Source: Candidatus Doudnabacteria bacterium
GTDB taxonomy: Bacteria > Patescibacteriota > Doudnabacteria > UBA920
DNA: 64,000 nt
Assembly: GCA_020850635.1 (NCBI GenBank)
Contig: JADZEH010000004.1
Coordinates: forward strand, 11,085 to 75,084
Direction of reading: 5' to 3'
The notes beneath the pieces are model-generated. The model was not told the DNA's origin, searched no databases, and worked only from the letters and a program-made list of their open reading frames with translations. The position numbers and the translations under genes are program-made. Of the stretch, positions 1-64,000 are shown piece by piece (the stretch's first letter is position 1; each line of letters begins with the position of its first letter).

Positions 1-562
1 CGTCTGCCTCTTGATTATAAATAGTAGCATCGCTATTAGATAGCGTAAAAAGCAATCCATCACTTCCACCTACGCCAGCGGTAGAATTAGTAAGCACAAA
101 ACTAGTAGTGGTTACATTATCACTGACATGAAGTGTAAACGCTGGATCGGCAACTCCTATTCCTACATCCCCTGCACCCTCAAGAACTATAGAACTATCT
201 GCACCAGTTAACGAAGCTCCAGATTTTATTCTAAATCTATCCCCGGTAGTATCATCAATGCCCATAGTGTACTTATTTGTCCCAGCAACAATTTGAAAGC
301 CAATTTGCGGATTATAATCACCGGCGTTTGTATTTTGGATGGTAAGCTGTGTATGTGCGGCTGCACTTGAACCAATTTCAAAAAGTTGGCTAGGGGTTGT
401 AACTCCAACTCCAACATTACCACCCTGAAGACTCAGCGTTGAATCTGTAGTCACTGATGTTGCGCCAACAGTTAAAGCCGCTGTTGCTATGTGTGGTGTT
501 AATAATAGCAAGGCGATAAGTCCCCAAGAAAAAATCAGATTTTTATTCAAGATATTATTCAT
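1..562 (-). CDS. Partial (3'-truncated by window edge) secreted protein with signal peptide and tail-fibre-type repeats (GNVGVGVTTPSQLFEI / GDVGIGVADPAFTLHV)
   Basis: Reverse complement of 1-562 reads MNNILNKNLIFSWGLIALLLLTPHIATA... with no stop before the window edge. The ATG is revcomp of cat at 560-562. It is absent from the ORF track because it runs off the edge. The repeats match those in the two giant proteins. Confidence 0.6.
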   Translation of the reverse strand, partial: MNNILNKNLIFSWGLIALLLLTPHIATAALTVGATSVTTDSTLSLQGGNVGVGVTTPSQLFEIGSSAAAHTQLTIQNTNAGDYNPQIGFQIVAGTNKYTMGIDDTTGDRFRIKSGASLTGADSSIVLEGAGDVGIGVADPAFTLHVSDNVTTTSFVLTNSTAGVGGSDGLLFTLSNSDATIYNQEAD

Positions 563-607
563 AACTTTGTTTCTACTTAATTAGCATTATAATACCACAT
601 TATACCA

Positions 608-1357
608 CTATTCTACAACTGGAATTTGAGTTTGATACTTTCGAGTCAGTCCCAAATAACTTGCGGTAATATCAACAAAAGTTAAACCAAAACTTGGAAT
701 ACCTTTGTCACCCCCACCGCCATCGTATGTGTAAACTGTGACTGTAATAGCCTCACTACTACCTTCATGGAATAATTGAAGATCATACTGCATTGCGGTA
801 TTTAAACTTAAGTCTTCCCATTCTTCGCCGTTTTCAGTGAGAGGATCGAGGGTAGTAGATTTTAAGGTACGTTCACCAGTCGAAGGATTAATCTCATACA
901 AATCAATACGCAAAGGTTCAGCTGCATTACCAGCATACTGAACACGAACAGAACCATAACCACCAGCACCGTAAGGGTCTGCGGAATCAATCAAGTTATA
1001 CTGCCTTGCCGTTCCAGGATCAATTACATCTATAAGCGGCATCGGATAGGTTTGGGTATCCGTAGCCTCAACAAAAACTCCGTTAATTTCATCCCCTCCT
1101 AACAAATAACCATAAGTAACGTTGCGAGAGTATCGAAACAAAGCTTCTTCCGTAACAGCATATGACGCATACAAAGCTCGTTCGGAACGAACAATGTCTG
1201 ACGACGAACGAATTTCTGTTAAAACAATTGTGGCCAAACTAAAACTAATGGCTGTAATTGAGGCCAACACTAAAATCGCCATCAACAAACTGACGCCAGC
1301 TTGATTGTCCTGTTCTTGTTGTTTACTCTGGATTAACATTATTGTCTTGAATATCAT
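608..1357 (-). CDS. PilX-like minor pilin/pseudopilin (N-terminal hydrophobic pilin-like helix AGVSLLMAILVLASITAIS)
   Basis: N-terminal pilin-like transmembrane segment and last position in a run of prepilin genes. The true start may be an internal Met (MLIQSK...). Confidence 0.5.
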   Translation of the reverse strand: MIFKTIMLIQSKQQEQDNQAGVSLLMAILVLASITAISFSLATIVLTEIRSSSDIVRSERALYASYAVTEEALFRYSRNVTYGYLLGGDEINGVFVEATDTQTYPMPLIDVIDPGTARQYNLIDSADPYGAGGYGSVRVQYAGNAAEPLRIDLYEINPSTGERTLKSTTLDPLTENGEEWEDLSLNTAMQYDLQLFHEGSSEAITVTVYTYDGGGGDKGIPSFGLTFVDITASYLGLTRKYQTQIPVVE

Positions 1358-1934
1358 ATTGATCAGTAGAGATTGTCGTTTGGTATGGAATAATACGTTC
1401 TTCTCCTGTCGGTAAAGTTACCTTAAATCGTATAACCATAGATACATGAGGCTGTATTGCAGGGCACTGACCCGATTCGCAATCGGTTGAAGGATTAACT
1501 GTTGGACGAACATAAAACTGAGCGAGGTCAACTTTAAAATTAGTTGGGTTTAAAGTTTGTACCGGAACCCCGTTTTTGTACAAATATAATAACTGCTCTT
1601 CTGCACCACTCCACACAAAACATTTATTTTCACCGCTAGCATTCACTAATTTTAAAAAGGTAGTATACCCTGTTGGTGAAACGTAATTACCGCTACATTG
1701 GGCAATAGAATCCGAATAGTCGATCTGACCATTGCGAACTTCTTTTACCAAATACTCTGTAAAATTACGCATACCTTGAGTTACCTGCCTCAGCGCTTCA
1801 GTGCGACGGTTGATCTTTAAAGTGTAGTTAAACAGCGAGAGCATTAACGTTAAAACCGTAGCAAAAATCGTCGTGGAAATCACAATTTCCATAAGCGTAA
1901 ACCCAGACTGATTTTTTGCTTTAAATAACCTCAT
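1323..1934 (-). CDS. Prepilin-type minor pilin (class III signal KNQSG|FTLMEIVIST)
   Basis: Canonical G|FTLxE prepilin peptidase site with Glu at +5. Confidence 0.65.
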   Translation of the reverse strand: MRLFKAKNQSGFTLMEIVISTTIFATVLTLMLSLFNYTLKINRRTEALRQVTQGMRNFTEYLVKEVRNGQIDYSDSIAQCSGNYVSPTGYTTFLKLVNASGENKCFVWSGAEEQLLYLYKNGVPVQTLNPTNFKVDLAQFYVRPTVNPSTDCESGQCPAIQPHVSMVIRFKVTLPTGEERIIPYQTTISTDQYDIQDNNVNPE

Positions 1935-2644
1935 TAAAAAGTCTTCCAGTTAGTTAAATAAGTTTGGAGTGTCACCAAACAGCGAACATCACCCGAATCA
2001 TTTCGATTAGGAGCTTTAGCACGAACAGGGCATCGACGATCATTCCACCACACCTGAGAGGTCACTATAATTAGTGGATACTCTCCATCAATCTCATCAT
2101 AAGGAAAGGTTGTTGAGTAGTACTCTAAAGTCACTTTGCGAAAGTATTCTGAAGTAGGAGCAACCAGACTAGAACTTGGCTGGTAAAAGCCATTTAGCGC
2201 ATCGGCATCATAATCCAGTGAAAATAAGGTGGCTGATAACGTGGTCGAATCTTCGCCCGATCCTTTTTCAATTAAATTCCAGGGGAGGTCTGCCGTGGCA
2301 TCAAAGTTTAAAGCATAAGACTTAACATCACCAGGCTTAGTTAAACCAAAATCAAAGCCTTTTGATGCATTCAACCACCCTAAATAACAATCCGCGGATT
2401 TTTCTCTTGTTACAAAATCATAACAAGTGGTACTGACTGGATCCTTCAACCAGTTTGTATCACGCATATTTTTTACAACTTCCAAACCTTCACGTGCCAA
2501 ACCAACCGCAACAATCTGTTTAGTAATTCCCGTGGAAGCATTTAAAGAGTACAAAGCCAAACCCAAAGCCGAAACGATGCCCATCACCATGATGAAAATC
2601 GCAACCATTGTCTCTATTAAAGTTTGTCCTTGTTGATTCTTCAT
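1934..2644 (-). CDS. Prepilin-type minor pilin (MKNQQG|QTLIETMVAIFIM)
   Basis: Prepilin leader. The start is re-called at the internal Met (cat at 2642-2644), which makes the leader canonical; the track ORF extends to 2677. Confidence 0.6.
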   Translation of the reverse strand: MKNQQGQTLIETMVAIFIMVMGIVSALGLALYSLNASTGITKQIVAVGLAREGLEVVKNMRDTNWLKDPVSTTCYDFVTREKSADCYLGWLNASKGFDFGLTKPGDVKSYALNFDATADLPWNLIEKGSGEDSTTLSATLFSLDYDADALNGFYQPSSSLVAPTSEYFRKVTLEYYSTTFPYDEIDGEYPLIIVTSQVWWNDRRCPVRAKAPNRNDSGDVRCLVTLQTYLTNWKTF

Positions 2645-2645
2645 G

Positions 2646-3257
2646 TTATGGAACTGAAACGATCCCAGAAACCCCATTAATTATTACGGAACGAGTGGTG
2701 TTTGATTGTGAATCGAGCATTGTAATCGTGACCAGTGAGTTATCTAAATTATCGAGCGCACCCTGATCACGAATGACCGAATTACTGGCACCACTAATAC
2801 TGCAAGTTGTGTCTAAAAACATTTTGTTAAATGGTAAGGAAAAAGCAATTTGAGCGCACCTTGAATCCACTGTTGAGGAACCGAGTGGTTGTTGAGTATC
2901 AACTGCTGTGATTGTAATGCCAGTGGGTAAACTAAAAGTTTCTACTGAGTCAGAGAAATTGTCGTAATCTTGTTGCACCGCTTGCAAAATATACTGCGTG
3001 GGATTTTCTTCATCAAACTTTAAAACATAATACTTCACCGGTCCTTCGGAAGTGTTGCGCGACGACAAAACATAACTTTGAACTTTACGAATATTTGTGA
3101 CCATTTCATTTTGGGCAATCCGTAAATTACGTGGGCCACGTGTCCGAGCATAATTAACTAAAACCGCACCCAAAAACAAGCCCATAATAGCCAGAACTAC
3201 CAAAAGCTCGATAATCGTAAAACCTCGTTGATTTTTGCGTTTTTGTGTTTGTTTCAT
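2646..3257 (-). CDS. Prepilin-type pseudopilin/minor pilin (KNQRG|FTIIELLVVLAIMG)
   Basis: Textbook type IV pilin N-terminus. Confidence 0.7.
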   Translation of the reverse strand: MKQTQKRKNQRGFTIIELLVVLAIMGLFLGAVLVNYARTRGPRNLRIAQNEMVTNIRKVQSYVLSSRNTSEGPVKYYVLKFDEENPTQYILQAVQQDYDNFSDSVETFSLPTGITITAVDTQQPLGSSTVDSRCAQIAFSLPFNKMFLDTTCSISGASNSVIRDQGALDNLDNSLVTITMLDSQSNTTRSVIINGVSGIVSVP

Positions 3258-3308
3258 GCCAATATACTTTATTTAAGTATACTGGGACATTGTTAAAATG
3301 ACAAACTT

Positions 3309-4112
3309 TTAGACCACCCCGACCAGCCCTAGATACCAGGTAAGAAGCTCCCCTCCCCATAATAAACCAGCCACCGCACCAACCGCCAAAAAAGTCCCTA
3401 ATGGCAATTTGCTTTGCATGGTTTTGTTTCCAAACAGTAATAACCCTGTTCCTACTAACCCACCCAATACAAAAGCCAAAAACAACCCCACCCAAATATT
3501 TGGCCAAGCCAAAGCTAACCCTAAAAATATCATAAATTTTACATCACCAAAACCAATCCATTTTCCCTTAGAGATAGACCACAAAGCAAAGAAAAATCCG
3601 AAAGATATTAACCCAGAAACTAGCCCCCCAACGGTGAAGCCTGACAAACTTATGAATGGAACACCACTCATTAAGTCTAAAACAACATTCAATCCCAACA
3701 CCAAAACCGCTGCGGGATAAATGACTTTATCTAAAATTAAAAAATGTTCCAAATCGATGACAAAGACCACAATAAGTACGGCTAAAATTAACCACGTTCT
3801 TAAAATTACAATATAATCCATCGCCGTGACCGGACTCAAAACGTACAAGGCCAGTGCAAAAAACAATCCAGTAAGAAGCTCAATGATGAAATATCTAGGA
3901 GAGATTGGGGAACTGCAACCACGACATTTCCCACGCAAACTAAAATAAGAGACTACAGGGATCAAATCCCAAGCGGTTAGTTGTCGCTTACACGTCACAC
4001 ACTCTGAACGACCACCAATTGAACGCCCCTGAGGTAACCGTAAAATCAGGACGTTTAAAAAGCTCCCAATAATAATTCCATATGTAAATGCAATAGCAAG
4101 CGCTAAATTCAT
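3309..4112 (-). CDS. pilD: Prepilin peptidase (A24 family) PilD
   Basis: Multi-TM protein with CxxC...CxxC zinc motif (CVTCKRQL...CRGCSSPI) and conserved peptidase-domain helices, immediately upstream of prepilin genes. Confidence 0.85.
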   Translation of the reverse strand: MNLALAIAFTYGIIIGSFLNVLILRLPQGRSIGGRSECVTCKRQLTAWDLIPVVSYFSLRGKCRGCSSPISPRYFIIELLTGLFFALALYVLSPVTAMDYIVILRTWLILAVLIVVFVIDLEHFLILDKVIYPAAVLVLGLNVVLDLMSGVPFISLSGFTVGGLVSGLISFGFFFALWSISKGKWIGFGDVKFMIFLGLALAWPNIWVGLFLAFVLGGLVGTGLLLFGNKTMQSKLPLGTFLAVGAVAGLLWGGELLTWYLGLVGVV

Positions 4113-4113
4113 T

Positions 4114-5424
4114 TTATCTCCCTGATCCTGTTAAAACTGAACTTATGGTTTTAAGAATAACTTCGATATCAAACAACACTGAACGATGTTTAATATAGTA
4201 TAAGTCATATTGTAACTTACGTCGGGTTTCCTCAACTGTTCCGGCGTATACATGAAGTTGAGCCCAACCAGTGAGTCCTGGTTTGACGGCATGTCGTTCA
4301 TCGTAAAATGGAATTTGTTTTCGTAGTTCCTCAACAATAGCAACGATTTCAGGTCGAGGCCCAACCAGGCTCATGTCCCCTTTCAAAATCATTAATGACT
4401 GAGGAAGTTCATCCAGCCGGGTTTTTCTTAAAAATTTTCCAACAACGCCCGTTATGCGTTGATCATTTTCAGGAGACCACTCATCTTTAGAATCTACTCT
4501 CATCGTTCGATACTTATAAAGCGTAAATGGCTGACCATCTTTACCAATTCGTTTTTGAGAGAAAAATAATGGCCCAGGTGAGCTTAGTTTGATTAAAATC
4601 GCCACCACTGGAAAAGTCACAATCAAAGCCAGGGTTCCCACTAAACCACAAAGAATATCAATTACTCGTTTTACTAATTTGTAAAAATGCTTCTCGGTAT
4701 AATGAACATTCTGCAAAAACCATAGCTCATTTAAAGTCGGTAAGTATATACTTCTCAACAACTCTTCGTGAAATTGCTTGTGATCCAACAAGCGAATTCC
4801 TTGAGTACGTAATTCGTATAGAGCTTGCCACATATCAGGTCGAGTATAGATCTGATCCGGGATAATCACGACGCTGTTAAGCCTAATCTCCTGGGAATGA
4901 ATTGAAGTTTCGGAAATAAAGTCGACAAAATGAAATCCTAAATACCGATTATTTTCAATGGTATATCGTAAATCAATTAGTTCGTTATCTACGGTTAAAA
5001 TGTAAACCGGAGTAACAAAAGAATTCCTAAATAACAAACGAAGAGTGAGAGCCCATAGTAGTAATAAGACACTCGTAATTAAGATGTGGAGCAACAAAAA
5101 ACGACGCGGGGTAAGAATTAAACCTGGTTGAGCATAAAAATACACAATCGCAATAATACCATTAGCCACCATACTAAACAGTAAAGCCTTGAACAATACC
5201 GACAAGCGACTAAAAGTCTGTTGTTCAAAAAAGCGAAACACAAAAAAACTTACCAACCACAAGACGTAAATAATACTAAACGAGATCAAGTGAGCATTAA
5301 CGCTCTCCTGAGGAAGACCTTGTGGGTACCTAAACAAAATTGTCAGCCACAAGCTCACATAAAGCAAACCAATCGTTGGGACGATAATTAACCAAAATTT
5401 AAGGGCAGAACTAGACAGAGTCAT
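4114..5424 (-). CDS. Polyprenyl-phosphate sugar phosphotransferase (WbaP/WcaJ bacterial sugar transferase family)
   Basis: C-terminal catalytic block VKRVIDILCGLVGTLAL...PGPLFFSQKRIGKDGQPFTLYKYRTM...DELPQ...GDMSLVGPRP with N-terminal TM helices. Confidence 0.85.
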   Translation of the reverse strand: MTLSSSALKFWLIIVPTIGLLYVSLWLTILFRYPQGLPQESVNAHLISFSIIYVLWLVSFFVFRFFEQQTFSRLSVLFKALLFSMVANGIIAIVYFYAQPGLILTPRRFLLLHILITSVLLLLWALTLRLLFRNSFVTPVYILTVDNELIDLRYTIENNRYLGFHFVDFISETSIHSQEIRLNSVVIIPDQIYTRPDMWQALYELRTQGIRLLDHKQFHEELLRSIYLPTLNELWFLQNVHYTEKHFYKLVKRVIDILCGLVGTLALIVTFPVVAILIKLSSPGPLFFSQKRIGKDGQPFTLYKYRTMRVDSKDEWSPENDQRITGVVGKFLRKTRLDELPQSLMILKGDMSLVGPRPEIVAIVEELRKQIPFYDERHAVKPGLTGWAQLHVYAGTVEETRRKLQYDLYYIKHRSVLFDIEVILKTISSVLTGSGR

Positions 5425-5436
5425 AGAGTCTCAGTG

Positions 5437-6150
5437 CTAATGCTTAATAAACTCATAATACATGGATTTTGGAAAAAAGCGATCTCCTATAAGGTTTATA
5501 AGAAATCCGAGCGGAATCAGTACTATCCACGCAGGAAATAGCCATAACCAAGTACTAAACACGAATTCTGGCTTAGTGTAAGTCTGAAGAGCAAAAAGGA
5601 TCGTCCCAAGACGCGAATCACTCCACCGCCCTATTCCTAACTGCGTAGAAGAAGGGTTAACTCGTTTAAATAAATAATAGAGCAATAAGTGATCGATGAA
5701 CCCTTTGCGCTTATATTTAGCTAACAATAATCCTCTCTCGGAAAATAGCTTTTCCATCTCCCCCACTTTAAATATTCTCACATGATGCATCTCTTCAAAA
5801 TAGCTAGGGCGAATTTTTAACAACCACTGTTCGGATTTTTCTGCTGGAACGTTTACCACCAACACACCGTTCGGTTTTAATACACGCACAATCTCATCAA
5901 CAGACTTAATTAAATCATCGACGTGTTCTAACACGTCAATAGCGTATATCCGATCAAAGACTTTATCAGAAAAATCTAAGGACTCAAGACTCATCACGCT
6001 AAATTCTACCGTAGGATGAAGTCGCTTTGCGGTTTCAATTATTTCCGAACTGACATCAATCCCAACGACTTTAGCTTTCCACCTCTTTTGTAAGACTTCA
6101 GCATTACGACCTTTTCCGCAGCCAACCTCTAAAATCTGAAAATCACTCAT
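5437..6150 (-). CDS. Class I SAM-dependent methyltransferase
   Basis: Motif I ILEVGCGKGRN and post-I VIDVLEHV. The start is re-called at MSDFQILEV (cat at 6148-6150), which gives an ATGA overlap with the upstream GT2 stop; the track ORF runs to 6216. Confidence 0.75.
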   Translation of the reverse strand: MSDFQILEVGCGKGRNAEVLQKRWKAKVVGIDVSSEIIETAKRLHPTVEFSVMSLESLDFSDKVFDRIYAIDVLEHVDDLIKSVDEIVRVLKPNGVLVVNVPAEKSEQWLLKIRPSYFEEMHHVRIFKVGEMEKLFSERGLLLAKYKRKGFIDHLLLYYLFKRVNPSSTQLGIGRWSDSRLGTILFALQTYTKPEFVFSTWLWLFPAWIVLIPLGFLINLIGDRFFPKSMYYEFIKH

Positions 6151-7001
6151 ACTAACCTCCGTAAAGAATTTTGGGCCATGCGTATTACAGCAAGCACCAT
6201 CAATCCAATAAACCACAAGGGCTTAAAGACCTGGAACCACATCGAACGAGAATGCTTCGACATATAACGAAAAAAACCCTTGTGAGAATGGTAAATCATT
6301 TTCGCTTTCACTTGTTTTATCGCCTGGCCATAGTAGTGAATAATCTGAGCTTCTGGAACAAACCAAATTTGCCAGCCGGCTTGCTTCACTCGAAAACACA
6401 AATCGACTTCTTCAAAAAGCATAAAAAATCGTTCATCAAACACACCGACTTTATCAAAAACTTCTTTACGAATTAACAAACACGCGCCTTCTGGTTGATC
6501 GACTTCTTTTGTTGAGCGATGGTCAAAGTCACGCATTAAATAATCACTTTTGTTGCCAGCTTTTAAACCGAGTAAGCCATAGATCATGCCTCTAATCGAG
6601 GGGAAGCGCCGACATGATAACTGAACAGTGCCATCAGCATTTAATAACTGTGGTGAGACAATCCCCGCTTGCGGGTGCTGCTGGGCAAAAGCAACCAAAA
6701 TTTTAATTGCTCCTAGTAAAACTTTAGTATCTGGATTTAACAACAAATAATAATCACTTTTTACCGTGGTTAACACTTGATTGTTAGCCGCGCCAAATCC
6801 TTTGTTTTCTTTATTCGCAAGAAGAGTCACGCTGGGAAACTCTGTCCTGACCATCTCTGCAGAGCCATCTATTGAAGCATTGTCGACGACAAAAACAGTG
6901 GTCAGTAATTCAACTTGATTTAACTCGGCAAACAAGCTCGACAAACATTGACGAAGTAAATCTTTAGTATTCCAGCTAACAATTACAACAGAAAGAGTCA
7001 T
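6147..7001 (-). CDS. Family 2 glycosyltransferase
   Basis: N-terminal LSVVIVSWNTKDLLRQCL...VVDNASIDGS typical of GT2 (GT-A fold, DxD-type). Confidence 0.8.
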   Translation of the reverse strand: MTLSVVIVSWNTKDLLRQCLSSLFAELNQVELLTTVFVVDNASIDGSAEMVRTEFPSVTLLANKENKGFGAANNQVLTTVKSDYYLLLNPDTKVLLGAIKILVAFAQQHPQAGIVSPQLLNADGTVQLSCRRFPSIRGMIYGLLGLKAGNKSDYLMRDFDHRSTKEVDQPEGACLLIRKEVFDKVGVFDERFFMLFEEVDLCFRVKQAGWQIWFVPEAQIIHYYGQAIKQVKAKMIYHSHKGFFRYMSKHSRSMWFQVFKPLWFIGLMVLAVIRMAQNSLRRLV

Positions 7002-7004
7002 AAA

Positions 7005-9017
7005 TTATAATGCGATTGGTGGAAAAACTACAGGAAAATAAATCTCTTTAACCGATTCCGCTTCTTTAACTGACTGTAAGAATCTTTTAAATACGATTGT
7101 GTCCGTATTAAGAGCGTACGCTTTTTCTAATGCAAATAGCATTTTTGGTTTATCATTCTCTCCCTGATAGTACTTGGCGAGCAAGATCCAACTATAAAAA
7201 TCATTAGGGTTGAGAATCAAGGCTTGCCTTAAATGGGTCAACATTTTTTCATAATCTTCTAAACGAAAATACGAGTAAGCAAAAGTTCCTTCTGTTAAGG
7301 CGTGACGTGGCTCCATGGCCAAAGTCTGCTCGATGGCGTTAATAATTTCCGCTTTGTCTTGATCATCGTGCGTTTTGTCATAAAGCATGAAGTACAAAAC
7401 AGTTTGACGACGTTGTAAATCTGCCGACATTGGATTAATCCGCTCAGTCTTCCGAATAAGCTCACGAGTCTGTTCAAAATCCAAATCCAATCGTACGCGG
7501 GCAGCAACTTCATACTGGCGGGGTACAGTCATCACCGGATTTAAATATCGCGTCCACCGCGCAAAACGAATTGTCCGCTCATATTGCTTATTATTATATG
7601 ACCTCACAACTTGATATGTAAAAGCGTCTGCCGCCACAAAGCAAAGACTGTAAACAAGAAGTCCGCCAGCAAACACGACTCCCGCAAACTTGGCCCACTT
7701 AAAAAGCATTTTCTCCTGCGGTTGGAAAGACATAACAATAAGTGCACCCAAACAAAAGGCCATCAAATACCATACACCAATAGTCACTGGATTAAAACTT
7801 CCCCCAGCTAAAGCAGCAACTAATGCTGAAATTAAACCCACAACTATGGGATCACGACTTCCGCGAAGCGCACGCCAACCTAAAAATATAACAGAGCAAA
7901 TAATTACTATGAAAGTCGCCAAGGCCGGCAACCCCACCGAGCCACCTATATGCAAAAATATGTTATGTGGATCATCAAACCGTTCGTTTAAAGCTAAAGA
8001 CTGGTCTCCTAACAACCTAAAACCAGTCAAGAAATTACCTGGGCCCGTACCAACCAACGGCCTGTTAGCGATAATTTCAAGCGCATCGTTCCAGGCTAAT
8101 AAACGAAACGAAGAGGTTTGGTCCGTTAAAGATATAACTTCTTTTGCAGCATCAGGGCGATTTAACAAATAAAATGTATAGAAAAATCCGACTGAAAACA
8201 TTAACGTTACAATCAAGCCTACAAACAACCACCTCTTGTTCTTTAGATACAACGAGAAAAATCCAAAACTTCCCAACCCAGCCAACAGGCCAACTATTGC
8301 CCCTCGACTACTAAAACCCATTAAAGCCCATAAAATCAAAACTAAACTTACTCCATAAACGTATCGAACCTGCCTTGATTTTGCCAAGATTAAACAAGTT
8401 GCCGTAATTGGGGCAATACCCGCCAAAAACATACTTGAAAAATTGGGGTTTCCTAAAAAACTTGGTGCAAGTGAACGTACTGTACGATCAAGCCCACTAT
8501 AAAAGCCGAAGCCCTGCTGTTGAATAATTCCATACACAGCCACAGCCACACCAACCACAGATAAAGCTTTGAGTAAAAGGATAATCTTTTCTCGATCCAG
8601 TGACATTGTTAACACGACTATCCAGCCAACCCACAACAAACTAAATAACAAGGAACTTGTAAACCGACCGTACCAACCTACCAAACTTATCACTGGGCTA
8701 TACGAAAAAATTGTTGAAACAAGAGTAAAAACTAAGTACAAGACTAATAATACTGTAATAAATTTAGGTAATCGCCATTGTGCAGATGATTTCTTAAAAA
8801 GATATACCAAAGCCAAGCCAAAACATAACAGCCACATAAATAATTTAGGCGATTCAGAACCATCGCTTAAATAATTAAACATGGCCAACGGTACAAACAA
8901 GCTTCCAAAAAAAACCACGCTAAATAATGAGTCATTCCGATACGGAAAACGTAGAGACTGAAAGATTTTAGTAAAAAAAGAAAAGCGGTTAGATTCCGCC
9001 TCCGAGGTTTCGTTCAT
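7005..9017 (-). CDS. Wzy_C/O-antigen-ligase-family polytopic membrane protein with C-terminal TPR repeats (candidate O-oligosaccharyltransferase or polymerase)
   Basis: At least 10 TM helices, the ligase-type loop motif DPHNIFLHIGGSVGLPAL, and C-terminal TPR-like repeats. Confidence 0.7.
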   Translation of the reverse strand: MNETSEAESNRFSFFTKIFQSLRFPYRNDSLFSVVFFGSLFVPLAMFNYLSDGSESPKLFMWLLCFGLALVYLFKKSSAQWRLPKFITVLLVLYLVFTLVSTIFSYSPVISLVGWYGRFTSSLLFSLLWVGWIVVLTMSLDREKIILLLKALSVVGVAVAVYGIIQQQGFGFYSGLDRTVRSLAPSFLGNPNFSSMFLAGIAPITATCLILAKSRQVRYVYGVSLVLILWALMGFSSRGAIVGLLAGLGSFGFFSLYLKNKRWLFVGLIVTLMFSVGFFYTFYLLNRPDAAKEVISLTDQTSSFRLLAWNDALEIIANRPLVGTGPGNFLTGFRLLGDQSLALNERFDDPHNIFLHIGGSVGLPALATFIVIICSVIFLGWRALRGSRDPIVVGLISALVAALAGGSFNPVTIGVWYLMAFCLGALIVMSFQPQEKMLFKWAKFAGVVFAGGLLVYSLCFVAADAFTYQVVRSYNNKQYERTIRFARWTRYLNPVMTVPRQYEVAARVRLDLDFEQTRELIRKTERINPMSADLQRRQTVLYFMLYDKTHDDQDKAEIINAIEQTLAMEPRHALTEGTFAYSYFRLEDYEKMLTHLRQALILNPNDFYSWILLAKYYQGENDKPKMLFALEKAYALNTDTIVFKRFLQSVKEAESVKEIYFPVVFPPIAL

Positions 9018-9034
9018 ATCTGTATTGTATTCTT

Positions 9035-9430
9035 TTATTTTGAGACCGTAAACTCGCTATACCCCTTAGGTAGACCTCGATAACCGGACGGCAAACAAAC
9101 ATTTAAACTATACTCATCAAATCGGAAATTTTTATACTCAATACTTTGATTACATAGATCACTACTAAACTGAGTAACTGGCCATGGCTCAAAATAACTA
9201 TCCATTAACTCTTCTGTCTCAAATTCAAGCTCGGTGGGGTATCGATCATAGTCACTTTGAAAAAAACCGATGCCTTGAGCAAGTGCCTCAGTATTTAAAA
9301 CAATCAGTTTGCTCTGTGCTCGAGCATGGCCAGAATTAATTCCTAGCCAAATCACCAAGACTAAAGACAGAACCAAAGCAACCACTAAGCTCGTTTGTAA
9401 GATACGGTATTTATCCATAGATACTAACAA
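9035..9430 (-). CDS. Hypothetical small membrane-anchored protein
   Basis: Single N-terminal TM helix, no recognisable domain. Sits between pilA and the Wzy_C gene. Confidence 0.4.
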   Translation of the reverse strand: MLVSMDKYRILQTSLVVALVLSLVLVIWLGINSGHARAQSKLIVLNTEALAQGIGFFQSDYDRYPTELEFETEELMDSYFEPWPVTQFSSDLCNQSIEYKNFRFDEYSLNVCLPSGYRGLPKGYSEFTVSK

Positions 9431-9476
9431 GGGTTCCGGGGATTAACCACGGAACCCTCGACATAATTAACCATGA

Positions 9477-9908
9477 CTATTGGATTCCACCCTGAGTTAG
9501 GGTATGGACTCCGGCCGGACTGACACCACCAGTTACTGCACCCAAACAGAATGTAAGAGCATAAGTACTTGCATCAGCAGCTGCTGCTGAGTATGTGTAT
9601 GTGTTTTGAGTTGAGGTACAGGTACCATCCTGAGGTCCTGGTGCTACTGGGATTTGACCTAAGTAGTCAGTAGCCAACGATGCTAACGCAGGAGGATATG
9701 AGCTCTTGTCGTTGAAATATAGTTCAACCGCGCTTGCAATTTGGCGAACATCGGCCAAACGCTTTGCGTCACGTGATTTCTGACGAGCTGAGTTAAGCGC
9801 CAACAAAACCACGGATGCAAGCAAACCGATGATAGCGATAACGACCAATAATTCAATAAGTGTAAAACCTTTTTGGTTTGTTTTTCTAAACAATTTTTTC
9901 ACCCCCAA
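9477..9908 (-). CDS. pilA: Major type IV pilin (PilA-like)
   Basis: KTNQKG|FTLIELLVVIAIIGLLA with Glu+5 and a C-terminal Cys...Cys disulfide loop. The track start is TTG; a GTG three codons in is an alternative. Confidence 0.8.
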   Translation of the reverse strand: MGVKKLFRKTNQKGFTLIELLVVIAIIGLLASVVLLALNSARQKSRDAKRLADVRQIASAVELYFNDKSSYPPALASLATDYLGQIPVAPGPQDGTCTSTQNTYTYSAAAADASTYALTFCLGAVTGGVSPAGVHTLTQGGIQ

Positions 9909-10029
9909 TCATAGTGAGAGGTTCTCATGGCAATACAAATTGCCATAAATATTTAAACTGCTATAAGTATACCCGCTAATACTTAATGGGGCAAACTTAG
10001 TTATCAACAAGTACAAAAAGTAAATTTAT

Positions 10030-11235
10030 TTATGCCACAGTACTGGCCAAATTGTAAATCGGCAAAAGTACACCGGCAACTAAAATTCCTACTCCAATAC
10101 CAAGAATAATCATAATAATCGGTTCAAGTAAGGTCGAAAGAACCGCAACTTTATCATCAACTTCCTTCTCATAATAATTAGCGAGCTTAGCCAAGATATC
10201 ATCTAACTCAGCACTCTGCTCACCAACGCGGACCATTTGTGTGGTGATATTAGGAAATTCCTTATGTGTCGCCATGGCTTCACTGATACTGCTACCAGTA
10301 CTGACTTTAGAGGCAACCTGATTCAAAATATCTTTATATACCACGTTGTTAATGACATCACCCACAATTTGTATAGCTTTAATAATCGGGATACCACCGG
10401 TAATGAGAGTGGCTAAATTCCGTGAAAAACGAGCTAAATAAATATTATGGAATATCACCCCAAACAAAGGTAACTTAAATTTGATTCCATCACATAACTT
10501 ACGCCCATGCACTGTGTTTACATAATACCGTACTAACAGGACTGCTCCCGCGATAAGCAATAGCACCACCCACCAATAACTTTCGAAAAAATCTGTAAAT
10601 GAAATTAACAAACGACTCACAAACGGAAGCTCCCCTCCTTGCTCCTTAAGTACACCAATAAGCTTAGGCATTACAAATTTAAACATCAAAATCCCAACAA
10701 CTAATAACGCACCTAAAACAAACACCGGATATGTAAAAGCTTTTTTGACGTTAGACCGTAAGTTATAATCTTTCTCTAGCTGATCTGCCAAGTAATTCAA
10801 AGATTTGGCCACTGAACCCGAGGCTTCACCTGCTCTCACTAAACTTACGTAAACATTTCCGAAGGCTTCAGGATGCTTTGATAACGCCAACGAAAAACTT
10901 TCACCATTTTCCACAGAAGTCGTCATATCACGTATCACATTATTCAACTGCTTGCTATCTATTTGACTATCGAGAATTCGAAGTGATTGCAAAATTGGCA
11001 CACGAGCGCCAATTAATGTTGAAAGTTGACGCGAAAACAAAACCAAATCCTTAGAACTAATGTGCTTCGCAAAAGGATTAAGTTGGGCTAAAGGATTTTC
11101 GAACTGTTGCTTTAAGTTAATTATCGTAAAGCCATTTTCAGCAAGCAGAGTCTCAGCTTTTTCCTGACTCAAAGCCACCACAAAACCTTGCTTAATTTGG
11201 CCTTCGTTATTTTTAGCAGTGTAGAAAAACTTCAT
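10030..11235 (-). CDS. pilC: Type IV pilus inner-membrane platform protein PilC (GspF family)
   Basis: Two GspF-type repeats with three TM segments and pilC-size protein (401 aa) next to pilT and pilA. Confidence 0.85.
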   Translation of the reverse strand: MKFFYTAKNNEGQIKQGFVVALSQEKAETLLAENGFTIINLKQQFENPLAQLNPFAKHISSKDLVLFSRQLSTLIGARVPILQSLRILDSQIDSKQLNNVIRDMTTSVENGESFSLALSKHPEAFGNVYVSLVRAGEASGSVAKSLNYLADQLEKDYNLRSNVKKAFTYPVFVLGALLVVGILMFKFVMPKLIGVLKEQGGELPFVSRLLISFTDFFESYWWVVLLLIAGAVLLVRYYVNTVHGRKLCDGIKFKLPLFGVIFHNIYLARFSRNLATLITGGIPIIKAIQIVGDVINNVVYKDILNQVASKVSTGSSISEAMATHKEFPNITTQMVRVGEQSAELDDILAKLANYYEKEVDDKVAVLSTLLEPIIMIILGIGVGILVAGVLLPIYNLASTVA

Positions 11236-11250
11236 AGAAATAATTAACGG

Positions 11251-12321
11251 TTACGACACCAGTGACAAGAAATATTCGTTATCTAGCACAAAATTCTGAG
11301 CAACTTCCATTTCAACCGTCCCCTGCTTAACTAAAGTCGCAAGTATTTTATCGAGCGGCACCATGCCTTCATCGGCGCTAGTATGAATAATGTTGTTAAT
11401 TTCGTAGACTTTGTTTTCACGAATCACGTTTCGAACCGCATGATTTACCACCATAACCTCATACGCCGGAACTCGTCCTCCACCAGTCTTTGGTAATAAA
11501 CGTAAGGAAACTACCCCGACTAGCACGCTAGCGAGCTGAGCGCGGACCTGATTTTGTTGCTCTGCTGGAAATACGTCAACAACACGGTCAATGCTTTGGG
11601 CGGCATCGTTAGTATGCAAAGTTGCAAAAATTAAGTGACCTGTTTCAGCTAATGTCAGTGCTGCCGAAATGGATTCCAAATCACGAATTTCACCAACAAG
11701 CACGACGTTGATATCTTCACGCAACGCTGCTTTAAGTGCTTGGGAAAACGATGGAGTATCAATATTAACTTCACGCTGGCTGATAATCGATTTATCTGGA
11801 GGGAAAATAAATTCAACAGGATCTTCAATTGTTAAGATGTGCTCCCGACGAGTAATATTTATCTGGTTAATCATCGAGGCTAAGGCGGTAGTTTTTCCAT
11901 GACCAGTTGGACCCACCATCAATACCAAACCTTGTTTACGTTCTGTAAACTTATTCAAAATTGGGGGAAGTCCAAGCTCTTCTAAACTCCGAATCTTATT
12001 TGGAATTAAACGAAAGGCGATACCAGAAACTTTTTGTTGTTTATAAACGTTAACACGAAAACGGACATTATCTTTGTAGGTATACGATAAGTCGATATCA
12101 AGTTGCTTATCAAAAATAGTTTTCTGCTCAGGTTGCAACAAAACTCCGATTAAATCATTAATTCGATCGTTACTTAAAACCTCGAAGTCCTCAAGACGAG
12201 TAAGCTGGCTATCAACACGAATAACCGGTGGCTCACCAACCACAAGGTGCAAATCTGATGCGTTGCGCTCTAAAGTCAACGACAACAGTTTTTGTAATTC
12301 TAATTCACTGGCTTTATACAT
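11251..12321 (-). CDS. pilT: Twitching-motility retraction ATPase PilT
   Basis: Walker A GPTGHGKTT, PilT-size (356 aa), and Asp box/His box region typical of PilT/PilU. Confidence 0.85.
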   Translation of the reverse strand: MYKASELELQKLLSLTLERNASDLHLVVGEPPVIRVDSQLTRLEDFEVLSNDRINDLIGVLLQPEQKTIFDKQLDIDLSYTYKDNVRFRVNVYKQQKVSGIAFRLIPNKIRSLEELGLPPILNKFTERKQGLVLMVGPTGHGKTTALASMINQINITRREHILTIEDPVEFIFPPDKSIISQREVNIDTPSFSQALKAALREDINVVLVGEIRDLESISAALTLAETGHLIFATLHTNDAAQSIDRVVDVFPAEQQNQVRAQLASVLVGVVSLRLLPKTGGGRVPAYEVMVVNHAVRNVIRENKVYEINNIIHTSADEGMVPLDKILATLVKQGTVEMEVAQNFVLDNEYFLSLVS

Positions 12322-12712
12322 GGGCGTTAGTATGAGTTAAAAAATTAATTATAGTTCTTACAACCTCTTTAGGGCTTGAATGTTGTTTAGAAAGATGGGC
12401 GGCGATGTTCGTTCCCAAAGATTCTGTAGGTGAGACCACTCCCCCATGGGTTAACAAGACAACGTGGAGGGCTGGATGACTTGCGGTAGCCGCTAACATG
12501 GTGCGCCACAACTGATCATCATTTACAGCTGTACTAAACAAGGCCACAGCCGGCTTATGAATACCAATAGCATTTAAAAAGTGTTCATGGGTACCGACTC
12601 CTAATACTGGCACATGGCTAGTCTCAAGATGTCTCATATATACCGCCAACATCTCTGGCTCAGGCTCATGAATCACAACTACTGGTTCTGAAATTATTAC
12701 AGTCGTATCCAT
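12314..12712 (-). CDS. Hypothetical protein wedged between pilB and pilT (possible degenerate receiver-like fold)
   Basis: 132-aa ORF overlapping both flanking genes (4 nt with pilB, 8 nt with pilT), suggesting translational coupling. No clear motif. Confidence 0.4.
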   Translation of the reverse strand: MDTTVIISEPVVVIHEPEPEMLAVYMRHLETSHVPVLGVGTHEHFLNAIGIHKPAVALFSTAVNDDQLWRTMLAATASHPALHVVLLTHGGVVSPTESLGTNIAAHLSKQHSSPKEVVRTIINFLTHTNAHV

Positions 12713-12714
12713 AG

Positions 12715-14499
12715 CTACTCCGTGGTCACGCGGATAATCTCTTCAAGAGTAGTCTCCCCACGCAAAGCCTTAATGATACCGTCCTGCTTCATAGTTATCA
12801 TACCAACCTTTATAGTCGCTTCATAGATGGTATGAGCTGGAGCCTGTGCAAAAATCATCTCTTGAATTTCAGTTAGCATTGGTAAAACTTCATAAATACC
12901 CATTCGCCCCTTATACCCAGTATTTCCACATTTTTCACAGCCTTTTGGTGCAAATAAAGTTAATTTTTTAGGATCAAAACCAACCACATAATCGGCGGGG
13001 GTCGTTGCGAGCTCTTTTCGGATTTCCTTTTCAATAATAGAGGTAACTTCCATCGGAGTTCTACAACTTTCGCATAATCGACGGACTAAACGTTGCGCCA
13101 TAATCATGTTCATCGAGGCGGCAAGTAAAAATGGCTCAATACCCATGTTAATTAAGCGCGGAATAGCACCAACTGAATTATTTGTATGTAGCGTCGAAAA
13201 CACTAAATGTCCTGTTAACGCAGCGTGAACAGCTAACTCAGCCGTTTCTTGGTCACGAATTTCACCAACCATAATCACGTTAGGGTCCTGACGTAAGATA
13301 CTACGAAGCCCTGTAGCAAAAGTTAAACCAATATCGGGATTAATCTGACTTTGGTTCACGCCTTCCATAAAATACTCAATTGGATCTTCAAGCGTAACAA
13401 TATTAACGTTCGGAGCGTTAAGAAGCGAAAGAATTGAATACAAAGTCGTCGATTTACCACTTCCGGTAGGACCAGTAATCAAGAAGATACCGTGCGGCTT
13501 TTTTATATCCTCAGTGACCCAAGACAAAGCTTTGCCACGAATTCCCAGCTGATCCAAAGTCGGCACACCACTACTCTTGTCGAGTAAACGCATCACCACT
13601 TTTTCCCCGTACATCAACGGTAAAGTTGAAACACGAAAATCTACCGAACGCTTACCAAAGTCCATATGAAAACGACCATCCTGAGGTAAACGTTGTTCAT
13701 CAATCTTTAGGTTCGACAAAATTTTAATACGTGAGATAATCGCCGAATGAACATTTTTAGGAAGTTGTAGGAATGTATGAAGCATGCCGTCAATACGATA
13801 CCGAATGCGAACGTCGTTATCAGAAGGTTCAACGTGAATATCGGAAGCATTAGCATCAACAGCATTATTTAAAATTACGTCCACAATTTTGATTATCGGG
13901 GCGTCTTCTAAAACTTGCTGTTCAGGCTTTCCGTCCTTAACTTGTAAGGGTGTATGCTCTATCTCTTGCTTTTGTTGGATATCTTTCAAAGCCTCACCAA
14001 CAACATTAGTCAAATTCTTTTTATGACCAAGCAGAGCTTCAATTCCGGAAGCAGAAGCAACATATAACTGAATCTGCACGTTCTGTTTTTGACCCAAAAA
14101 CTCCAAAGCTTCCAAAGCCTGTAAATTAGAAGGGTCAACCACGGCAACTTTCAAAATGTTCCCCTGCAACTCAAATGGAACAATCGTATAAAAATTGCGA
14201 GACTCTTCGGGAATTTGATTTATAACTTCAGCCGGGACATTATATTTAGACAAATCAATGTAGGGCAAATTTAAAAAAGCCGCACGTGCCTGCGTGACCT
14301 TTTCTTCTGACATAAGTTTTTGCCCAAGAAGAATCTTTACTATATCCTGAATACCAACCTGACCATTCCCATCAACTAACTTACCCTGCACCTCAGCCAT
14401 TAACTGAGTATGCTCTTTAGGATTGAGAAACGAGTGGTCAAGAAGAAACTGAGCGAACGAAGATTCTGTATGGACCGTGGAAGGCTTTGCCTGTGCCAT
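12715..14499 (-). CDS. pilB: Type IV pilus assembly ATPase PilB (GspE family)
   Basis: N-terminal GspII_E-N-like region, Walker A GPTGSGKST, and tetracysteine zinc motif CESCRTP...CEKCGNTGY. Confidence 0.9.
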   Translation of the reverse strand: MAQAKPSTVHTESSFAQFLLDHSFLNPKEHTQLMAEVQGKLVDGNGQVGIQDIVKILLGQKLMSEEKVTQARAAFLNLPYIDLSKYNVPAEVINQIPEESRNFYTIVPFELQGNILKVAVVDPSNLQALEALEFLGQKQNVQIQLYVASASGIEALLGHKKNLTNVVGEALKDIQQKQEIEHTPLQVKDGKPEQQVLEDAPIIKIVDVILNNAVDANASDIHVEPSDNDVRIRYRIDGMLHTFLQLPKNVHSAIISRIKILSNLKIDEQRLPQDGRFHMDFGKRSVDFRVSTLPLMYGEKVVMRLLDKSSGVPTLDQLGIRGKALSWVTEDIKKPHGIFLITGPTGSGKSTTLYSILSLLNAPNVNIVTLEDPIEYFMEGVNQSQINPDIGLTFATGLRSILRQDPNVIMVGEIRDQETAELAVHAALTGHLVFSTLHTNNSVGAIPRLINMGIEPFLLAASMNMIMAQRLVRRLCESCRTPMEVTSIIEKEIRKELATTPADYVVGFDPKKLTLFAPKGCEKCGNTGYKGRMGIYEVLPMLTEIQEMIFAQAPAHTIYEATIKVGMITMKQDGIIKALRGETTLEEIIRVTTE

Positions 14500-14506
14500 A
14501 CGGGTA

Positions 14507-14788
14507 TTATTTTGGTTTAATCAATTGAGATAAGCTTTCAACCCCTATCGCACTTGGATCAAGCACCGTTGGATTAACACGATTAGTTTTTTGGCCATGG
14601 CTTTGAATTGGCTCAAGATTTAAGCTTGTCCCGTGAGGTAATATGGCTTCGATACCAGTCGTTTTGACCACAGGTACAGTTTCAGGAATATCAGCAAAAA
14701 ACATCGAAAACAGGATATAGGCCAAGACCAATCCAAATACGATTCCAAATCCGATTATTGCGATGTTTTTGTTAAATGAAAAATTCAT
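14507..14788 (-). CDS. Small single-pass membrane protein (pilus-assembly accessory candidate)
   Basis: N-terminal TM helix followed by a short periplasmic-side domain. Position between pilO and pilB. Confidence 0.4.
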   Translation of the reverse strand: MNFSFNKNIAIIGFGIVFGLVLAYILFSMFFADIPETVPVVKTTGIEAILPHGTSLNLEPIQSHGQKTNRVNPTVLDPSAIGVESLSQLIKPK

Positions 14789-14794
14789 ATGGGC

Positions 14795-15412
14795 TTAAGT
14801 AGAGAATGAATAACCTCGAACTTTAACTTTAAACAACAACTGTCCTTGTTCCTGCCCAGAAATATCGATGGTCTGCACATCCATAACTCGCGTTGAATTT
14901 TCAATGGCATTTAGAAACCCAACAAACTGTTCCAGCGTCCCACTTGTTGTAATTAACACCGTTGCGGTATTTAACTTTCTTTGAGCTTTATAAGGGTCGG
15001 ATAACGCGGTTTTATCTCCTGCAACAATGGCTTTGGATGATTCTGAGCCATCAACCGCAATCGATGCCACTGACATTCCATTAGACTTTGCCAAACTATC
15101 TGTTAACACAGCCATAGTAGTCAAACGTGAGTTAAGCGGTAAAGCTTCATCGAGCACAGCAACATCAATACTAGAACTTTCGAGCTTGCTAACAAGTTCC
15201 AATAATTGATTTTTCTGATCAGCGACCGAGGCTTGTTGCTCTTCGATAGCTTTTTGTTCGTTTCGAAGCGTTGTCAAAACAATAACTCGTGGCTTTAGTA
15301 CAAACCATGAAAATAAAATGATAATAATTGCGAGTAAAGCAATTTCAGTAAAATGACCACGCTCTGGCGTCATCTTTGGCACAAAGGTTTTTATTTGAGG
15401 AGAAGTTATCAT
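14795..15412 (-). CDS. pilO: PilO-like pilus assembly protein
   Basis: TM helix followed by a coiled-coil segment, PilO-size, 4-nt overlap with the pilN-like gene. Confidence 0.6.
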   Translation of the reverse strand: MITSPQIKTFVPKMTPERGHFTEIALLAIIIILFSWFVLKPRVIVLTTLRNEQKAIEEQQASVADQKNQLLELVSKLESSSIDVAVLDEALPLNSRLTTMAVLTDSLAKSNGMSVASIAVDGSESSKAIVAGDKTALSDPYKAQRKLNTATVLITTSGTLEQFVGFLNAIENSTRVMDVQTIDISGQEQGQLLFKVKVRGYSFST

Positions 15413-15987
15413 TGCGGTGTTTGTTTGTTTTTAAGCGCCCCTACACTGTAATTAAACTTTATTCGAGCGTCTAAGGCCTCAACGTTTTCATCTTGAGACT
15501 TACTCACCGAGACAATCCGGACATTACTAAAATTCCCATTATACGCAGGCAGATCGAAAACTTGTAAAAATTGGTCCAATGATTGATAATCTGGAACGAT
15601 CACTGAGGCGGTAATCACCCCATCGGCATCAACCGCAAACCCGCCATAAGCCGCAGTCTTTAAAGTTGCTTTTGCAATATCACTAAAAAACCGTGACCAA
15701 TAAACATGATTTGTAATAAGAGTGTCGGCTTGTTTTAACTGAGCTTGGCGTGTCAAAACTTCATTTCGACCGCCATTCTTAATAATATCTTGTTGATCTT
15801 GTTCAATTGCGTATTTCGCGCTAGCAATACTATTTCGTGCTGATCGAGTTGCGAGTAAAGCATATCCCCAATAAGCTAACAACAAAATCAGCACAACAAT
15901 CAAAGCTTTGCTCATCGTAGAAGCAACGGTATTTCCAATCCCCGCTTTCTGTCCACTATTATTATTGAGTAAATTTATTTCTGGCAT
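15409..15987 (-). CDS. pilN: PilN-like pilus assembly protein
   Basis: N-terminal PEINLLNN (the PilN INLLP signature), a single TM helix, and position after pilM. Confidence 0.65.
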   Translation of the reverse strand: MPEINLLNNNSGQKAGIGNTVASTMSKALIVVLILLLAYWGYALLATRSARNSIASAKYAIEQDQQDIIKNGGRNEVLTRQAQLKQADTLITNHVYWSRFFSDIAKATLKTAAYGGFAVDADGVITASVIVPDYQSLDQFLQVFDLPAYNGNFSNVRIVSVSKSQDENVEALDARIKFNYSVGALKNKQTPQ

Positions 15988-16023
15988 CTTTTATTTTCGT
16001 TTTCTTGAAATTTTTTATTTAAC

Positions 16024-17037
16024 CTATTCTTGGTCTCTCATCGCCAACCCAATTGTTACTGGTAACTGGGTCGCAAATCGTTTTATAACTGGTTCAATAC
16101 TTGGATCATAACCAACGTTTGCCAAGGGGTTACCAAATTCAACCGGGATTCCTAAATCTTGAAAATATGTGACGATACCGGGCAAATTTGACCCACCACC
16201 AGTTAGAATTAACTTTTGAACTGGGACAGAACGAGCAGCATATATGCTTACCAACTGCTTAACCTCGTTCTTAATGGTACTCATGACCGGCTTAATCGTT
16301 TCTGGGATAAAATCAGCGTTACTCAACCCAAAATCTTTTTTGAATTGCTCGGCCCGAGGAATACTAACGTTCAAAGTCTTGGCGATAGTATCAGTTATTG
16401 TCGCTCCACCAATGCTTAAATTGCGCGTAAGTTGCAATACCCCATCCATTACAACATTGAGTCCAGTATTACGTGCACCTATATCTATTATAACACTATT
16501 TTTTACAGATGAAGTCGATAAGGAGCGAATAAGTGCCAAAGCTTCAATCTCTATTATAGAGAGCTCAAGCCCGGTCATAGCAAATAACTGAATATAACTC
16601 TGTTGCACCTGCTTAGGGACCGCAATTAACAAGACTTTTTGGCGACCAAGTTGTGAATCCTTGGAAACTACTGACCAGGAAAGAACAACCTCAGCTAATG
16701 GTAGTGGGATGTACTTTTTAGCTTCAAAAGAGATGGCCGATTCCATTTGATCTTCAGAAAGTTGCTGCATCTCAATAACCGAAGTAAATACAGCATTATT
16801 CGGCAAACTAACAATACAATTTTTAGCTGTAACCTGGGCTTCAGCCAGAAGTCTTTTTAATACATCGGCTGCGGTCATAATGCTCATCTGATTGGCATGC
16901 GCGTCAAAAGACACTGAAGCATTAACAATGCCATAAGTATCCAAGGTCTTCTTTGTCCCGTGGGTAACTTGAGCAACTTTAATGAACGCAGTTCCTATAT
17001 CAACACCAACAACGCTTTTATTTTTTGAGAAAAACAT
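16024..17037 (-). CDS. pilM: PilM (actin-like ATPase of T4P alignment complex)
   Basis: VVGVDIGTAFIKVAQV phosphate-1 motif, actin/FtsA-like fold size, first gene of the operon. Confidence 0.8.
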   Translation of the reverse strand: MFFSKNKSVVGVDIGTAFIKVAQVTHGTKKTLDTYGIVNASVSFDAHANQMSIMTAADVLKRLLAEAQVTAKNCIVSLPNNAVFTSVIEMQQLSEDQMESAISFEAKKYIPLPLAEVVLSWSVVSKDSQLGRQKVLLIAVPKQVQQSYIQLFAMTGLELSIIEIEALALIRSLSTSSVKNSVIIDIGARNTGLNVVMDGVLQLTRNLSIGGATITDTIAKTLNVSIPRAEQFKKDFGLSNADFIPETIKPVMSTIKNEVKQLVSIYAARSVPVQKLILTGGGSNLPGIVTYFQDLGIPVEFGNPLANVGYDPSIEPVIKRFATQLPVTIGLAMRDQE

Positions 17038-17348
17038 TATGTGTCAGACCTGTATCGCTTTTAGCAAATACAGAAATTCCCCTGTGTTTTTATTTCAAAT
17101 CGATCGAAATCGTATATTTACCGTACTATATTTATGGACTATTGTCAAAATGACTATAATTTGATAAAATAAGTTCTAGCCCGTCATTTTAAAGGGCGAA
17201 TTTATTCGACCTGCTACTAGAAGATAAGGTTCTTTAGGAAGTGAGTGGCGACTTTGTCGACACGAACGAAGAGCGGGCGAATTAATAACAAAGTTAATTG
17301 CTATCTTTAGGGAGTAAATTTGAGCTTCGCTTAAATTTACGTTTGACG

Positions 17349-17375
17349 GGCGGTTTACCGTATCGTCAATAAATA
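17349..17375 (+). promoter_or_regulatory. Conserved motif immediately upstream of tRNA-Ile (GGCGGTTTACCGTATCGTCAATAAATA); shared with the tRNA-Ala upstream region
   Basis: CAATAAATAGGGC abuts both tRNA 5' ends, and GGGCG..GTTTAC occurs further upstream in both. Confidence 0.4.
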
Positions 17376-17452
17376 GGGCATATAGCTCAGTTGGTTAGAG
17401 CGCGTCACTGATAATGACGAGGTCCCTGGTTCGAATCCAGGTATGCCCACCA
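17376..17452 (+). tRNA. tRNA-Ile (anticodon GAT)
   Basis: Manual cloverleaf: acceptor GGGCATA/TATGCCC, D-arm GCTC-AGTTGGTTA-GAGC, anticodon arm CGTCA-CTGATAA-TGACG, T-arm CCTGG-TTCGAATC-CCAGG, encoded CCA. Confidence 0.85.
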
Positions 17453-17487
17453 CGGGTTTCTAAGTATCCAAATTAAGACCAAAATAA

Positions 17488-17739
17488 ATGCGATTCATTT
17501 TAGCTCCCCTGTTATTTGCCCTTGGTGTGTTAATGATGAAATACACCGTAAAGGTCACCGAATTTATGGGCACTGTCGGCTTTGCCGAAAAGTACATGCG
17601 TTCTGGTTTCGCGGGAACTTATACATGGTATCGACTGGTTGGTTTATTGTTTTGTATTTTGGCCGTACTTTGGATATTTGGAGTACTCAACTTTAGTTTC
17701 TTAGAAGCCGTGGTCTCTGGGCCAGGCAGTCAGAATTAG
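17488..17739 (+). CDS. Hypothetical small two-TM membrane protein between the two tRNAs
   Basis: 83-aa ORF with two hydrophobic helices. No SD; GC-richer than surroundings by eye. Coding status uncertain. Confidence 0.35.
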   Translation: MRFILAPLLFALGVLMMKYTVKVTEFMGTVGFAEKYMRSGFAGTYTWYRLVGLLFCILAVLWIFGVLNFSFLEAVVSGPGSQN

Positions 17740-17781
17740 AGAACAGGCGGGCGAGTTTACTCGATCCGCGACCAATAAATA

Positions 17782-17857
17782 GGGCCCTTAGCTCATTTGG
17801 TAGAGCGCCTGCTTTGCAAGCAGGAGGCGACCGGTTCGATCCCGGTAGGGTCCACCA
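17782..17857 (+). tRNA. tRNA-Ala (anticodon TGC)
   Basis: GGGCCCTTAGCTCATTTGGTAGAGC..CTGCT-TTGCAAG-AGCAG..CCGGTTCGATCCCGG..AGGGTCC-A-CCA; includes the G3:U70 Ala identity pair (GGGCCC/AGGGTCC). Confidence 0.85.
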
Positions 17858-17895
17858 AAAAAAATAGCGCTTAATGCGCTATTTTTTATTTATGC
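17858..17895. terminator. Bidirectional rho-independent terminator (stem ATAGCGC / GCGCTAT, loop TTAAT, A-run on one side, T-run on the other)
   Basis: AAAAAAAATAGCGCTTAATGCGCTATTTTTTATTT sits between the plus-strand tRNA-Ala 3' end and the stop of the minus-strand gene 17886-19046. Confidence 0.6.
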
Positions 17896-19046
17896 TTTAA
17901 CTGTGGTTGCCGTAACTTCGCAATTTCCTGAGACAAACCAGCGATTTGATGAAGTTCAATGTAGGCGAAAATTATAAACACAATTAACAAAATTACTAAC
18001 AACACTTCTGGTGAAGGAAATTTACTTGATGTGGCGGCAACAGGAAAGGTGGAAGACCTTACTTCAAAAATGTCAGTAGCTGTGGCGGTGACAGTCTTGC
18101 TTGGGACATTTACAATCAAAGAATATCTTCCTGGAGGAAAATTACTAACCGTTTGAAAAGTTTTCAACATTGAAAGTCGCGTTGCCACCGCAACTGTTTC
18201 AGTTGTATGTAATAAAATATTATTATCTTCATCGGTAACTAAATAATGAACGACTACATCGACGGGACTACCGGCACTTCCAAAATTTATCAATCTAACA
18301 CGAGCGGCGACTTCATCACCCTGATCAATGACTTTAAATAGCTCTAGTATTCTGACTTGAACATCAAATAATATATCTGGTCCACCGCCTTCAACAAATA
18401 TTGAATTAAATGGCCCAGCAGAATCTTGATCAACGCCATCAGATAAATCAATCACAAAATCTATAGTTAAACCGCTGAAAGTCCCTGGATTATCAAGATT
18501 ACTTACAGCAAAAGTAGCGGTGTGGCTTCCTTCGGATAATGGTACGGGACTAACCCAAGACCAGTTACCGTTATCGTCAGACCTCGTAGAAGCCGCAACT
18601 ACTATTGGTGAATGAATTTCTATATATACCGTGGTATTTGGAACTACGGTTGATCCTATAAATTTAGGGTATTGGGTTTTTATAAGCCAATACGGTCTAG
18701 GATGATTTGCATCTGTTACATATTCAGCCCCAAGAGGACCCGTGTCAGAAGAAATTAATAAACCGTTTTTATTATTCAAATTGTCAGCGAGTGGTCGTTG
18801 TGGGACAGTATTGGGAAACTCAGGAGAAGCACTACTTCCACTACTTATTTGAGTCGCTGGACTATCATTAATTCCCCCAACAACGGCGCTAATTGAAACC
18901 ACTTCTTCCGCCGCATTAGTTTGCACCCAGACAATTAACTGACCGGCAATGACCGAGCAAATAATCGCTACAAATGACAAAAACACCGAAAGATGGAACA
19001 ATCGGTGCGTATGATGGTGAGTCCATTGATGAGGTCGAGCCTGCAT
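17886..19046 (-). CDS. Hypothetical surface protein with N-terminal signal/TM, Ig-like middle and C-terminal TM anchor
   Basis: Hydrophobic segments at both ends and a beta-rich Thr/Ser/Val-rich centre. No enzyme motif. Confidence 0.5.
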   Translation of the reverse strand: MQARPHQWTHHHTHRLFHLSVFLSFVAIICSVIAGQLIVWVQTNAAEEVVSISAVVGGINDSPATQISSGSSASPEFPNTVPQRPLADNLNNKNGLLISSDTGPLGAEYVTDANHPRPYWLIKTQYPKFIGSTVVPNTTVYIEIHSPIVVAASTRSDDNGNWSWVSPVPLSEGSHTATFAVSNLDNPGTFSGLTIDFVIDLSDGVDQDSAGPFNSIFVEGGGPDILFDVQVRILELFKVIDQGDEVAARVRLINFGSAGSPVDVVVHYLVTDEDNNILLHTTETVAVATRLSMLKTFQTVSNFPPGRYSLIVNVPSKTVTATATDIFEVRSSTFPVAATSSKFPSPEVLLVILLIVFIIFAYIELHQIAGLSQEIAKLRQPQLKHK

Positions 19047-19052
19047 ATAATA

Positions 19053-19823
19053 TTATTCTATAAAATCTGAGCCTAGGATCAAGGTTACATCAGGTGCGCC
19101 AATTTGAATTTCAGTCGTGGCTTGATCATTCAATACATTATTGATTTCGGGTGCAATAGTTTTAAATTGTTCACCGTAATTCATAGAAGTAGTACCACTC
19201 ACTCCACCAGGAGCATCGCTTATAGTGACCGACTGGAAACCTAAAACTTTCAAACGCCCGGCTATTCTTTGTGCTAAACCGTCTTTACCACTTGCGTTCT
19301 GAACGTTAATTGGCACAAGAGCTTTATCGGTAACTTCAGTTATGCTTCCAGCAACCTGAGGTTCACTACCATCGACATCATCCAATTTTACTGGAGCGAC
19401 TTCGATAATTTTATTTTGCGCTGGTCGATACAGTATCGCTTTTTTAGCAGTAGCATAAATTAAAACCTTATCACCTGTTTGAGCACTCGTAAAGAAGGCT
19501 TGGCCTTCGAGCTTGGAAGGATCGGTCACAGTCGCTACAGTTGGTTGTTCATTTTCTGGTAAGACTACGAGCTTGCCAACAGTCTCTACCAACTCTTTAA
19601 CTTCTTTTTCAGAAGCACCGTTATCACCAGTCAACTGACCAACCTGATTTTTTAGCTCTTGATTTTGCTGATACTGCCATCCCCCAAACCCAATCAACAA
19701 TAAAATCAGCAACGACCCAGCTACTAAGAGTGGGTTTTTAGTAACCATATTTTTTACTTGCCCTATTTTTGTTGCTTTTATTGATGGTATGTCTTCAGTA
19801 AGCTTTGAATGTATTTTTGTCAT
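19053..19823 (-). CDS. Membrane-anchored LytR_C (LytR/CpsA/Psr C-terminal) domain protein
   Basis: N-terminal TM, then C-terminal block ALVPINVQNASGKDGLAQRIAGRLKVLGFQSVTI typical of the LytR_C domain. Confidence 0.6.
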   Translation of the reverse strand: MTKIHSKLTEDIPSIKATKIGQVKNMVTKNPLLVAGSLLILLLIGFGGWQYQQNQELKNQVGQLTGDNGASEKEVKELVETVGKLVVLPENEQPTVATVTDPSKLEGQAFFTSAQTGDKVLIYATAKKAILYRPAQNKIIEVAPVKLDDVDGSEPQVAGSITEVTDKALVPINVQNASGKDGLAQRIAGRLKVLGFQSVTISDAPGGVSGTTSMNYGEQFKTIAPEINNVLNDQATTEIQIGAPDVTLILGSDFIE

Positions 19824-19885
19824 GTCGAAAGTTAGCTATTATATAGTGTGATTATATCAAACTTGGGCAAGCCTTCCAAATATTT

Positions 19886-22800
19886 TTACTCGGAAGAGGG
19901 TAAACTCTCTTCTGATAGAGGAGGCGATTGTTCTGGTTGTTCTTCAACAGATGGTGCTGGTTCTTCAACTGGAGGTGATTCTTCTTCTACTAGAGTCTCC
20001 TCTTGAGGAGGCGCTGTTTCATTTGCTGGTTCATTATTTCCCTCAGACGGCTCCTGTTCTTCAGAGGCAGTATTTTCACCAAGAACTTCGGGATTCAATT
20101 CAGTATCATCTTCAACTTCTTCAGCTAGTCCCTCGCTTTCAAAAATCTTTGGATTTTTCACCGCAAGAGCAATCCAGCTCAAAGGCACATCTTTTGGAGC
20201 GGGTTTATTAAGCAAGATTGTAAACCCAAAGACATTCTTCTTTATAACCAAGACTTGAATACCCTGTTCGAATAACTCAATCGCAAGGTCATCTTGTAAC
20301 TTTTGAATTTCTTTAATTTTCTCCACGTCCCCTGTTTTTATAATTTCATTATCAAGTTCACCAGCAATAGAAGCCACAACTACTGGTTGCTCTATATATT
20401 CTTTATCGAACTTAATATCGACACTAGTATGGCCAGCTTTTACCAAAGCGAAGCCCGCAGTATCGTTATTGAGATATGGACGACCAAAGAATGTGACGTC
20501 GCTAAGCATATCAATAATTCCACCAAGCTTACCAATAGCCTCAACTCTCAAACCACCTGTTGTAACTTGAGGAGAAATCACTTCAAACGCAGCACTAACT
20601 CGATCTGTAAACAACTCAGCGGACACACCTTGCCCCGCTGCTACTTTTTCAGCTTTAATATGTCTTAAGAAGACTAAGATTTTTTCGTCAGTAGTTAAAG
20701 AATCATCGATGTCATTATCTAAACCCGTACCAACTAGAGCTTGAGATTCCACACCAGATTCTTCAACCAAACCTTCGGTACTGTCTTCAATTAAATCACC
20801 AACAGCAGAGACCGAGATACGCATCTCTTGCATAAGTTGTTCAATTGGTAAACCAGAGAAGTTACCATGTTCAACGAAAATACTTACTTCACCACACTTG
20901 GTTGTCTCAGGTAGACCCTCACCCATAGCTGAACATACTGCCATGTCTTGTTCAGGAATACTATCTGTTAAAGCTTTACCGATAGTTGGTCCAGCGCCAG
21001 TGGCGCGCATGGCATACCCCGGAATTGACGCCGAGGTCAAATAATCTCCTGCCTTTACTGGTCCGTTTTCCATACTAAATTTCACGGGAATACGACCAGT
21101 CAACGCTATTGCGAAACCATCTTCAGCGTGCAAGCCCAGAATTATACCTGGTTGAGTTGAAACTACACCAAGTATTCCCCCGCTATACCTACGAGTTGAA
21201 CGTACTACGTCGTCGCCATCTCCATTTTTGTCGATAACTACAACTTGACCAGGCTCGAGAGCCTCTGTTGAGTAATAATATTCAGCTAAGTCAGCACCAC
21301 CGGTAAAACCAACTTCAATCCCAGTACTTCCTACGGCTGTAATACCATCAAGAACAATTTCCTGACGAATAGCGTACAATTGGTTGGCAACATAATCCAA
21401 ACCTTGCCCAAGACGGACATCTTCGGTAATAGCTGTAAAGTGAGCTTCAGACGCTATGATAAAAGTTCGAGTTGAAAGATCCATCGAGACTATATCGTCA
21501 TAATCAGTCCCCGCCCAATCTGTACCATCGTCATCGGTTTGACTGGCTTGACTGTGATAAACGTCCGCAACAATACTTGGACCATCTTGGTGATTATAAC
21601 AAGTTACACCACCAGTATCAGTACCACTATTCGTTCCAATACACAACTGACGAGCTTCCCCCAAAGGAGTTTCTCCTGTAATGCCAATACCACCTACGGC
21701 GTCTGAACCACCATATAACGCCTCGGGGTCAATTTCAAAATCTGCTGAAGTATCCATAGTACACGCCCCTGGTACTGCAGGGGTGAACGTTATAGTATCA
21801 GCGGTGTTGGCCGAAATACGACGAGTCAAACCGACACAGTCCGCATCATCACTACCAGTAATCTCGAGAATCGAACCAGCAAAGTCATTGGCAAACCACG
21901 ACTCCCCAGTATCAGTGACCGAGGTTGAAGTCGCAGAAGTGGCATTGGCAACTGTGATTGTTCTCTTAGTAGCACGAGGACGTTCAATGTTAAAATAACG
22001 GCGAACATAGAGCTGGGTCATAGTGGCTTGAGTTGTTGTTCCCACTATATACTGAACATCATCAATAGCCCCATCCCAGGCATTGGTCACCGCCCCGCAG
22101 TTGGCAGTCACAGTTGTGACACACGAAGCCCCAATAGTCACAATTTGGCTTCCATCAAAAGTTGCAGTAAGACCGGTAGCTGTAGAAAGAGTCATACCTT
22201 GGCCATCAATCCACGAATCTACATCATTGGCATTTGTTCGAGTGATAATTAAATTGTGCCACTGGTTATCGTTATAAGCATAAGTCGAAGTTGCGGTAAT
22301 ATCGTATGAGTTTGCTCCACCACCATCAGGACGAGTCCAGGTGGCGTCATCATCATTTGCCACAACAATCTGACCACTAGTATTCATGTAAGCAACCACG
22401 CATCCAATTGCCTGCCCAGGGGTTGCTGTAACACACTTTTCAAAAAGAGTATCAATTGCACCAGAAGGAGCTGTTGTTGAATGCTTAAACCATAGGGAAA
22501 TAGTCCAACCGACAGTCGACATGTTAAACGCCGTGTCTAGGTCACACGTATTATCCTGGTTAGCATCTGAACATAAGAAATCATCAGTATTATCAAATTG
22601 TATAGCCTTTCCTTGAACACCATCTACGCCAAGAGTAGGAGTCCCATTAATTGCCATATCAGTATTTAAAATAGAGACATCTTGGGCCTGTGTGCCCGAA
22701 GTATCATCCATTGGCAAAACCATGTCATTAATGCCGGCAAGCATCATCATTGGGGTCTGGCGCGTAGAATTATAGTACTTAACCCAACCAAGCAGCTGAG

Positions 22801-25800
22801 TGGTATGCTCGTGAAGCTCTGCCATACCTAAACTATGCCCCACGTAAATGACGTCTTCTGTGTTTAAGTTATTCGAAGCACGTTCCGCGATCTCCAAGTT
22901 ATCGGGCTTCCCCGTAAGAACATCGAATGCCGAGGTTGCTAGAGCTGGTCCAGTCGCACGAGCTTCATCCCACCGACGACTGAAAGTACCGTTAATTTCA
23001 CTGGCTTTGTCTGTATCAATTGTATCCCATCGTTCAAGTTGGTCTGAAGTACTATTCAAAGCATACATAAAACCTCGACTTGAAATTACCACCGCATTAT
23101 AGTCATCAGCTGTAACGTCTGAATACTGGTTCAATACCAAACCAGAAGGGTTAATAATCGTTACGCCAGAGTCAGTAGCTAGCCCAATAAAGACTTTTCC
23201 ATATCCAGGGTTAGTGTTAGTCGCGGCACCTAAAGCTGTCACTGCGGATTGGGTACGAGACATGACTACCGCGTGCACATCATTAACTCGCTCCCACTCA
23301 GCTTGTGTACCAGTAGGTGAAATTTCAAGTTTAACATTACTATCAACGTTATATGTCACTGCAGAATTACGACCACTAATTCCGACACCAGCAGCGGCAC
23401 GAGAAGTTCCGTTATAATTCCACATACGATCGTTCACGAAGTCGATGGCATATAAACCACCAGCAGATGAACCGTTTGCTCCAACATAAATAACACCGTT
23501 AAGCGCTATTACCGACGATGGGTCGTTGTTTGTATCAGCACCAAGCGCATAACCATCAGAATGTTGAGAAAACTTCATCCACATGTCGTTTGTCGCCGCA
23601 TCAAAAATATATAAAGCGTCTGTGGTAACCACCAAAAGAGCTTTTCGAGGGAATGAGGCTTTATAACAACGGTCGTCACTTGAAATAACACAAGTGTCAC
23701 TCGCACTGTCATCTAGTGCTTCTGCGTACCAAGAAAGGTTGTCAGTAGTTGCCCAGTCAATCCAACGACCGCCATCACTATCTCCTGAAGTATCATAAAC
23801 AAATACATCCTTAATTCCCGTAAGCGGTGTGTGATCATCAGAACCCTTGCTGATAATCTCACCATACACCGAAGCATTTCCACGTCTTTCCTCAGACCCA
23901 ACCTGTAACAATCGTTCAGTAGCTGCGCTTGCACTAATTGACGAAGTTCCAATACCAACGCGACCATCACCGTCCACAATAAACGGTGTGGTATCACCAG
24001 AGACGTCATCAATTCTCAAAGCATAGTTACCCGTGCCAGTCGCACGGTGATCAATATATAAACCTGTGGTTGCACTTGCAGTGCCAGTATTATCAATACG
24101 CAATACCGAACCAGTATTAGCAGCATCGGAACCGCTAAGCGTCAACTTTGCCAAAGCCCCAGTAAGTGCTGTTGATGATGAAGCGATTGCTAAACCATTT
24201 CCACTAGTTAATGCATTCGCGGTTATATTTAATCCGACCTCACTATCAATAGTATTAGCGGTAACGTTAACGGCATTAGCCGCGTTTGATTGTTGAACAA
24301 TGTCGAGCCCGACAACAGCCGCGGTCGTGTTAGCTTGGTCAACTTGTACCACAAACGCGCTGTCAGTACCGGCCGAGGATGGGTTGGTGAAGACGAGAGA
24401 ATCGTCTGCTGTTGTAAGTGAGATAGTTGCGTTAGTGCCGTCGACATCAGCAGCATAAGAAGACTGTAAAGTTGAGCCACCTCCACCTGTTTCATCAGCA
24501 GCACAACCCCAACGTCCCCCACCAGTCGCCCATTTTAGAATTTGAGTATCAGCACAATCCACTAGCGAATCATGTTGAACGTAACCACTGGCATCAGTAA
24601 GGTTGACGTTCGATGATCCCGCTTGAATGACACCTGAGACATCGGCGGAGGCGAACAAAGCAGCACCAGCACCGCTTACACTCCAATGTGCATCGTTCAA
24701 AACTAAATCTGAACCAGAGCTAGCACCTACTGTAATTGTGCCGCCAGTTGAGTTTCCAATGGTAATGGTCTGAGTACGAGCGGCTGTTCCAATTAAAATA
24801 GAACCGTTACCAGAAGTTGAAGTTCCAACATCTAATGAAATATTACCAGCGGTACCAGCTGAAGCGTTGCCAGTGATAATTGTTACCCCGCCAGTTGAAG
24901 TTGTTCCAGTTCCAGAGTTAAGTGTTACCAAACCCGAAGCACCCGAACCGTTGTTAGCTGAACCGATTGTAGTCGCGGCACGTGAAGTTAAGTTTGGTCC
25001 AAAGTCTAATAAAGAAAAATTATCAGCATCAATATCTTGAGCCCATGGTGTTTGACTTCCGCCGCCACAACCCGTACAAGTTCCGGTAACTGTAAGGTTA
25101 CCGTCAAAGAAAACATCACCATCAACTTCTAAGTCATCTGTTACGAGCAAGTCATCTGCCGCACCAAGAGAGTGATTGGTTGTGCCACTGCCAAGTCTTG
25201 AGTATGTCGTCGCTGTCGCTCCACCACCTTGCAATACTCCAGAAATAGTTAACGCTCCTGTAACATTTGTATTATCTTGGAGTTCTAAAGTACCACCCGC
25301 AGAATCTAAATTAATATTTCCAGAAGTTGTAGTCTGTAGAATCAAAGCTGAACTGGTAGAGTTAATCACTCTCGATGAACCGCCCGCTCCCGCTAAATTT
25401 ATCCCTACCCCAGTTCCTGCTTGTGTCACAACTAAGGCTGCACCAGTAACGTTTGCTCCGCTTGAAACTTGTAACGCATTGTTACTTGATGACACGCTTG
25501 GTGAATAATCAATCTTCGCACCAGGATTCGTTGTGGTTCCAGGTGCGTACGCAATATCAATTCTACCATCACCAACAACGTTGTTGGCGTTAAAAGCAAA
25601 AGCAGAAGCAACAAGTTGTTTACGCGGTGACATTTCACCATCGTAAGCAACACCAGTCGGAGCGAAGTTCACCGACAAATACAAAGCACCACCAGTCACA
25701 TCAAAAGTTATTGCATTACATGTCCCAAGTTTGACATTAAAAACACCACTAGTAACGGTTGGTTTGGCACATGAACCACTTGGTTGATCATAAGTTTCTG

Positions 25801-26047
25801 TCCACAACAAACTTCCCGCCGTTGGATCATCATAAATTTTAAATTCCATGGCGTAAGTTCCATTCGCCACATTCGTACTAGTACTAACTGCTGTGAGTTT
25901 ACCTTGGAAATTAATTAGCTTTGGGAAAGCAGCGTTCGCTGTTGACTGAAATGAGTACGCTGTTACAAAACCAACCACTATCAAAAGCATGCAGGTTAGC
26001 GCTGCGACGGTTTTAATTATCTGGTTGTGGTTTATTTTTAAACTCAT
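19886..26047 (-). CDS. Giant (2053 aa) secreted tail-fibre-like surface protein
   Basis: Signal peptide (...AYSFQSTANA), Gly/Thr/Ser-rich beta-repeats including GDGRVGIGTSSISAS...LLQVG, and a concanavalin/LamG-like jelly-roll (TISLWFKHSTTAPSGAIDTLF...ITRTNANDVDSWIDGQGM). Also a GHSLG nucleophile-elbow motif (VIYVGHSLGMAELHEH), a C-terminal DLAEYYYS...GQVVVID block and a Pro/Glu-rich acidic tail. Confidence 0.8.
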   Translation of the reverse strand: MSLKINHNQIIKTVAALTCMLLIVVGFVTAYSFQSTANAAFPKLINFQGKLTAVSTSTNVANGTYAMEFKIYDDPTAGSLLWTETYDQPSGSCAKPTVTSGVFNVKLGTCNAITFDVTGGALYLSVNFAPTGVAYDGEMSPRKQLVASAFAFNANNVVGDGRIDIAYAPGTTTNPGAKIDYSPSVSSSNNALQVSSGANVTGAALVVTQAGTGVGINLAGAGGSSRVINSTSSALILQTTTSGNINLDSAGGTLELQDNTNVTGALTISGVLQGGGATATTYSRLGSGTTNHSLGAADDLLVTDDLEVDGDVFFDGNLTVTGTCTGCGGGSQTPWAQDIDADNFSLLDFGPNLTSRAATTIGSANNGSGASGLVTLNSGTGTTSTGGVTIITGNASAGTAGNISLDVGTSTSGNGSILIGTAARTQTITIGNSTGGTITVGASSGSDLVLNDAHWSVSGAGAALFASADVSGVIQAGSSNVNLTDASGYVQHDSLVDCADTQILKWATGGGRWGCAADETGGGGSTLQSSYAADVDGTNATISLTTADDSLVFTNPSSAGTDSAFVVQVDQANTTAAVVGLDIVQQSNAANAVNVTANTIDSEVGLNITANALTSGNGLAIASSSTALTGALAKLTLSGSDAANTGSVLRIDNTGTASATTGLYIDHRATGTGNYALRIDDVSGDTTPFIVDGDGRVGIGTSSISASAATERLLQVGSEERRGNASVYGEIISKGSDDHTPLTGIKDVFVYDTSGDSDGGRWIDWATTDNLSWYAEALDDSASDTCVISSDDRCYKASFPRKALLVVTTDALYIFDAATNDMWMKFSQHSDGYALGADTNNDPSSVIALNGVIYVGANGSSAGGLYAIDFVNDRMWNYNGTSRAAAGVGISGRNSAVTYNVDSNVKLEISPTGTQAEWERVNDVHAVVMSRTQSAVTALGAATNTNPGYGKVFIGLATDSGVTIINPSGLVLNQYSDVTADDYNAVVISSRGFMYALNSTSDQLERWDTIDTDKASEINGTFSRRWDEARATGPALATSAFDVLTGKPDNLEIAERASNNLNTEDVIYVGHSLGMAELHEHTTQLLGWVKYYNSTRQTPMMMLAGINDMVLPMDDTSGTQAQDVSILNTDMAINGTPTLGVDGVQGKAIQFDNTDDFLCSDANQDNTCDLDTAFNMSTVGWTISLWFKHSTTAPSGAIDTLFEKCVTATPGQAIGCVVAYMNTSGQIVVANDDDATWTRPDGGGANSYDITATSTYAYNDNQWHNLIITRTNANDVDSWIDGQGMTLSTATGLTATFDGSQIVTIGASCVTTVTANCGAVTNAWDGAIDDVQYIVGTTTQATMTQLYVRRYFNIERPRATKRTITVANATSATSTSVTDTGESWFANDFAGSILEITGSDDADCVGLTRRISANTADTITFTPAVPGACTMDTSADFEIDPEALYGGSDAVGGIGITGETPLGEARQLCIGTNSGTDTGGVTCYNHQDGPSIVADVYHSQASQTDDDGTDWAGTDYDDIVSMDLSTRTFIIASEAHFTAITEDVRLGQGLDYVANQLYAIRQEIVLDGITAVGSTGIEVGFTGGADLAEYYYSTEALEPGQVVVIDKNGDGDDVVRSTRRYSGGILGVVSTQPGIILGLHAEDGFAIALTGRIPVKFSMENGPVKAGDYLTSASIPGYAMRATGAGPTIGKALTDSIPEQDMAVCSAMGEGLPETTKCGEVSIFVEHGNFSGLPIEQLMQEMRISVSAVGDLIEDSTEGLVEESGVESQALVGTGLDNDIDDSLTTDEKILVFLRHIKAEKVAAGQGVSAELFTDRVSAAFEVISPQVTTGGLRVEAIGKLGGIIDMLSDVTFFGRPYLNNDTAGFALVKAGHTSVDIKFDKEYIEQPVVVASIAGELDNEIIKTGDVEKIKEIQKLQDDLAIELFEQGIQVLVIKKNVFGFTILLNKPAPKDVPLSWIALAVKNPKIFESEGLAEEVEDDTELNPEVLGENTASEEQEPSEGNNEPANETAPPQEETLVEEESPPVEEPAPSVEEQPEQSPPLSEESLPSSE

Positions 26048-26059
26048 ACAATCGATGTA

Positions 26060-26266
26060 CTAGCTTTGAACCTCCGGTGCGGCCACAATAAAACCGCCTA
26101 AAAGCAAAATGGTGTCTTTTGCAAAACGGCGGTCACGACGATTACCAATGCGCACACCGGCAAGAACACCATCGCGTTCCCAATTGCGAATAGTGTTCGG
26201 ATGAACATTCAAGACTTCAGCAGCCTGACGTACAGTCAACAATAACGGTAAATTTCCTATGGACAT
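26060..26266 (-). CDS. Small excisionase-family helix-turn-helix DNA-binding protein
   Basis: LTVRQAAEVLNVHPNTIRNWERDGVLAGVRIGNRRDRRF matches the excisionase/MerR-superfamily HTH pattern. Lies 12 nt upstream of the giant gene. Confidence 0.7.
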   Translation of the reverse strand: MSIGNLPLLLTVRQAAEVLNVHPNTIRNWERDGVLAGVRIGNRRDRRFAKDTILLLGGFIVAAPEVQS

Positions 26267-26425
26267 TTTATTTTATTTTCCGGGTCAAAACAAGAAAGAG
26301 CACCCGGGGTTGCTTGGCTGTTTCAGAAACAAATTTTGGTCTCTGAATTAACTTAAATTGTTTTTTTCTTTCTATTCGCCTGTTAGGTAAGACTGATTTT
26401 GGTCTAACTTAACAAATCTATACTT

Positions 26426-26454
26426 ATTATAGCAAAAATTACGACAATTGTCAA
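26426..26454 (-). promoter_or_regulatory. Consensus sigma70 promoter TTGACA-N17-TATAAT (minus strand), extended -10 TGCTATAAT
   Basis: Reverse complement of 26426-26454 is TTGACAattgtcgtaatttttgcTATAAT, about 160 nt upstream of the HTH gene. Flanking context TCATTGACAA...TTTTTGCTATA is shared with the 38037-38065 promoter. Confidence 0.55.
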
Positions 26455-26566
26455 TGAAAAATGGCGCTATCAAGCCTTATTTTTGTAAATCTCTCTTAAA
26501 AAATTCAAAACCCGCTCATTAAATTTGAACGGGCTTCCAAAATTGCTATCCGATATTTTCTATTCG

Positions 26567-27577
26567 TTACGAGCGGGTACGTTTAAGTATGAATAGAGCA
26601 ATAATTACTGCCGCTCCAAGTAGTAATCCCCCAACAAGCACGACCACGATCAAGATTGTGGTAATCAACTGCCATGGGAAGACCCAAAAGCTTAAAGCCT
26701 CTGTATAATGGCGGGCGGCATCATTGTTGACTGTAAACTGGAGAGTGGCGGTATAACGACCCAAAGCAAAATGATTCCACTGCCACTTTAAGGTTTCGAA
26801 GTAAGACAAATCATCAGGAGCATAAAAGATATCAGTGCTGTGTTGCTCTGTCCTGTCCCCTCCAGACGTAACCCAAGCCGTGGTATAACGGCGAATACTT
26901 CTTGGTAACACACTACCACCGGTACGATTAGCATCAATTACTTTACTAGTGAACCCAAATAAATTTCGGATCGTAATGTCCCCGACTGGCTTCACCCTAT
27001 CTTCACCGCTATTTTGAAAACGATATTCAAACTCAACTGGTAAAGAAGAAAACATCGACTTCTTCTTTGTTGTGTTAAAACTTAAAATTGTTTCCCCTTC
27101 TGTAAAGGCACCGTTCACTCGAAACAAAATTAAAGAACCAACCTGACTCTCAAGTGCGATGTCAACTTCTTCTTCAGAGCTTGGAACATTTTTAGTTGCC
27201 AGGATACCAGCAAAGTACCCACCTGGATCAACATCTCGTGGTACTGTAATTGTAAAATCCACCGTGAGAAATTCTTTCGGGGGAATCTCAACACTTGAAG
27301 GCGCGCTTACCCAACTTGGTAAACCATCACTCCCACGAACAAAAGATGGTTCACCAGTTTCATCTTTAGTTTCAAATTTAACAAACTTAATATAATAAGT
27401 TTGGGTTGTGGTTAATTCATTGAAAAGTTTAAACGACCCGCTCGCTTCACCACCAGGGTCAGCCGCAAGTTCAACTCGGATAGGAGATATCGTTAGAGCC
27501 TCAACCGACTGAGGCAAAAACCACCAACCGCCAAGAACAAACACTGCGCCAAATATTATACCAAGAAATCGTGTCAT
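26567..27577 (-). CDS. Secreted beta-sandwich protein with C-terminal TM anchor and basic tail (CscA/DUF916-DUF3324-like family, paralog 1)
   Basis: Signal peptide, conserved blocks RFQNSGEDRVKPVGDITIRNLFG, ILPRSIRRY..W, GRYTATL, FWVFPWQ, then TM plus KRTRS. Rho-independent-like hairpin downstream (about 26490-26540). Confidence 0.6.
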   Translation of the reverse strand: MTRFLGIIFGAVFVLGGWWFLPQSVEALTISPIRVELAADPGGEASGSFKLFNELTTTQTYYIKFVKFETKDETGEPSFVRGSDGLPSWVSAPSSVEIPPKEFLTVDFTITVPRDVDPGGYFAGILATKNVPSSEEEVDIALESQVGSLILFRVNGAFTEGETILSFNTTKKKSMFSSLPVEFEYRFQNSGEDRVKPVGDITIRNLFGFTSKVIDANRTGGSVLPRSIRRYTTAWVTSGGDRTEQHSTDIFYAPDDLSYFETLKWQWNHFALGRYTATLQFTVNNDAARHYTEALSFWVFPWQLITTILIVVVLVGGLLLGAAVIIALFILKRTRS

Positions 27578-27584
27578 AAATATA

Positions 27585-28526
27585 TTACGAATTACTATTG
27601 CGCGACAGCAACCAGCGATTGTATCGCTTGACTGCAGTATAGCCTAACAAGACCAGAAGTACGAGCACGAAAATACCGACAACAAGTCTTTGCCACGGGA
27701 CTATCCAAAAAACTGTTGTTGTACGAATTTCTAACTTTGGATTGCCATAAAACAATATAGCTGTCGCCGTATAGCGACCAAAGCGCCAGCCTGATTCCCA
27801 GGTGCTTTGGAAGTTACGTTGTGATTCTGGCAGAATAATATTTGCATCACGGTTTACTGGCACGCTGCCAACCTGACGTCCGAACATGTTCTCAATAACC
27901 ACATCGCCTTTTGGTTTGATATGAGCGTTGCCCTGGTTGAAGATTGAAGTAAAAAAATTAACGCTTGAATAATCTAAACTAGGCTCTGCACGAAAGTTTG
28001 TCACTGTTGCACTGTAATTCGCGTTACCTAATTTAGCGATGACCAACACCCCAGCTTTTTGAGTAACTGTAACCGATGTCTCTGCTAGAACCGTGGGACG
28101 GTATGAAAACAACAATCCACCATAATGAGAACCCGGCTCAGCGTCTACTGGTGGTTCAATTGCAAATTGAACTTCCGTTTGGGCGCCTGGCTCAATCGTA
28201 AAATCTGGTTGATTAATAATACGAATCCACGAGCTTAAAGAAAAACGAGGATCGCTTTCCTCTCCGCTATTTAAAAAAACAGTCTCCCCTGTTTCTCCGT
28301 TTGGCACAAAATCATTGATACTAATTTCAATTGGCAGCGGAAGATTTGTTGTATTAGTTAGTGTAATAGTATGGAGTTGCACGTCCCCTGCTTCCAGCTC
28401 AGTTTCGATTAAGAAAGGACTCAAGGCTAAGCCCTGAACCTCTAAACGTTGTTCGCTATTCTGCGCAAATAATTGCAAAGGAAAAATGAACAGAACCAAA
28501 GCCACTATTAAAGTCTTTAAGTGCAT
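27585..28526 (-). CDS. CscA/DUF916-like secreted protein with C-terminal TM anchor (paralog 2)
   Basis: Same architecture and motifs (GDVVIENMFG, ILPESQRNF..W, GRYTATA, FWIVPWQ, TM, KRYNRWLLSRNSNS). Confidence 0.6.
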   Translation of the reverse strand: MHLKTLIVALVLFIFPLQLFAQNSEQRLEVQGLALSPFLIETELEAGDVQLHTITLTNTTNLPLPIEISINDFVPNGETGETVFLNSGEESDPRFSLSSWIRIINQPDFTIEPGAQTEVQFAIEPPVDAEPGSHYGGLLFSYRPTVLAETSVTVTQKAGVLVIAKLGNANYSATVTNFRAEPSLDYSSVNFFTSIFNQGNAHIKPKGDVVIENMFGRQVGSVPVNRDANIILPESQRNFQSTWESGWRFGRYTATAILFYGNPKLEIRTTTVFWIVPWQRLVVGIFVLVLLVLLGYTAVKRYNRWLLSRNSNS

Positions 28527-28527
28527 A

Positions 28528-29616
28528 TTAGTATTGCGCTGAAGTAATGTAAGTTAAAATATTTTGATACGATCCTGACTCCTGCAAGCTCCCAATCTCA
28601 AGTTTGTAGACCAAAGTTGTAGCTTCACTTGTTGCTGGTCCTGTATTACACGCAACCTCAGATGGCGTTGTTGTGATAGCCGCATAAGTATTATTCGCCG
28701 AGAAACGATTAGTACTACCAGTGCATAGAACACTGTCTGTTGTATGATATCCAAACGCGCCAGTAGTTACCGCAACTGGCCAAACATCAGGGCTAGCGTT
28801 GGTACCAGAAACACTATCGATATCAGCACCAGCAGATGTCCTCAATTCGCCATCATGCTGAAGAGTGGTTGTATACCCACTCACACCGTTTGTGCTCACT
28901 GTAACCGTATGAGCCGCTACAGCTGGGGTACTCACAACCAAGCTCCCATAAGTAATGGCGTTACTTGTTGTAGTTATAGTTGTAGTTTCGCCAGCCACAC
29001 TTGTACTCGATGCAACTCCTGAAAACGTTATAGCCAAACTTGGGCTACTTGTACTCGCACTAGCTTCAGAAGAAAAACCTGTCTCAGTGTCTGCTCCATG
29101 ACGAGCTTTGACTTTAATTTTGTAAGTCGTACTTGGAGTTAACCCAACAATTCGTTCACCACTACCGCTTCCCCAGTTAGTAAAAGTTTGCCAGGCTTCC
29201 GTCGTGGAAACAGTATCATCTGTTTGAACATAATTGGTAGTTACAAAGTTATCAGATGAAATCGCAATAGCATACTCCGTATCACTACTGTTACCACCAA
29301 TGGCAATGACAAAATCAAGTGAGTTATACAAAGTCCCACCTGTGTTGGTTAAGGTTGGCGCTCCAGGAACTCCCGGATAGGCCGGCCAAATAAACCCGAG
29401 TAAGGAACGAAAGTTAGTTGAACTTGAACCACTATCACTTACTGCCCCAATAGAATCCACCGAGCGATAGTTAGCCGAAGCACTGTTTTCGCCACCTCCG
29501 TCAATGGTCGCATCTTCAATACGATAGTTGCTTCCAGTTAAAGTTTCAGCCAAAACTGGAGTCGCCAAAACTGAGAAGACTAAAGATAAAATTGTAATTT
29601 TTTGTATCGAGTTCAT
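28528..29616 (-). CDS. Secreted protein with FN3-like middle and a conserved about 150-aa C-terminal domain (WxL-like candidate; paralog B1)
   Basis: Signal peptide MNSIQKITILSLVFSVLATPVLA; the C-terminus ...GSYQNILTYITSAQY matches that of 30943-32034. The start is moved to the second ATG (29616) because an extended -10 (TGGTATAAT, 29634-29642) lies 3 nt from the track's first ATG (29631). Confidence 0.55.
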   Translation of the reverse strand: MNSIQKITILSLVFSVLATPVLAETLTGSNYRIEDATIDGGGENSASANYRSVDSIGAVSDSGSSSTNFRSLLGFIWPAYPGVPGAPTLTNTGGTLYNSLDFVIAIGGNSSDTEYAIAISSDNFVTTNYVQTDDTVSTTEAWQTFTNWGSGSGERIVGLTPSTTYKIKVKARHGADTETGFSSEASASTSSPSLAITFSGVASSTSVAGETTTITTTSNAITYGSLVVSTPAVAAHTVTVSTNGVSGYTTTLQHDGELRTSAGADIDSVSGTNASPDVWPVAVTTGAFGYHTTDSVLCTGSTNRFSANNTYAAITTTPSEVACNTGPATSEATTLVYKLEIGSLQESGSYQNILTYITSAQY

Positions 29617-29633
29617 ATGGTTTTTATACATTC

Positions 29634-29642
29634 ATTATACCA
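29634..29642 (-). promoter_or_regulatory. Extended -10 element TGGTATAAT(GAAT) upstream of B1
   Basis: Reverse complement of 29634-29642 is TGGTATAAT. The same TGnTATAATGAAT occurs upstream of the CAP gene (39625-39633). Confidence 0.4.
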
Positions 29643-29656
29643 TATAGCCTAAGTTA

Positions 29657-29728
29657 GCAGGTGGTTGATGTTGTACTAAAACCAGTCGCTCCGCTCCGAT
29701 GGTTTTCTTAACAACATCAACCACCTGC
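29657..29728. repeat. 72-nt perfect-stem hairpin element (copy 1): 18-bp outer stem GCAGGTGGTTGATGTTGT/ACAACATCAACCACCTGC enclosing a conserved core with inner stem AAAACCA/TGGTTTT and loop GTCGCTCCGCTCCGA
   Basis: A 49-nt core is identical to the reverse complement of 39701-39749. The outer stems differ between copies yet each pairs perfectly. Confidence 0.6.
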
Positions 29729-29843
29729 ACCAATAGGCATTCAAAGGTAAAGACGATTCCCTTGTTGTTAAGAAAAGTATTTGGTCCCCTCTACTTTTCG
29801 TACAATAAGGGAATCGGATTTATCAAAAAAACCGCCCGGTTTC

Positions 29844-30920
29844 TTAGAGCGGTTCTTTGTCTTTCTTAGTTCGTCTTTTTTTAGGAGATTTGTTATTAGT
29901 CGCCTGATTGATAATGTAACGGTTGTATCGCTTAATACTGAAACGTCCAACAATAAAGGCGACAATTAATCCTGAAATTACAACAGTTATCAATTGCCAT
30001 GGAATGACGTAGAACGTGTAGCTTTTTGAGTCCGACTTTAATTCTTTGGTTCCAAAGACAACACTTAGCGATGCTTTGTATTTTCCAAAAGCAAAATTGT
30101 GCCATTGATACTTTACTTGATCCCAAAATCCAGGACCCGCTGGGCTTGGAATTTCCGGATCGGCTCCCTGTTGCAAGTCTCCCCAGCTACTAGCCCAAAC
30201 AGTTTCAAAACGCCTAATGCTTTTTGGCAAAATACTTCCATCAACAGGGTTGGCTGGCAGAATCTTTGTCGTACGTCCGAACATGTTCGTAATCAAAACA
30301 TCACCAACTGGTCTTAAATGATCTTCACCAACATTTTGAAAACGATAGTAAAAATAAACCGGGAGAGCTGTAAAAAAACGCTTTTTGTCTTTAGTCGCAA
30401 ATTCTAAGATATTAGCGTTTTGAACAAAATCACCATTTACTCGAAGTAACAACAGGGTTCCTAACTTTGAACTAATGCCCACCTGACCACCCTGGTCAGC
30501 ATTGGGAGGGGTTGTTTCTAAAAACATCGCAGCGAAATGACCACCAGGGTCAGCGTTCTCCGGCACATTAACTTTAATAGGAATTTCCAAAGTCTCACCA
30601 GGGCCAATAGTAATGACTTCCGCAACTTCAACCCAAACCGCTAAATCTTCTTTACGATTTGTAAACCGAGGACTACCACTTTCATCCTGAGATTCGAAAT
30701 TTTGTAAATTAGTATAAAAAGTTCGAGATTGTTTTTCCTCATTACTAATTTTCAAAATTTCAGTTACCGACTCTCCAGGATTAGCGTTAATTTCTATTCT
30801 GGGGGTTGTGGTTATGGCTTGTACGGGTCGGACAAAAGCCCCAAAAATTAAAACGAAAACCGCTCCGACAAGTAACGCGGCGCGGCTATATCTTAATTTG
30901 AAAATTTCTGGAAAATTCAT
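29844..30920 (-). CDS. CscA/DUF916-like secreted protein with C-terminal TM anchor and Lys-rich tail (paralog 3)
   Basis: Motifs RFQNVGEDHLRPVGDVLITNMFG, ILPKSIRRFETVW, GKYKASL, FYVIPWQ, TM, then KRYNRYIINQATNNKSPKKRRTKKDKEPL. Confidence 0.6.
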   Translation of the reverse strand: MNFPEIFKLRYSRAALLVGAVFVLIFGAFVRPVQAITTTPRIEINANPGESVTEILKISNEEKQSRTFYTNLQNFESQDESGSPRFTNRKEDLAVWVEVAEVITIGPGETLEIPIKVNVPENADPGGHFAAMFLETTPPNADQGGQVGISSKLGTLLLLRVNGDFVQNANILEFATKDKKRFFTALPVYFYYRFQNVGEDHLRPVGDVLITNMFGRTTKILPANPVDGSILPKSIRRFETVWASSWGDLQQGADPEIPSPAGPGFWDQVKYQWHNFAFGKYKASLSVVFGTKELKSDSKSYTFYVIPWQLITVVISGLIVAFIVGRFSIKRYNRYIINQATNNKSPKKRRTKKDKEPL

Positions 30921-30942
30921 TTAGTAAACAATCCCAAACAAT

Positions 30943-32034
30943 TTAAAATGTACCTGTGGCGATGTATGTGATGTTCGTACTATAACTACCAGCCTCTGTG
31001 TTTCCCGCGATGTTGGCGAGATAAAAAGCACTTACAGTTTCAGTATTAGTTGGTGTTGTTCGTGAAATAATCGTCGTGGTCGTGCCAGCAACAAAGGCCC
31101 AATCTCGGTTTCCTGGTGTAGAGTTGTGATCATAACCAGTTGCCACGGTAGAAGAGCCATTCGTGGAAATACCTAAACCAAACTCTTCTGCAGACTGAGT
31201 ACCATCAGCATCGTTAGTAATAGCGGCAACATCAATAGTATTACCACCACTGGTTAAAGTGGCTCCATTGTAACTTAGGACATACCCACTAGCGGCGTTA
31301 GTAGCAACAGCTAAAGTATGAGCGGCGGCAGAGTCTGTACCAGAACCATTAGTATCACCAGTAGCAAATCGGGCTGCTGTTGAACTAAGTGAGCCAAACC
31401 CGATTGTTGTATCAGAAACGCTAAAGGTAATTGTAGGGTCAACTGTAGCTGTAACGTTAACCTGATCTTCTGTAATAATATCTACAGCAATTGTCCCTGT
31501 GTCACCAAAGCTACCACTAATGGCAATCGTATCGTCATCATCAATTGCGCCATTACTAATTTGGTTTGTGCCAGTTGCCTGACTTACAGCATTTGTACCA
31601 ATACGGAAACGGACGCAACGCCCAGCCGTGACTGTACCAGTACCTGAAGTTAGAGTTACAGTTGTTGCGCTGTCCCCATCTGCTCCCCAAGTCGCACCAG
31701 AGGGAGAAGCGGCCAAAGTTCTTTCTGTAAATGATGCTGTACTACAGTTACTTGAGTCACCTTCAGCAAAGTCAATATCAGTATGAACTATATTGGTAAC
31801 GTTTGTGAAGTCAGCTGAAAAAGTTAAAATAATAGTTTGACCCGCGGTTAATCCGGTAGGTGTGACAAACTTGATTTCATGATTAGCTGCCTCGCTCGCC
31901 TTTAAACGAGACATGACGTCAGATAAACTTGTCACTGAAGCGGCTTGTGCAACAGGTACTCCCTGAAAAACAACGCTAGCAACCAATGCCACCATCGCAA
32001 TCTTACTATATATACGCTTCGTTTTTTGTTTCAT
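30943..32034 (-). CDS. Secreted protein sharing the C-terminal domain of 28528-29616 (WxL-like candidate; paralog B2)
   Basis: Signal peptide ...VPVAQA; the C-terminal block AHTLAVATNAASGY...AGSYSTNITYIATGTF aligns with AHTVTVSTNGVSGY...SGSYQNILTYITSAQY of B1. Confidence 0.55.
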   Translation of the reverse strand: MKQKTKRIYSKIAMVALVASVVFQGVPVAQAASVTSLSDVMSRLKASEAANHEIKFVTPTGLTAGQTIILTFSADFTNVTNIVHTDIDFAEGDSSNCSTASFTERTLAASPSGATWGADGDSATTVTLTSGTGTVTAGRCVRFRIGTNAVSQATGTNQISNGAIDDDDTIAISGSFGDTGTIAVDIITEDQVNVTATVDPTITFSVSDTTIGFGSLSSTAARFATGDTNGSGTDSAAAHTLAVATNAASGYVLSYNGATLTSGGNTIDVAAITNDADGTQSAEEFGLGISTNGSSTVATGYDHNSTPGNRDWAFVAGTTTTIISRTTPTNTETVSAFYLANIAGNTEAGSYSTNITYIATGTF

Positions 32035-32060
32035 TATTTTATGAAGTAATATTTAGGTTA

Positions 32061-32090
32061 ATTATAGCAGATTTTTTGACTTTTGTCTAA
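32061..32090 (-). promoter_or_regulatory. Promoter for the B2-A3 pair: TTAGACA-N17/18-TGCTATAAT (minus strand)
   Basis: Reverse complement reads TTAGACAaaagtcaaaaaatctgcTATAAT, 27 nt upstream of the 32034 start. Confidence 0.45.
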
Positions 32091-32105
32091 CCTGTGTGGA
32101 TAAAA

Positions 32106-35100
32106 TTACTCCACCAAGCTAACTTCAGTTCCAGATTCTACTGAATCTTGAACCTCGGGTTCTTCTTGGGTTTCCTCTGGTTCAGTAACAGGCATTTGTT
32201 CATCGGGAGATTCTTCGCTTACAACGCCGGCAACAGACCCTTCGTCAATTACTGGTTCCGGGTCCTCTGATAATGAATCCGATTCTGACGACTGCTGTCC
32301 AGCAATAACTAACTTGATAGTGCTAGTATTACCATTTGACACAGTCAGTTTTGCATCCTGTCCTGCAAACGCATGCCAGTTAAATTCAACTGCTTCGTTT
32401 TGATCGTCGCTAATCTTAATGGTAAAGCCAGATGAGTCTTCATCAACCACCGTGTAGCGGAAACTATTATCCAATGCGGCTTCACCACGAGGACTAATCG
32501 TGACGATTGGCTGATACTCATACGGCTTAGTAAAGTTTACTCTCACCTCTGTTTCCCCAGAAAGAATTTTTACCTGACCTACTGAGTCTGAGGTTAAATA
32601 CAAATGACCCTTGATGACAATCGGTGTATCAATGTTTCCACCTAAATTGCCTTGTAAACTATTTACTGAAACTTGTAAGCTCTCAATTCTGTCTTGTTGT
32701 TCGTGAATCGCATTAACTAAGATCGGAGTGAAACCAACATAGTTCACAGATTTTAATCCAGTCTTTGGATCAATCTTAACTAGCTCAGGTGAAATCACTT
32801 CAACCTCTTGTGCCAGAAAACCAATTCTCAAAGCATCATCAGTTTGAGACTTCCAACGGAAATTAACCCCCCTAAAATTAAGAACTTTCTCTAAGGCACT
32901 TTCAATTGTTGCTACATCCTCTTTAAGACGTTGGTCAGAGGTACACACCAAAGCGGTACTCGTTGGATCAATATCGCATGACCCATCAGAATCAGTAAAA
33001 CGAGCCACCACACCTGCCGCACCCAACACCACATGAAGCGGATAACTAGGAGTGGTTATGCCGATACCGACATTTCCCGCGCTAAATATTGCAGCATAAT
33101 TATCTGTACCACCTGAAGCACTTACAGACAAACCCACATTGACTGCAGTAGTTCCCGTATGTGTATTAGCGACTTGAAGACCATATGTGGTTTGGCTCGC
33201 GCCATTATTGGAACCCGAGGTAGCAATATTTAAGACCGTTTGATTAGTTAAAGCCTTGGAGGTACCAGAAATTTGTAAGTCAACTAGCTTGCCAGAAGTT
33301 AAGTTGGATGACGCAGCATACAATCCAGTACCAGTGGTTAAAGAGTTAACATTTAGTGCTAAGGCAGAAGCGGTTGTAACTTGAGTCGTATTTGCAGAAG
33401 TAACCGACATTGTTCCTGAACTTTGAATATATCCCTTGACCGCAGCAATTGCACCAGAGGAGTTGACTTGGAATAAGTCACCACTTCCAACGGTCAGCAA
33501 CGCGGTAGGTGAAGCATCTCCAATCCCGACATTGCCACCCATAAACTGAGCAGCGTAATTATTTGTCGCACCGGTTTGAGCGTTTACAGTTAGACCAAAA
33601 CTATTAGTTGCTGTCGAAACAGCACCGGCTGAAATCAAAATACCATGGGTATTCGTAATAGTTGCGTTCGTACTTTTGACTGGAGCACCTGTTATTCCTA
33701 AAGTCGCCGCGTTGGTTAATGTGGAAGCTCCGTTAAATGCATAAGTCGGTGCATTGATTAATACTGCGCGTTGTGTCGCTAAGCTACCAGTACTAAAAGT
33801 TACAGTTCTGTTGAGTGCAAAATTTATATCCGCGGCTTCGATTGTAGAATCTAAGTTAACATGTGCTGGCCCTGTAACGGCGAGTAAATTTGGGGAGCCA
33901 GAACCAGATGGATCGGGGGCCATAATTAATCCGCCAGTTTCGTTGACAGTAGCCAAAGCAGAACCGCCTGAATTTTGCCACTCCTGCAAATTTGCCGACT
34001 GACCACCACTTGAAGCCGATACAGCAATATTATATTTGTCAGACAAATACTTTTCTACGGATTCTTTGTCGGCAATACTTAACGCTGAGCTATAGACTAT
34101 AATTTCCGCGATATCTCCCTCCCAATATTGTGATACTCCTAAGTAGTGATAAGTATCCCCAATCCAATTAAAAGAACTATTTGCAGTTCCCACGATTGTT
34201 ATAATACTATAAGTATTTGCCGGTTTTTGAATATTAAGAACTGAGGTATAAGTACCATTTGTATAACCCTGACCACTAGCAATGTCGCCGTTTGTACCTC
34301 CTAATGAATTAATCAAATCAGTACCAGTTTCACCAAAATAATCAAAACCGGTGCTCTCTCCAACTGGTGACTCCCCAGCAGGCGAACTCCCATCAACATG
34401 TCTGATTACCATTATCAGAGTCCTAGAATTAGTCACTACTGAATCCATAGCCAAAAAATCATCGGTACCATCGAAGCGAACCACAGGCTTGCCGTTAGTT
34501 CCACTAGCAATATAAAGAGGCTGACTTGCTCCAGTTCCTTGAGTAGCATCATTACCCGACCCGCTTGAATTAGTCCAGCTTGCAACAGGGTCATTATTAT
34601 TTAAAGACAAACTATCAGCCTTTAACCACACCACTAAACCACTGATATCATCAGGTTCAATTCCACTACCTAAAGGCGAACCTTTAACAATTATGCCTTT
34701 AGTATTCGCTGTGCCTGTTACAACTTTCAGCCTTGCATCAGGTATGGTAGTGCCTATACCCACGCTTCCATTTTCAAAGATGGCAGCATAGTTATTAGTT
34801 CCACCTGAAGCAGAAGCATATAAACCGACATTAGTTGAGTCTGTCCCTGTATGAGTATTAGTAATATATCCACTGTAAGTTGTTTGGGTGGAAGTAGCAT
34901 TGGCTCCAGATAAACTAAGAGATAAAAGTTTTTGTGTGTTGCTTGCAGCAGCGGTTGTGTTGGCTGATAAAGCTAAACCTGTCCCACCTGCTAAAGTGTC
35001 CCAGGCCCAATTCTGCTGATAATTGGTATTATCAATAGAATTTGTTGCTGTGGCGGCAGTCAACCCTGACAACGAGCCACCGCCTACACCGTCACAAGCC

Positions 35101-37670
35101 TGCCATTCGAAATCGCCAGTAGTTGATTCGTAAGTTAAACATTCTTCATCAACAGAAGAGTCCACTGCTTTTAAATCTGCTTCAGTAACTTTCTCATCAA
35201 CAATCGCGGTGGCTCCAGTACTATCAATCACAATATCTCCACTCATTGCTACGGGATTATAGTTTGTACCATCCGCCACTAGAATAAATCCAGAGGTATT
35301 TGTGCCCATAAATAAATCATCGCCCGAAATAGTAAGATCGCCATCTAGTTGGACGTTACCAACACTGGTGATAAGAACGCGTTCCGTACCAGCCATACTA
35401 ATAGATAAATCATCTGATCCACCAAGCACAGCAATCTGCACTTTCTCAACACCAGCCTTATAAATGTAATACCCAGCTTGTGAAGCAGCGTCTCCATCAA
35501 CCTGAATTAATGCATGCCCAGCAGCATTAGTGTACGACATACCTACTGCCGCGGTTCCCACAACGCTCAGACCTGCAAAAGTTGGCAATGAAGTCGTTGT
35601 TAAATTTTGTCCTGTATTAAAAGTTAATTGCGAATCGCTAATCGAGTCGGCAGCAACAGAAATGCTAACAGCAGCGGTTTCTGATCCTGAACCACTTACA
35701 GAAATCTGGCTGTCGCCAGCAATAGTCGCAACATAGTTGCCAGCAGTATCAGTACCCAGCGCTACACTATTGGATTGAATCGTAGTTGCACCAGTATTAT
35801 CGATTGCAATATCACCAGACACCGACACAAACACAGGAACGCCACTGACATTACCAATAAGCAACTGTCCGCTCGTTGGCGCAGCCGTTACCTGCACTGC
35901 CGAAGTTCCATTCCCGTAAACCAAACCATTTAAAGAGAGAGACGACGTTCCTGTTCCACCATTCGAAACAGCAAGTACACCAGTCACATCGGTAGCTAAG
36001 TTAGTTGTACCACCACCAATAGCTCCCCAAGTTGCACCGTTATAGACATTAAATGCATCTGTTGTTGAGTTGTATACTAAAAGACCTGTCGCTGGGCTAC
36101 TAATCGCATCGCGTTCGACAGTCGTCATCCGTGGTGCTAAAAACCCACGTGTGGTTGAATTTGCTTGTAAGATTGCAGAAGCATCCAAAGTGCCTTCACC
36201 AATGAGCAGTTCACTTGAATCAAAACTACTACCTGAGGATACCGAGCTTGAACCAGCAGCACCACGTGCTCCCGTTTCACCAGTTGCCCCCTGTGGACCT
36301 TGTTCGCCCGTGTCCCCTTTGTCACCTTCTAAAAAGTCGAAAAGACCTAAGGCAATAAATCGATTCATCACTCTTGTTACTGCAGTCTCAATAGCACTTT
36401 CACCAAAGTTTACTGTTGTTGTCGGGGTCGGTGGTGTTATTGGTGTTGAGACAATAGGAACTTCTTCTGGCACGTAGACTATCGTAGGTGTTGGCTCTGG
36501 CTCAGAGCAAACAACTAACCAACACAAAACTTTCTCCCACCAAGGAATTTCGGTACTCTCTCCCAAAACACGACCACTATATTGGCCAGTCTCCGCGTTT
36601 GCTATTTTTGTTTGTGCTGAAAAATCATCAACTGTTAATTGAGGAGAAAATCTGTCTTGTAAATATTTACCATTAGTAGAAAAATTTTCAAGCAAGGGAC
36701 TCTGTAGCATGGCAACAGTTACATTGTCTGCTTTTTTAGCCACGATCTCAGCCAGCATCAAAGTCTTGTTAAACAATGTACTTGCACTGACTGCTACACT
36801 ACTATCAACACTCGCAACTATAAACTGACCTTCATTAAATATTTGATTAACAGAAACAGTAACTCTATCTTGCGAAGATACAAGATCATTTACAACAAAA
36901 TTTGCTAAAACAATATCAGCGTTATCGAGTATGTTATTACTAAATTTTTTAACATCTTCTATTGTCACCTTTGGCACACTCACTGTTGGAACAATATTAT
37001 CAAAAGCACGATGATTCTCTAAACTTTGACTAGCAAGGGTTTGCCCTGTAGTTATAAACTGGACAGACCCTGAGAACTGAGCGAGGACCTTGCCATCACT
37101 AACCCAAGTTGCGACTACCGAATCAACAATTCCAGCAACACGATCAAACGCTCCACTAATACTATTTGGTAAATTGCCAATATCGACCAATACCTGCTCA
37201 TACGACAGCTTGATCAAACTTCCTAAAGTTGAACTATTACTCCCTACTTCGGAAACTAATTCTTGTGAATATTGTTTGGAGTATTTCTTTGTGTTCCGGA
37301 TACCGATTGAAGCATGATCAGCAACGAACTGTTCTGCCTTTGATGTTATATCCTGTGCATCATAATAAAGATTTGCAAATTTTCGCTCATGCCACTCACT
37401 AAATTTAGTGAAGGTTACATAGCCTTCATAAATTGATTCTAGAATAAACTTGCTAGTTTTCGCATCGTAATAATTTAGAAATGCCGAGGTGTCTCCAATT
37501 ATGCCATAGGCTTGATTTTGCCAAGAAGAAACTATTGTCCCTGAATTATTAATTGAGGAATACTCTATATTGGATGGTTGGCTGGCGTATACTCTGTTTG
37601 AACTTAGTGACGCACATAATATAACAACAACCAAGAGGCTATAGACAAGTTTATTTATAACTTTCATCAT
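32106..37670 (-). CDS. Giant (1854 aa) secreted phage-tail-fibre-like protein: collagen-like GXY run, tail-fibre repeats, LamG-like domain, C-terminal S74-type intramolecular chaperone domain, acidic tail
   Basis: Signal peptide ...SSNRVYA; GDKGDTGEQGPQGATGETGARGAAG (collagen triplets); repeats GSVGIGTTIPDARLKVV / GNVGIGDASPTALLTVG / GNVGIGITTPSYPLHVV. LamG-like region LVVWLKADSL...YWEGDIAEIIVYSSAL; endosialidase-chaperone motif SDQRLKEDV...RIGFLAQEVEVISPELV. Confidence 0.85.
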   Translation of the reverse strand: MMKVINKLVYSLLVVVILCASLSSNRVYASQPSNIEYSSINNSGTIVSSWQNQAYGIIGDTSAFLNYYDAKTSKFILESIYEGYVTFTKFSEWHERKFANLYYDAQDITSKAEQFVADHASIGIRNTKKYSKQYSQELVSEVGSNSSTLGSLIKLSYEQVLVDIGNLPNSISGAFDRVAGIVDSVVATWVSDGKVLAQFSGSVQFITTGQTLASQSLENHRAFDNIVPTVSVPKVTIEDVKKFSNNILDNADIVLANFVVNDLVSSQDRVTVSVNQIFNEGQFIVASVDSSVAVSASTLFNKTLMLAEIVAKKADNVTVAMLQSPLLENFSTNGKYLQDRFSPQLTVDDFSAQTKIANAETGQYSGRVLGESTEIPWWEKVLCWLVVCSEPEPTPTIVYVPEEVPIVSTPITPPTPTTTVNFGESAIETAVTRVMNRFIALGLFDFLEGDKGDTGEQGPQGATGETGARGAAGSSSVSSGSSFDSSELLIGEGTLDASAILQANSTTRGFLAPRMTTVERDAISSPATGLLVYNSTTDAFNVYNGATWGAIGGGTTNLATDVTGVLAVSNGGTGTSSLSLNGLVYGNGTSAVQVTAAPTSGQLLIGNVSGVPVFVSVSGDIAIDNTGATTIQSNSVALGTDTAGNYVATIAGDSQISVSGSGSETAAVSISVAADSISDSQLTFNTGQNLTTTSLPTFAGLSVVGTAAVGMSYTNAAGHALIQVDGDAASQAGYYIYKAGVEKVQIAVLGGSDDLSISMAGTERVLITSVGNVQLDGDLTISGDDLFMGTNTSGFILVADGTNYNPVAMSGDIVIDSTGATAIVDEKVTEADLKAVDSSVDEECLTYESTTGDFEWQACDGVGGGSLSGLTAATATNSIDNTNYQQNWAWDTLAGGTGLALSANTTAAASNTQKLLSLSLSGANATSTQTTYSGYITNTHTGTDSTNVGLYASASGGTNNYAAIFENGSVGIGTTIPDARLKVVTGTANTKGIIVKGSPLGSGIEPDDISGLVVWLKADSLSLNNNDPVASWTNSSGSGNDATQGTGASQPLYIASGTNGKPVVRFDGTDDFLAMDSVVTNSRTLIMVIRHVDGSSPAGESPVGESTGFDYFGETGTDLINSLGGTNGDIASGQGYTNGTYTSVLNIQKPANTYSIITIVGTANSSFNWIGDTYHYLGVSQYWEGDIAEIIVYSSALSIADKESVEKYLSDKYNIAVSASSGGQSANLQEWQNSGGSALATVNETGGLIMAPDPSGSGSPNLLAVTGPAHVNLDSTIEAADINFALNRTVTFSTGSLATQRAVLINAPTYAFNGASTLTNAATLGITGAPVKSTNATITNTHGILISAGAVSTATNSFGLTVNAQTGATNNYAAQFMGGNVGIGDASPTALLTVGSGDLFQVNSSGAIAAVKGYIQSSGTMSVTSANTTQVTTASALALNVNSLTTGTGLYAASSNLTSGKLVDLQISGTSKALTNQTVLNIATSGSNNGASQTTYGLQVANTHTGTTAVNVGLSVSASGGTDNYAAIFSAGNVGIGITTPSYPLHVVLGAAGVVARFTDSDGSCDIDPTSTALVCTSDQRLKEDVATIESALEKVLNFRGVNFRWKSQTDDALRIGFLAQEVEVISPELVKIDPKTGLKSVNYVGFTPILVNAIHEQQDRIESLQVSVNSLQGNLGGNIDTPIVIKGHLYLTSDSVGQVKILSGETEVRVNFTKPYEYQPIVTISPRGEAALDNSFRYTVVDEDSSGFTIKISDDQNEAVEFNWHAFAGQDAKLTVSNGNTSTIKLVIAGQQSSESDSLSEDPEPVIDEGSVAGVVSEESPDEQMPVTEPEETQEEPEVQDSVESGTEVSLVE

Positions 37671-37918
37671 GCCAGCCTCCTTTCAGATTTTTCTAAAGAA
37701 GCTAGAATGCGACGATGTTTTTGTTCTTGAGACTTTACATAAGACAAAACGGCCTCACGTGTTGTGAGCCAGTCTCGAGATATTTTAATCGCTTTCAGTT
37801 TGCCTTTACGAGCAAGTAAGCTCAGATATTCCTGTGAGTACGGTGTATTTGTCGCCGCTTCACCAATGGAAATCAAAGAACCAGATGCCAAAAAACGGCT
37901 CTTTTCCTGTTCGGACAT
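37667..37918 (-). CDS. Small excisionase-family HTH DNA-binding protein, translationally coupled (ATGA overlap) to the giant gene
   Basis: ISIGEAATNTPYSQEYLSLLARKGKLKAIKISRDWLTTREAV matches the same HTH family as 26060-26266. Its stop overlaps the start of 32106-37670 by 4 nt. Confidence 0.7.
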   Translation of the reverse strand: MSEQEKSRFLASGSLISIGEAATNTPYSQEYLSLLARKGKLKAIKISRDWLTTREAVLSYVKSQEQKHRRILASLEKSERRLA

Positions 37919-38036
37919 TGTCTCTGCTTATGTTTTGTTTTTGTTTCTATCTACGAACTATCGAGCAACCGCGCATTCCTAAACTAATTTTGGCTTAAGC
38001 ATGCACTATCGATCATCCGATACTTTTCTAAATTCA

Positions 38037-38065
38037 GTATAGCAAAAAAAACGTGTTTTGTCAAT
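38037..38065 (-). promoter_or_regulatory. Near-consensus sigma70 promoter TTGACA-N17-TATACT (minus strand), paralogous to 26426-26454
   Basis: Reverse complement is TTGACAaaacacgttttttttgcTATACT, with shared flanks TCATTGACAA and TTTTTTGCTATA. About 120 nt upstream of HTH2. Confidence 0.55.
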
Positions 38066-38122
38066 GATTTTCAATGTACTAAACAAAAAACCTCCTAAAC
38101 AGGAGGTCTTAAAATTTACATT

Positions 38123-39469
38123 TTATCCAAAATACCACAACAGCGTCGCGAAGATTGCCACAAAGGAACCGTTCGCTACCAAATTTACATGTTGGATATG
38201 TCGATGAACCGCAATCGCGACAATTAATGAGACTAAGACGAGAGACACAAATACTAAATAAAATTTACTTTCGAATTGTTTGACGTCTAAAGTTCTTCCA
38301 AGAACAGATATTGTCGCTCCGGCAACTTCTGGTGCAGTACTATAATTTCCAACCAAGCTACTAGAAAAACTTGCTAAACGAACTGAACCAAGCTTACCAT
38401 CAAGTCCATACGCTTCAATCATCATAGAGTTGTTTTCTGAAGCAAGCTCAGATAACGGTATAGTCCCCTTCCAACTATAATCACTCACTGGATCAAGCAT
38501 GATCGCTTTTTGACCATACTGCACAATAACGCGACTTGCGTTGGGTGCCCAAGCTAATATCTCAACATTCGATCCATACACTGAAACTAATGTTGGAATT
38601 TCTGTTCCAGCAATCAGCGCAGAATTTTCTTGCTCGGGTGTGGCCACCGGAACTACTTCAGCAGGCCCAGCCTGAACCTCTGCTTGTGCCACTGGCTGAG
38701 CAGTTGGCTGAGCAGCGGGAGCTTGAGCTACTGTAGTTGGCGCTGGTTGTGGTGGAGCTTCTACTGCTGGTTCAACTTGAGTAGGAGTAGCTAAGGTTTG
38801 AATTGGTTGGTCAGAGCTAGCGCCAAACATCTGGACCACAAAAATACTGCTATGACCCTCAAATTGACCCTGAGCAATACCGATCCCAATTTCTTCAAAA
38901 TTTTCATTTAAAATATTAGCTCGATGTCCAGGACTGTTCATCCAAGCATCTTCCACGTTTTCAGCTTGTACAAAATCAACTGCCAAGTTTTCACCGGCAA
39001 TCACATACTTATAACCAGCGGCTTTGATGAAATCCCAAGGAGTTCGCCCATCTGGCGAATTATGAGCAAAATACTGATTAGCCAGCATGTCGTCTGCCTT
39101 AGCCTGTGCCGCTGCTCTTAATTGTGAGTTTTGGGTTACAGTCCCAATTCCATATTCAATACGGGATTCATTGGTTAAACTGATAATGTTTTCAGGAGTA
39201 ATCGCTGAGGAAAATGCTGGAGATACTGGTCCAAGACTTAAAAGTACAAGACCACCAATCTTTACCGTAACCAGCAACAACGAAAACAAAGCCACCGCCC
39301 GATGCCCAAGCATGTGAGGATGGTAGTTATTTCGATGATGCGGCACAAAATGGTCTTTAATATGACGACCAAATTGCTTGAACGATGGGAACATCTCCCC
39401 ATACGGTTCATATTGCACACTTCCAATAAAAGGAATTGCGATACTCATTTTTGTTTCTCGAACTTTCAC
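38123..39469 (-). CDS. CAP/SCP/PR-1-like domain protein with Pro/Ala/Gln-rich linker and C-terminal TM anchor
   Basis: CAP motifs YKYVIAGENLAVDF...WMNSPGHRANIL...IGIGI; linker PQPAPTTVAQAPAAQPTAQPVAQA; hydrophobic C-terminus. Confidence 0.75.
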   Translation of the reverse strand: MKVRETKMSIAIPFIGSVQYEPYGEMFPSFKQFGRHIKDHFVPHHRNNYHPHMLGHRAVALFSLLLVTVKIGGLVLLSLGPVSPAFSSAITPENIISLTNESRIEYGIGTVTQNSQLRAAAQAKADDMLANQYFAHNSPDGRTPWDFIKAAGYKYVIAGENLAVDFVQAENVEDAWMNSPGHRANILNENFEEIGIGIAQGQFEGHSSIFVVQMFGASSDQPIQTLATPTQVEPAVEAPPQPAPTTVAQAPAAQPTAQPVAQAEVQAGPAEVVPVATPEQENSALIAGTEIPTLVSVYGSNVEILAWAPNASRVIVQYGQKAIMLDPVSDYSWKGTIPLSELASENNSMMIEAYGLDGKLGSVRLASFSSSLVGNYSTAPEVAGATISVLGRTLDVKQFESKFYLVFVSLVLVSLIVAIAVHRHIQHVNLVANGSFVAIFATLLWYFG

Positions 39470-39624
39470 GTTTGCAGGATTTTATGCAAACGCTATTTGC
39501 TGGCAAGAAAAAAACTAGAGACAAGCTCTTCATTTCTTTCAACCAACTATATTTACTTGTATTTTTGTTTCACTTGTATCGATGAACTAATTTTGGCTCA
39601 TCAATATTCGTTAAATCTAAATTC

Positions 39625-39653
39625 ATTATAGCATAACTAGCGAAAAAAATCAA
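39625..39653 (-). promoter_or_regulatory. Promoter for CAP gene: TTGATT-N17-TGCTATAAT(GAAT) (minus strand)
   Basis: Reverse complement is TTGATTtttttcgctagttatgcTATAATgaat, about 150 nt upstream of the 39469 start and about 40 nt downstream of hairpin copy 2. Confidence 0.45.
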
Positions 39654-39690
39654 GACACACTTTATAAGTCTAGATTGTCTCTGAATAGAC

Positions 39691-39762
39691 AGAACAGGAA
39701 GATGTTGTTAAGAAAACCATCGGAGCGGAGCGACTGGTTTTAGTACAACGTCTTCCTGTTCT
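39691..39762. repeat. 72-nt hairpin element (copy 2, inverted relative to copy 1): outer stem AGAACAGGAAGATGTTGT/ACAACGTCTTCCTGTTCT around the same core
   Basis: Core 39701-39749 is the reverse complement of 29670-29718 (49/49 nt). The outer stem has a single T:G position. Confidence 0.6.
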
Positions 39763-39770
39763 AGAATATT

Positions 39771-39804
39771 CGAACAAAACAAAACTCCCCACCGAAGTGG
39801 GGAG
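39771..39804 (-). terminator. Rho-independent terminator of the RRM-protein gene (stem CTCCCCAC/GTGGGGAG, tetraloop, U-run)
   Basis: Minus-strand RNA reads CUCCCCACUUCGGUGGGGAG followed by UUUUGUUUUGUU, 30 nt past the stop codon. Confidence 0.6.
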
Positions 39805-39833
39805 CTAGTTTGATTTAAAACGAAAGTTCTAAA

Positions 39834-40145
39834 TTAGAAGTTATCGCGGCCACCCTGTGGGCGATCTGCCATTGGGCGAGCTTCGTTAACTAACAACTTA
39901 CGGCCACCGTATTCGGTACCGTTCAATTGTTCTACTGCGGCGTCTGCTTCAGCATCGTTATCGAATTCTACGAATCCGAAACCGCGGCTGCGGCCAGTCA
40001 TTTTGTCAGTGATGATGGTAGCTGTAGATACAGTACCAGATGCTGCAAACAACTGCTTAAGGTCGTCGCTCGTGGTTGCCCATGGAAGGCCACCAACGAA
40101 AAGTTTCTTTGCCATTTTACTAAGGCTTTCTCGTAAGCGCACCAT
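39834..40145 (-). CDS. RRM-type RNA-binding protein (glycine-rich RBP-like)
   Basis: RNP-2 LFVGGL and RNP-1 RGFGFVEF; 103 aa with RG/G-rich tail. Confidence 0.8.
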   Translation of the reverse strand: MVRLRESLSKMAKKLFVGGLPWATTSDDLKQLFAASGTVSTATIITDKMTGRSRGFGFVEFDNDAEADAAVEQLNGTEYGGRKLLVNEARPMADRPQGGRDNF

Positions 40146-40280
40146 CTAAACGCTTATCAAACTTATTAGATACTTTAAATCGCGCTTACTAGACTACAAA
40201 GCCTGAGTCTCGCTGACACTTAACGTAAGATAGTAAACGCATTATAGCACGTTAGCTGGTATTAATCAATGGCTCTATTA

Positions 40281-40309
40281 TTGACTTTTTGGTCATTATA
40301 TTGTACTAT
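40281..40309 (+). promoter_or_regulatory. Candidate promoter TTGACT-N17-TACTAT for the Nudix-like gene
   Basis: ttgactttttggtcattatattgTACTAT about 45 nt upstream of a TTG start, which is preceded by an AAGGGGG SD. Confidence 0.3.
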
Positions 40310-40355
40310 AACGAGTTCCCAGCAGTTCAAACCAGTTTAAAAGGGGGTATAGGCC

Positions 40356-40829
40356 TTGCCATATACATCAGCGTTTGCGCTTGTTAGAAATGGAGCAAGA
40401 GAAATCCTGCTCGTTCTTCGGGAAGATGGCCAGCGATGGACTCTTCCCGGTGGATCGCTTCTGAAAGGAGAGATCCCGCGCGTGGGAGTCACGCGAATCA
40501 CTCAACTGAAGACGGGAGTAGAAATCGCCGTCTCAAAGATGATCGGCGTCTTCGCTCACGTCGAGCACGAAGGGTTGTGCGTCGCCTACTTCGCCGACCC
40601 GATTGGCGGTACAATGCTCGACTCGATGCCACCCATGGTCTCGGACTACCGTTACTTCGATGTTCGTGAGATCGTGCAGATGGGAAGCGCGGTGTACAAC
40701 GCGCAACAACGAATCATCGTCGATGCGCTTCTCGCTCGCCGGCGCGGGATAGAATTCCCGCTCGAGGCACAATTCACGCTTCCCACCCGACAGGAGTGGG
40801 AGAATGTGATCACGGTTCTCAAGGCATAG
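40356..40829 (+). CDS. Nudix-fold protein with degenerate Nudix box (catalytic Glu positions replaced: ...GEIPRVGVTRITQLKTGV)
   Basis: GGSLLKGE-x7-R present but REx2EE is replaced by RITQLK. TTG start with strong SD. Visibly GC-richer than flanking DNA. Confidence 0.55.
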   Translation: MPYTSAFALVRNGAREILLVLREDGQRWTLPGGSLLKGEIPRVGVTRITQLKTGVEIAVSKMIGVFAHVEHEGLCVAYFADPIGGTMLDSMPPMVSDYRYFDVREIVQMGSAVYNAQQRIIVDALLARRRGIEFPLEAQFTLPTRQEWENVITVLKA

Positions 40830-40910
40830 AGCTCCCCACTCCATCACACGACGGGGCCATTCAGCATAAAGCCGCGCACCAAACGATTGGTGCGCGGCTC
40901 TTTCTTTATC

Positions 40911-41657
40911 TTATTCCAAAAATAACAACGAACCCATCAAGGCGATACCAACAACAAACCAAGCGAACTGAATTAGAGAACGACGCTTCCCTACTTCTTT
41001 ATGAAGTTCGGGAACTAAATCTGACAAAGCGATGTAAATAAAGCTGGCACCAGCAAAAGCCAATAAGAAAGTTGGTGGTTCTTCTAAATTTTGAGCAAAG
41101 ACTAAAACGATAACGGCACCGATTACCGAAGTTAATCCAGATAATAAGTTATACCATAAGGCTTTGGCCTTACTCCACCCACCGTGAATCAAAATCGCGT
41201 ACTGACCAATCTCTTGAGGAATTTCATGTAACACCACCGCGATGGTCGCCGCAATACCTAAAGTTGGACTAACTAAGAAACTGGCGGCAATTACAATACC
41301 ATCAATAAAGTTATGAAGAGAATCTCCAAACATGGTGAGATAAACCGAGCTGTGAACTCGTTCATCATGTTCATCACCGTGGGTGTGCTGCCAATGAATA
41401 AAGCGTTCTAAAATAAAGAACACGACAATTCCAAACAAAAAGTAAAGACCTTCGCGAGTTCCGAATTGCGTCTCTGCCATTTCAGGAATAACATGAATGA
41501 ACACATCACCCAGCAAAGCACCAGCCGAGAAACTGACTAAGTAGTAGAGGATACTTTTCAAGCGATCGTGATTTAGACCAAGTGTAATTATTCCCACTAA
41601 TGATACAGCACTAACTATCAGCACAGCTAACAAAGTATAAAGCCAAACTTCAGACAT
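40911..41657 (-). CDS. zupT: ZIP-family zinc/metal transporter (ZupT-like)
   Basis: HNFIDGIVIAASF...AVVLHEIPQEIGQYAIL signature; 8 TM. Confidence 0.8.
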   Translation of the reverse strand: MSEVWLYTLLAVLIVSAVSLVGIITLGLNHDRLKSILYYLVSFSAGALLGDVFIHVIPEMAETQFGTREGLYFLFGIVVFFILERFIHWQHTHGDEHDERVHSSVYLTMFGDSLHNFIDGIVIAASFLVSPTLGIAATIAVVLHEIPQEIGQYAILIHGGWSKAKALWYNLLSGLTSVIGAVIVLVFAQNLEEPPTFLLAFAGASFIYIALSDLVPELHKEVGKRRSLIQFAWFVVGIALMGSLLFLE

Positions 41658-41662
41658 AAGAG

Positions 41663-42160
41663 TTATTTAATGATAATGTATAAAGCCATAGCCGCCATGA
41701 GTAAATCTTCAGTCAAACTCACGGTGGTTAATGGCAGTTTAATATAAGTTCCGAGACAGGCACACTTGATTTTACTTCCGCGTAACAACTGACGACCAAC
41801 ACCAAGCGCTCCAATAAGCATAATCACAAGAGTCACCCAGTTAATACCAGCCGGCGCGTTACTTAAGTAGGCAATACCCAAACCAAGCTCAATAAACGGG
41901 TACAAATATGCATAAGCGGTGCTACGTTTTGCGATTAGATCATAACCAATGTACGAACTAACAAAGCCACGTAAATCTAAGAGTTTAAAGATAGCGAAGA
42001 CCACAAAGAACACGCCCATAAAAGCGGTCATAAAATTTACGGAACCAAAACTCGTATAGCCCCATGACAGCAAAAGAATAGCAATAATTACTAACGCGAA
42101 CTTGGCGTACTCTTTTGGTGTACCCTCTTGACTATGGTCCATGTTTTCGTGATCGTGCAT
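41663..42160 (-). CDS. Hypothetical 4-TM membrane protein in metal-homeostasis operon
   Basis: Hydrophobic helices and an N-terminal His/Asp-rich stretch (MHDHENMDHSQE); between a CsoR-family gene and zupT. Confidence 0.45.
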   Translation of the reverse strand: MHDHENMDHSQEGTPKEYAKFALVIIAILLLSWGYTSFGSVNFMTAFMGVFFVVFAIFKLLDLRGFVSSYIGYDLIAKRSTAYAYLYPFIELGLGIAYLSNAPAGINWVTLVIMLIGALGVGRQLLRGSKIKCACLGTYIKLPLTTVSLTEDLLMAAMALYIIIK

Positions 42161-42466
42161 TTATTTGTTGTTTAAAAAATAAATATCAAGCAACTCTTTA
42201 ATCTCTTTTTGCTTCTTGTTAGATTTCCAATCTTTGCTCACATGTTCTTGGAGATGATTCTCGAGCATCGATTGATTAAAGCTTTGGAGTGATTTCTGCA
42301 CAGCTAAAGACAAGCGGATAATATCAACGCAATATTTGTCATTAGTAACCATGCGTTCAAGTCCTTCAATCTGCCCTTGAATAATATGGAGCCTGGTCAC
42401 TGCTTTCTTCTGAGTCTGTGCAATCATGTTAATATGATATACCCCTAGGGGGTATATGTCAAACAA
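42161..42466 (-). CDS. CsoR/RcnR/FrmR-family metal-sensing transcriptional repressor
   Basis: VTRLHIIQGQIEGLERMVTNDKYCVDIIRL...LENHLQEH; Cys and His at the family's metal-ligand positions. Confidence 0.7.
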   Translation of the reverse strand: MFDIYPLGVYHINMIAQTQKKAVTRLHIIQGQIEGLERMVTNDKYCVDIIRLSLAVQKSLQSFNQSMLENHLQEHVSKDWKSNKKQKEIKELLDIYFLNNK

Positions 42467-42517
42467 AAAGAAAGGCGTGAGTTCACGCCTTAGTTACCAG
42501 CCACCACCAGGGTTCGG

Positions 42518-42793
42518 CTACTGCTCCGATTCGAATTCGCGGAGAAGCGAATCGAAGAGCAAACACTGCTTCGCGCGGTGAGAGATTTCGCCCAGCCGTC
42601 CTTGCGACTCAAGCTCGATGATTTGGTCGGGGTTAATTGCTTCCCGAAGTCTGTGACGAACCCCAGAGACAACACAATAGAAATCATCCCCTCCCATGGA
42701 TCGAGTGAGTTTGAGATCGACCCCAGGGATGAACTTGCCAAGAGCGATCTCAGCAGGCCCAACTACTCTTTCCGAAAAAACAGCAGAACTCAT
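42518..42793 (-). CDS. Hypothetical 91-aa protein (GC-rich, strong GGAGG SD)
   Basis: ATG at 42793 preceded by GGAGGTCGT. No recognisable family. Confidence 0.35.
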   Translation of the reverse strand: MSSAVFSERVVGPAEIALGKFIPGVDLKLTRSMGGDDFYCVVSGVRHRLREAINPDQIIELESQGRLGEISHRAKQCLLFDSLLREFESEQ

Positions 42794-42912
42794 ACGACCT
42801 CCGATTTCGAGAATGCAAATAGTGCGCCAACACCATCTGCCCGCGCAACAATCAGTTGGCGAAGATTTGAATATAGCAAAAAGTGAAACTTTTGTAAATT
42901 TTACATTATAGA

Positions 42913-42949
42913 TAAAAAAACTGCGGGACCCAACTAAATGAGTCCCGCA
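42913..42949 (-). terminator. Rho-independent terminator downstream of purL (stem TGCGGGAC/GTCCCGCA plus U-run)
   Basis: Minus RNA reads UGCGGGACUCAUUUAGUUGGGUCCCGCAG followed by UUUUUUU. Confidence 0.55.
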
Positions 42950-42974
42950 AGACAGAGACACCGCGAAGGTGCTC

Positions 42975-45900
42975 CTAGGTTTGGCACCAGGCAAACGCGT
43001 TCCGGAACATACGCAGCCAGGGGCCGTTTTCATGAGATCGCCAATCGTATGGTGACCAAGGCGACTGCCATGGCAAGAAGCATCGCTCCGGGTGCGGCAT
43101 CATGGCCAAGTGTCGACCATCAGCCGAACACAGAGCAGCGATACCTTGAGGACTCCCATTCGGATTGAACGGATAGTCGCAAGTGATGTCGCCGTCATGA
43201 TCAAGATACCGAATCGGAGCCAGGTAGCCCTGGATGATCCCCTGTAGAACCTCTGGCTGAGGAACATACAAGCGACCTTCACCATGCGCAACCCACACGC
43301 CCAACCGAGAACCCTCCATCCCTTGAAGGAAGATAGACGGACTAGGCAGAATTTCAACAGTAGAAAACCGCGACTCAAACCGTCCAGACTTGTTCGCAAT
43401 GAAACGCGGCTGTGAAGAGTCGGGAAGGTCCGCACCAGGGACCCGTCCGAGCAAAGCCATGAACTGGCAGCCGTTGCAGACACCGAGAGAAAACGTGTCG
43501 AGACGGGCGTAGAAACGATCGAACTGATCACGGACGTGGTCGTTGAATTTGACCATGCCCGCCCAGCCCTTACCCGCATCAAGCACATCACCAAACGAAA
43601 ACCCTCCCGGAAAAACGAGGCCAGAAAAATCTTCGAGACTGTAACCCTCGAGCAAATCGCTCATGGTCAAGTCGTAGACCTCGAAACCTACCATGTAAAG
43701 CACGGCAACCATTTCACGGTCACCGTTAGTTCCCGGAGCGCGCAACACCGCAACCTTCGGCCTTGGCCGAAGAGACACAATAACTGCCGAACGATCTGGA
43801 TCGAAAGTCAAACGTCGCGGCGGGTCACTGAGGAGGCTACGAACCGCTTCCCGTTCAGCTGCGACACACTCAGGGTTAGCCTGTAAAGCGTCAAGCTGGA
43901 AGCTCGTCTCTTCCCAGACCGCACGAAGCGCGGTCATGGTATTGTTGAGCACCGGGATGCTGTTGTGATAGATGGTCACCTCGTTGGTATCAACCGTCGT
44001 CGCCACGTAGTGAACCTTGAGACCGGCCTGCCGGAACCAATAGCTCACTGTGTTTGGGTCAGGTGTCTCGATCAGGAGTCCAACTTCTTCGTTAAACCAA
44101 GCTTCAATCGGATCATGAGCCGTTTTGAAATGGCCTATGAATCCAAAATTGCTGGCGAATGACATCTCAAGGAGAGCCGTGATCAAACCGCCATCACTGC
44201 GATCATGGACCGCCGTGATGAGACCTTCCCCGATCATGTCCTGCACACACTGGAACAGGAACTTCAGATCCTTCGCGCTTGTGACATCGGGAGCCTCATC
44301 GCCAAGCTGACCCAAACTCTGGGCCAGCGCCGAACCACCAAGACGACAAGCATCACCCAACTCAACGAGCAAAACCCCGTTGAGAGCACCCTTGAACTCG
44401 GGAGTGACTTTGGCCGTTACGTCGGCCATTGTCGCGTAACCCGCGATCACGAGTGTCCCTGGAGCCTTGCTCTTTTCCGACGTGCCATCAGGAGCGGTCA
44501 TTTTCGCGGCCATCGATGAACTGTCCTTACCACCGTCACCGGCGATACCGAGAGTCATCATAATGTCGCTCATGGCTTCCGCAGCCTGGTAAAGTCGAAC
44601 ACCCTCACCAGGTTCCTTCGCGGCCCACATCCAGTTCACCGAGCACTTGATGTGTTCGATATCAGTGATGCAAGCACCCGCCATGTTGAGAAGCATCTCT
44701 GCCACAGACATGCGAGCCATGGCCGCAGGATTGATGAGCCCAATAGTGGGACGTTCGCCGAGACTCATCGCCGTACCGACCGTGTCGAAATGGCTCTGAG
44801 CCATCACGGCATAGTCAGAAAGTGGCAAATGATTCGGTCCGACGCACTGTTGTTGGGCCACAAGCCCACCCACACTACGATCGAGTTTCGTCGTCAAGAA
44901 CCGTTTCGAACCAACCGCAGGTTGGCGAAGCACGCCATCGAGCGCCGATTCGAAAGTTAGATCAGACGGCAGCACAAGCGGAGTGAGATCGAGTGGAATG
45001 TCCTCGAACTCGAAGGTCTTGCGCGGAGGATTCCCGAACAGTTCCTTGAGTGGAAGATTGACCGGCGTCGAGTTGTCAGCACTGTCATGAACAATGAACA
45101 ACCCATCTCCGGTAACCTCGCCAACACAAACACACGGAGCACCTTCCCGTCGGGAAATTTCCTCAAGCAGGCCAAAGCTCTCGGAGTGAATCAGAAACGC
45201 GTTGCGCTCCTGAGATTCGTTACCAAGATACTCCAGAACCGAAAGAGAACTGTCTCCTAAAGGGATGGCGCGGAGCTGGATCTTCGCCCCCGCAGGGTCG
45301 ACTATTTCGGGAAGCGCGTTCGCGTCCCCTCCAGCACCGAGATCGTGAGCGGAAATGATCGGGTTGCGATCCAGAAGTTCGCAGCAAGCTCGAATCACTC
45401 GATTCACGCGGTTCTCCATTTCGGGATTACCACGTTGCACCGAATTGAAATCGAGCTCGACCGTATTCTCGCCATGAGTCATGGAACTTGCAGCTCCACC
45501 ACCTACACCGATCCGGTACGCAGGTCCACCAAGCTGTACGACAAGCATTTCAGCTTCGGGCGAACCCTTGCTGATGTGTTCGTCGACCATCTGGCCAAGA
45601 CCACACGTGTAAAGAATCGGTTTACGATAACTACGGAGGTCCTTGTCACCAACGCGAAGCTCGTACGTTCGCAGGGATCCGATGACCCCCGCCTCGCCGA
45701 AACAGTTCGCGTAATGGGAAGCTCCGTTGCTCCCCTCGATGAGAACATCGAGCGGAGTTGGTAGATTGGGCGTATCACGATAGCCATGATCAATCTCGCC
45801 GGGAATGGAATACCCAGGGATATTGAGCTGCCCAACGCAGTACATCAGACCACCAACACCCACGAGTCCACCGCGACCTACCACCTGGTTGTCGCGAATC

Positions 45901-46868
45901 CGACCACCAACACCGGTTGCCGCCCCTGGATAAGGAGCGATACGCGTCGGATGATTGTGGGTTTCAGCAGTCAATGTGGGATGCAGAACCACCGTAGAGA
46001 GGTTGAACGCACTGGAGCGTCCTGGACTCGTAGGAAGAAGCACCTCGACTTGGCCACCCATGATCGCCGAACTGTCGTCGCAGAAAGCGATGATGGAGTT
46101 GGAAGGGTGGTGAACCCACGGCGCCTTGACGATATGCATCAAGCTGTGTGGCAACGGCCGACCGTTAACCACATACAGACCTTTCCAGAAACCGTGTCGA
46201 CAGTGTTCGGAATTGGCCTGACCAATCTGGAACAACTCGACGTCAGTCGGGTTGCGTCCCAGAGTAATGAACAGCTCGTAGACAAAGATGAGATCAGCTT
46301 TGTCCATGGACAACCCGAGCTCAGCGTTGATTGCACAAAGGGCATCGATGCCCTCCTCGAGCAAACGCACGTACCTCACTGGAGCAGGATGGATGTGATG
46401 ATCGAACGACGTCAACGGAGATTCGTAAACCATCTCGGTCATACGATCCGCAAGAACAGACGCGAGCCCTTCGCGCTGCGATGAAGAAAGCGGTTGGTCA
46501 AAGAGATATCGAAGCGAAGCTTCGAGACGCTTGACCTCCGGCAGACCACACGCCGCACAGATCGCGACCGCTGTCGAACTCCACGCCGTCTCGAAGTTGA
46601 GCCGAGGCCCAATCTCGAGAATGCGAAGGTCCGAGAACCCTTGAAAGTTCGTCAGTGATCGCAAATTCCACGCTTCGAAAGTCTCGCGAAGAATCCAGCC
46701 CAACGAGAGGGCGTGATCGCCTTCAATAGGCTTGTCGTGACCGATGTTATAGCAGACCTCGATTTCCTGGAGCGACGACTCGTCGATTCCTGGAATGCGA
46801 GCTGCCGCGATCAGACGACCGATTGAAGCGCGGTCACCCAATCTTCGAAACAGCTTGGACAACTGCAT
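42975..46868 (-). CDS. purL: Phosphoribosylformylglycinamidine synthase, single-chain large form (PurL with fused C-terminal glutamine amidotransferase)
   Basis: About 1298 aa from the MQLSKLFRR start, which has an AGGAG SD; the track's upstream extension is ignored. The N-terminus aligns with E. coli PurL (PRLNFETAWSS...KRLE); AIR-synthase-like repeats; class I GATase SLGVCNGCQ; GC-rich. Confidence 0.9.
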   Translation of the reverse strand: MQLSKLFRRLGDRASIGRLIAAARIPGIDESSLQEIEVCYNIGHDKPIEGDHALSLGWILRETFEAWNLRSLTNFQGFSDLRILEIGPRLNFETAWSSTAVAICAACGLPEVKRLEASLRYLFDQPLSSSQREGLASVLADRMTEMVYESPLTSFDHHIHPAPVRYVRLLEEGIDALCAINAELGLSMDKADLIFVYELFITLGRNPTDVELFQIGQANSEHCRHGFWKGLYVVNGRPLPHSLMHIVKAPWVHHPSNSIIAFCDDSSAIMGGQVEVLLPTSPGRSSAFNLSTVVLHPTLTAETHNHPTRIAPYPGAATGVGGRIRDNQVVGRGGLVGVGGLMYCVGQLNIPGYSIPGEIDHGYRDTPNLPTPLDVLIEGSNGASHYANCFGEAGVIGSLRTYELRVGDKDLRSYRKPILYTCGLGQMVDEHISKGSPEAEMLVVQLGGPAYRIGVGGGAASSMTHGENTVELDFNSVQRGNPEMENRVNRVIRACCELLDRNPIISAHDLGAGGDANALPEIVDPAGAKIQLRAIPLGDSSLSVLEYLGNESQERNAFLIHSESFGLLEEISRREGAPCVCVGEVTGDGLFIVHDSADNSTPVNLPLKELFGNPPRKTFEFEDIPLDLTPLVLPSDLTFESALDGVLRQPAVGSKRFLTTKLDRSVGGLVAQQQCVGPNHLPLSDYAVMAQSHFDTVGTAMSLGERPTIGLINPAAMARMSVAEMLLNMAGACITDIEHIKCSVNWMWAAKEPGEGVRLYQAAEAMSDIMMTLGIAGDGGKDSSSMAAKMTAPDGTSEKSKAPGTLVIAGYATMADVTAKVTPEFKGALNGVLLVELGDACRLGGSALAQSLGQLGDEAPDVTSAKDLKFLFQCVQDMIGEGLITAVHDRSDGGLITALLEMSFASNFGFIGHFKTAHDPIEAWFNEEVGLLIETPDPNTVSYWFRQAGLKVHYVATTVDTNEVTIYHNSIPVLNNTMTALRAVWEETSFQLDALQANPECVAAEREAVRSLLSDPPRRLTFDPDRSAVIVSLRPRPKVAVLRAPGTNGDREMVAVLYMVGFEVYDLTMSDLLEGYSLEDFSGLVFPGGFSFGDVLDAGKGWAGMVKFNDHVRDQFDRFYARLDTFSLGVCNGCQFMALLGRVPGADLPDSSQPRFIANKSGRFESRFSTVEILPSPSIFLQGMEGSRLGVWVAHGEGRLYVPQPEVLQGIIQGYLAPIRYLDHDGDITCDYPFNPNGSPQGIAALCSADGRHLAMMPHPERCFLPWQSPWSPYDWRSHENGPWLRMFRNAFAWCQT

Positions 46869-47232
46869 ACGAACTCCTAACCGGTCATCTGACCGAATTC
46901 GGAAGTTGAATAAATAGAACAATCTCTGAAATTGTCCTCCTAAAAATTGCGTAAGAACAAACCAAGTCCAAAAACTTGGGCCTTCTAGGATAACATTCAG
47001 AGCACTTTTGAGCAATGCTCTAAAAGTTACAAAAAATAGCACAATAAAACACCCTTTGCGGGTGCTTGGTGTGCTGGTGTTTAACAGCTGAATAGCGATT
47101 AGAAAATGTGAAATCAATTACGAGTCAATTCGTTTAAGATGTGTAGCTTTCATCGAAATGAAAACTAACGACCACGGAAATAACTGAACAGAAACTTCGA
47201 AAAGCTTTTGAGCAGAGATTTAAATTCCTTAG

Positions 47233-48688
<1,456 letters not shown>

Positions 48689-49358
48689 TAATATAAGACT
48701 GCACAACACACCGAAGTGCGGCAGAATGTTTGATTCTGTTTCCGCCAAATAAATGGCGATGAACTAATCTGGTGATACTGTATCTGCCGGATGACAGATT
48801 TAAAGCGTCGTATCACACGCTTTTGATTTTGGGAAATCAACACATATTCCGAGGAGGAATATATGCTCAAAGAATTGACGTAATTGAACATCTTACCCAT
48901 CAGATTGCTCTGATAGTTTTGTTGTCTACAATGTTTGACCTCTCATATTGCTATGAAAAGGTTTTGTACAATCACATTTCTAATCACTATTCAGCTGTCA
49001 AAGTACGTAAGGAGTTATTGGAAAGACAAACCTATAGGTTTTTCTTTCCAAACGCTCGCTATCGCGAGCCCTATCTTTTCCTAGAAGTTAACTCGTGCAC
49101 GGAATAAATCCGTTGCACTCGTTTACTATTTGGAACTGAGAGGAAGAGGTAAACAAGGAAACAAAAAACACATAAGCGGATTGCCTATAGTGCCTAATTC
49201 TCTGGATGGTCCAGACCCCTTATAATCGCTGTCTTTTGGACAGATACACAAGAGTAGAATTTATGGTATTTATTGCCTTTTTAATCTCCTGTGCGCCCTT
49301 ATTGAAGCGCTTTACAATATTAAAGTATTTAGGGGTCTATGTCAAGTGATTTTTCAAG

Positions 49359-49973
49359 CTATTTCAGCTCCAAACTAGCCCAGAGATATCTACACGCCAG
49401 AGTACGGTACGGGCTCCATTTGGAAGCGATTTTTTCAGCCTTTTTCTGAGTTAATTCCCCGCGCACTTTGTACAACTTCACGATCGCATTTCGAAGACCT
49501 AAATCACCATGAGAATAGACATCAGGACGGACAACGGCGAACATCAAAAACATTTCAGCGGTCCAACGGCCAATACCTTTGACCTGAACCAGCATCTCAA
49601 TAATTTCTTCCTCACTTTTAGTTTCTACCCCGCGAAAATGTAAGTCCCCACTGGCAACTCGACTCGCCAAATCTTTAATGTACTTAGTTTTTGCCCCAGA
49701 CAAACCGACGCTCCGCATTTTCGCATCAGACATTTTTAAAACTTCTTTTGGTTTGGGAAAAAGTTTGGTTTTAAACAACGCTCTAAATCGACCCTCAATA
49801 GTTTCTGCGGCTTTCATCGACAATTGCTGCGAAATAATCGATTCAACTAAAGCCTGAAAATAATTACTGTGAGGTTTGCGTAAATCTAATTCAACACGAT
49901 CAATTACCGACCTCAAAACGGGATCGGCTTTCTTTAAATATCTAACGGCTTTTTTAAATTCCTGTTCTGTCAT
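49359..49973 (-). CDS. HhH-GPD DNA glycosylase (3-methyladenine glycosylase II / AlkA-like)
   Basis: HhH-GPD core LVQVKGIGRWTAEMFLMFAVVRPDVYSHGDLGL. Confidence 0.75.
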   Translation of the reverse strand: MTEQEFKKAVRYLKKADPVLRSVIDRVELDLRKPHSNYFQALVESIISQQLSMKAAETIEGRFRALFKTKLFPKPKEVLKMSDAKMRSVGLSGAKTKYIKDLASRVASGDLHFRGVETKSEEEIIEMLVQVKGIGRWTAEMFLMFAVVRPDVYSHGDLGLRNAIVKLYKVRGELTQKKAEKIASKWSPYRTLACRYLWASLELK

Positions 49974-50384
49974 TTATGATGTGGCGCGCACAATTAACCA
50001 AACTATTGTTGCTAACACTGCAGCACTAATTATTATAAGCGAGGCCCAAACTATAATCAAAGTCCAAATGACTTTTTTGTAGATGCTGCGAACTTTAGTT
50101 TCAAGAGGAGCTGCTTTTGCCTTAGATTCTTCCCACACGACTTGCGGAATCAAATGCTTTATCAAGCGCAAACCCAACCCGATGATGATAAAGTCATCAA
50201 TCCAGCCAAGAAACGGAATAAAGTCAGGGATAAAATCCACCGGAGATAGCGCATAGGCAACCACACCAACTGCTAAGATTTTGGCAAGCAATGGAGTCCG
50301 CCAGTCCATAACAGCAAAATACAACGCTCCGGCTTCAGCTTTAAGCGCTTCTGTTTTGTTATTGAACAAAGAAATTGAAACCAT
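49974..50384 (-). CDS. DUF1232/YkvA-like membrane protein
   Basis: Signature DFIPDFIPFLGWIDD flanked by TM helices. Confidence 0.6.
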   Translation of the reverse strand: MVSISLFNNKTEALKAEAGALYFAVMDWRTPLLAKILAVGVVAYALSPVDFIPDFIPFLGWIDDFIIIGLGLRLIKHLIPQVVWEESKAKAAPLETKVRSIYKKVIWTLIIVWASLIIISAAVLATIVWLIVRATS

Positions 50385-50387
50385 AAT

Positions 50388-51053
50388 TTAGTCAAATTCT
50401 AATGGGACGTATTCAAGCTTTATTTCGTCTGTCATAGTCTGCTGTTTCTTTGGCGAAATCTTTTTTAGAGTTCGCTCCAAAGCTTTCGTTAATACAGGTT
50501 TCTCTAACTGAGAGTTAAGCATTTGTAAAAAGTTCCATAAAACTTGAGCGTCATCAAACGCCCGATGGCGATTTTCCGGACTAAAGTTATATCGTTCAAT
50601 AAGCGCACCCAAGTTGTGATGTTTCTCTTTTGGGAATAGGGCTCTTGATAATCGAACAGTACACAACTGTTGCGCGTCAAAGCCATAACCGACTCGACGA
50701 AATTCTTCTTTGATAAAGTCGTAATCAAACCCAACGTTGTGAGCCACAAACACGGAGTCTTCAAACAGCTCCAAAATTTCATCTTTCTTGTCTTCAAAAG
50801 TTGGGGCATCGATCAAATCTTCATCGCGCAAACCTGTGAGCTTGGTAATAAATTCGGGCAACTCGCGCAACGGATTTAAAAGCGTCTGATACTTCGCCAC
50901 CACCTCGCCTTTTTCCACGCGTAAAATCCCGATCTCAATGATTCGGTTAAAGTAAGGGTTTCCCCCTGTGGTCTCCACATCAACGATTGTAAAATTAGCG
51001 GTATCTATCATATCAATAGTTACTATAGTATAAAGAATAAACGGCTCTAACAA
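50388..51053 (-). CDS. DnaQ-like 3'-5' exonuclease (DEDDh)
   Basis: Exo I FTIVDVETTG, Exo II FVAHNVGFDYDFI, Exo III HRAFDDA. Confidence 0.75.
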   Translation of the reverse strand: MLEPFILYTIVTIDMIDTANFTIVDVETTGGNPYFNRIIEIGILRVEKGEVVAKYQTLLNPLRELPEFITKLTGLRDEDLIDAPTFEDKKDEILELFEDSVFVAHNVGFDYDFIKEEFRRVGYGFDAQQLCTVRLSRALFPKEKHHNLGALIERYNFSPENRHRAFDDAQVLWNFLQMLNSQLEKPVLTKALERTLKKISPKKQQTMTDEIKLEYVPLEFD

Positions 51054-51189
51054 AAGTCAGGGCCAAATATCCACCGTCAGGCTTGATTGTTTTATTTTTT
51101 TCTCCTCCACTCTGCCATATACTAAGAGTAAGTGAAGACTTTGCTCCAGCAAAGTAAGAGTCAACGCCTAAGCCAAGGAGGCTGACATC

Positions 51190-51669
51190 ATGCGCGCGAT
51201 CGTGTACACGTTGATCTTTGTGTTTTGGTTCGTCGGTCTCGGACTGATCACGGTAAACGCCCAATTCGCCAAGGACACGGGGATGTTCAAACCGCGGAAA
51301 GACGCCCCGATAGTCATGCGGATCGATGACAAAAGAAGTCTCCACATCTCGGACAGTGGCCCTGAAGAGTGGATCTTCTGTGTTTTCAAAACCGAGTTTG
51401 AGGAGAGACTCGATGCGGTCATCATCATGAAGACCGAAAAAGCTGAATATGCCGACAAATGCCCCATCATGCTCGTCATCTCCGACCGCGTCGGCGACAA
51501 GAACAGTATTGAATTTTCAGTGGCTGTAGGAGAAGCTCAGCAGACCCTGAAAATTCCAATACTCTACATGACCAAGGAATACAATCAAGACCGCAAGTGG
51601 CTACGGCAGGGGTACAGAAGAATGGTTCTAAGCCAACAAGAACAAGAAGGGGTGACTCACTACCAATGA
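51190..51669 (+). CDS. Hypothetical N-terminally anchored protein (GC-rich)
   Basis: AAGGAGG SD 9 nt upstream; N-terminal TM then a soluble domain; convergent with the ABC transporter gene. Confidence 0.45.
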   Translation: MRAIVYTLIFVFWFVGLGLITVNAQFAKDTGMFKPRKDAPIVMRIDDKRSLHISDSGPEEWIFCVFKTEFEERLDAVIIMKTEKAEYADKCPIMLVISDRVGDKNSIEFSVAVGEAQQTLKIPILYMTKEYNQDRKWLRQGYRRMVLSQQEQEGVTHYQ

Positions 51670-51742
51670 GCACTGATGCACAATCGAGAAGCTTTCGGAC
51701 CCGACATCCGGAAGCTTTTTCATATACAAAAATTTAGACAAA

Positions 51743-51768
51743 GAAAAAAGGGAGCTGGTTAGGCTCCC
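51743..51768 (-). terminator. Rho-independent terminator of the ABC transporter gene (stem GGGAGC/GCTCCC plus U-run)
   Basis: Minus RNA reads GGGGAGCCUAACCAGCUCCC followed by UUUUUU. An adjacent second palindrome GCACGCAGTGCGTGC is also present. Confidence 0.5.
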
Positions 51769-51792
51769 CTCGCACGCAGTGCGTGCAATGTA

Positions 51793-53619
51793 TCAAACTG
51801 CTTTACCCTTCGCCTCTCCGTGCGAGTATGCATCCCATAACTGACGGAACGCTGGGCACTTCCTAAGAAGCTCTTCAAAACTTCCTGACGCTACCAAGCG
51901 ACCCTTCTCGAAGTAAAAAACCTCATCGAACATGGGTAGCAGGTGCAATCGATGGATAGACGAGACGATCGTCTTTCCGACGAACTCACGAAAGATGTTT
52001 TGGTAGACGCGCATCTCCGTCGCCGTATCCAAACTACTCGTAGGCTCATCGAGCAGAACGATGTCTTTGCCATCGCAGGCCAGCAGCCCACGTGCCAAAG
52101 CCGCTCGTTGCTGCTGTCCTCCCGACAGATTTACACCCTTTTCCTGCACGGACGACTGGAATCCATTCGGAAGTCTTAGAACAACCCCAGTGAAACAAGC
52201 CATGTCAGTGAACTTGCAGACAAACGCTTGGGTGTACTCTGCCCCAACCGTGATATTCTCCCAGATCGTAGTCGCGAAAATCTCGTAGAGCTGTGGAACC
52301 AATGCGATCGCTCTACTGATCCCGGCAAAACCATCAGGAATCACCCGACCATCCACACTAAGCTTCAAGCTTCTCGGGTGATAGAGGTCACGAATGACCT
52401 TGAGCAATGTGGTCTTACCACTACCACTCTCACCCACGAACGCGTAGCGCTTGCCTCGTATAAGCTCGAAAGAAATGTTGTCGAGATGCGACTCAATCTC
52501 ACTCGGCTCGTCGACAGGCGCGGGGTAGGAGAAGCTCAGGTCTGAAATCTCCAACTTTTGCCACGACCCCGGAAGAACGTGGTTGGTGAAATTCTCAGGC
52601 TTGAAGTCGTCTGAGAGTTCCTCGGAGTTTAGAACTTTGGCTTTCTGTTGAAGAACCTCGCTGTACTTCTCGGTGAACTGGAAGAATCGCTCTCCGATAT
52701 CCTGCAGGTATCTCCCCAGCAAGTAAAGGCTGGGAATTAGTAAGGCGCTAGAGGTCCCTATATTCTGCCAAAAGTACACACCCAGCACGAGAATGGCCAT
52801 GACGGTACAACACATATTGGTCGAGAACCACTTGAGCTCATTAAGACGCTGATTGTCTCGAAACAAAGCAGCGGGCTCGTTAAGCTTGCGCATGATTGCT
52901 TCGTAGACCAACTTCTCAACCCGCAATATGATAACGGTCGTGATGTTACTGATCGCATCAAAGGTGCTCTCAGAAATTCTGTTCTCAGCATGACCAAGTT
53001 GTTTGTATTGAGCGATGATCGTTCGGTCAAACAACATAGTGATACGGATAGAGATGAATAACATCACCAAAACGATAACCACTGAGGGAGGACTGAACCA
53101 GCCCAAAATGACACAACTAATAACGAACTTGATAACCGCGCTGATGACCTGGAAGGAACTGGTCGAAAATGAGAACAACGCATCGGTTCCCTTCCCGACC
53201 TTGTCAATCGTATCACCGGAGTGATGGTTACCATGCCACTCCAACGGGAGTGTCAAAACCCCTTTCATCAAGAAACCCCGGTAATTCACGCGGGTCTTGT
53301 ACGCATTATTGCGCTCGATGCACCGTGCTGGACCATGGAAACTCCAAAACACAATATCAATGACCAACGTCAGGCTTAAGATCCCGTAGATGGTAAAGAT
53401 ATTCTGCTCGGTAATGCCATCCTTCTGGATGATACTAAAGATTGTGGCCATGACGAGAGGCTGAAAGCACATCTCGAAAGCGTTGGCGACAATGAACATG
53501 ACCCAATACAGGACCACCTTCCGACGATTACCATCCGAGTACCTCCACGTTTTAGAGAAGAGGTACGTCAGGGGATTTCGATCACTATCAAGCTTAGCTT
53601 CCTTGCGAGAGAAGAGCAT
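51793..53619 (-). CDS. ABC exporter, fused permease (6 TM) plus ATPase
   Basis: Walker A GESGSGKTTLLKV, signature LSGGQQQRAALARGLL, Walker B IVLLDEPTSSLD. GC-rich. Confidence 0.8.
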   Translation of the reverse strand: MLFSRKEAKLDSDRNPLTYLFSKTWRYSDGNRRKVVLYWVMFIVANAFEMCFQPLVMATIFSIIQKDGITEQNIFTIYGILSLTLVIDIVFWSFHGPARCIERNNAYKTRVNYRGFLMKGVLTLPLEWHGNHHSGDTIDKVGKGTDALFSFSTSSFQVISAVIKFVISCVILGWFSPPSVVIVLVMLFISIRITMLFDRTIIAQYKQLGHAENRISESTFDAISNITTVIILRVEKLVYEAIMRKLNEPAALFRDNQRLNELKWFSTNMCCTVMAILVLGVYFWQNIGTSSALLIPSLYLLGRYLQDIGERFFQFTEKYSEVLQQKAKVLNSEELSDDFKPENFTNHVLPGSWQKLEISDLSFSYPAPVDEPSEIESHLDNISFELIRGKRYAFVGESGSGKTTLLKVIRDLYHPRSLKLSVDGRVIPDGFAGISRAIALVPQLYEIFATTIWENITVGAEYTQAFVCKFTDMACFTGVVLRLPNGFQSSVQEKGVNLSGGQQQRAALARGLLACDGKDIVLLDEPTSSLDTATEMRVYQNIFREFVGKTIVSSIHRLHLLPMFDEVFYFEKGRLVASGSFEELLRKCPAFRQLWDAYSHGEAKGKAV

Positions 53620-53657
53620 GACTTCCTCCTATTCAATTTTGGAACGGCGGCAGGGCG

Positions 53658-53690
53658 CAAAAAAGCGCCGCAGCTTTCGCCGCGGCGCTT
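53658..53690 (-). terminator. GC-rich hairpin plus U-run (AAGCGCCGC...GCGGCGCUU then UUUUUU on the minus strand) between clpP and the ABC gene
   Basis: 9-bp stem followed on the minus strand by a T-run. Confidence 0.45.
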
Positions 53691-53956
53691 AGGAGTGATG
53701 ATTTAGTTTCGAATCAAAATCATACCTAATGGTCGTGGCAAAAACGCTAAAAGAGCTTCGCTGGTGCGGGCTGGAAAAATGACGTTCTGAGTTGTAAACA
53801 TGAGTATTTTCATGTGTTCTCGACCATTTAGGTTAATTATCTTGTGTTTCGCTACTAAAAGTAGACGGCGCTTTTTAAGCAATGTTACAGAATACGACAA
53901 AAAGTCGGTCTTGTCAAGACAAAGAAAAACACCGCCACTTGGGCGGTGTTTGAAGT

Positions 53957-54532
53957 TTACTGGATAATCTTATCGATAATCCCGTACTTCTTGGCTTCTT
54001 CAGCGGTCATAAAGTAATCACGGTCTGTGTCAGTTTCAATTTTCTTTAAGCTTTGACCTGTGTGCTTTACCAAAATCTGATTAACTTGTTCTTTAATGCG
54101 CAACATTTCCTTAGCTTGAATTTCCACATCTTTTTGTCGGCCTTCAATACCACCAGCAACCTGGTGGATCATGATGCGAGCATTTGGTAAAGCATAGCGC
54201 TTACCCTTGGTACCAGCGGAAAGTAAAACAGCGGCGGCGCTAGCAGCTTGACCGATACAAATTGTAGCAACGTTAGCTTTAACGTGTTGAATTGTATCAT
54301 ACATAGCCATTGCAGAAGTTACAGAACCACCGGGAGAGTTAATATAAATTTTGATGTCGTCTTTATTATTCTCAGCATCTAAAAACAAGAGCTGGGCAAT
54401 TAAAGTATTAGCAACAGCATCATCGATAGGCTCACCTAAAAAGATAATACGATCTTTAAGTAAACGGCTGTAAATATCATACGCACGTTCACCCATCGAA
54501 GATTTTTCAATAACCATTGGGACTAAGGGCAT
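53957..54532 (-). CDS. clpP: ATP-dependent Clp protease proteolytic subunit
   Basis: ClpP fold sequence with the catalytic Ser context [11 protein letters not shown] and typical N-terminal MPLVPMVIE...[18 protein letters not shown]. Confidence 0.9.
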
Positions 54533-54559
54533 AGGATTTGTAGTTTAGTTAATAATTAA

Positions 54560-55705
54560 CTAGCTCTGAGGTTCTTCTGCTGGAGTCTCTTCGGTGGCAG
54601 CTTCGGCTTCTGGGGCTTCGTCGGTTGGTTCGGCTTCGGCCACAATTTCGCCTTCAGCAGTTTCGCCCATGTTTTCACCAGCGATATCAATTTTCCAACC
54701 GGTTAAGCGAGCAGCGAGACGAACGTTTTGTCCGGCTTTACCGATAGCTAAAGATAATTGATCTTCCAGCACCCCAACTTTGGCTTCTTTAGCTTCGTCG
54801 TCGAGCTGAACATTAACGATTTTAGCTGGAGACAAAGCATTGGCAATAAATTTTACAGGATCTTCATCCCATTCAATGATATCGATTTTCTCACCACCAA
54901 GTTCAGACATAACGGTTTGAACGCGAGTACCTTTTTGTCCGACACAAGAACCAATTGGATCAATGCCTTCTTGGGTGGACATAACGGCAATCTTGGAACG
55001 GCTTCCAGCTTCGCGAGCCACAGCTTTAATTTCTACTGTGCCGTTAAAAATTTCTGGAACTTCAATTTCAAACAACTGACGAACCATATCGGGATGACTG
55101 CGGGACAAAGTAATCTTTGGACCCTTTGCAGTTGGTTCAACATGCAAAACCAAAACTTTAATGCGCTGACCAACAGAATACTTCTCACCGCGGATTTGTT
55201 CAGATGGGAAAAGCACACCAGTCCCCTTACCTAAGTCGACCACAACTGTATCACCTTCAACACGCTGAATAATACCGTTCTGGAGTGTACGTTCTTTAGC
55301 TTTGAAATCTGAGAACTGAGCGTTGCGTTCGGCTTCACGAAGTTTCTGGATAATAACTTGCTTGGCGGTCTGAGCAGCAATGCGTCCATAGTTGGTACCA
55401 GAAGCTGGGGTAATTTCAGTTTTAATTTCATCACCAACCTTAGCACCTTTCTTAAGTGCTTGGGCGGCTTCCACATCAAGTTCTTTTTGAGGGTCTTCAA
55501 CTTCAGCAACAACTGTTTTTACATCAAAAACTTTGGCAGACAAAGTTTCTGGTAAAAACTCAACGACAATGTTCTGATCTTTCTCTCCATAGTCTTTACG
55601 AAACGCAGCGGCTAAGCTGGCTTCGATCATAGACAAAAGTTCGACACGGGAAATGCCTTTTTCGTCTTCTATTTGGGCTAACGCTTGTTCAAATTCTTCG
55701 TTCAT
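54560..55705 (-). CDS. nusA: Transcription termination/antitermination factor NusA (short form lacking AR domains, acidic tail)
   Basis: Aligns with E. coli NusA through the N-terminal domain, S1 and two KH domains (ITQTAKQVIIQKLREAER..., IEVPEI..GTVEIKAVAREAGSRSKIAV, GQNVRLAARLTGWKIDI). Confidence 0.85.
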   Translation of the reverse strand: MNEEFEQALAQIEDEKGISRVELLSMIEASLAAAFRKDYGEKDQNIVVEFLPETLSAKVFDVKTVVAEVEDPQKELDVEAAQALKKGAKVGDEIKTEITPASGTNYGRIAAQTAKQVIIQKLREAERNAQFSDFKAKERTLQNGIIQRVEGDTVVVDLGKGTGVLFPSEQIRGEKYSVGQRIKVLVLHVEPTAKGPKITLSRSHPDMVRQLFEIEVPEIFNGTVEIKAVAREAGSRSKIAVMSTQEGIDPIGSCVGQKGTRVQTVMSELGGEKIDIIEWDEDPVKFIANALSPAKIVNVQLDDEAKEAKVGVLEDQLSLAIGKAGQNVRLAARLTGWKIDIAGENMGETAEGEIVAEAEPTDEAPEAEAATEETPAEEPQS

Positions 55706-55775
55706 ATATTTGGTTCCTTATTAAGTTTTTAAAAAAGATGAGCCATCGGCTCATCAATCAAGAGGTCTTAGAAAT

Positions 55776-56186
55776 TCAGTGACTATCTTCTACTGCATTC
55801 GTTATTATTCTAACACTTTTAGACTGTTTGTCAAGCTTAGAGAGGATAACCACACAGACATCAATACGCGGTTGGAGGTGATTTAATTCGCGATGATTGG
55901 CTAAAAATATCTTTACCGCTTTCAACAACTTTCGCTGTTTAGCCAGACCAACCGCGGCGGCTCCCTCACCATATTTATCACTTCCCTCTGTCCTGGTCTT
56001 TACCTCTACAAAAACCAGTTTGGATTCATTCTTTGCCACAAAATCAATTTCACCAAGCTGTTTTCCAGTATGATTAAAGACATTGCTAGCAATTATTTCA
56101 AAGCCGTCTTTCTGATATTCTTCCTGGGCGAGACTTTCACCCAAGGCTCCAACAGACAACGCAGCTTTTCGAGCAACAACACTCAT
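55776..56186 (-). CDS. yraN: YraN/UPF0102-family endonuclease-like protein
   Basis: GESLAQEEY...GEIDFVAK...VFVEVKTR pattern of the family. Confidence 0.7.
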   Translation of the reverse strand: MSVVARKAALSVGALGESLAQEEYQKDGFEIIASNVFNHTGKQLGEIDFVAKNESKLVFVEVKTRTEGSDKYGEGAAAVGLAKQRKLLKAVKIFLANHRELNHLQPRIDVCVVILSKLDKQSKSVRIITNAVEDSH

Positions 56187-56200
56187 GACAAAAACAGCGC

Positions 56201-56605
56201 TTAGCGCTGTTTAGTTAGATACTTAAGTTTGACTTGCTCTTTCTGCCAAGTCTCAAGCGCAGCTTTGCGATTCTTGAACAGATCTTTAACCAAAAAGGCC
56301 AAACGTACCAAGAAGGCTAAACCGATTAAGCCAGCAACAAACAGAGTGCCCAAGTATGTCGCATTTTCATATCGAAACACGAACCAAATCATTTCCACAA
56401 AACCAGTGGCTAATAAAGCGTTAGCAAACTTACCAAGCAATGCTTTATCAAACGGATTTTTTGTTCGGCGATTGATCAACACCAAGACAATACCGACGAC
56501 AACAAAACCAACACCGATTCCAAGCACAACTTTATCAACCAAGTGCAAACCGATAGTGTCTATATTAAACCAATAATCAGAAGTAAGGATATTCTTGTAG
56601 TTCAT
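56201..56605 (-). CDS. Hypothetical 3-TM membrane protein
   Basis: Hydrophobic helices only. Confidence 0.45.
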   Translation of the reverse strand: MNYKNILTSDYWFNIDTIGLHLVDKVVLGIGVGFVVVGIVLVLINRRTKNPFDKALLGKFANALLATGFVEMIWFVFRYENATYLGTLFVAGLIGLAFLVRLAFLVKDLFKNRKAALETWQKEQVKLKYLTKQR

Positions 56606-56631
56606 ATACCAAGCAGATTAATCAAAAATAA

Positions 56632-57159
56632 TTATTTTGTAAAGACCATGGCGTAATGGAAAGTGTCAGCCGAAATGTCCTGTTTCTTTTTGAAACCAAG
56701 TTTGATGACTTCAGCTTCCATGGCTTCTTTAGCAATGCGCTTTTCCTGAGGTGGTCCAAATAAAGTGAAGCCTTGAATCCATTCAACCACCAAAAGCTTA
56801 CCATCGGTTTTAAGGGCGCGATACGCATTGGTAAACACTGGCTCTCGATGAGGAATCTCATGCAAGATACTGGCTGTAATCACTAAGTCGCAACTTGCAT
56901 CCGGGACTTCATTAACTTGCTGTTCCAAATTAGCCTGAACCGTATCAATATTAGTGTAACCAAGTTGATGAGCGATGGACTGAGTGAAAGCTAACTTGCT
57001 TTCCTGAATGTCGACAGCGTAAATAAGGCCGGAGGGGCCAACAATTTTTGCTGCGGGGATGGTATAGAAGCCACCACCACAACCCAAGTCCGCCACGATT
57101 TGGCCATTATGCAAACCGGTTTGGGCGACTACATCAGCTGGATTAATAAATTTATTCAT
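56632..57159 (-). CDS. Class I SAM-dependent methyltransferase
   Basis: Motif I VADLGCGGGFYT. Confidence 0.7.
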   Translation of the reverse strand: MNKFINPADVVAQTGLHNGQIVADLGCGGGFYTIPAAKIVGPSGLIYAVDIQESKLAFTQSIAHQLGYTNIDTVQANLEQQVNEVPDASCDLVITASILHEIPHREPVFTNAYRALKTDGKLLVVEWIQGFTLFGPPQEKRIAKEAMEAEVIKLGFKKKQDISADTFHYAMVFTK

Positions 57160-57175
57160 AATTTTGTTTTTACTA

Positions 57176-57976
57176 TTATAAACTAAAGCGCTTCAAGATT
57201 TTCTCAACTTTGATTGCCCGCGGGCCATCTGTTTCTATGAATAGTGCGTTCACTATAACCTCATTTCCTTCTGCAACCTCGTAGCTAAACTTTCCTTGAT
57301 CTAAAAATGGGCTCATCGCGGCTTCAATTTTTGCGCCGAGCACAGAATTTTCAGGCCCAACCATGCCCAAATCGGTCACATAAGCTGTTCCTTTTGGTAA
57401 AATTCGCGCATCAGCTGTTGGAATGTGGGTATGGGTCCCGACGACTACACTCGCTCGGCCATCTAGATGCCAACCCATCGCGACTTTTTCACTTGTCGCT
57501 TCAGCATGAAAATCCACTACTATTATATCATCTTTTTGAGATTCGTTGGCTAAAATAGTATCGATGGCAAAAAATGGGTTACTAATTTCACCACGGAATT
57601 GAGTTTCAAAAAAAACTTTACCATTTATATTGATCAGTAAAATTTGTTGACCGTTAACACTAAAGCGGTAGTGGCCATGACCTGGCCACGTGCCTTCATA
57701 ATTAGCAGGACGAATTAAATTCTCAAACTGTTCAAATGCAGCTGTAGAATGTTCACCTTTACTAAAAACATGATTGCCAGAGGTGTAGGCGTGAATACCA
57801 AGCTCAGCAAGTTCTTGCATTGTTGATGGTGTCACACCTTTACCATGAGCCATGTTCTCAACGTTGACGATGACCACGTCTGCCGAATACTCTTTTTTAA
57901 GCATAGGCAAAACCTGGGCTAGCGCATGCCGCCCAGGTCGTCCTACTACATCTCCAAAAAATAGAATTTTTGTCAT
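57176..57976 (-). CDS. ymdB: YmdB-family metallophosphoesterase (2',3'-cyclic-nucleotide phosphodiesterase-like)
   Basis: MTKILFFGDVVGRPGR, VENMAHGKG and GNHVF motifs; adjacent to rny as in Bacillus. Confidence 0.8.
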   Translation of the reverse strand: MTKILFFGDVVGRPGRHALAQVLPMLKKEYSADVVIVNVENMAHGKGVTPSTMQELAELGIHAYTSGNHVFSKGEHSTAAFEQFENLIRPANYEGTWPGHGHYRFSVNGQQILLININGKVFFETQFRGEISNPFFAIDTILANESQKDDIIVVDFHAEATSEKVAMGWHLDGRASVVVGTHTHIPTADARILPKGTAYVTDLGMVGPENSVLGAKIEAAMSPFLDQGKFSYEVAEGNEVIVNALFIETDGPRAIKVEKILKRFSL

Positions 57977-57987
57977 TAACTAATTTT

Positions 57988-59532
57988 CTAACGAGCGTAC
58001 TCGATAACTCTAAAATCACGAATGACATGAACACGAATTTCACCCGGATATTTAAGTTCATTCTCTAAGCGGTTGGCAATGTCGCGAGCCAATTTCTGAC
58101 AAGCCCAGTCATCACGCATATCGGGACGGACAAAGACACGAATCTCACGACCACCCTGAATGGCGTAAGTTTTTTCGACACCTTCGTAACTGTTAGCGAT
58201 GTTTTCAAGATCAGTTAGACGTTTGACGTAGTTTTCGAAGCTGTCTTTGCGAGCACCAGGGCGACTACCGGAAATACCATCGGCGGCATCAACGATCATG
58301 GCTTCGATAGACAAAGGTTCACGATGTGAAGCGTGTTCAGAAACATCAGTATCATGATGATGGGATTCGATAGCTTCAATAACTTTAGCGTCGAGGCCAA
58401 ACTTTTCAGCCACACGGCGACCGATTTCAACGTGAGTCCCTTCCATGTCTTGGTCTAAAGCTTTTCCAATGTCATGAAGCAACGCACCTTGTTTTACAAT
58501 TTGAACATCGGCTTTTAAGTCTTCGGCAATAAGCGCGGCGATCTTGGCCATCTCAACCGAATGGCGTAAGATGTTCTGACCATAAGAAGTACGGAACATC
58601 AAACGACCGACCAAGTGCACGAGCTTTGGCGGGAATGTGTTAATCCCAAGTTCGTAAACGGCGGCTTCACCCGCTTGCTTAATCTGCTCATTAATTTCAG
58701 CTTTGCTCTTTTCGAATGCTTCCTCAATACGGGCTGGATGGATCCGACCATCAGTTAACAATTTGTCTAACGTTAACTTCGCAATATGACGACGAATTGA
58801 GTTGAAACCAGAAACCACAACAGTGTCTGGACTATCATCAATCAAAATTTCTACACCCATAAGCTGTTCAAACGCACGGATGTTACGACCTTCTTTACCA
58901 ATGATACGACCTTTCATTTCCTCATTAGGAATACTGACAGTCGTGGTAGTAGTTTCAGCTGTAACCTCTGTTGCGACACGTTCGATAGCTTGTGCGATAA
59001 TCATACGAGCTTCTTTTTCGGCATCAGCATGCGCGGTAGCAAGTAACTTACGATGAAGCTTGACCATATCATCTTTCACACTTCGCTCTGCGTTCTCAAG
59101 CAAAACCTTGCTGGCTTCGTCACGAGTCATTCCAGCAATTTTTTCTAAATTAGCTAACTGCTTGGCGCGTAACTCTTTAACTTCTTCTTGAGCAATACTC
59201 AACTCAGCCTCACGAGCTTCTAATTGCTGCTTTTGCAAATCTAATGCCGCAGTTTTACTATCTAAGTCTTTTTCGCGACGATCGATGCGTTCTTCAAACC
59301 GAACAATCTGAGAGCGAAATTCGCTTTCAGCTTTTTTAGCTTGTTCGGTTACTTCCAAAGCTTGAGCCTTAGCTTCAAGCTGTAACTCTTTACTCTTACT
59401 CTTGGCCTCTTCTAAGATTCTTTCGGCTTTGCTTTCGGCGTTGCCGATTTTTTTAGTGGTAATGACTTGGCGAATGATATAGCCGGCAACAACGCCAACA
59501 ATCAACGCAAGTGCACTAATAATAAATTCCAT
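57988..59532 (-). CDS. rny: Ribonuclease Y
   Basis: N-terminal TM, long coiled coil, KH domain (GRIIGKEGRNIRAFE) and HD domain (ILRHSVEMAKIAALIAEDL...LLHDIGKA). Confidence 0.9.
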   Translation of the reverse strand: MEFIISALALIVGVVAGYIIRQVITTKKIGNAESKAERILEEAKSKSKELQLEAKAQALEVTEQAKKAESEFRSQIVRFEERIDRREKDLDSKTAALDLQKQQLEAREAELSIAQEEVKELRAKQLANLEKIAGMTRDEASKVLLENAERSVKDDMVKLHRKLLATAHADAEKEARMIIAQAIERVATEVTAETTTTTVSIPNEEMKGRIIGKEGRNIRAFEQLMGVEILIDDSPDTVVVSGFNSIRRHIAKLTLDKLLTDGRIHPARIEEAFEKSKAEINEQIKQAGEAAVYELGINTFPPKLVHLVGRLMFRTSYGQNILRHSVEMAKIAALIAEDLKADVQIVKQGALLHDIGKALDQDMEGTHVEIGRRVAEKFGLDAKVIEAIESHHHDTDVSEHASHREPLSIEAMIVDAADGISGSRPGARKDSFENYVKRLTDLENIANSYEGVEKTYAIQGGREIRVFVRPDMRDDWACQKLARDIANRLENELKYPGEIRVHVIRDFRVIEYAR

Positions 59533-59849
59533 ACAATAACCTGCAATAGTATCGTACGGATAGAAGTTTTATATCAGATTTTGAAAACACACTGCCAATT
59601 ACAATTGGAGTGTTGAGTCGTTTATTTTCTCAGAATAACGATCGGACCCTAGTGAAGCAAAGCAAAAATTATTGAGAGAAACAAAGTCCTTGGCTTTCAA
59701 GATATGCACTTCCATTCCAGTAAAATACAGATTAATCGATAATATTTAACACTCATAGAGTACCATAATTAACTTCCTTTGGTCAACTTCAGCTAAGTTT
59801 TAGCTTTTGTTTAACCTTTCTCAATTTCACCCCCTCTACGCTACCTTCA

Positions 59850-60596
59850 GTGGCACCAATTTTGAACTGGAGGTTCGTAATGAGAAGCCTGATAGTTTGG
59901 ATCCTGCTTGTGATGATGTGTTTGATGGCACCTGCGATGGTCTCGGCCCAAGCCACAAACTCCTGTGCTGGCTACTACAGCAACAACAATCCCTACCCGT
60001 GTTGCACTAATGGCAACTGTACCTGGTGGTCATGGAAAATGGCCAACGAGAACTGGGGGCAACAACTCGGCGTACGTGGTAATAACTGGGGTGATGCCAG
60101 ATCATGGCTGTCGCGAGCACGAAGTAACCACTTCGGAGTCAAGACTACCCCGACACCTGGCACCGTAGCCGTAAACTCGTATGTTAACGGCTACGGACAC
60201 GTCGCTTGGGTCTACGCCGTAGACAGCAACAACGTTTACGTCACCGAGATGAATTGCAACACCACTACGGGCATGCGTTACTGGCAATACCCGATCACGT
60301 GGTTCGACGGTTACATCTACCGCAAACCGAAAGTCTCGTCCATCTATCCGCAACCTACTTGGTCAACCCAAGACCGAGTGTATACGCTTTATGGCAGTGG
60401 CTTTCAGTCACGACCCAGCATACGTGTAACGTTTCCAAGTGGCGGTAGTGGTACACTTTCGGGTTCGCAAATCCCCTACACCGACAGTGGTCAAATAACC
60501 ATGATCGCGACTTTGGCCAGTGTTGGGTGGTATTCATTCCAAGTCCGCAACCGAGACGGTGGGTGGTCGGATCCATGGTGGGTCTACGTCATGTAA
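59850..60596 (+). CDS. Secreted CHAP-domain peptidoglycan hydrolase with C-terminal Ig-like domain
   Basis: Signal peptide; CHAP core NCTWWSWKMA...GTVAVNSYVNGYGHVAWVYAV...YVTEMNC (Cys/His). GGAGG SD. Confidence 0.7.
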   Translation: MAPILNWRFVMRSLIVWILLVMMCLMAPAMVSAQATNSCAGYYSNNNPYPCCTNGNCTWWSWKMANENWGQQLGVRGNNWGDARSWLSRARSNHFGVKTTPTPGTVAVNSYVNGYGHVAWVYAVDSNNVYVTEMNCNTTTGMRYWQYPITWFDGYIYRKPKVSSIYPQPTWSTQDRVYTLYGSGFQSRPSIRVTFPSGGSGTLSGSQIPYTDSGQITMIATLASVGWYSFQVRNRDGGWSDPWWVYVM

Positions 60597-60602
60597 GCCC
60601 AA

Positions 60603-60633
60603 GGGCGCGTCTTTCGACGCGCCCGTTTTTTTT
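60603..60633 (+). terminator. Rho-independent terminator (GGGCGCGTC-TTTC-GACGCGCCC then TTTTTTTT)
   Basis: Perfect 9-bp stem directly after the CHAP gene stop. Confidence 0.65.
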
Positions 60634-60700
60634 ATTGATTTTATGGTCGCAAGCGACTATTATAATAGTATAAGCATTGATTTTGAAAGGACATACTACT

Positions 60701-61270
60701 ATGCATGACGAAGTTGATCACCTATACGACACAATGTATGCGACCCCTCAAGTAGGCCAAGTCGCTCCGATTTTTGAAGACTTACAAGCTTACCAAAAAG
60801 GCGACTACAAAAGAGTCTCTTTGGGCGACTTCAAAGATAAATGGTTAGTTTTATTTTTCTATCCACGAGACTTCACTTTTATCTGTCCTACTGAAATTCA
60901 GGAATTTGGCAAGCACTACGAAGACTTCAAAAAACTTAACTGCGAAGTTTTAGGAGCAAGTACAGATAGCGAGTATGTTCACAAAGCCTGGTACGAAACT
61001 GATGATCGCTTAAAAGACGTCGCCTACCCTGTTGTCGCTGATACAACCCAAGAACTAGCAGATATGTACGGCGTCCTTGATATTGATGGCTCCGCTCAAC
61101 GCGGCACGTTTATCATCGATCCCGAAGGAGTTCTTCGCTTCATGTTAGTTTCGGGTGATTCAGTCGGTCGCAACATTCCTGAAACCTTGCGCGTTGTTGA
61201 AGCGTTGCAAACTGGAGAACGCTGTCCGGCTGGTTGGGAGAAGGGTAAGGCAACCCTTGGAAAAGCCTAA
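60701..61270 (+). CDS. Peroxiredoxin (AhpC/TSA, 2-Cys type)
   Basis: FTFICPTEI peroxidatic Cys motif and C-terminal resolving Cys (ERCPAGW). ATG at 60701 with AAAGGA SD; the track's TTG at 60677 is less likely. Confidence 0.85.
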   Translation: MHDEVDHLYDTMYATPQVGQVAPIFEDLQAYQKGDYKRVSLGDFKDKWLVLFFYPRDFTFICPTEIQEFGKHYEDFKKLNCEVLGASTDSEYVHKAWYETDDRLKDVAYPVVADTTQELADMYGVLDIDGSAQRGTFIIDPEGVLRFMLVSGDSVGRNIPETLRVVEALQTGERCPAGWEKGKATLGKA

Positions 61271-61393
61271 AACTTATTACATTTGTTCAGATTCGAGGCG
61301 CAAGCGAGTATCTGAACGAAGTGTAGTTAACCTACAGTGAGTAAAGAACGGAGCTTGCAACAAAGAAGCTGGGCAAATTATTAAGTTTTAAAT

Positions 61394-61993
61394 ATGTATA
61401 AATACGAAGCAAAACAATTCGAATCAGTTAGTGGAATGGAGGGTTTCTCTGAGCGAATGATGCAAGAGCATTACAAACTCTACGAAGGCTATATTAAAAA
61501 AGCTAACGAGATTCAAGAGAAACTCAAAACCGTTGATGCCAGCACAGCTAACGCCACGCAGTCCGATTTACGTAGTTTGAAATTGGGGTTGTCATTTGCC
61601 GTTGATGCAATAAAAAGTCACGAGCTGTATTTCTCACACCTTGGTGGGAAAAGTGTTACGCCACTTGATGGTATTTCAAAACTCATCAACAAAAGTTTTG
61701 GGAGTTTTGATGCTTGGCTTAACGACATGAAGCAAACTGGTATTGCAGCGCGCGGTTGGGTCTGGTCTGCATATGACTGGGACAGCGGTGAACTCATGAA
61801 CGTCCTCGGTGATGGTCATGACGCTTTCCCGATTTGGAACGCCACACCAATTGTCGCTCTCGATGTCTACGAACACGCATACTTTATTGATTACGGCGTC
61901 AATCGCAAAGACTACATTGAAACATTCTTCAAAAACATCAATTGGGATGTGGTTGAAAAGCGAATCACTGATCACAAAATAACTATAAACTAA
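61394..61993 (+). CDS. Fe/Mn-family superoxide dismutase (divergent N-terminal region)
   Basis: C-terminal DVYEHAYF (Asp/His ligands), WVWSAYDW, and an N-terminal QEHYKLYEGY aligning to the HHxKHH region. Confidence 0.8.
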   Translation: MYKYEAKQFESVSGMEGFSERMMQEHYKLYEGYIKKANEIQEKLKTVDASTANATQSDLRSLKLGLSFAVDAIKSHELYFSHLGGKSVTPLDGISKLINKSFGSFDAWLNDMKQTGIAARGWVWSAYDWDSGELMNVLGDGHDAFPIWNATPIVALDVYEHAYFIDYGVNRKDYIETFFKNINWDVVEKRITDHKITIN

Positions 61994-62000
61994 TTAGGCT

Positions 62001-63857
62001 TTGAGGATTATAAAAAAAATAAGCACTAAATTTGACCGATGGACTATTATTCATTTGGTCATTTTATTAGCAGCTATAACAATCGAGGGTTTTCTACTTT
62101 CTCAATCAGAATTTAATACCTACTATGCATCAGCAGTAAAAAGTATGTCACAAAGTTGGCATAATTTCTTTTTCGCGTCATACGATCCAGGAGGGTTTAT
62201 ATCAGTTGACAAGCCTCCGTTAGGATTTTGGATTCAAACACTTTTTACACTGATCTTTGGTTTTCACAGCTGGTCACTCGTTCTACCTCAAATAATTGCT
62301 CATGTCCTTTCTATAGAAGTCCTATACCGAATTGTAAAAAAATACCATAGTCAAAAAAGCGCTTTACTTTCGGCACTAATTTTTACCCTGACCCCGGTAA
62401 GCGCAATTCTTGCTGGAACGAACCATCCAGATACATTATTAACTTTGTTTATTTTAATAGCCAGTGGACTAATTTTAAAGTCATCGTCAGAAAACAAATT
62501 TAAATTTGCTGTCTATGGTGCCATAATCATTGGGTTGGGTTTTAACATAAAAGGTGCTCAAGCGTTGATGGTAGTACCGGCTATATTTTTAACACTATTT
62601 ATTGCTAACAAAGCTCAAAGCATAGGAAGAAGGGCCATGTCACTAGCTTTGATTGGTGGAATTATTTGCATCATTGGTTTATCATGGTCAGTTGTTATAG
62701 AAAATATTGACCCCATAAAACGACCATATACAGGATCTACAAGTGACAATTCTCCAGTGAACCTGGCCATTGGCTATAATGCCTCGCAGCGCTTACTTGG
62801 GCAAAGGACGACAAACAAAGAATCAAACAAAAAAATTGAATCTGACCAAAACAAAGTTTTTTCTGGAACTGGAACCTTTTTTTATGGAGGCCAAGCTAGT
62901 ATTATCAGACTATGGAATGATCCCCTAGGAAGACAAGCCAGCTGGTTTATAATAATTGCTTTGATTGGAGGATTTGCGATCATTACTAAACGACAACTAA
63001 TTTTTCCTCTATCAAACGAACAGCTTTCGGGTCTCTATTGGATTTTTTGGCTTGTCCCGTGCATGGTGCTATTAAGCTTTATGCAGTTTATGCATCCATA
63101 CTATTCAGCGATTATAGCACCCCCAGTCGCAGCACTAAGTGGCGCCGGTCTTATAGCCATGGTTAAAAGCGCCAAAGAAAGGGGTTGGAAAAGTTACCTT
63201 CTCGCTATTGCACTGTTTTTCACAAGTATTAGCTACTGGGTGATTTTGTCTAATTCATCTGCGCCCAAGTCGCTCCAATTAGTTTATATTTCACTAAGCA
63301 TACTAATTCTGATCTACATCTTCTTTAAAATAGCCCGGTTTGAAAATAAAGTTGGACGGATAGCGCGCATAGCCATTTACCCAATTATTACATTGCTTGT
63401 TGCGATGCCGCTCTTTTGGATTATTCAATCTTACCAAGTTAAAATTGACGGAATATTTCCTCAAGCAGATTCATCTGAAACCAAAATTTACTTAAACCGG
63501 TCATTTAAACTTGATAAAAAACTGTTAGAAAAAATCAAAGCTCCACAGAATACATCAAAATTTGCAGTAGCGACTGAGAGTTCTACTTTAGCGGATCAAA
63601 TCATAATTAAAACTGGTTTACCAGTAATGAATATGGGTGGTTTTTATGGTACTGATCCTATATTAACCCTAGATTCTCTTAAGGAGAAAGTAAAGTCAGA
63701 AGATATCCGCTATTTTCTCTTAAGCAACTACTGGAAAGAGGGTGAATACAATTTTGAAAAAACAACATGGATAAAAGATACTTGCAAGCTTATAGAATCA
63801 TATTCATCAGATAAACTTTTTCTCTATGATTGCCGAAAATCCGTTGACCAAAACTAA
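62001..63857 (+). CDS. PMT/ArnT-family (GT39/GT83-like) membrane glycosyltransferase
   Basis: Multi-TM protein with the family's first-loop motif SVDKPPLGFWIQ. Confidence 0.7.
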   Translation: MRIIKKISTKFDRWTIIHLVILLAAITIEGFLLSQSEFNTYYASAVKSMSQSWHNFFFASYDPGGFISVDKPPLGFWIQTLFTLIFGFHSWSLVLPQIIAHVLSIEVLYRIVKKYHSQKSALLSALIFTLTPVSAILAGTNHPDTLLTLFILIASGLILKSSSENKFKFAVYGAIIIGLGFNIKGAQALMVVPAIFLTLFIANKAQSIGRRAMSLALIGGIICIIGLSWSVVIENIDPIKRPYTGSTSDNSPVNLAIGYNASQRLLGQRTTNKESNKKIESDQNKVFSGTGTFFYGGQASIIRLWNDPLGRQASWFIIIALIGGFAIITKRQLIFPLSNEQLSGLYWIFWLVPCMVLLSFMQFMHPYYSAIIAPPVAALSGAGLIAMVKSAKERGWKSYLLAIALFFTSISYWVILSNSSAPKSLQLVYISLSILILIYIFFKIARFENKVGRIARIAIYPIITLLVAMPLFWIIQSYQVKIDGIFPQADSSETKIYLNRSFKLDKKLLEKIKAPQNTSKFAVATESSTLADQIIIKTGLPVMNMGGFYGTDPILTLDSLKEKVKSEDIRYFLLSNYWKEGEYNFEKTTWIKDTCKLIESYSSDKLFLYDCRKSVDQN

Positions 63858-64000
63858 TAAACTCCCATCACTCTCACTATTCTTTCCAGCTTATAATGAA
63901 GCTGGCAACATCGCGCGCACCATATCGGAAGCTCAATTGATTGCTGAAAAGATTAGCAATCTATATGAAATTATCATTGTAAATGATGGGAGTACTGACG
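63826..64000 (+). CDS. GT2 glycosyltransferase (DPM1/ArnC-like), 5' partial at window edge
   Basis: From ATG 63826: MIAENPLTKTNKLPSLSLFFPAYNEAGNIARTI...EIIIVNDGSTD. Overlaps the preceding gene's 3' end. Confidence 0.65.
   Translation, partial: MIAENPLTKTNKLPSLSLFFPAYNEAGNIARTISEAQLIAEKISNLYEIIIVNDGSTD

Follow-up and report, generated by a model that had tools for sequence, protein, structure and literature searches.

GC-rich single genes, including a large purL beside an unlinked 16S rRNA gene, as probable old imports in an AT-rich Candidatus Doudnabacteria genome

In a 64-kb stretch of DNA from Candidatus Doudnabacteria (Patescibacteria/CPR), below called the window, a group of GC-rich genes stands out from an AT-rich background, and we consider it fairly probable that they are old single-gene imports from a GC-rich pool that have been decaying in their AT-rich host, with purL having arrived by transfer within the superphylum. 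According to this proposal, at least six single-gene inserts would be scattered through 40-61 kb of a genome in which Shine-Dalgarno (SD) sites are mostly missing from the native genes. Most of them would have brought their own translation and termination signals, which are GGAG-type SD sites in four cases and terminators after purL, orf91, and the Nudix-like gene. As suggested by the fit of a decay model, five of the six would already have been present in the common ancestor with a sister genome, and would since have been losing their GC-rich composition. The largest insert, purL, is located immediately downstream of a 16S rRNA gene and encodes a predicted intact large FGAM synthetase, the enzyme of step 4 of de novo purine synthesis (FGAR + ATP + glutamine -> FGAM + ADP + Pi + glutamate).

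To describe the compositional contrast, GC content was calculated in bins along the window, and GC3 and codon use were compared gene by gene. The data showed that the profile was not uniform. In 1-kb bins the GC content of the 43-47 kb region was 0.53-0.55 versus a background of about 0.40, and in 300-nt windows it was 0.54-0.58 at 40350-40950, 0.52-0.58 at 42900-46800, and 0.45-0.54 at 51150-53700. The 45 background genes had a mean GC3 of 0.360 (sd 0.043, maximum 0.462), and six genes were outliers from this distribution, with GC3 values of 0.53-0.64 (z = 4.0-6.4 against the 45 background genes; Table 1). Codon preference was inverted between the GC-rich and the background genes, as seen for ATC (0.64 versus 0.20), TTC (0.69 versus 0.22), and TTA (0.02 versus 0.35). 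SD sites of the GGAG/GAGG type precede four of the six GC-rich genes versus 2 of the 45 native ones (Fisher p = 0.0008), and strong hairpin terminators are located 3′ of purL, orf91, and the Nudix-like gene. These results agree with the first-pass annotation, in which GC-richer patches at 40356-40829, 42480-47100, and 51190-53620, their different codon usage, and strong GGAGG-type SD sites had been noticed by eye. The AT-rich genes interleaved between the patches, described there as native-looking (zupT, csoR-like, alkA-like, and dnaQ-like), were assigned by Pfam to ZIP, MauE, CsoR, HhH-GPD, DUF1232, and RNase_T, in line with that description. The CHAP-TIG gene, which was absent from the earlier list, falls into the same compositional class as the other GC-rich genes. 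The GC-rich stretch also continues into 47233-48695 because the 16S rRNA gene is located there, which had been overlooked.

Table 1. Features of the window discussed in the text (z, GC3 deviation from the 45 background genes)
Feature	Position	Strand	GC3	z	Description
Nudix-fold (Nudix-like) gene	40356-40829	+	0.627	6.2	157 aa, TTG start, AAGGGGG upstream, degenerate Nudix box
Terminator after Nudix-like gene	40870-40899	+			Hairpin, 13-bp stem, T-run; faces the end of the ZIP gene
Native AT-rich operon	40911-42427	-			csoR-like repressor 42161-42427, MauE-like 41663-42160, ZIP zinc transporter 40911-41657 (Pfam)
csoR promoter	42434-42462	-			TTGACA, 17 nt, TATCAT; overlaps palindrome ATACCCCCTAGGGGTAT
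Terminator after orf91	42472-42491	-			Hairpin; left border of GC-rich patch
orf91	42518-42793	-	0.533	4.0	Small GC-rich ORF, SD GGAGGT
orf91 promoter-like site	42898-42870				TTTACA, 17 nt, TATATT
Terminator after purL	42921-42950	-			Hairpin, 12-bp stem, then T7
purL	42975-46868	-	0.590	5.3	Large single-chain FGAM synthetase (predicted), 1297 aa, GC 0.55, SD AGGAG
16S-purL spacer	46869-47232	-			16S trailer arm of processing stem (47080-47105), hairpins with T-runs
16S rRNA gene	47233-48695	-			Rfam SSU_rRNA_bacteria, 1418 bits
16S promoter-like site	49345-49317				
orf159	51190-51669	+	0.637	6.4	159 aa, SD AAGGAGG; no known domain in Pfam
ABC exporter	51793-53619	-	0.616	5.9	608 aa, fused membrane and ATPase domains (Pfam), SD AGGAGG
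CHAP-TIG gene	59850-60596	+	0.610	5.8	CHAP + TIG protein, peptidoglycan hydrolase type

The sharp compositional steps at the gene borders resemble a chimera, and the first-pass annotation had offered mis-assembly as its alternative, in which GC-rich pieces from another organism were joined in error during assembly or binning. This explanation is extremely improbable, and short of read-level evidence it is refuted by comparison with independent assemblies. A Logan contig (L001) was 100% identical to the window over 5180 nt (47368-42189), which include the end of the 16S rRNA gene, purL with both of its borders, orf91, and csoR. In the sister genome GCA_964407465.1, which comes from a different sample (that of SRR12762287), the Nudix-like gene, orf91, purL, orf159, and the ABC exporter are located in the same positions and order; the comparison covered these five of the six GC-rich genes, the CHAP-TIG gene lying outside it. 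Moreover, a contig from a third sample (L176) joins orf91 to csoR and MauE. The protein identity to the sister orthologues was 75-89%, except for orf159 (52%) and orf91 (42%). Presence/absence variation among close relatives consisted only of extra cassettes specific to the sister genome, which are GC-rich units located at the same borders, each with its own SD site and terminator. One is a 186-aa ORF (GC3 0.60), the site of which corresponds to point 47039/47025 of the 16S-purL spacer, and the other is a SemiSWEET gene (GC3 0.83), which together with a 40-aa ORF is inserted directly past the orf91 terminator. A metagenome scan for more relatives with the same neighborhood, based on the native ZIP protein, gave only homologues of at most 56% identity, none with purL nearby.

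The divergence from the sister genome was then used to consider the age of the GC-rich genes. The dS values were 1.15-1.48 for the Nudix-like gene, the ABC exporter (1.29, at 78% protein identity), orf159, and orf91, similar to those of native genes (0.6-3). Because the sister genome has five of the six GC-rich genes at the same positions, with dS values of 1.15-1.5 (0.38 for purL), the acquisitions are not recent. A two-state amelioration model calibrated on the native genes gave per-lineage rates of 0.273 for GC-to-AT and 0.145 for AT-to-GC changes. With these rates, the implied ancestral GC3 was 0.82-0.88 for the ABC exporter, the Nudix-like gene, and orf159, and the predicted third-position discordance of 0.37-0.38 was close to the observed 0.34-0.39. 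This fits acquisition before the split of the two genomes from donors with GC3 of about 0.8-0.9, under a model which is simple, as it assumes equal branches and ignores codon selection.

Alternatively, the genes could be native, with no transfer at all, and their GC could be held high by amino acid composition or codon selection, or by GC-biased gene conversion in often-recombining segments. The comparison of purL with its flanks in other genomes, which was based on the matches listed in a PurL-profile scan of a genome collection (mostly Nitrospirota, Gemmatimonadota, and Desulfobacterota, at 43-53% identity, the window's own genome not being among them), is partly in line with this. Among the matches listed, the GC content of purL exceeded that of its flanks in 77 of 78 loci, the excess being 0.07-0.13 in other AT-rich genomes, and the GC3 difference was positive in most loci, with a median of about +0.04 and values up to +0.20 in a Parcubacteria genome. 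Since a moderate excess of this kind is seen in most genomes, part of the purL contrast is a property of the gene, which also weakens the import proposal. On the other hand, the difference of +0.214 in the window was the largest of the 71 loci compared among these matches. The same GC3 and codon set are also found in orf91, orf159, and the Nudix-like gene, which are unrelated and poorly conserved (dN/dS 0.16-0.43), while the highly conserved native genes ClpP, NusA, and RNase Y have GC3 values of 0.34-0.38. The persistence of GC3 at 0.62-0.67 in both lineages despite dS above 1, and the signs of recent recombination in purL, could also speak for native genes. However, the observed discordance matches simple decay from a GC3 of about 0.85 with no maintaining force, so that an active maintenance of GC3 after saturation of dS was dropped as an explanation within the two-state model, and the ABC gene of a more distant relative (L171) has come down to a GC3 of 0.45. 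Together with the excess of SD sites over native genes, this makes an origin without transfer unlikely.

The protein encoded by purL was compared with enzymes of known structure. The start codon is the ATG at 46868, which gives 1297 aa, and the 1380-aa ORF from the TTG at 47117 was rejected as an over-extension. Pfam detected FGAR-AT_N, FGAR-AT_linker, AIRS_C in two stretches, FGAR-AT_PurM_N-like, and GATase_5 (E = 1e-13 to 1e-99). This is the layout of the single-chain large PurL, which begins with a PurS-like domain and continues through a linker and a duplicated PurM-like synthetase core to a class-I glutaminase at the C-terminus, just as the earlier reading of a large form of about 1298 aa with a fused glutaminase had it. 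Full-length matches to PurL structures in the PDB were obtained with E = 0 to 1e-271. The Salmonella enzyme (1T3T) and the 1369-residue chain of 9N9W, which we take to be human PFAS, share with the window protein the length of about 1300 aa and the five-domain layout, and align to it over nearly the full length (905 bits to 1T3T and 1089 bits to 9N9W); the score of the window protein was thus higher with the 9N9W chain than with the enterobacterial enzyme. The motifs GVCNGCQ and MMPHPER, which align with the glutaminase site of Salmonella PurL, and the synthetase-site motifs SEHCRH, ETHNHP, and GAATGxGGRIRD, are present in the translation and conserved. C1131, H1259, and E1261, presumably the glutaminase Cys-His-Glu triad of the Salmonella structure, were invariant among 25 homologues, as were H222, H225, E302, T303, H304, G321, G322, R325, and D326. 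The dN/dS value of 0.16 versus the sister orthologue indicates purifying selection. Hence, from its sequence, PurL is predicted to be a catalytically intact FGAM synthetase (EC 6.3.5.3).

To place the window PurL among its relatives, a tree was built with the help of the matches listed in the scan. Unlike Salmonella PurL and 9N9W, the window sequence fell into a Patescibacteria-dominated clade of 100 sequences with 100% bootstrap, with 52-57% identity to its nearest members. The clade includes all protein matches named Patescibacteria, Saccharibacteria, Kazan, Kerfeld, or Pace, and the PurL sequences of Nitrospirota, Gemmatimonadota, and Acidobacteriota are located outside it. Inside this clade no donor can be named, as the inner nodes have bootstraps of 8-33 and the nearest sequence is only 57% identical, and the branching by itself is also compatible with vertical descent within Patescibacteria. 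In the closer relatives examined, the GC3 of purL was 0.67-0.76, in agreement with the ancestral value of 0.75 derived from the amelioration model. The best named relatives of the ABC exporter were likewise from Paceibacterota, Zambryskibacteria, and Patescibacteria (61-63% identity). Since the closest relatives of both proteins are other Patescibacteria, the genes probably came from a GC-richer bacterium of this superphylum and not from the host of the bacterium, and for purL, with its kin in GC-richer Patescibacteria, transfer within the superphylum would be most likely. Capture from outside the CPR to patch missing metabolism, with a GC-rich host bacterium such as an actinomycete as a conceivable donor, is improbable. 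The PurL clade does contain four sequences labeled as Actinomycetota (L009, L012, L034, and P0059, with GC3 of 0.83-0.91), such genomes typically have GC3 values like the 0.8-0.9 implied for the ancestral genes, and a transfer of the cyo operon of soil Doudnabacteria from other phyla has been reported (PMC8407418). However, the Actinomycetota assignments are solely the taxonomic labels of MAG contigs, the named clade members are overwhelmingly Patescibacteria, as are the best named matches of the exporter, and the Nudix-like protein and orf91 have almost no homologues anywhere.

The location of purL next to the 16S rRNA gene also distinguishes it from the compared enzymes. The 16S gene is unlinked from 23S and immediately precedes purL, with which it shares the strand, and its leader and trailer form a 26-nt processing stem. 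The identity to the sister genome was 99% in the 16S trailer and 93-99% in the 5′ part of purL, versus 85-91% in the native csoR-ZIP region, and the third-position discordance of purL was 0.18 instead of the predicted 0.36. The fact that the 5′ half of purL and the trailer are far more sister-like than the surrounding genes, together with the low dS of purL, suggests that homologous recombination, with the conserved 16S gene as its anchor, exchanged this segment at a later time. The conservation of the trailer was not accepted as proof of recent recombination, because the processing stem accounts for it at least in part, a point which also counts against this part of the proposal. It could further be considered that cassettes preferentially land and are expressed downstream of the 16S gene, where read-through from the strong rRNA promoter would transcribe them. 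Both purL and the 186-aa ORF of the sister genome are on the 16S strand directly past the trailer stem, the cassette content of the two genomes differs exactly there, and no sigma-70-like promoter was found between 16S and purL in a simple scan with one consensus. This idea is doubtful, as it is based on two genomes and a single promoter consensus, T-run hairpins between 16S and purL (about 47066-47040 and 46979-46962) could terminate transcription, and the remaining GC-rich genes are far from any rRNA gene.

The smaller genes on the left side of the patch were also analyzed. The Nudix-like protein matched Pfam NUDIX (PF00293) over residues 4-108 with 36.7 bits, above the cut-off of 21.1. Its Nudix box reads GSLLKGE-IPRVGVT-RITQLKTGV, so that the G-x5-E beginning and the G-U end of the superfamily motif GX5EX7REUXEEXGU are kept, but the catalytic REUXEE core is replaced by RITQLK, in which the three glutamates are I, L, and K. 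The same degenerate box is present in the sister orthologue (75% identity, dN/dS 0.16), in agreement with the earlier description of a degenerate Nudix gene. These data suggest that the protein is probably not a canonical metal-dependent pyrophosphohydrolase. Only two homologues were found among 5.8 billion proteins, and the AF2 model (three sequences, pLDDT 43) was too poor for a fold search. The small SD-bearing ORF seen in the first pass, orf91, is still 91 aa long in the sister genome, with 42% identity and dN/dS of 0.43. It had no Pfam match, three real homologues among 1.84 billion representatives, and a single-sequence AF2 model (pLDDT 55) too poor for a fold search. A role as a PurS-like partner of PurL was considered and dropped, as there was no Pfam match even at E = 1 and conservation is only 42%. 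The more distal orf159 is 52% identical to its sister orthologue (dN/dS 0.23). Next to orf91, the native csoR-MauE-ZIP operon has GC3 of 0.37-0.42 and amino acid identity of 91-96% to the sister (dS 0.6-1.3). The palindrome overlapping its promoter is likely the CsoR operator, and the site is conserved in another contig (L002).

When all 51 large ORFs of the 64-kb window were scanned with Pfam, no other pur genes were found, which bears out the earlier remark that purL has no pur neighbors here. This absence provides little evidence for an orphan purL, as E. coli purL also stands alone; one contig is insufficient to judge, so that orphan status is not established. Among the closer PurL homologues examined, one purL (L173) is located beside an AIRS/AIRS_C (purM-like) gene, and two (L174 and L175) beside Lyase_1 (purB-like) genes. 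We found nothing specific in the literature on purL or FGAM synthetase in CPR, Patescibacteria, or Doudnabacteria. It seems rather unlikely that purL is a true orphan, which purifying selection would maintain in an episymbiont devoid of the other purine pathway genes and which read-through from the rRNA promoter would reach, with the site downstream of 16S perhaps being used repeatedly to express foreign cassettes. If the genome is truly without other purine genes, an intact purL would be a real biochemical puzzle, which could point to exchange of purine intermediates with the host (FGAR in and FGAM out), or to a second, non-pathway role of the large PurL.

Genes and genomic islands that were acquired horizontally and have an atypical composition were already described for Patescibacteria (PMC12455944). 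Like these islands and the Doudnabacteria cyo operon (PMC8407418), the window inserts differ from the host in GC and codons, are located between native genes with content that varies at the same borders in close relatives, and include transporters, cell-wall hydrolases, and small unknown proteins. In contrast to them, the inserts are single-gene units, they are old (dS above 1) and yet distinct, and they are preceded by SD sites, which are otherwise hardly used in this genome. They also lack marks of mobility, which speaks against the import proposal, as Pfam analysis of all large ORFs, a tRNA scan, and inspection of the junctions revealed no integrase, transposase, tRNA, or flanking or direct repeats at the inserts in the 64-kb window. 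The units of the window and of the sister genome are also similar to integron gene cassettes, being single ORFs in series and in one orientation beside a fixed site, with content differing between relatives. However, there is no integrase in the window according to Pfam and no shared attC-like repeat at the inspected junctions, and the units carry their own terminators and some their own promoters. The piecemeal part of the earlier suggestion, that salvage or synthesis functions were acquired piecemeal by horizontal transfer, is supported by the single-gene units, their SD sites and terminators, their location between native AT-rich genes without SD sites, and the sister cassettes at the same borders. 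The part concerning cargo holds only for purL, as the remaining GC-rich genes encode the ABC exporter, the CHAP-type peptidoglycan hydrolase, the Nudix-fold protein with its degenerate catalytic core, and two small proteins of restricted lineage distribution. We regard the case as an ordinary one of probable horizontal gene transfer, seen as compositional islets in a CPR genome.

For annotation, these data call for caution, as composition alone is insufficient to name a purL "orphan" or a contig "chimeric". For the biology of the group, the window would provide a clean, dated example of an ultra-small Patescibacteria genome that retains single-gene imports for a long time, over synonymous divergence above 1, with GC3 and SD sites as two marks, independent of each other, by which the imports can be recognized. 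That the imports may come largely from the gene pool of Patescibacteria themselves bears on metabolic repair by exchange among symbionts.

The GC content of the window averages 0.43, and the per-gene computation gave a third-position GC content (GC3) of 0.360 ± 0.043 for its 45 background genes, none of which exceeded 0.462. Six genes, at GC3 0.53-0.64, lay 4.0 to 6.4 standard deviations above this background (see the table). The three GC-rich stretches that the first-pass annotation had noticed by eye were borne out in 300-nt windows, with borders at gene ends; neither the sliding-window GC nor the GC3 profile was uniform, and the CHAP-TIG gene, absent from that earlier list, joined the outliers. 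Synonymous codon preference was inverted in the GC-rich genes as compared to the native ones (ATC 0.64 versus 0.20, TTA 0.02 versus 0.35).

Coordinates of the GC-rich genes and of other features, in window positions
Feature	Position	Strand	Remark
tRNA-Ile(GAT) and tRNA-Ala(TGC)	17376-17857	+	
Giant surface protein	19886-26047	-	2053 aa; weak Laminin_G match
Giant surface protein	32106-37670	-	1854 aa; Peptidase_S74 domain
Tract conserved around RRM gene	39664-40323		660 nt
RRM gene	39834-40145		
Nudix-like	40356-40829		GC3 outlier
Palindrome at csoR promoter	42434-42462		
orf91	42518-42793		GC3 outlier
purL	42975-46868		GC3 outlier
Divergent segment of purL	43850-44300		PurL residues about 856-1006
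26-nt inverted repeat	47080-47105 and 48977-49002		92% complementary
16S rRNA gene	47233-48695	-	
orf159	51190-51669		GC3 outlier
ABC exporter	51793-53619		GC3 outlier
CHAP-TIG	59850-60596		GC3 outlier

The GC-rich genes also differed from the native ones in their initiation signals. Shine-Dalgarno (SD) sequences precede purL (AGGAG), orf91 (GGAGGT), orf159 (AAGGAGG) and the ABC exporter gene (AGGAGG), while a correctly placed GGAG or GAGG was found in just 2 of the 45 native genes (Fisher p = 0.0008). Hence, the strong SD sites were correctly noted in the first-pass annotation, and they are more telling than was realised there. In the 25 nt 5′ of each start codon across the whole window, nearly all native genes were without an SD sequence. 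The fact that these genes almost lack it, even though the 16S rRNA 3′ end retains CCUCC, suggests that translation initiation in this organism is mostly SD-independent. A strong hairpin terminator lies downstream of each of the Nudix-like, purL and orf91 genes.

Within the limits of sequence data, the suggestion that the patches arose by mis-assembly is excluded. An independently assembled Logan contig (L001) was 100% identical across 5180 nt that begin within the 16S gene, span purL and orf91 and end in csoR. In a sister genome from another sample (SRR12762287, GCA_964407465.1) the same gene orders were found, namely CAP, RRM, Nudix-like; 16S end, purL, orf91, csoR, MauE, ZIP; and ClpP, ABC, orf159, RNase_T, DUF1232, HhH-GPD; and in a third sample orf91 (88% identical) was joined to csoR and MauE. 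The gene content of the window fits a Patescibacteria/CPR cell: besides a type IV pilus cluster and giant surface proteins, it includes RNase Y, YmdB, ClpP, a short NusA and a 16S rRNA gene that has no 23S next to it. One of the two giant surface proteins has an endosialidase chaperone domain, typical of phage tail spikes. The GC-rich signal adjoining purL on its upstream side was the 16S rRNA gene, which is unlinked; neither 23S nor 5S was found in the 64-kb window. The usual spacer tRNAs are paired but stand alone, 30 kb from the 16S gene and on the opposite strand. The inverted repeat flanking this gene is probably a leader/trailer processing stem.

The sister genome contains two insertions missing from the window (positions 216-869 and 5430-6110 of its purL contig, L002). 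The first is a GC-rich ORF of 186 aa with no known domain, located between the 16S trailer and purL; the second, which lies between the terminator of orf91 and the promoter of csoR, consists of a 40-aa ORF and a SemiSWEET (MtN3_slv) gene. Each of the GC-rich units, the 186-aa ORF and SemiSWEET, comes with an SD and a terminator of its own. Domain scans, a tRNA scan and inspection of the junctions detected no integrase, transposase, tRNA or repeat beside any GC-rich unit; the locus is not an integron and shows no sign of a mobile element. Of the two interpretations offered earlier, piecemeal horizontal acquisition is supported in the form of single-gene GC-rich units, while mis-assembly is not.

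To estimate the age of the inserts, synonymous divergence between the window and the sister genome was compared. The dS values of the Nudix-like, ABC, orf159 and orf91 genes (1.15-1.48) were within the range of native genes (0.6-3, median near 0.9), which indicates that they were inserted before the lineages split. Both copies of the GC-rich genes are still at GC3 0.62-0.67. A two-state decay model was calibrated on native genes (2800 synonymous third positions); the resulting probabilities of change per lineage were 0.273 from GC to AT and 0.145 from AT to GC. For the GC-rich genes, this model implied an ancestral GC3 of 0.82-0.88. The GC/AT discordance between copies predicted by this model (0.37-0.38) agreed with that observed (0.34-0.39), so that simple decay of genes of GC-rich origin suffices to explain the composition of these genes, and a force holding their GC up is not needed. 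Consistent with decay, the SemiSWEET cassette is still at GC3 0.83, and the ABC gene of a more distant relative (L171, 73% identical) is down to 0.45, with native neighbours at 0.31-0.39. The placement of the extra sister units exactly at unit borders also agrees with decay from a GC-rich source.

The purL gene begins at an ATG at 46868 and encodes 1297 aa; a longer ORF from a TTG at 47117 was rejected, as gene callers do not use this start. The protein has the five domains of large PurL (Pfam) and could be aligned with known PurL structures over its full length. Both the glutaminase motifs (GVCNGCQ, MMPHPER) and those of the synthetase (SEHCRH, ETHNHP, GAATGxGGRIRD) are present, its key residues are invariant across 25 homologues, and its dN/dS versus the sister copy is 0.16. 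These sequence features make a functional FGAM synthetase the best reading of PurL. High GC is partly an inherent property of purL, which exceeded its flanks in 77 of 78 loci of other genomes among the matches listed, by up to 0.07-0.13 in AT-rich genomes. The GC3 excess in the window (+0.214) was the largest among the 71 loci listed (median about +0.04), followed by a Parcubacteria locus (+0.196) and the sister genome (+0.18). A gene-specific explanation does not cover the whole pattern, because unrelated, fast-evolving small genes of the window have the same composition as purL. In other genomes, among them Parcubacteria and Saccharibacteria (L070, L052, L047, L174 and L175), purL likewise exceeded the GC of its flanks by 0.10-0.13, and repeated purL transfer among Patescibacteria may be common.

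Compared with the sister genome, purL had diverged less than its neighbours: dS was 0.38 and third-position discordance 0.18, in each case about half of the neighbours' values. Identity was 99% in the 16S trailer, 93-99% in the 5′ quarter of purL, about 90% mid-gene and 85-91% in the native csoR-ZIP block. Both the low dS and this gradient could be explained by a homologous exchange for which the conserved 16S gene served as anchor, with the conservation of the trailer being partly functional because of the leader/trailer stem. Nucleotide identity to the sister copy fell to 63-81% in a single segment of purL, which lies between the parts encoding the synthetase core and the glutaminase domain; the remainder of the gene was about 90% identical. 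Elsewhere, the tract comprising the RRM gene and both its untranslated regions was 93-100% identical to the sister genome; the RRM protein was 100% identical, with a dS of 0.06, while the flanking genes were saturated (1.15 and 1.83). This reflects either recent exchange or strong RNA-level constraint.

The sister copy of PurL is 89% identical, but the next nearest proteins reached only 52-57%. A neighbour-joining tree of 194 sequences placed the window and sister pair within a 100-sequence clade (100% bootstrap), which holds all protein matches named Patescibacteria, Saccharibacteria, Kazan, Kerfeldbacteria and Pacebacteria, plus a few labelled Actinomycetota, while PurL of Nitrospirota, Gemmatimonadota and Acidobacteriota lay outside it. 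The search for a donor lineage thus led to a Patescibacteria-dominated clade, but not further, as its internal nodes lack resolution. The GC3 of purL in inspected relatives (0.67-0.76) is close to the 0.75 implied by the model for the ancestral Doudnabacteria copy, and the best named relatives of the ABC exporter are Patescibacteria (61-63% identity). The clade membership, the GC3 of relatives and the ABC exporter matches point to a GC-richer organism within the same superphylum as the most likely donor, a non-CPR host being less likely; the Nudix-like protein and orf91 have next to no homologues anywhere. Other CPR purL genes were located elsewhere in the tree, which indicates more than one origin of CPR purL.

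As previously noted, purL has no neighbouring pur genes, and none was found within the 64-kb window. The E. coli purL likewise stands alone, so this absence tells little. The purL neighbourhoods of Patescibacteria relatives differed: nucleotide genes were absent in L003 and L006, while pyrimidine genes and IMP dehydrogenase were present in L004, a purM-like gene in L173, and a Lyase_1 (purB-like) gene in L174 and L175. That purL is an orphan in the Doudnabacteria genome is unproven, but tenable in view of a soil study in which most nucleotide-synthesis genes were reported missing from CPR genomes, Doudnabacteria included (PMC8407418).

The Nudix-like protein, in which Pfam recognised a Nudix domain, has RITQLK in place of REUXEE in its catalytic core. 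The box is thus degenerate, as proposed, but the gene is not decaying, because the box in its entirety is unchanged in the sister orthologue (75% identical) and dN/dS is 0.16; the product is a conserved and probably non-hydrolytic Nudix-fold protein. In orf91 no Pfam domain was found, and only three homologues were detected in 1.84 billion representatives. Its length is kept in the sister genome at only 42% identity (dN/dS 0.43), and it is a real, lineage-restricted small gene. The csoR promoter (TTGACA, 17 nt, TATCAT) is overlapped by a perfect palindrome, ATACCCCCTAGGGGTAT, which is conserved in the sister genome and likely serves as the operator through which CsoR acts on the csoR-MauE-ZIP operon.

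Horizontal transfer and genomic islands have been documented in Patescibacteria (PMC12455944), and transfer of the cyo operon into Doudnabacteria has been reported (PMC8407418). The locus is a further example of this known horizontal transfer in Patescibacteria, and its neat features are the single-gene units, the SD signature parting foreign from native genes, and the quantitative fit to decay.
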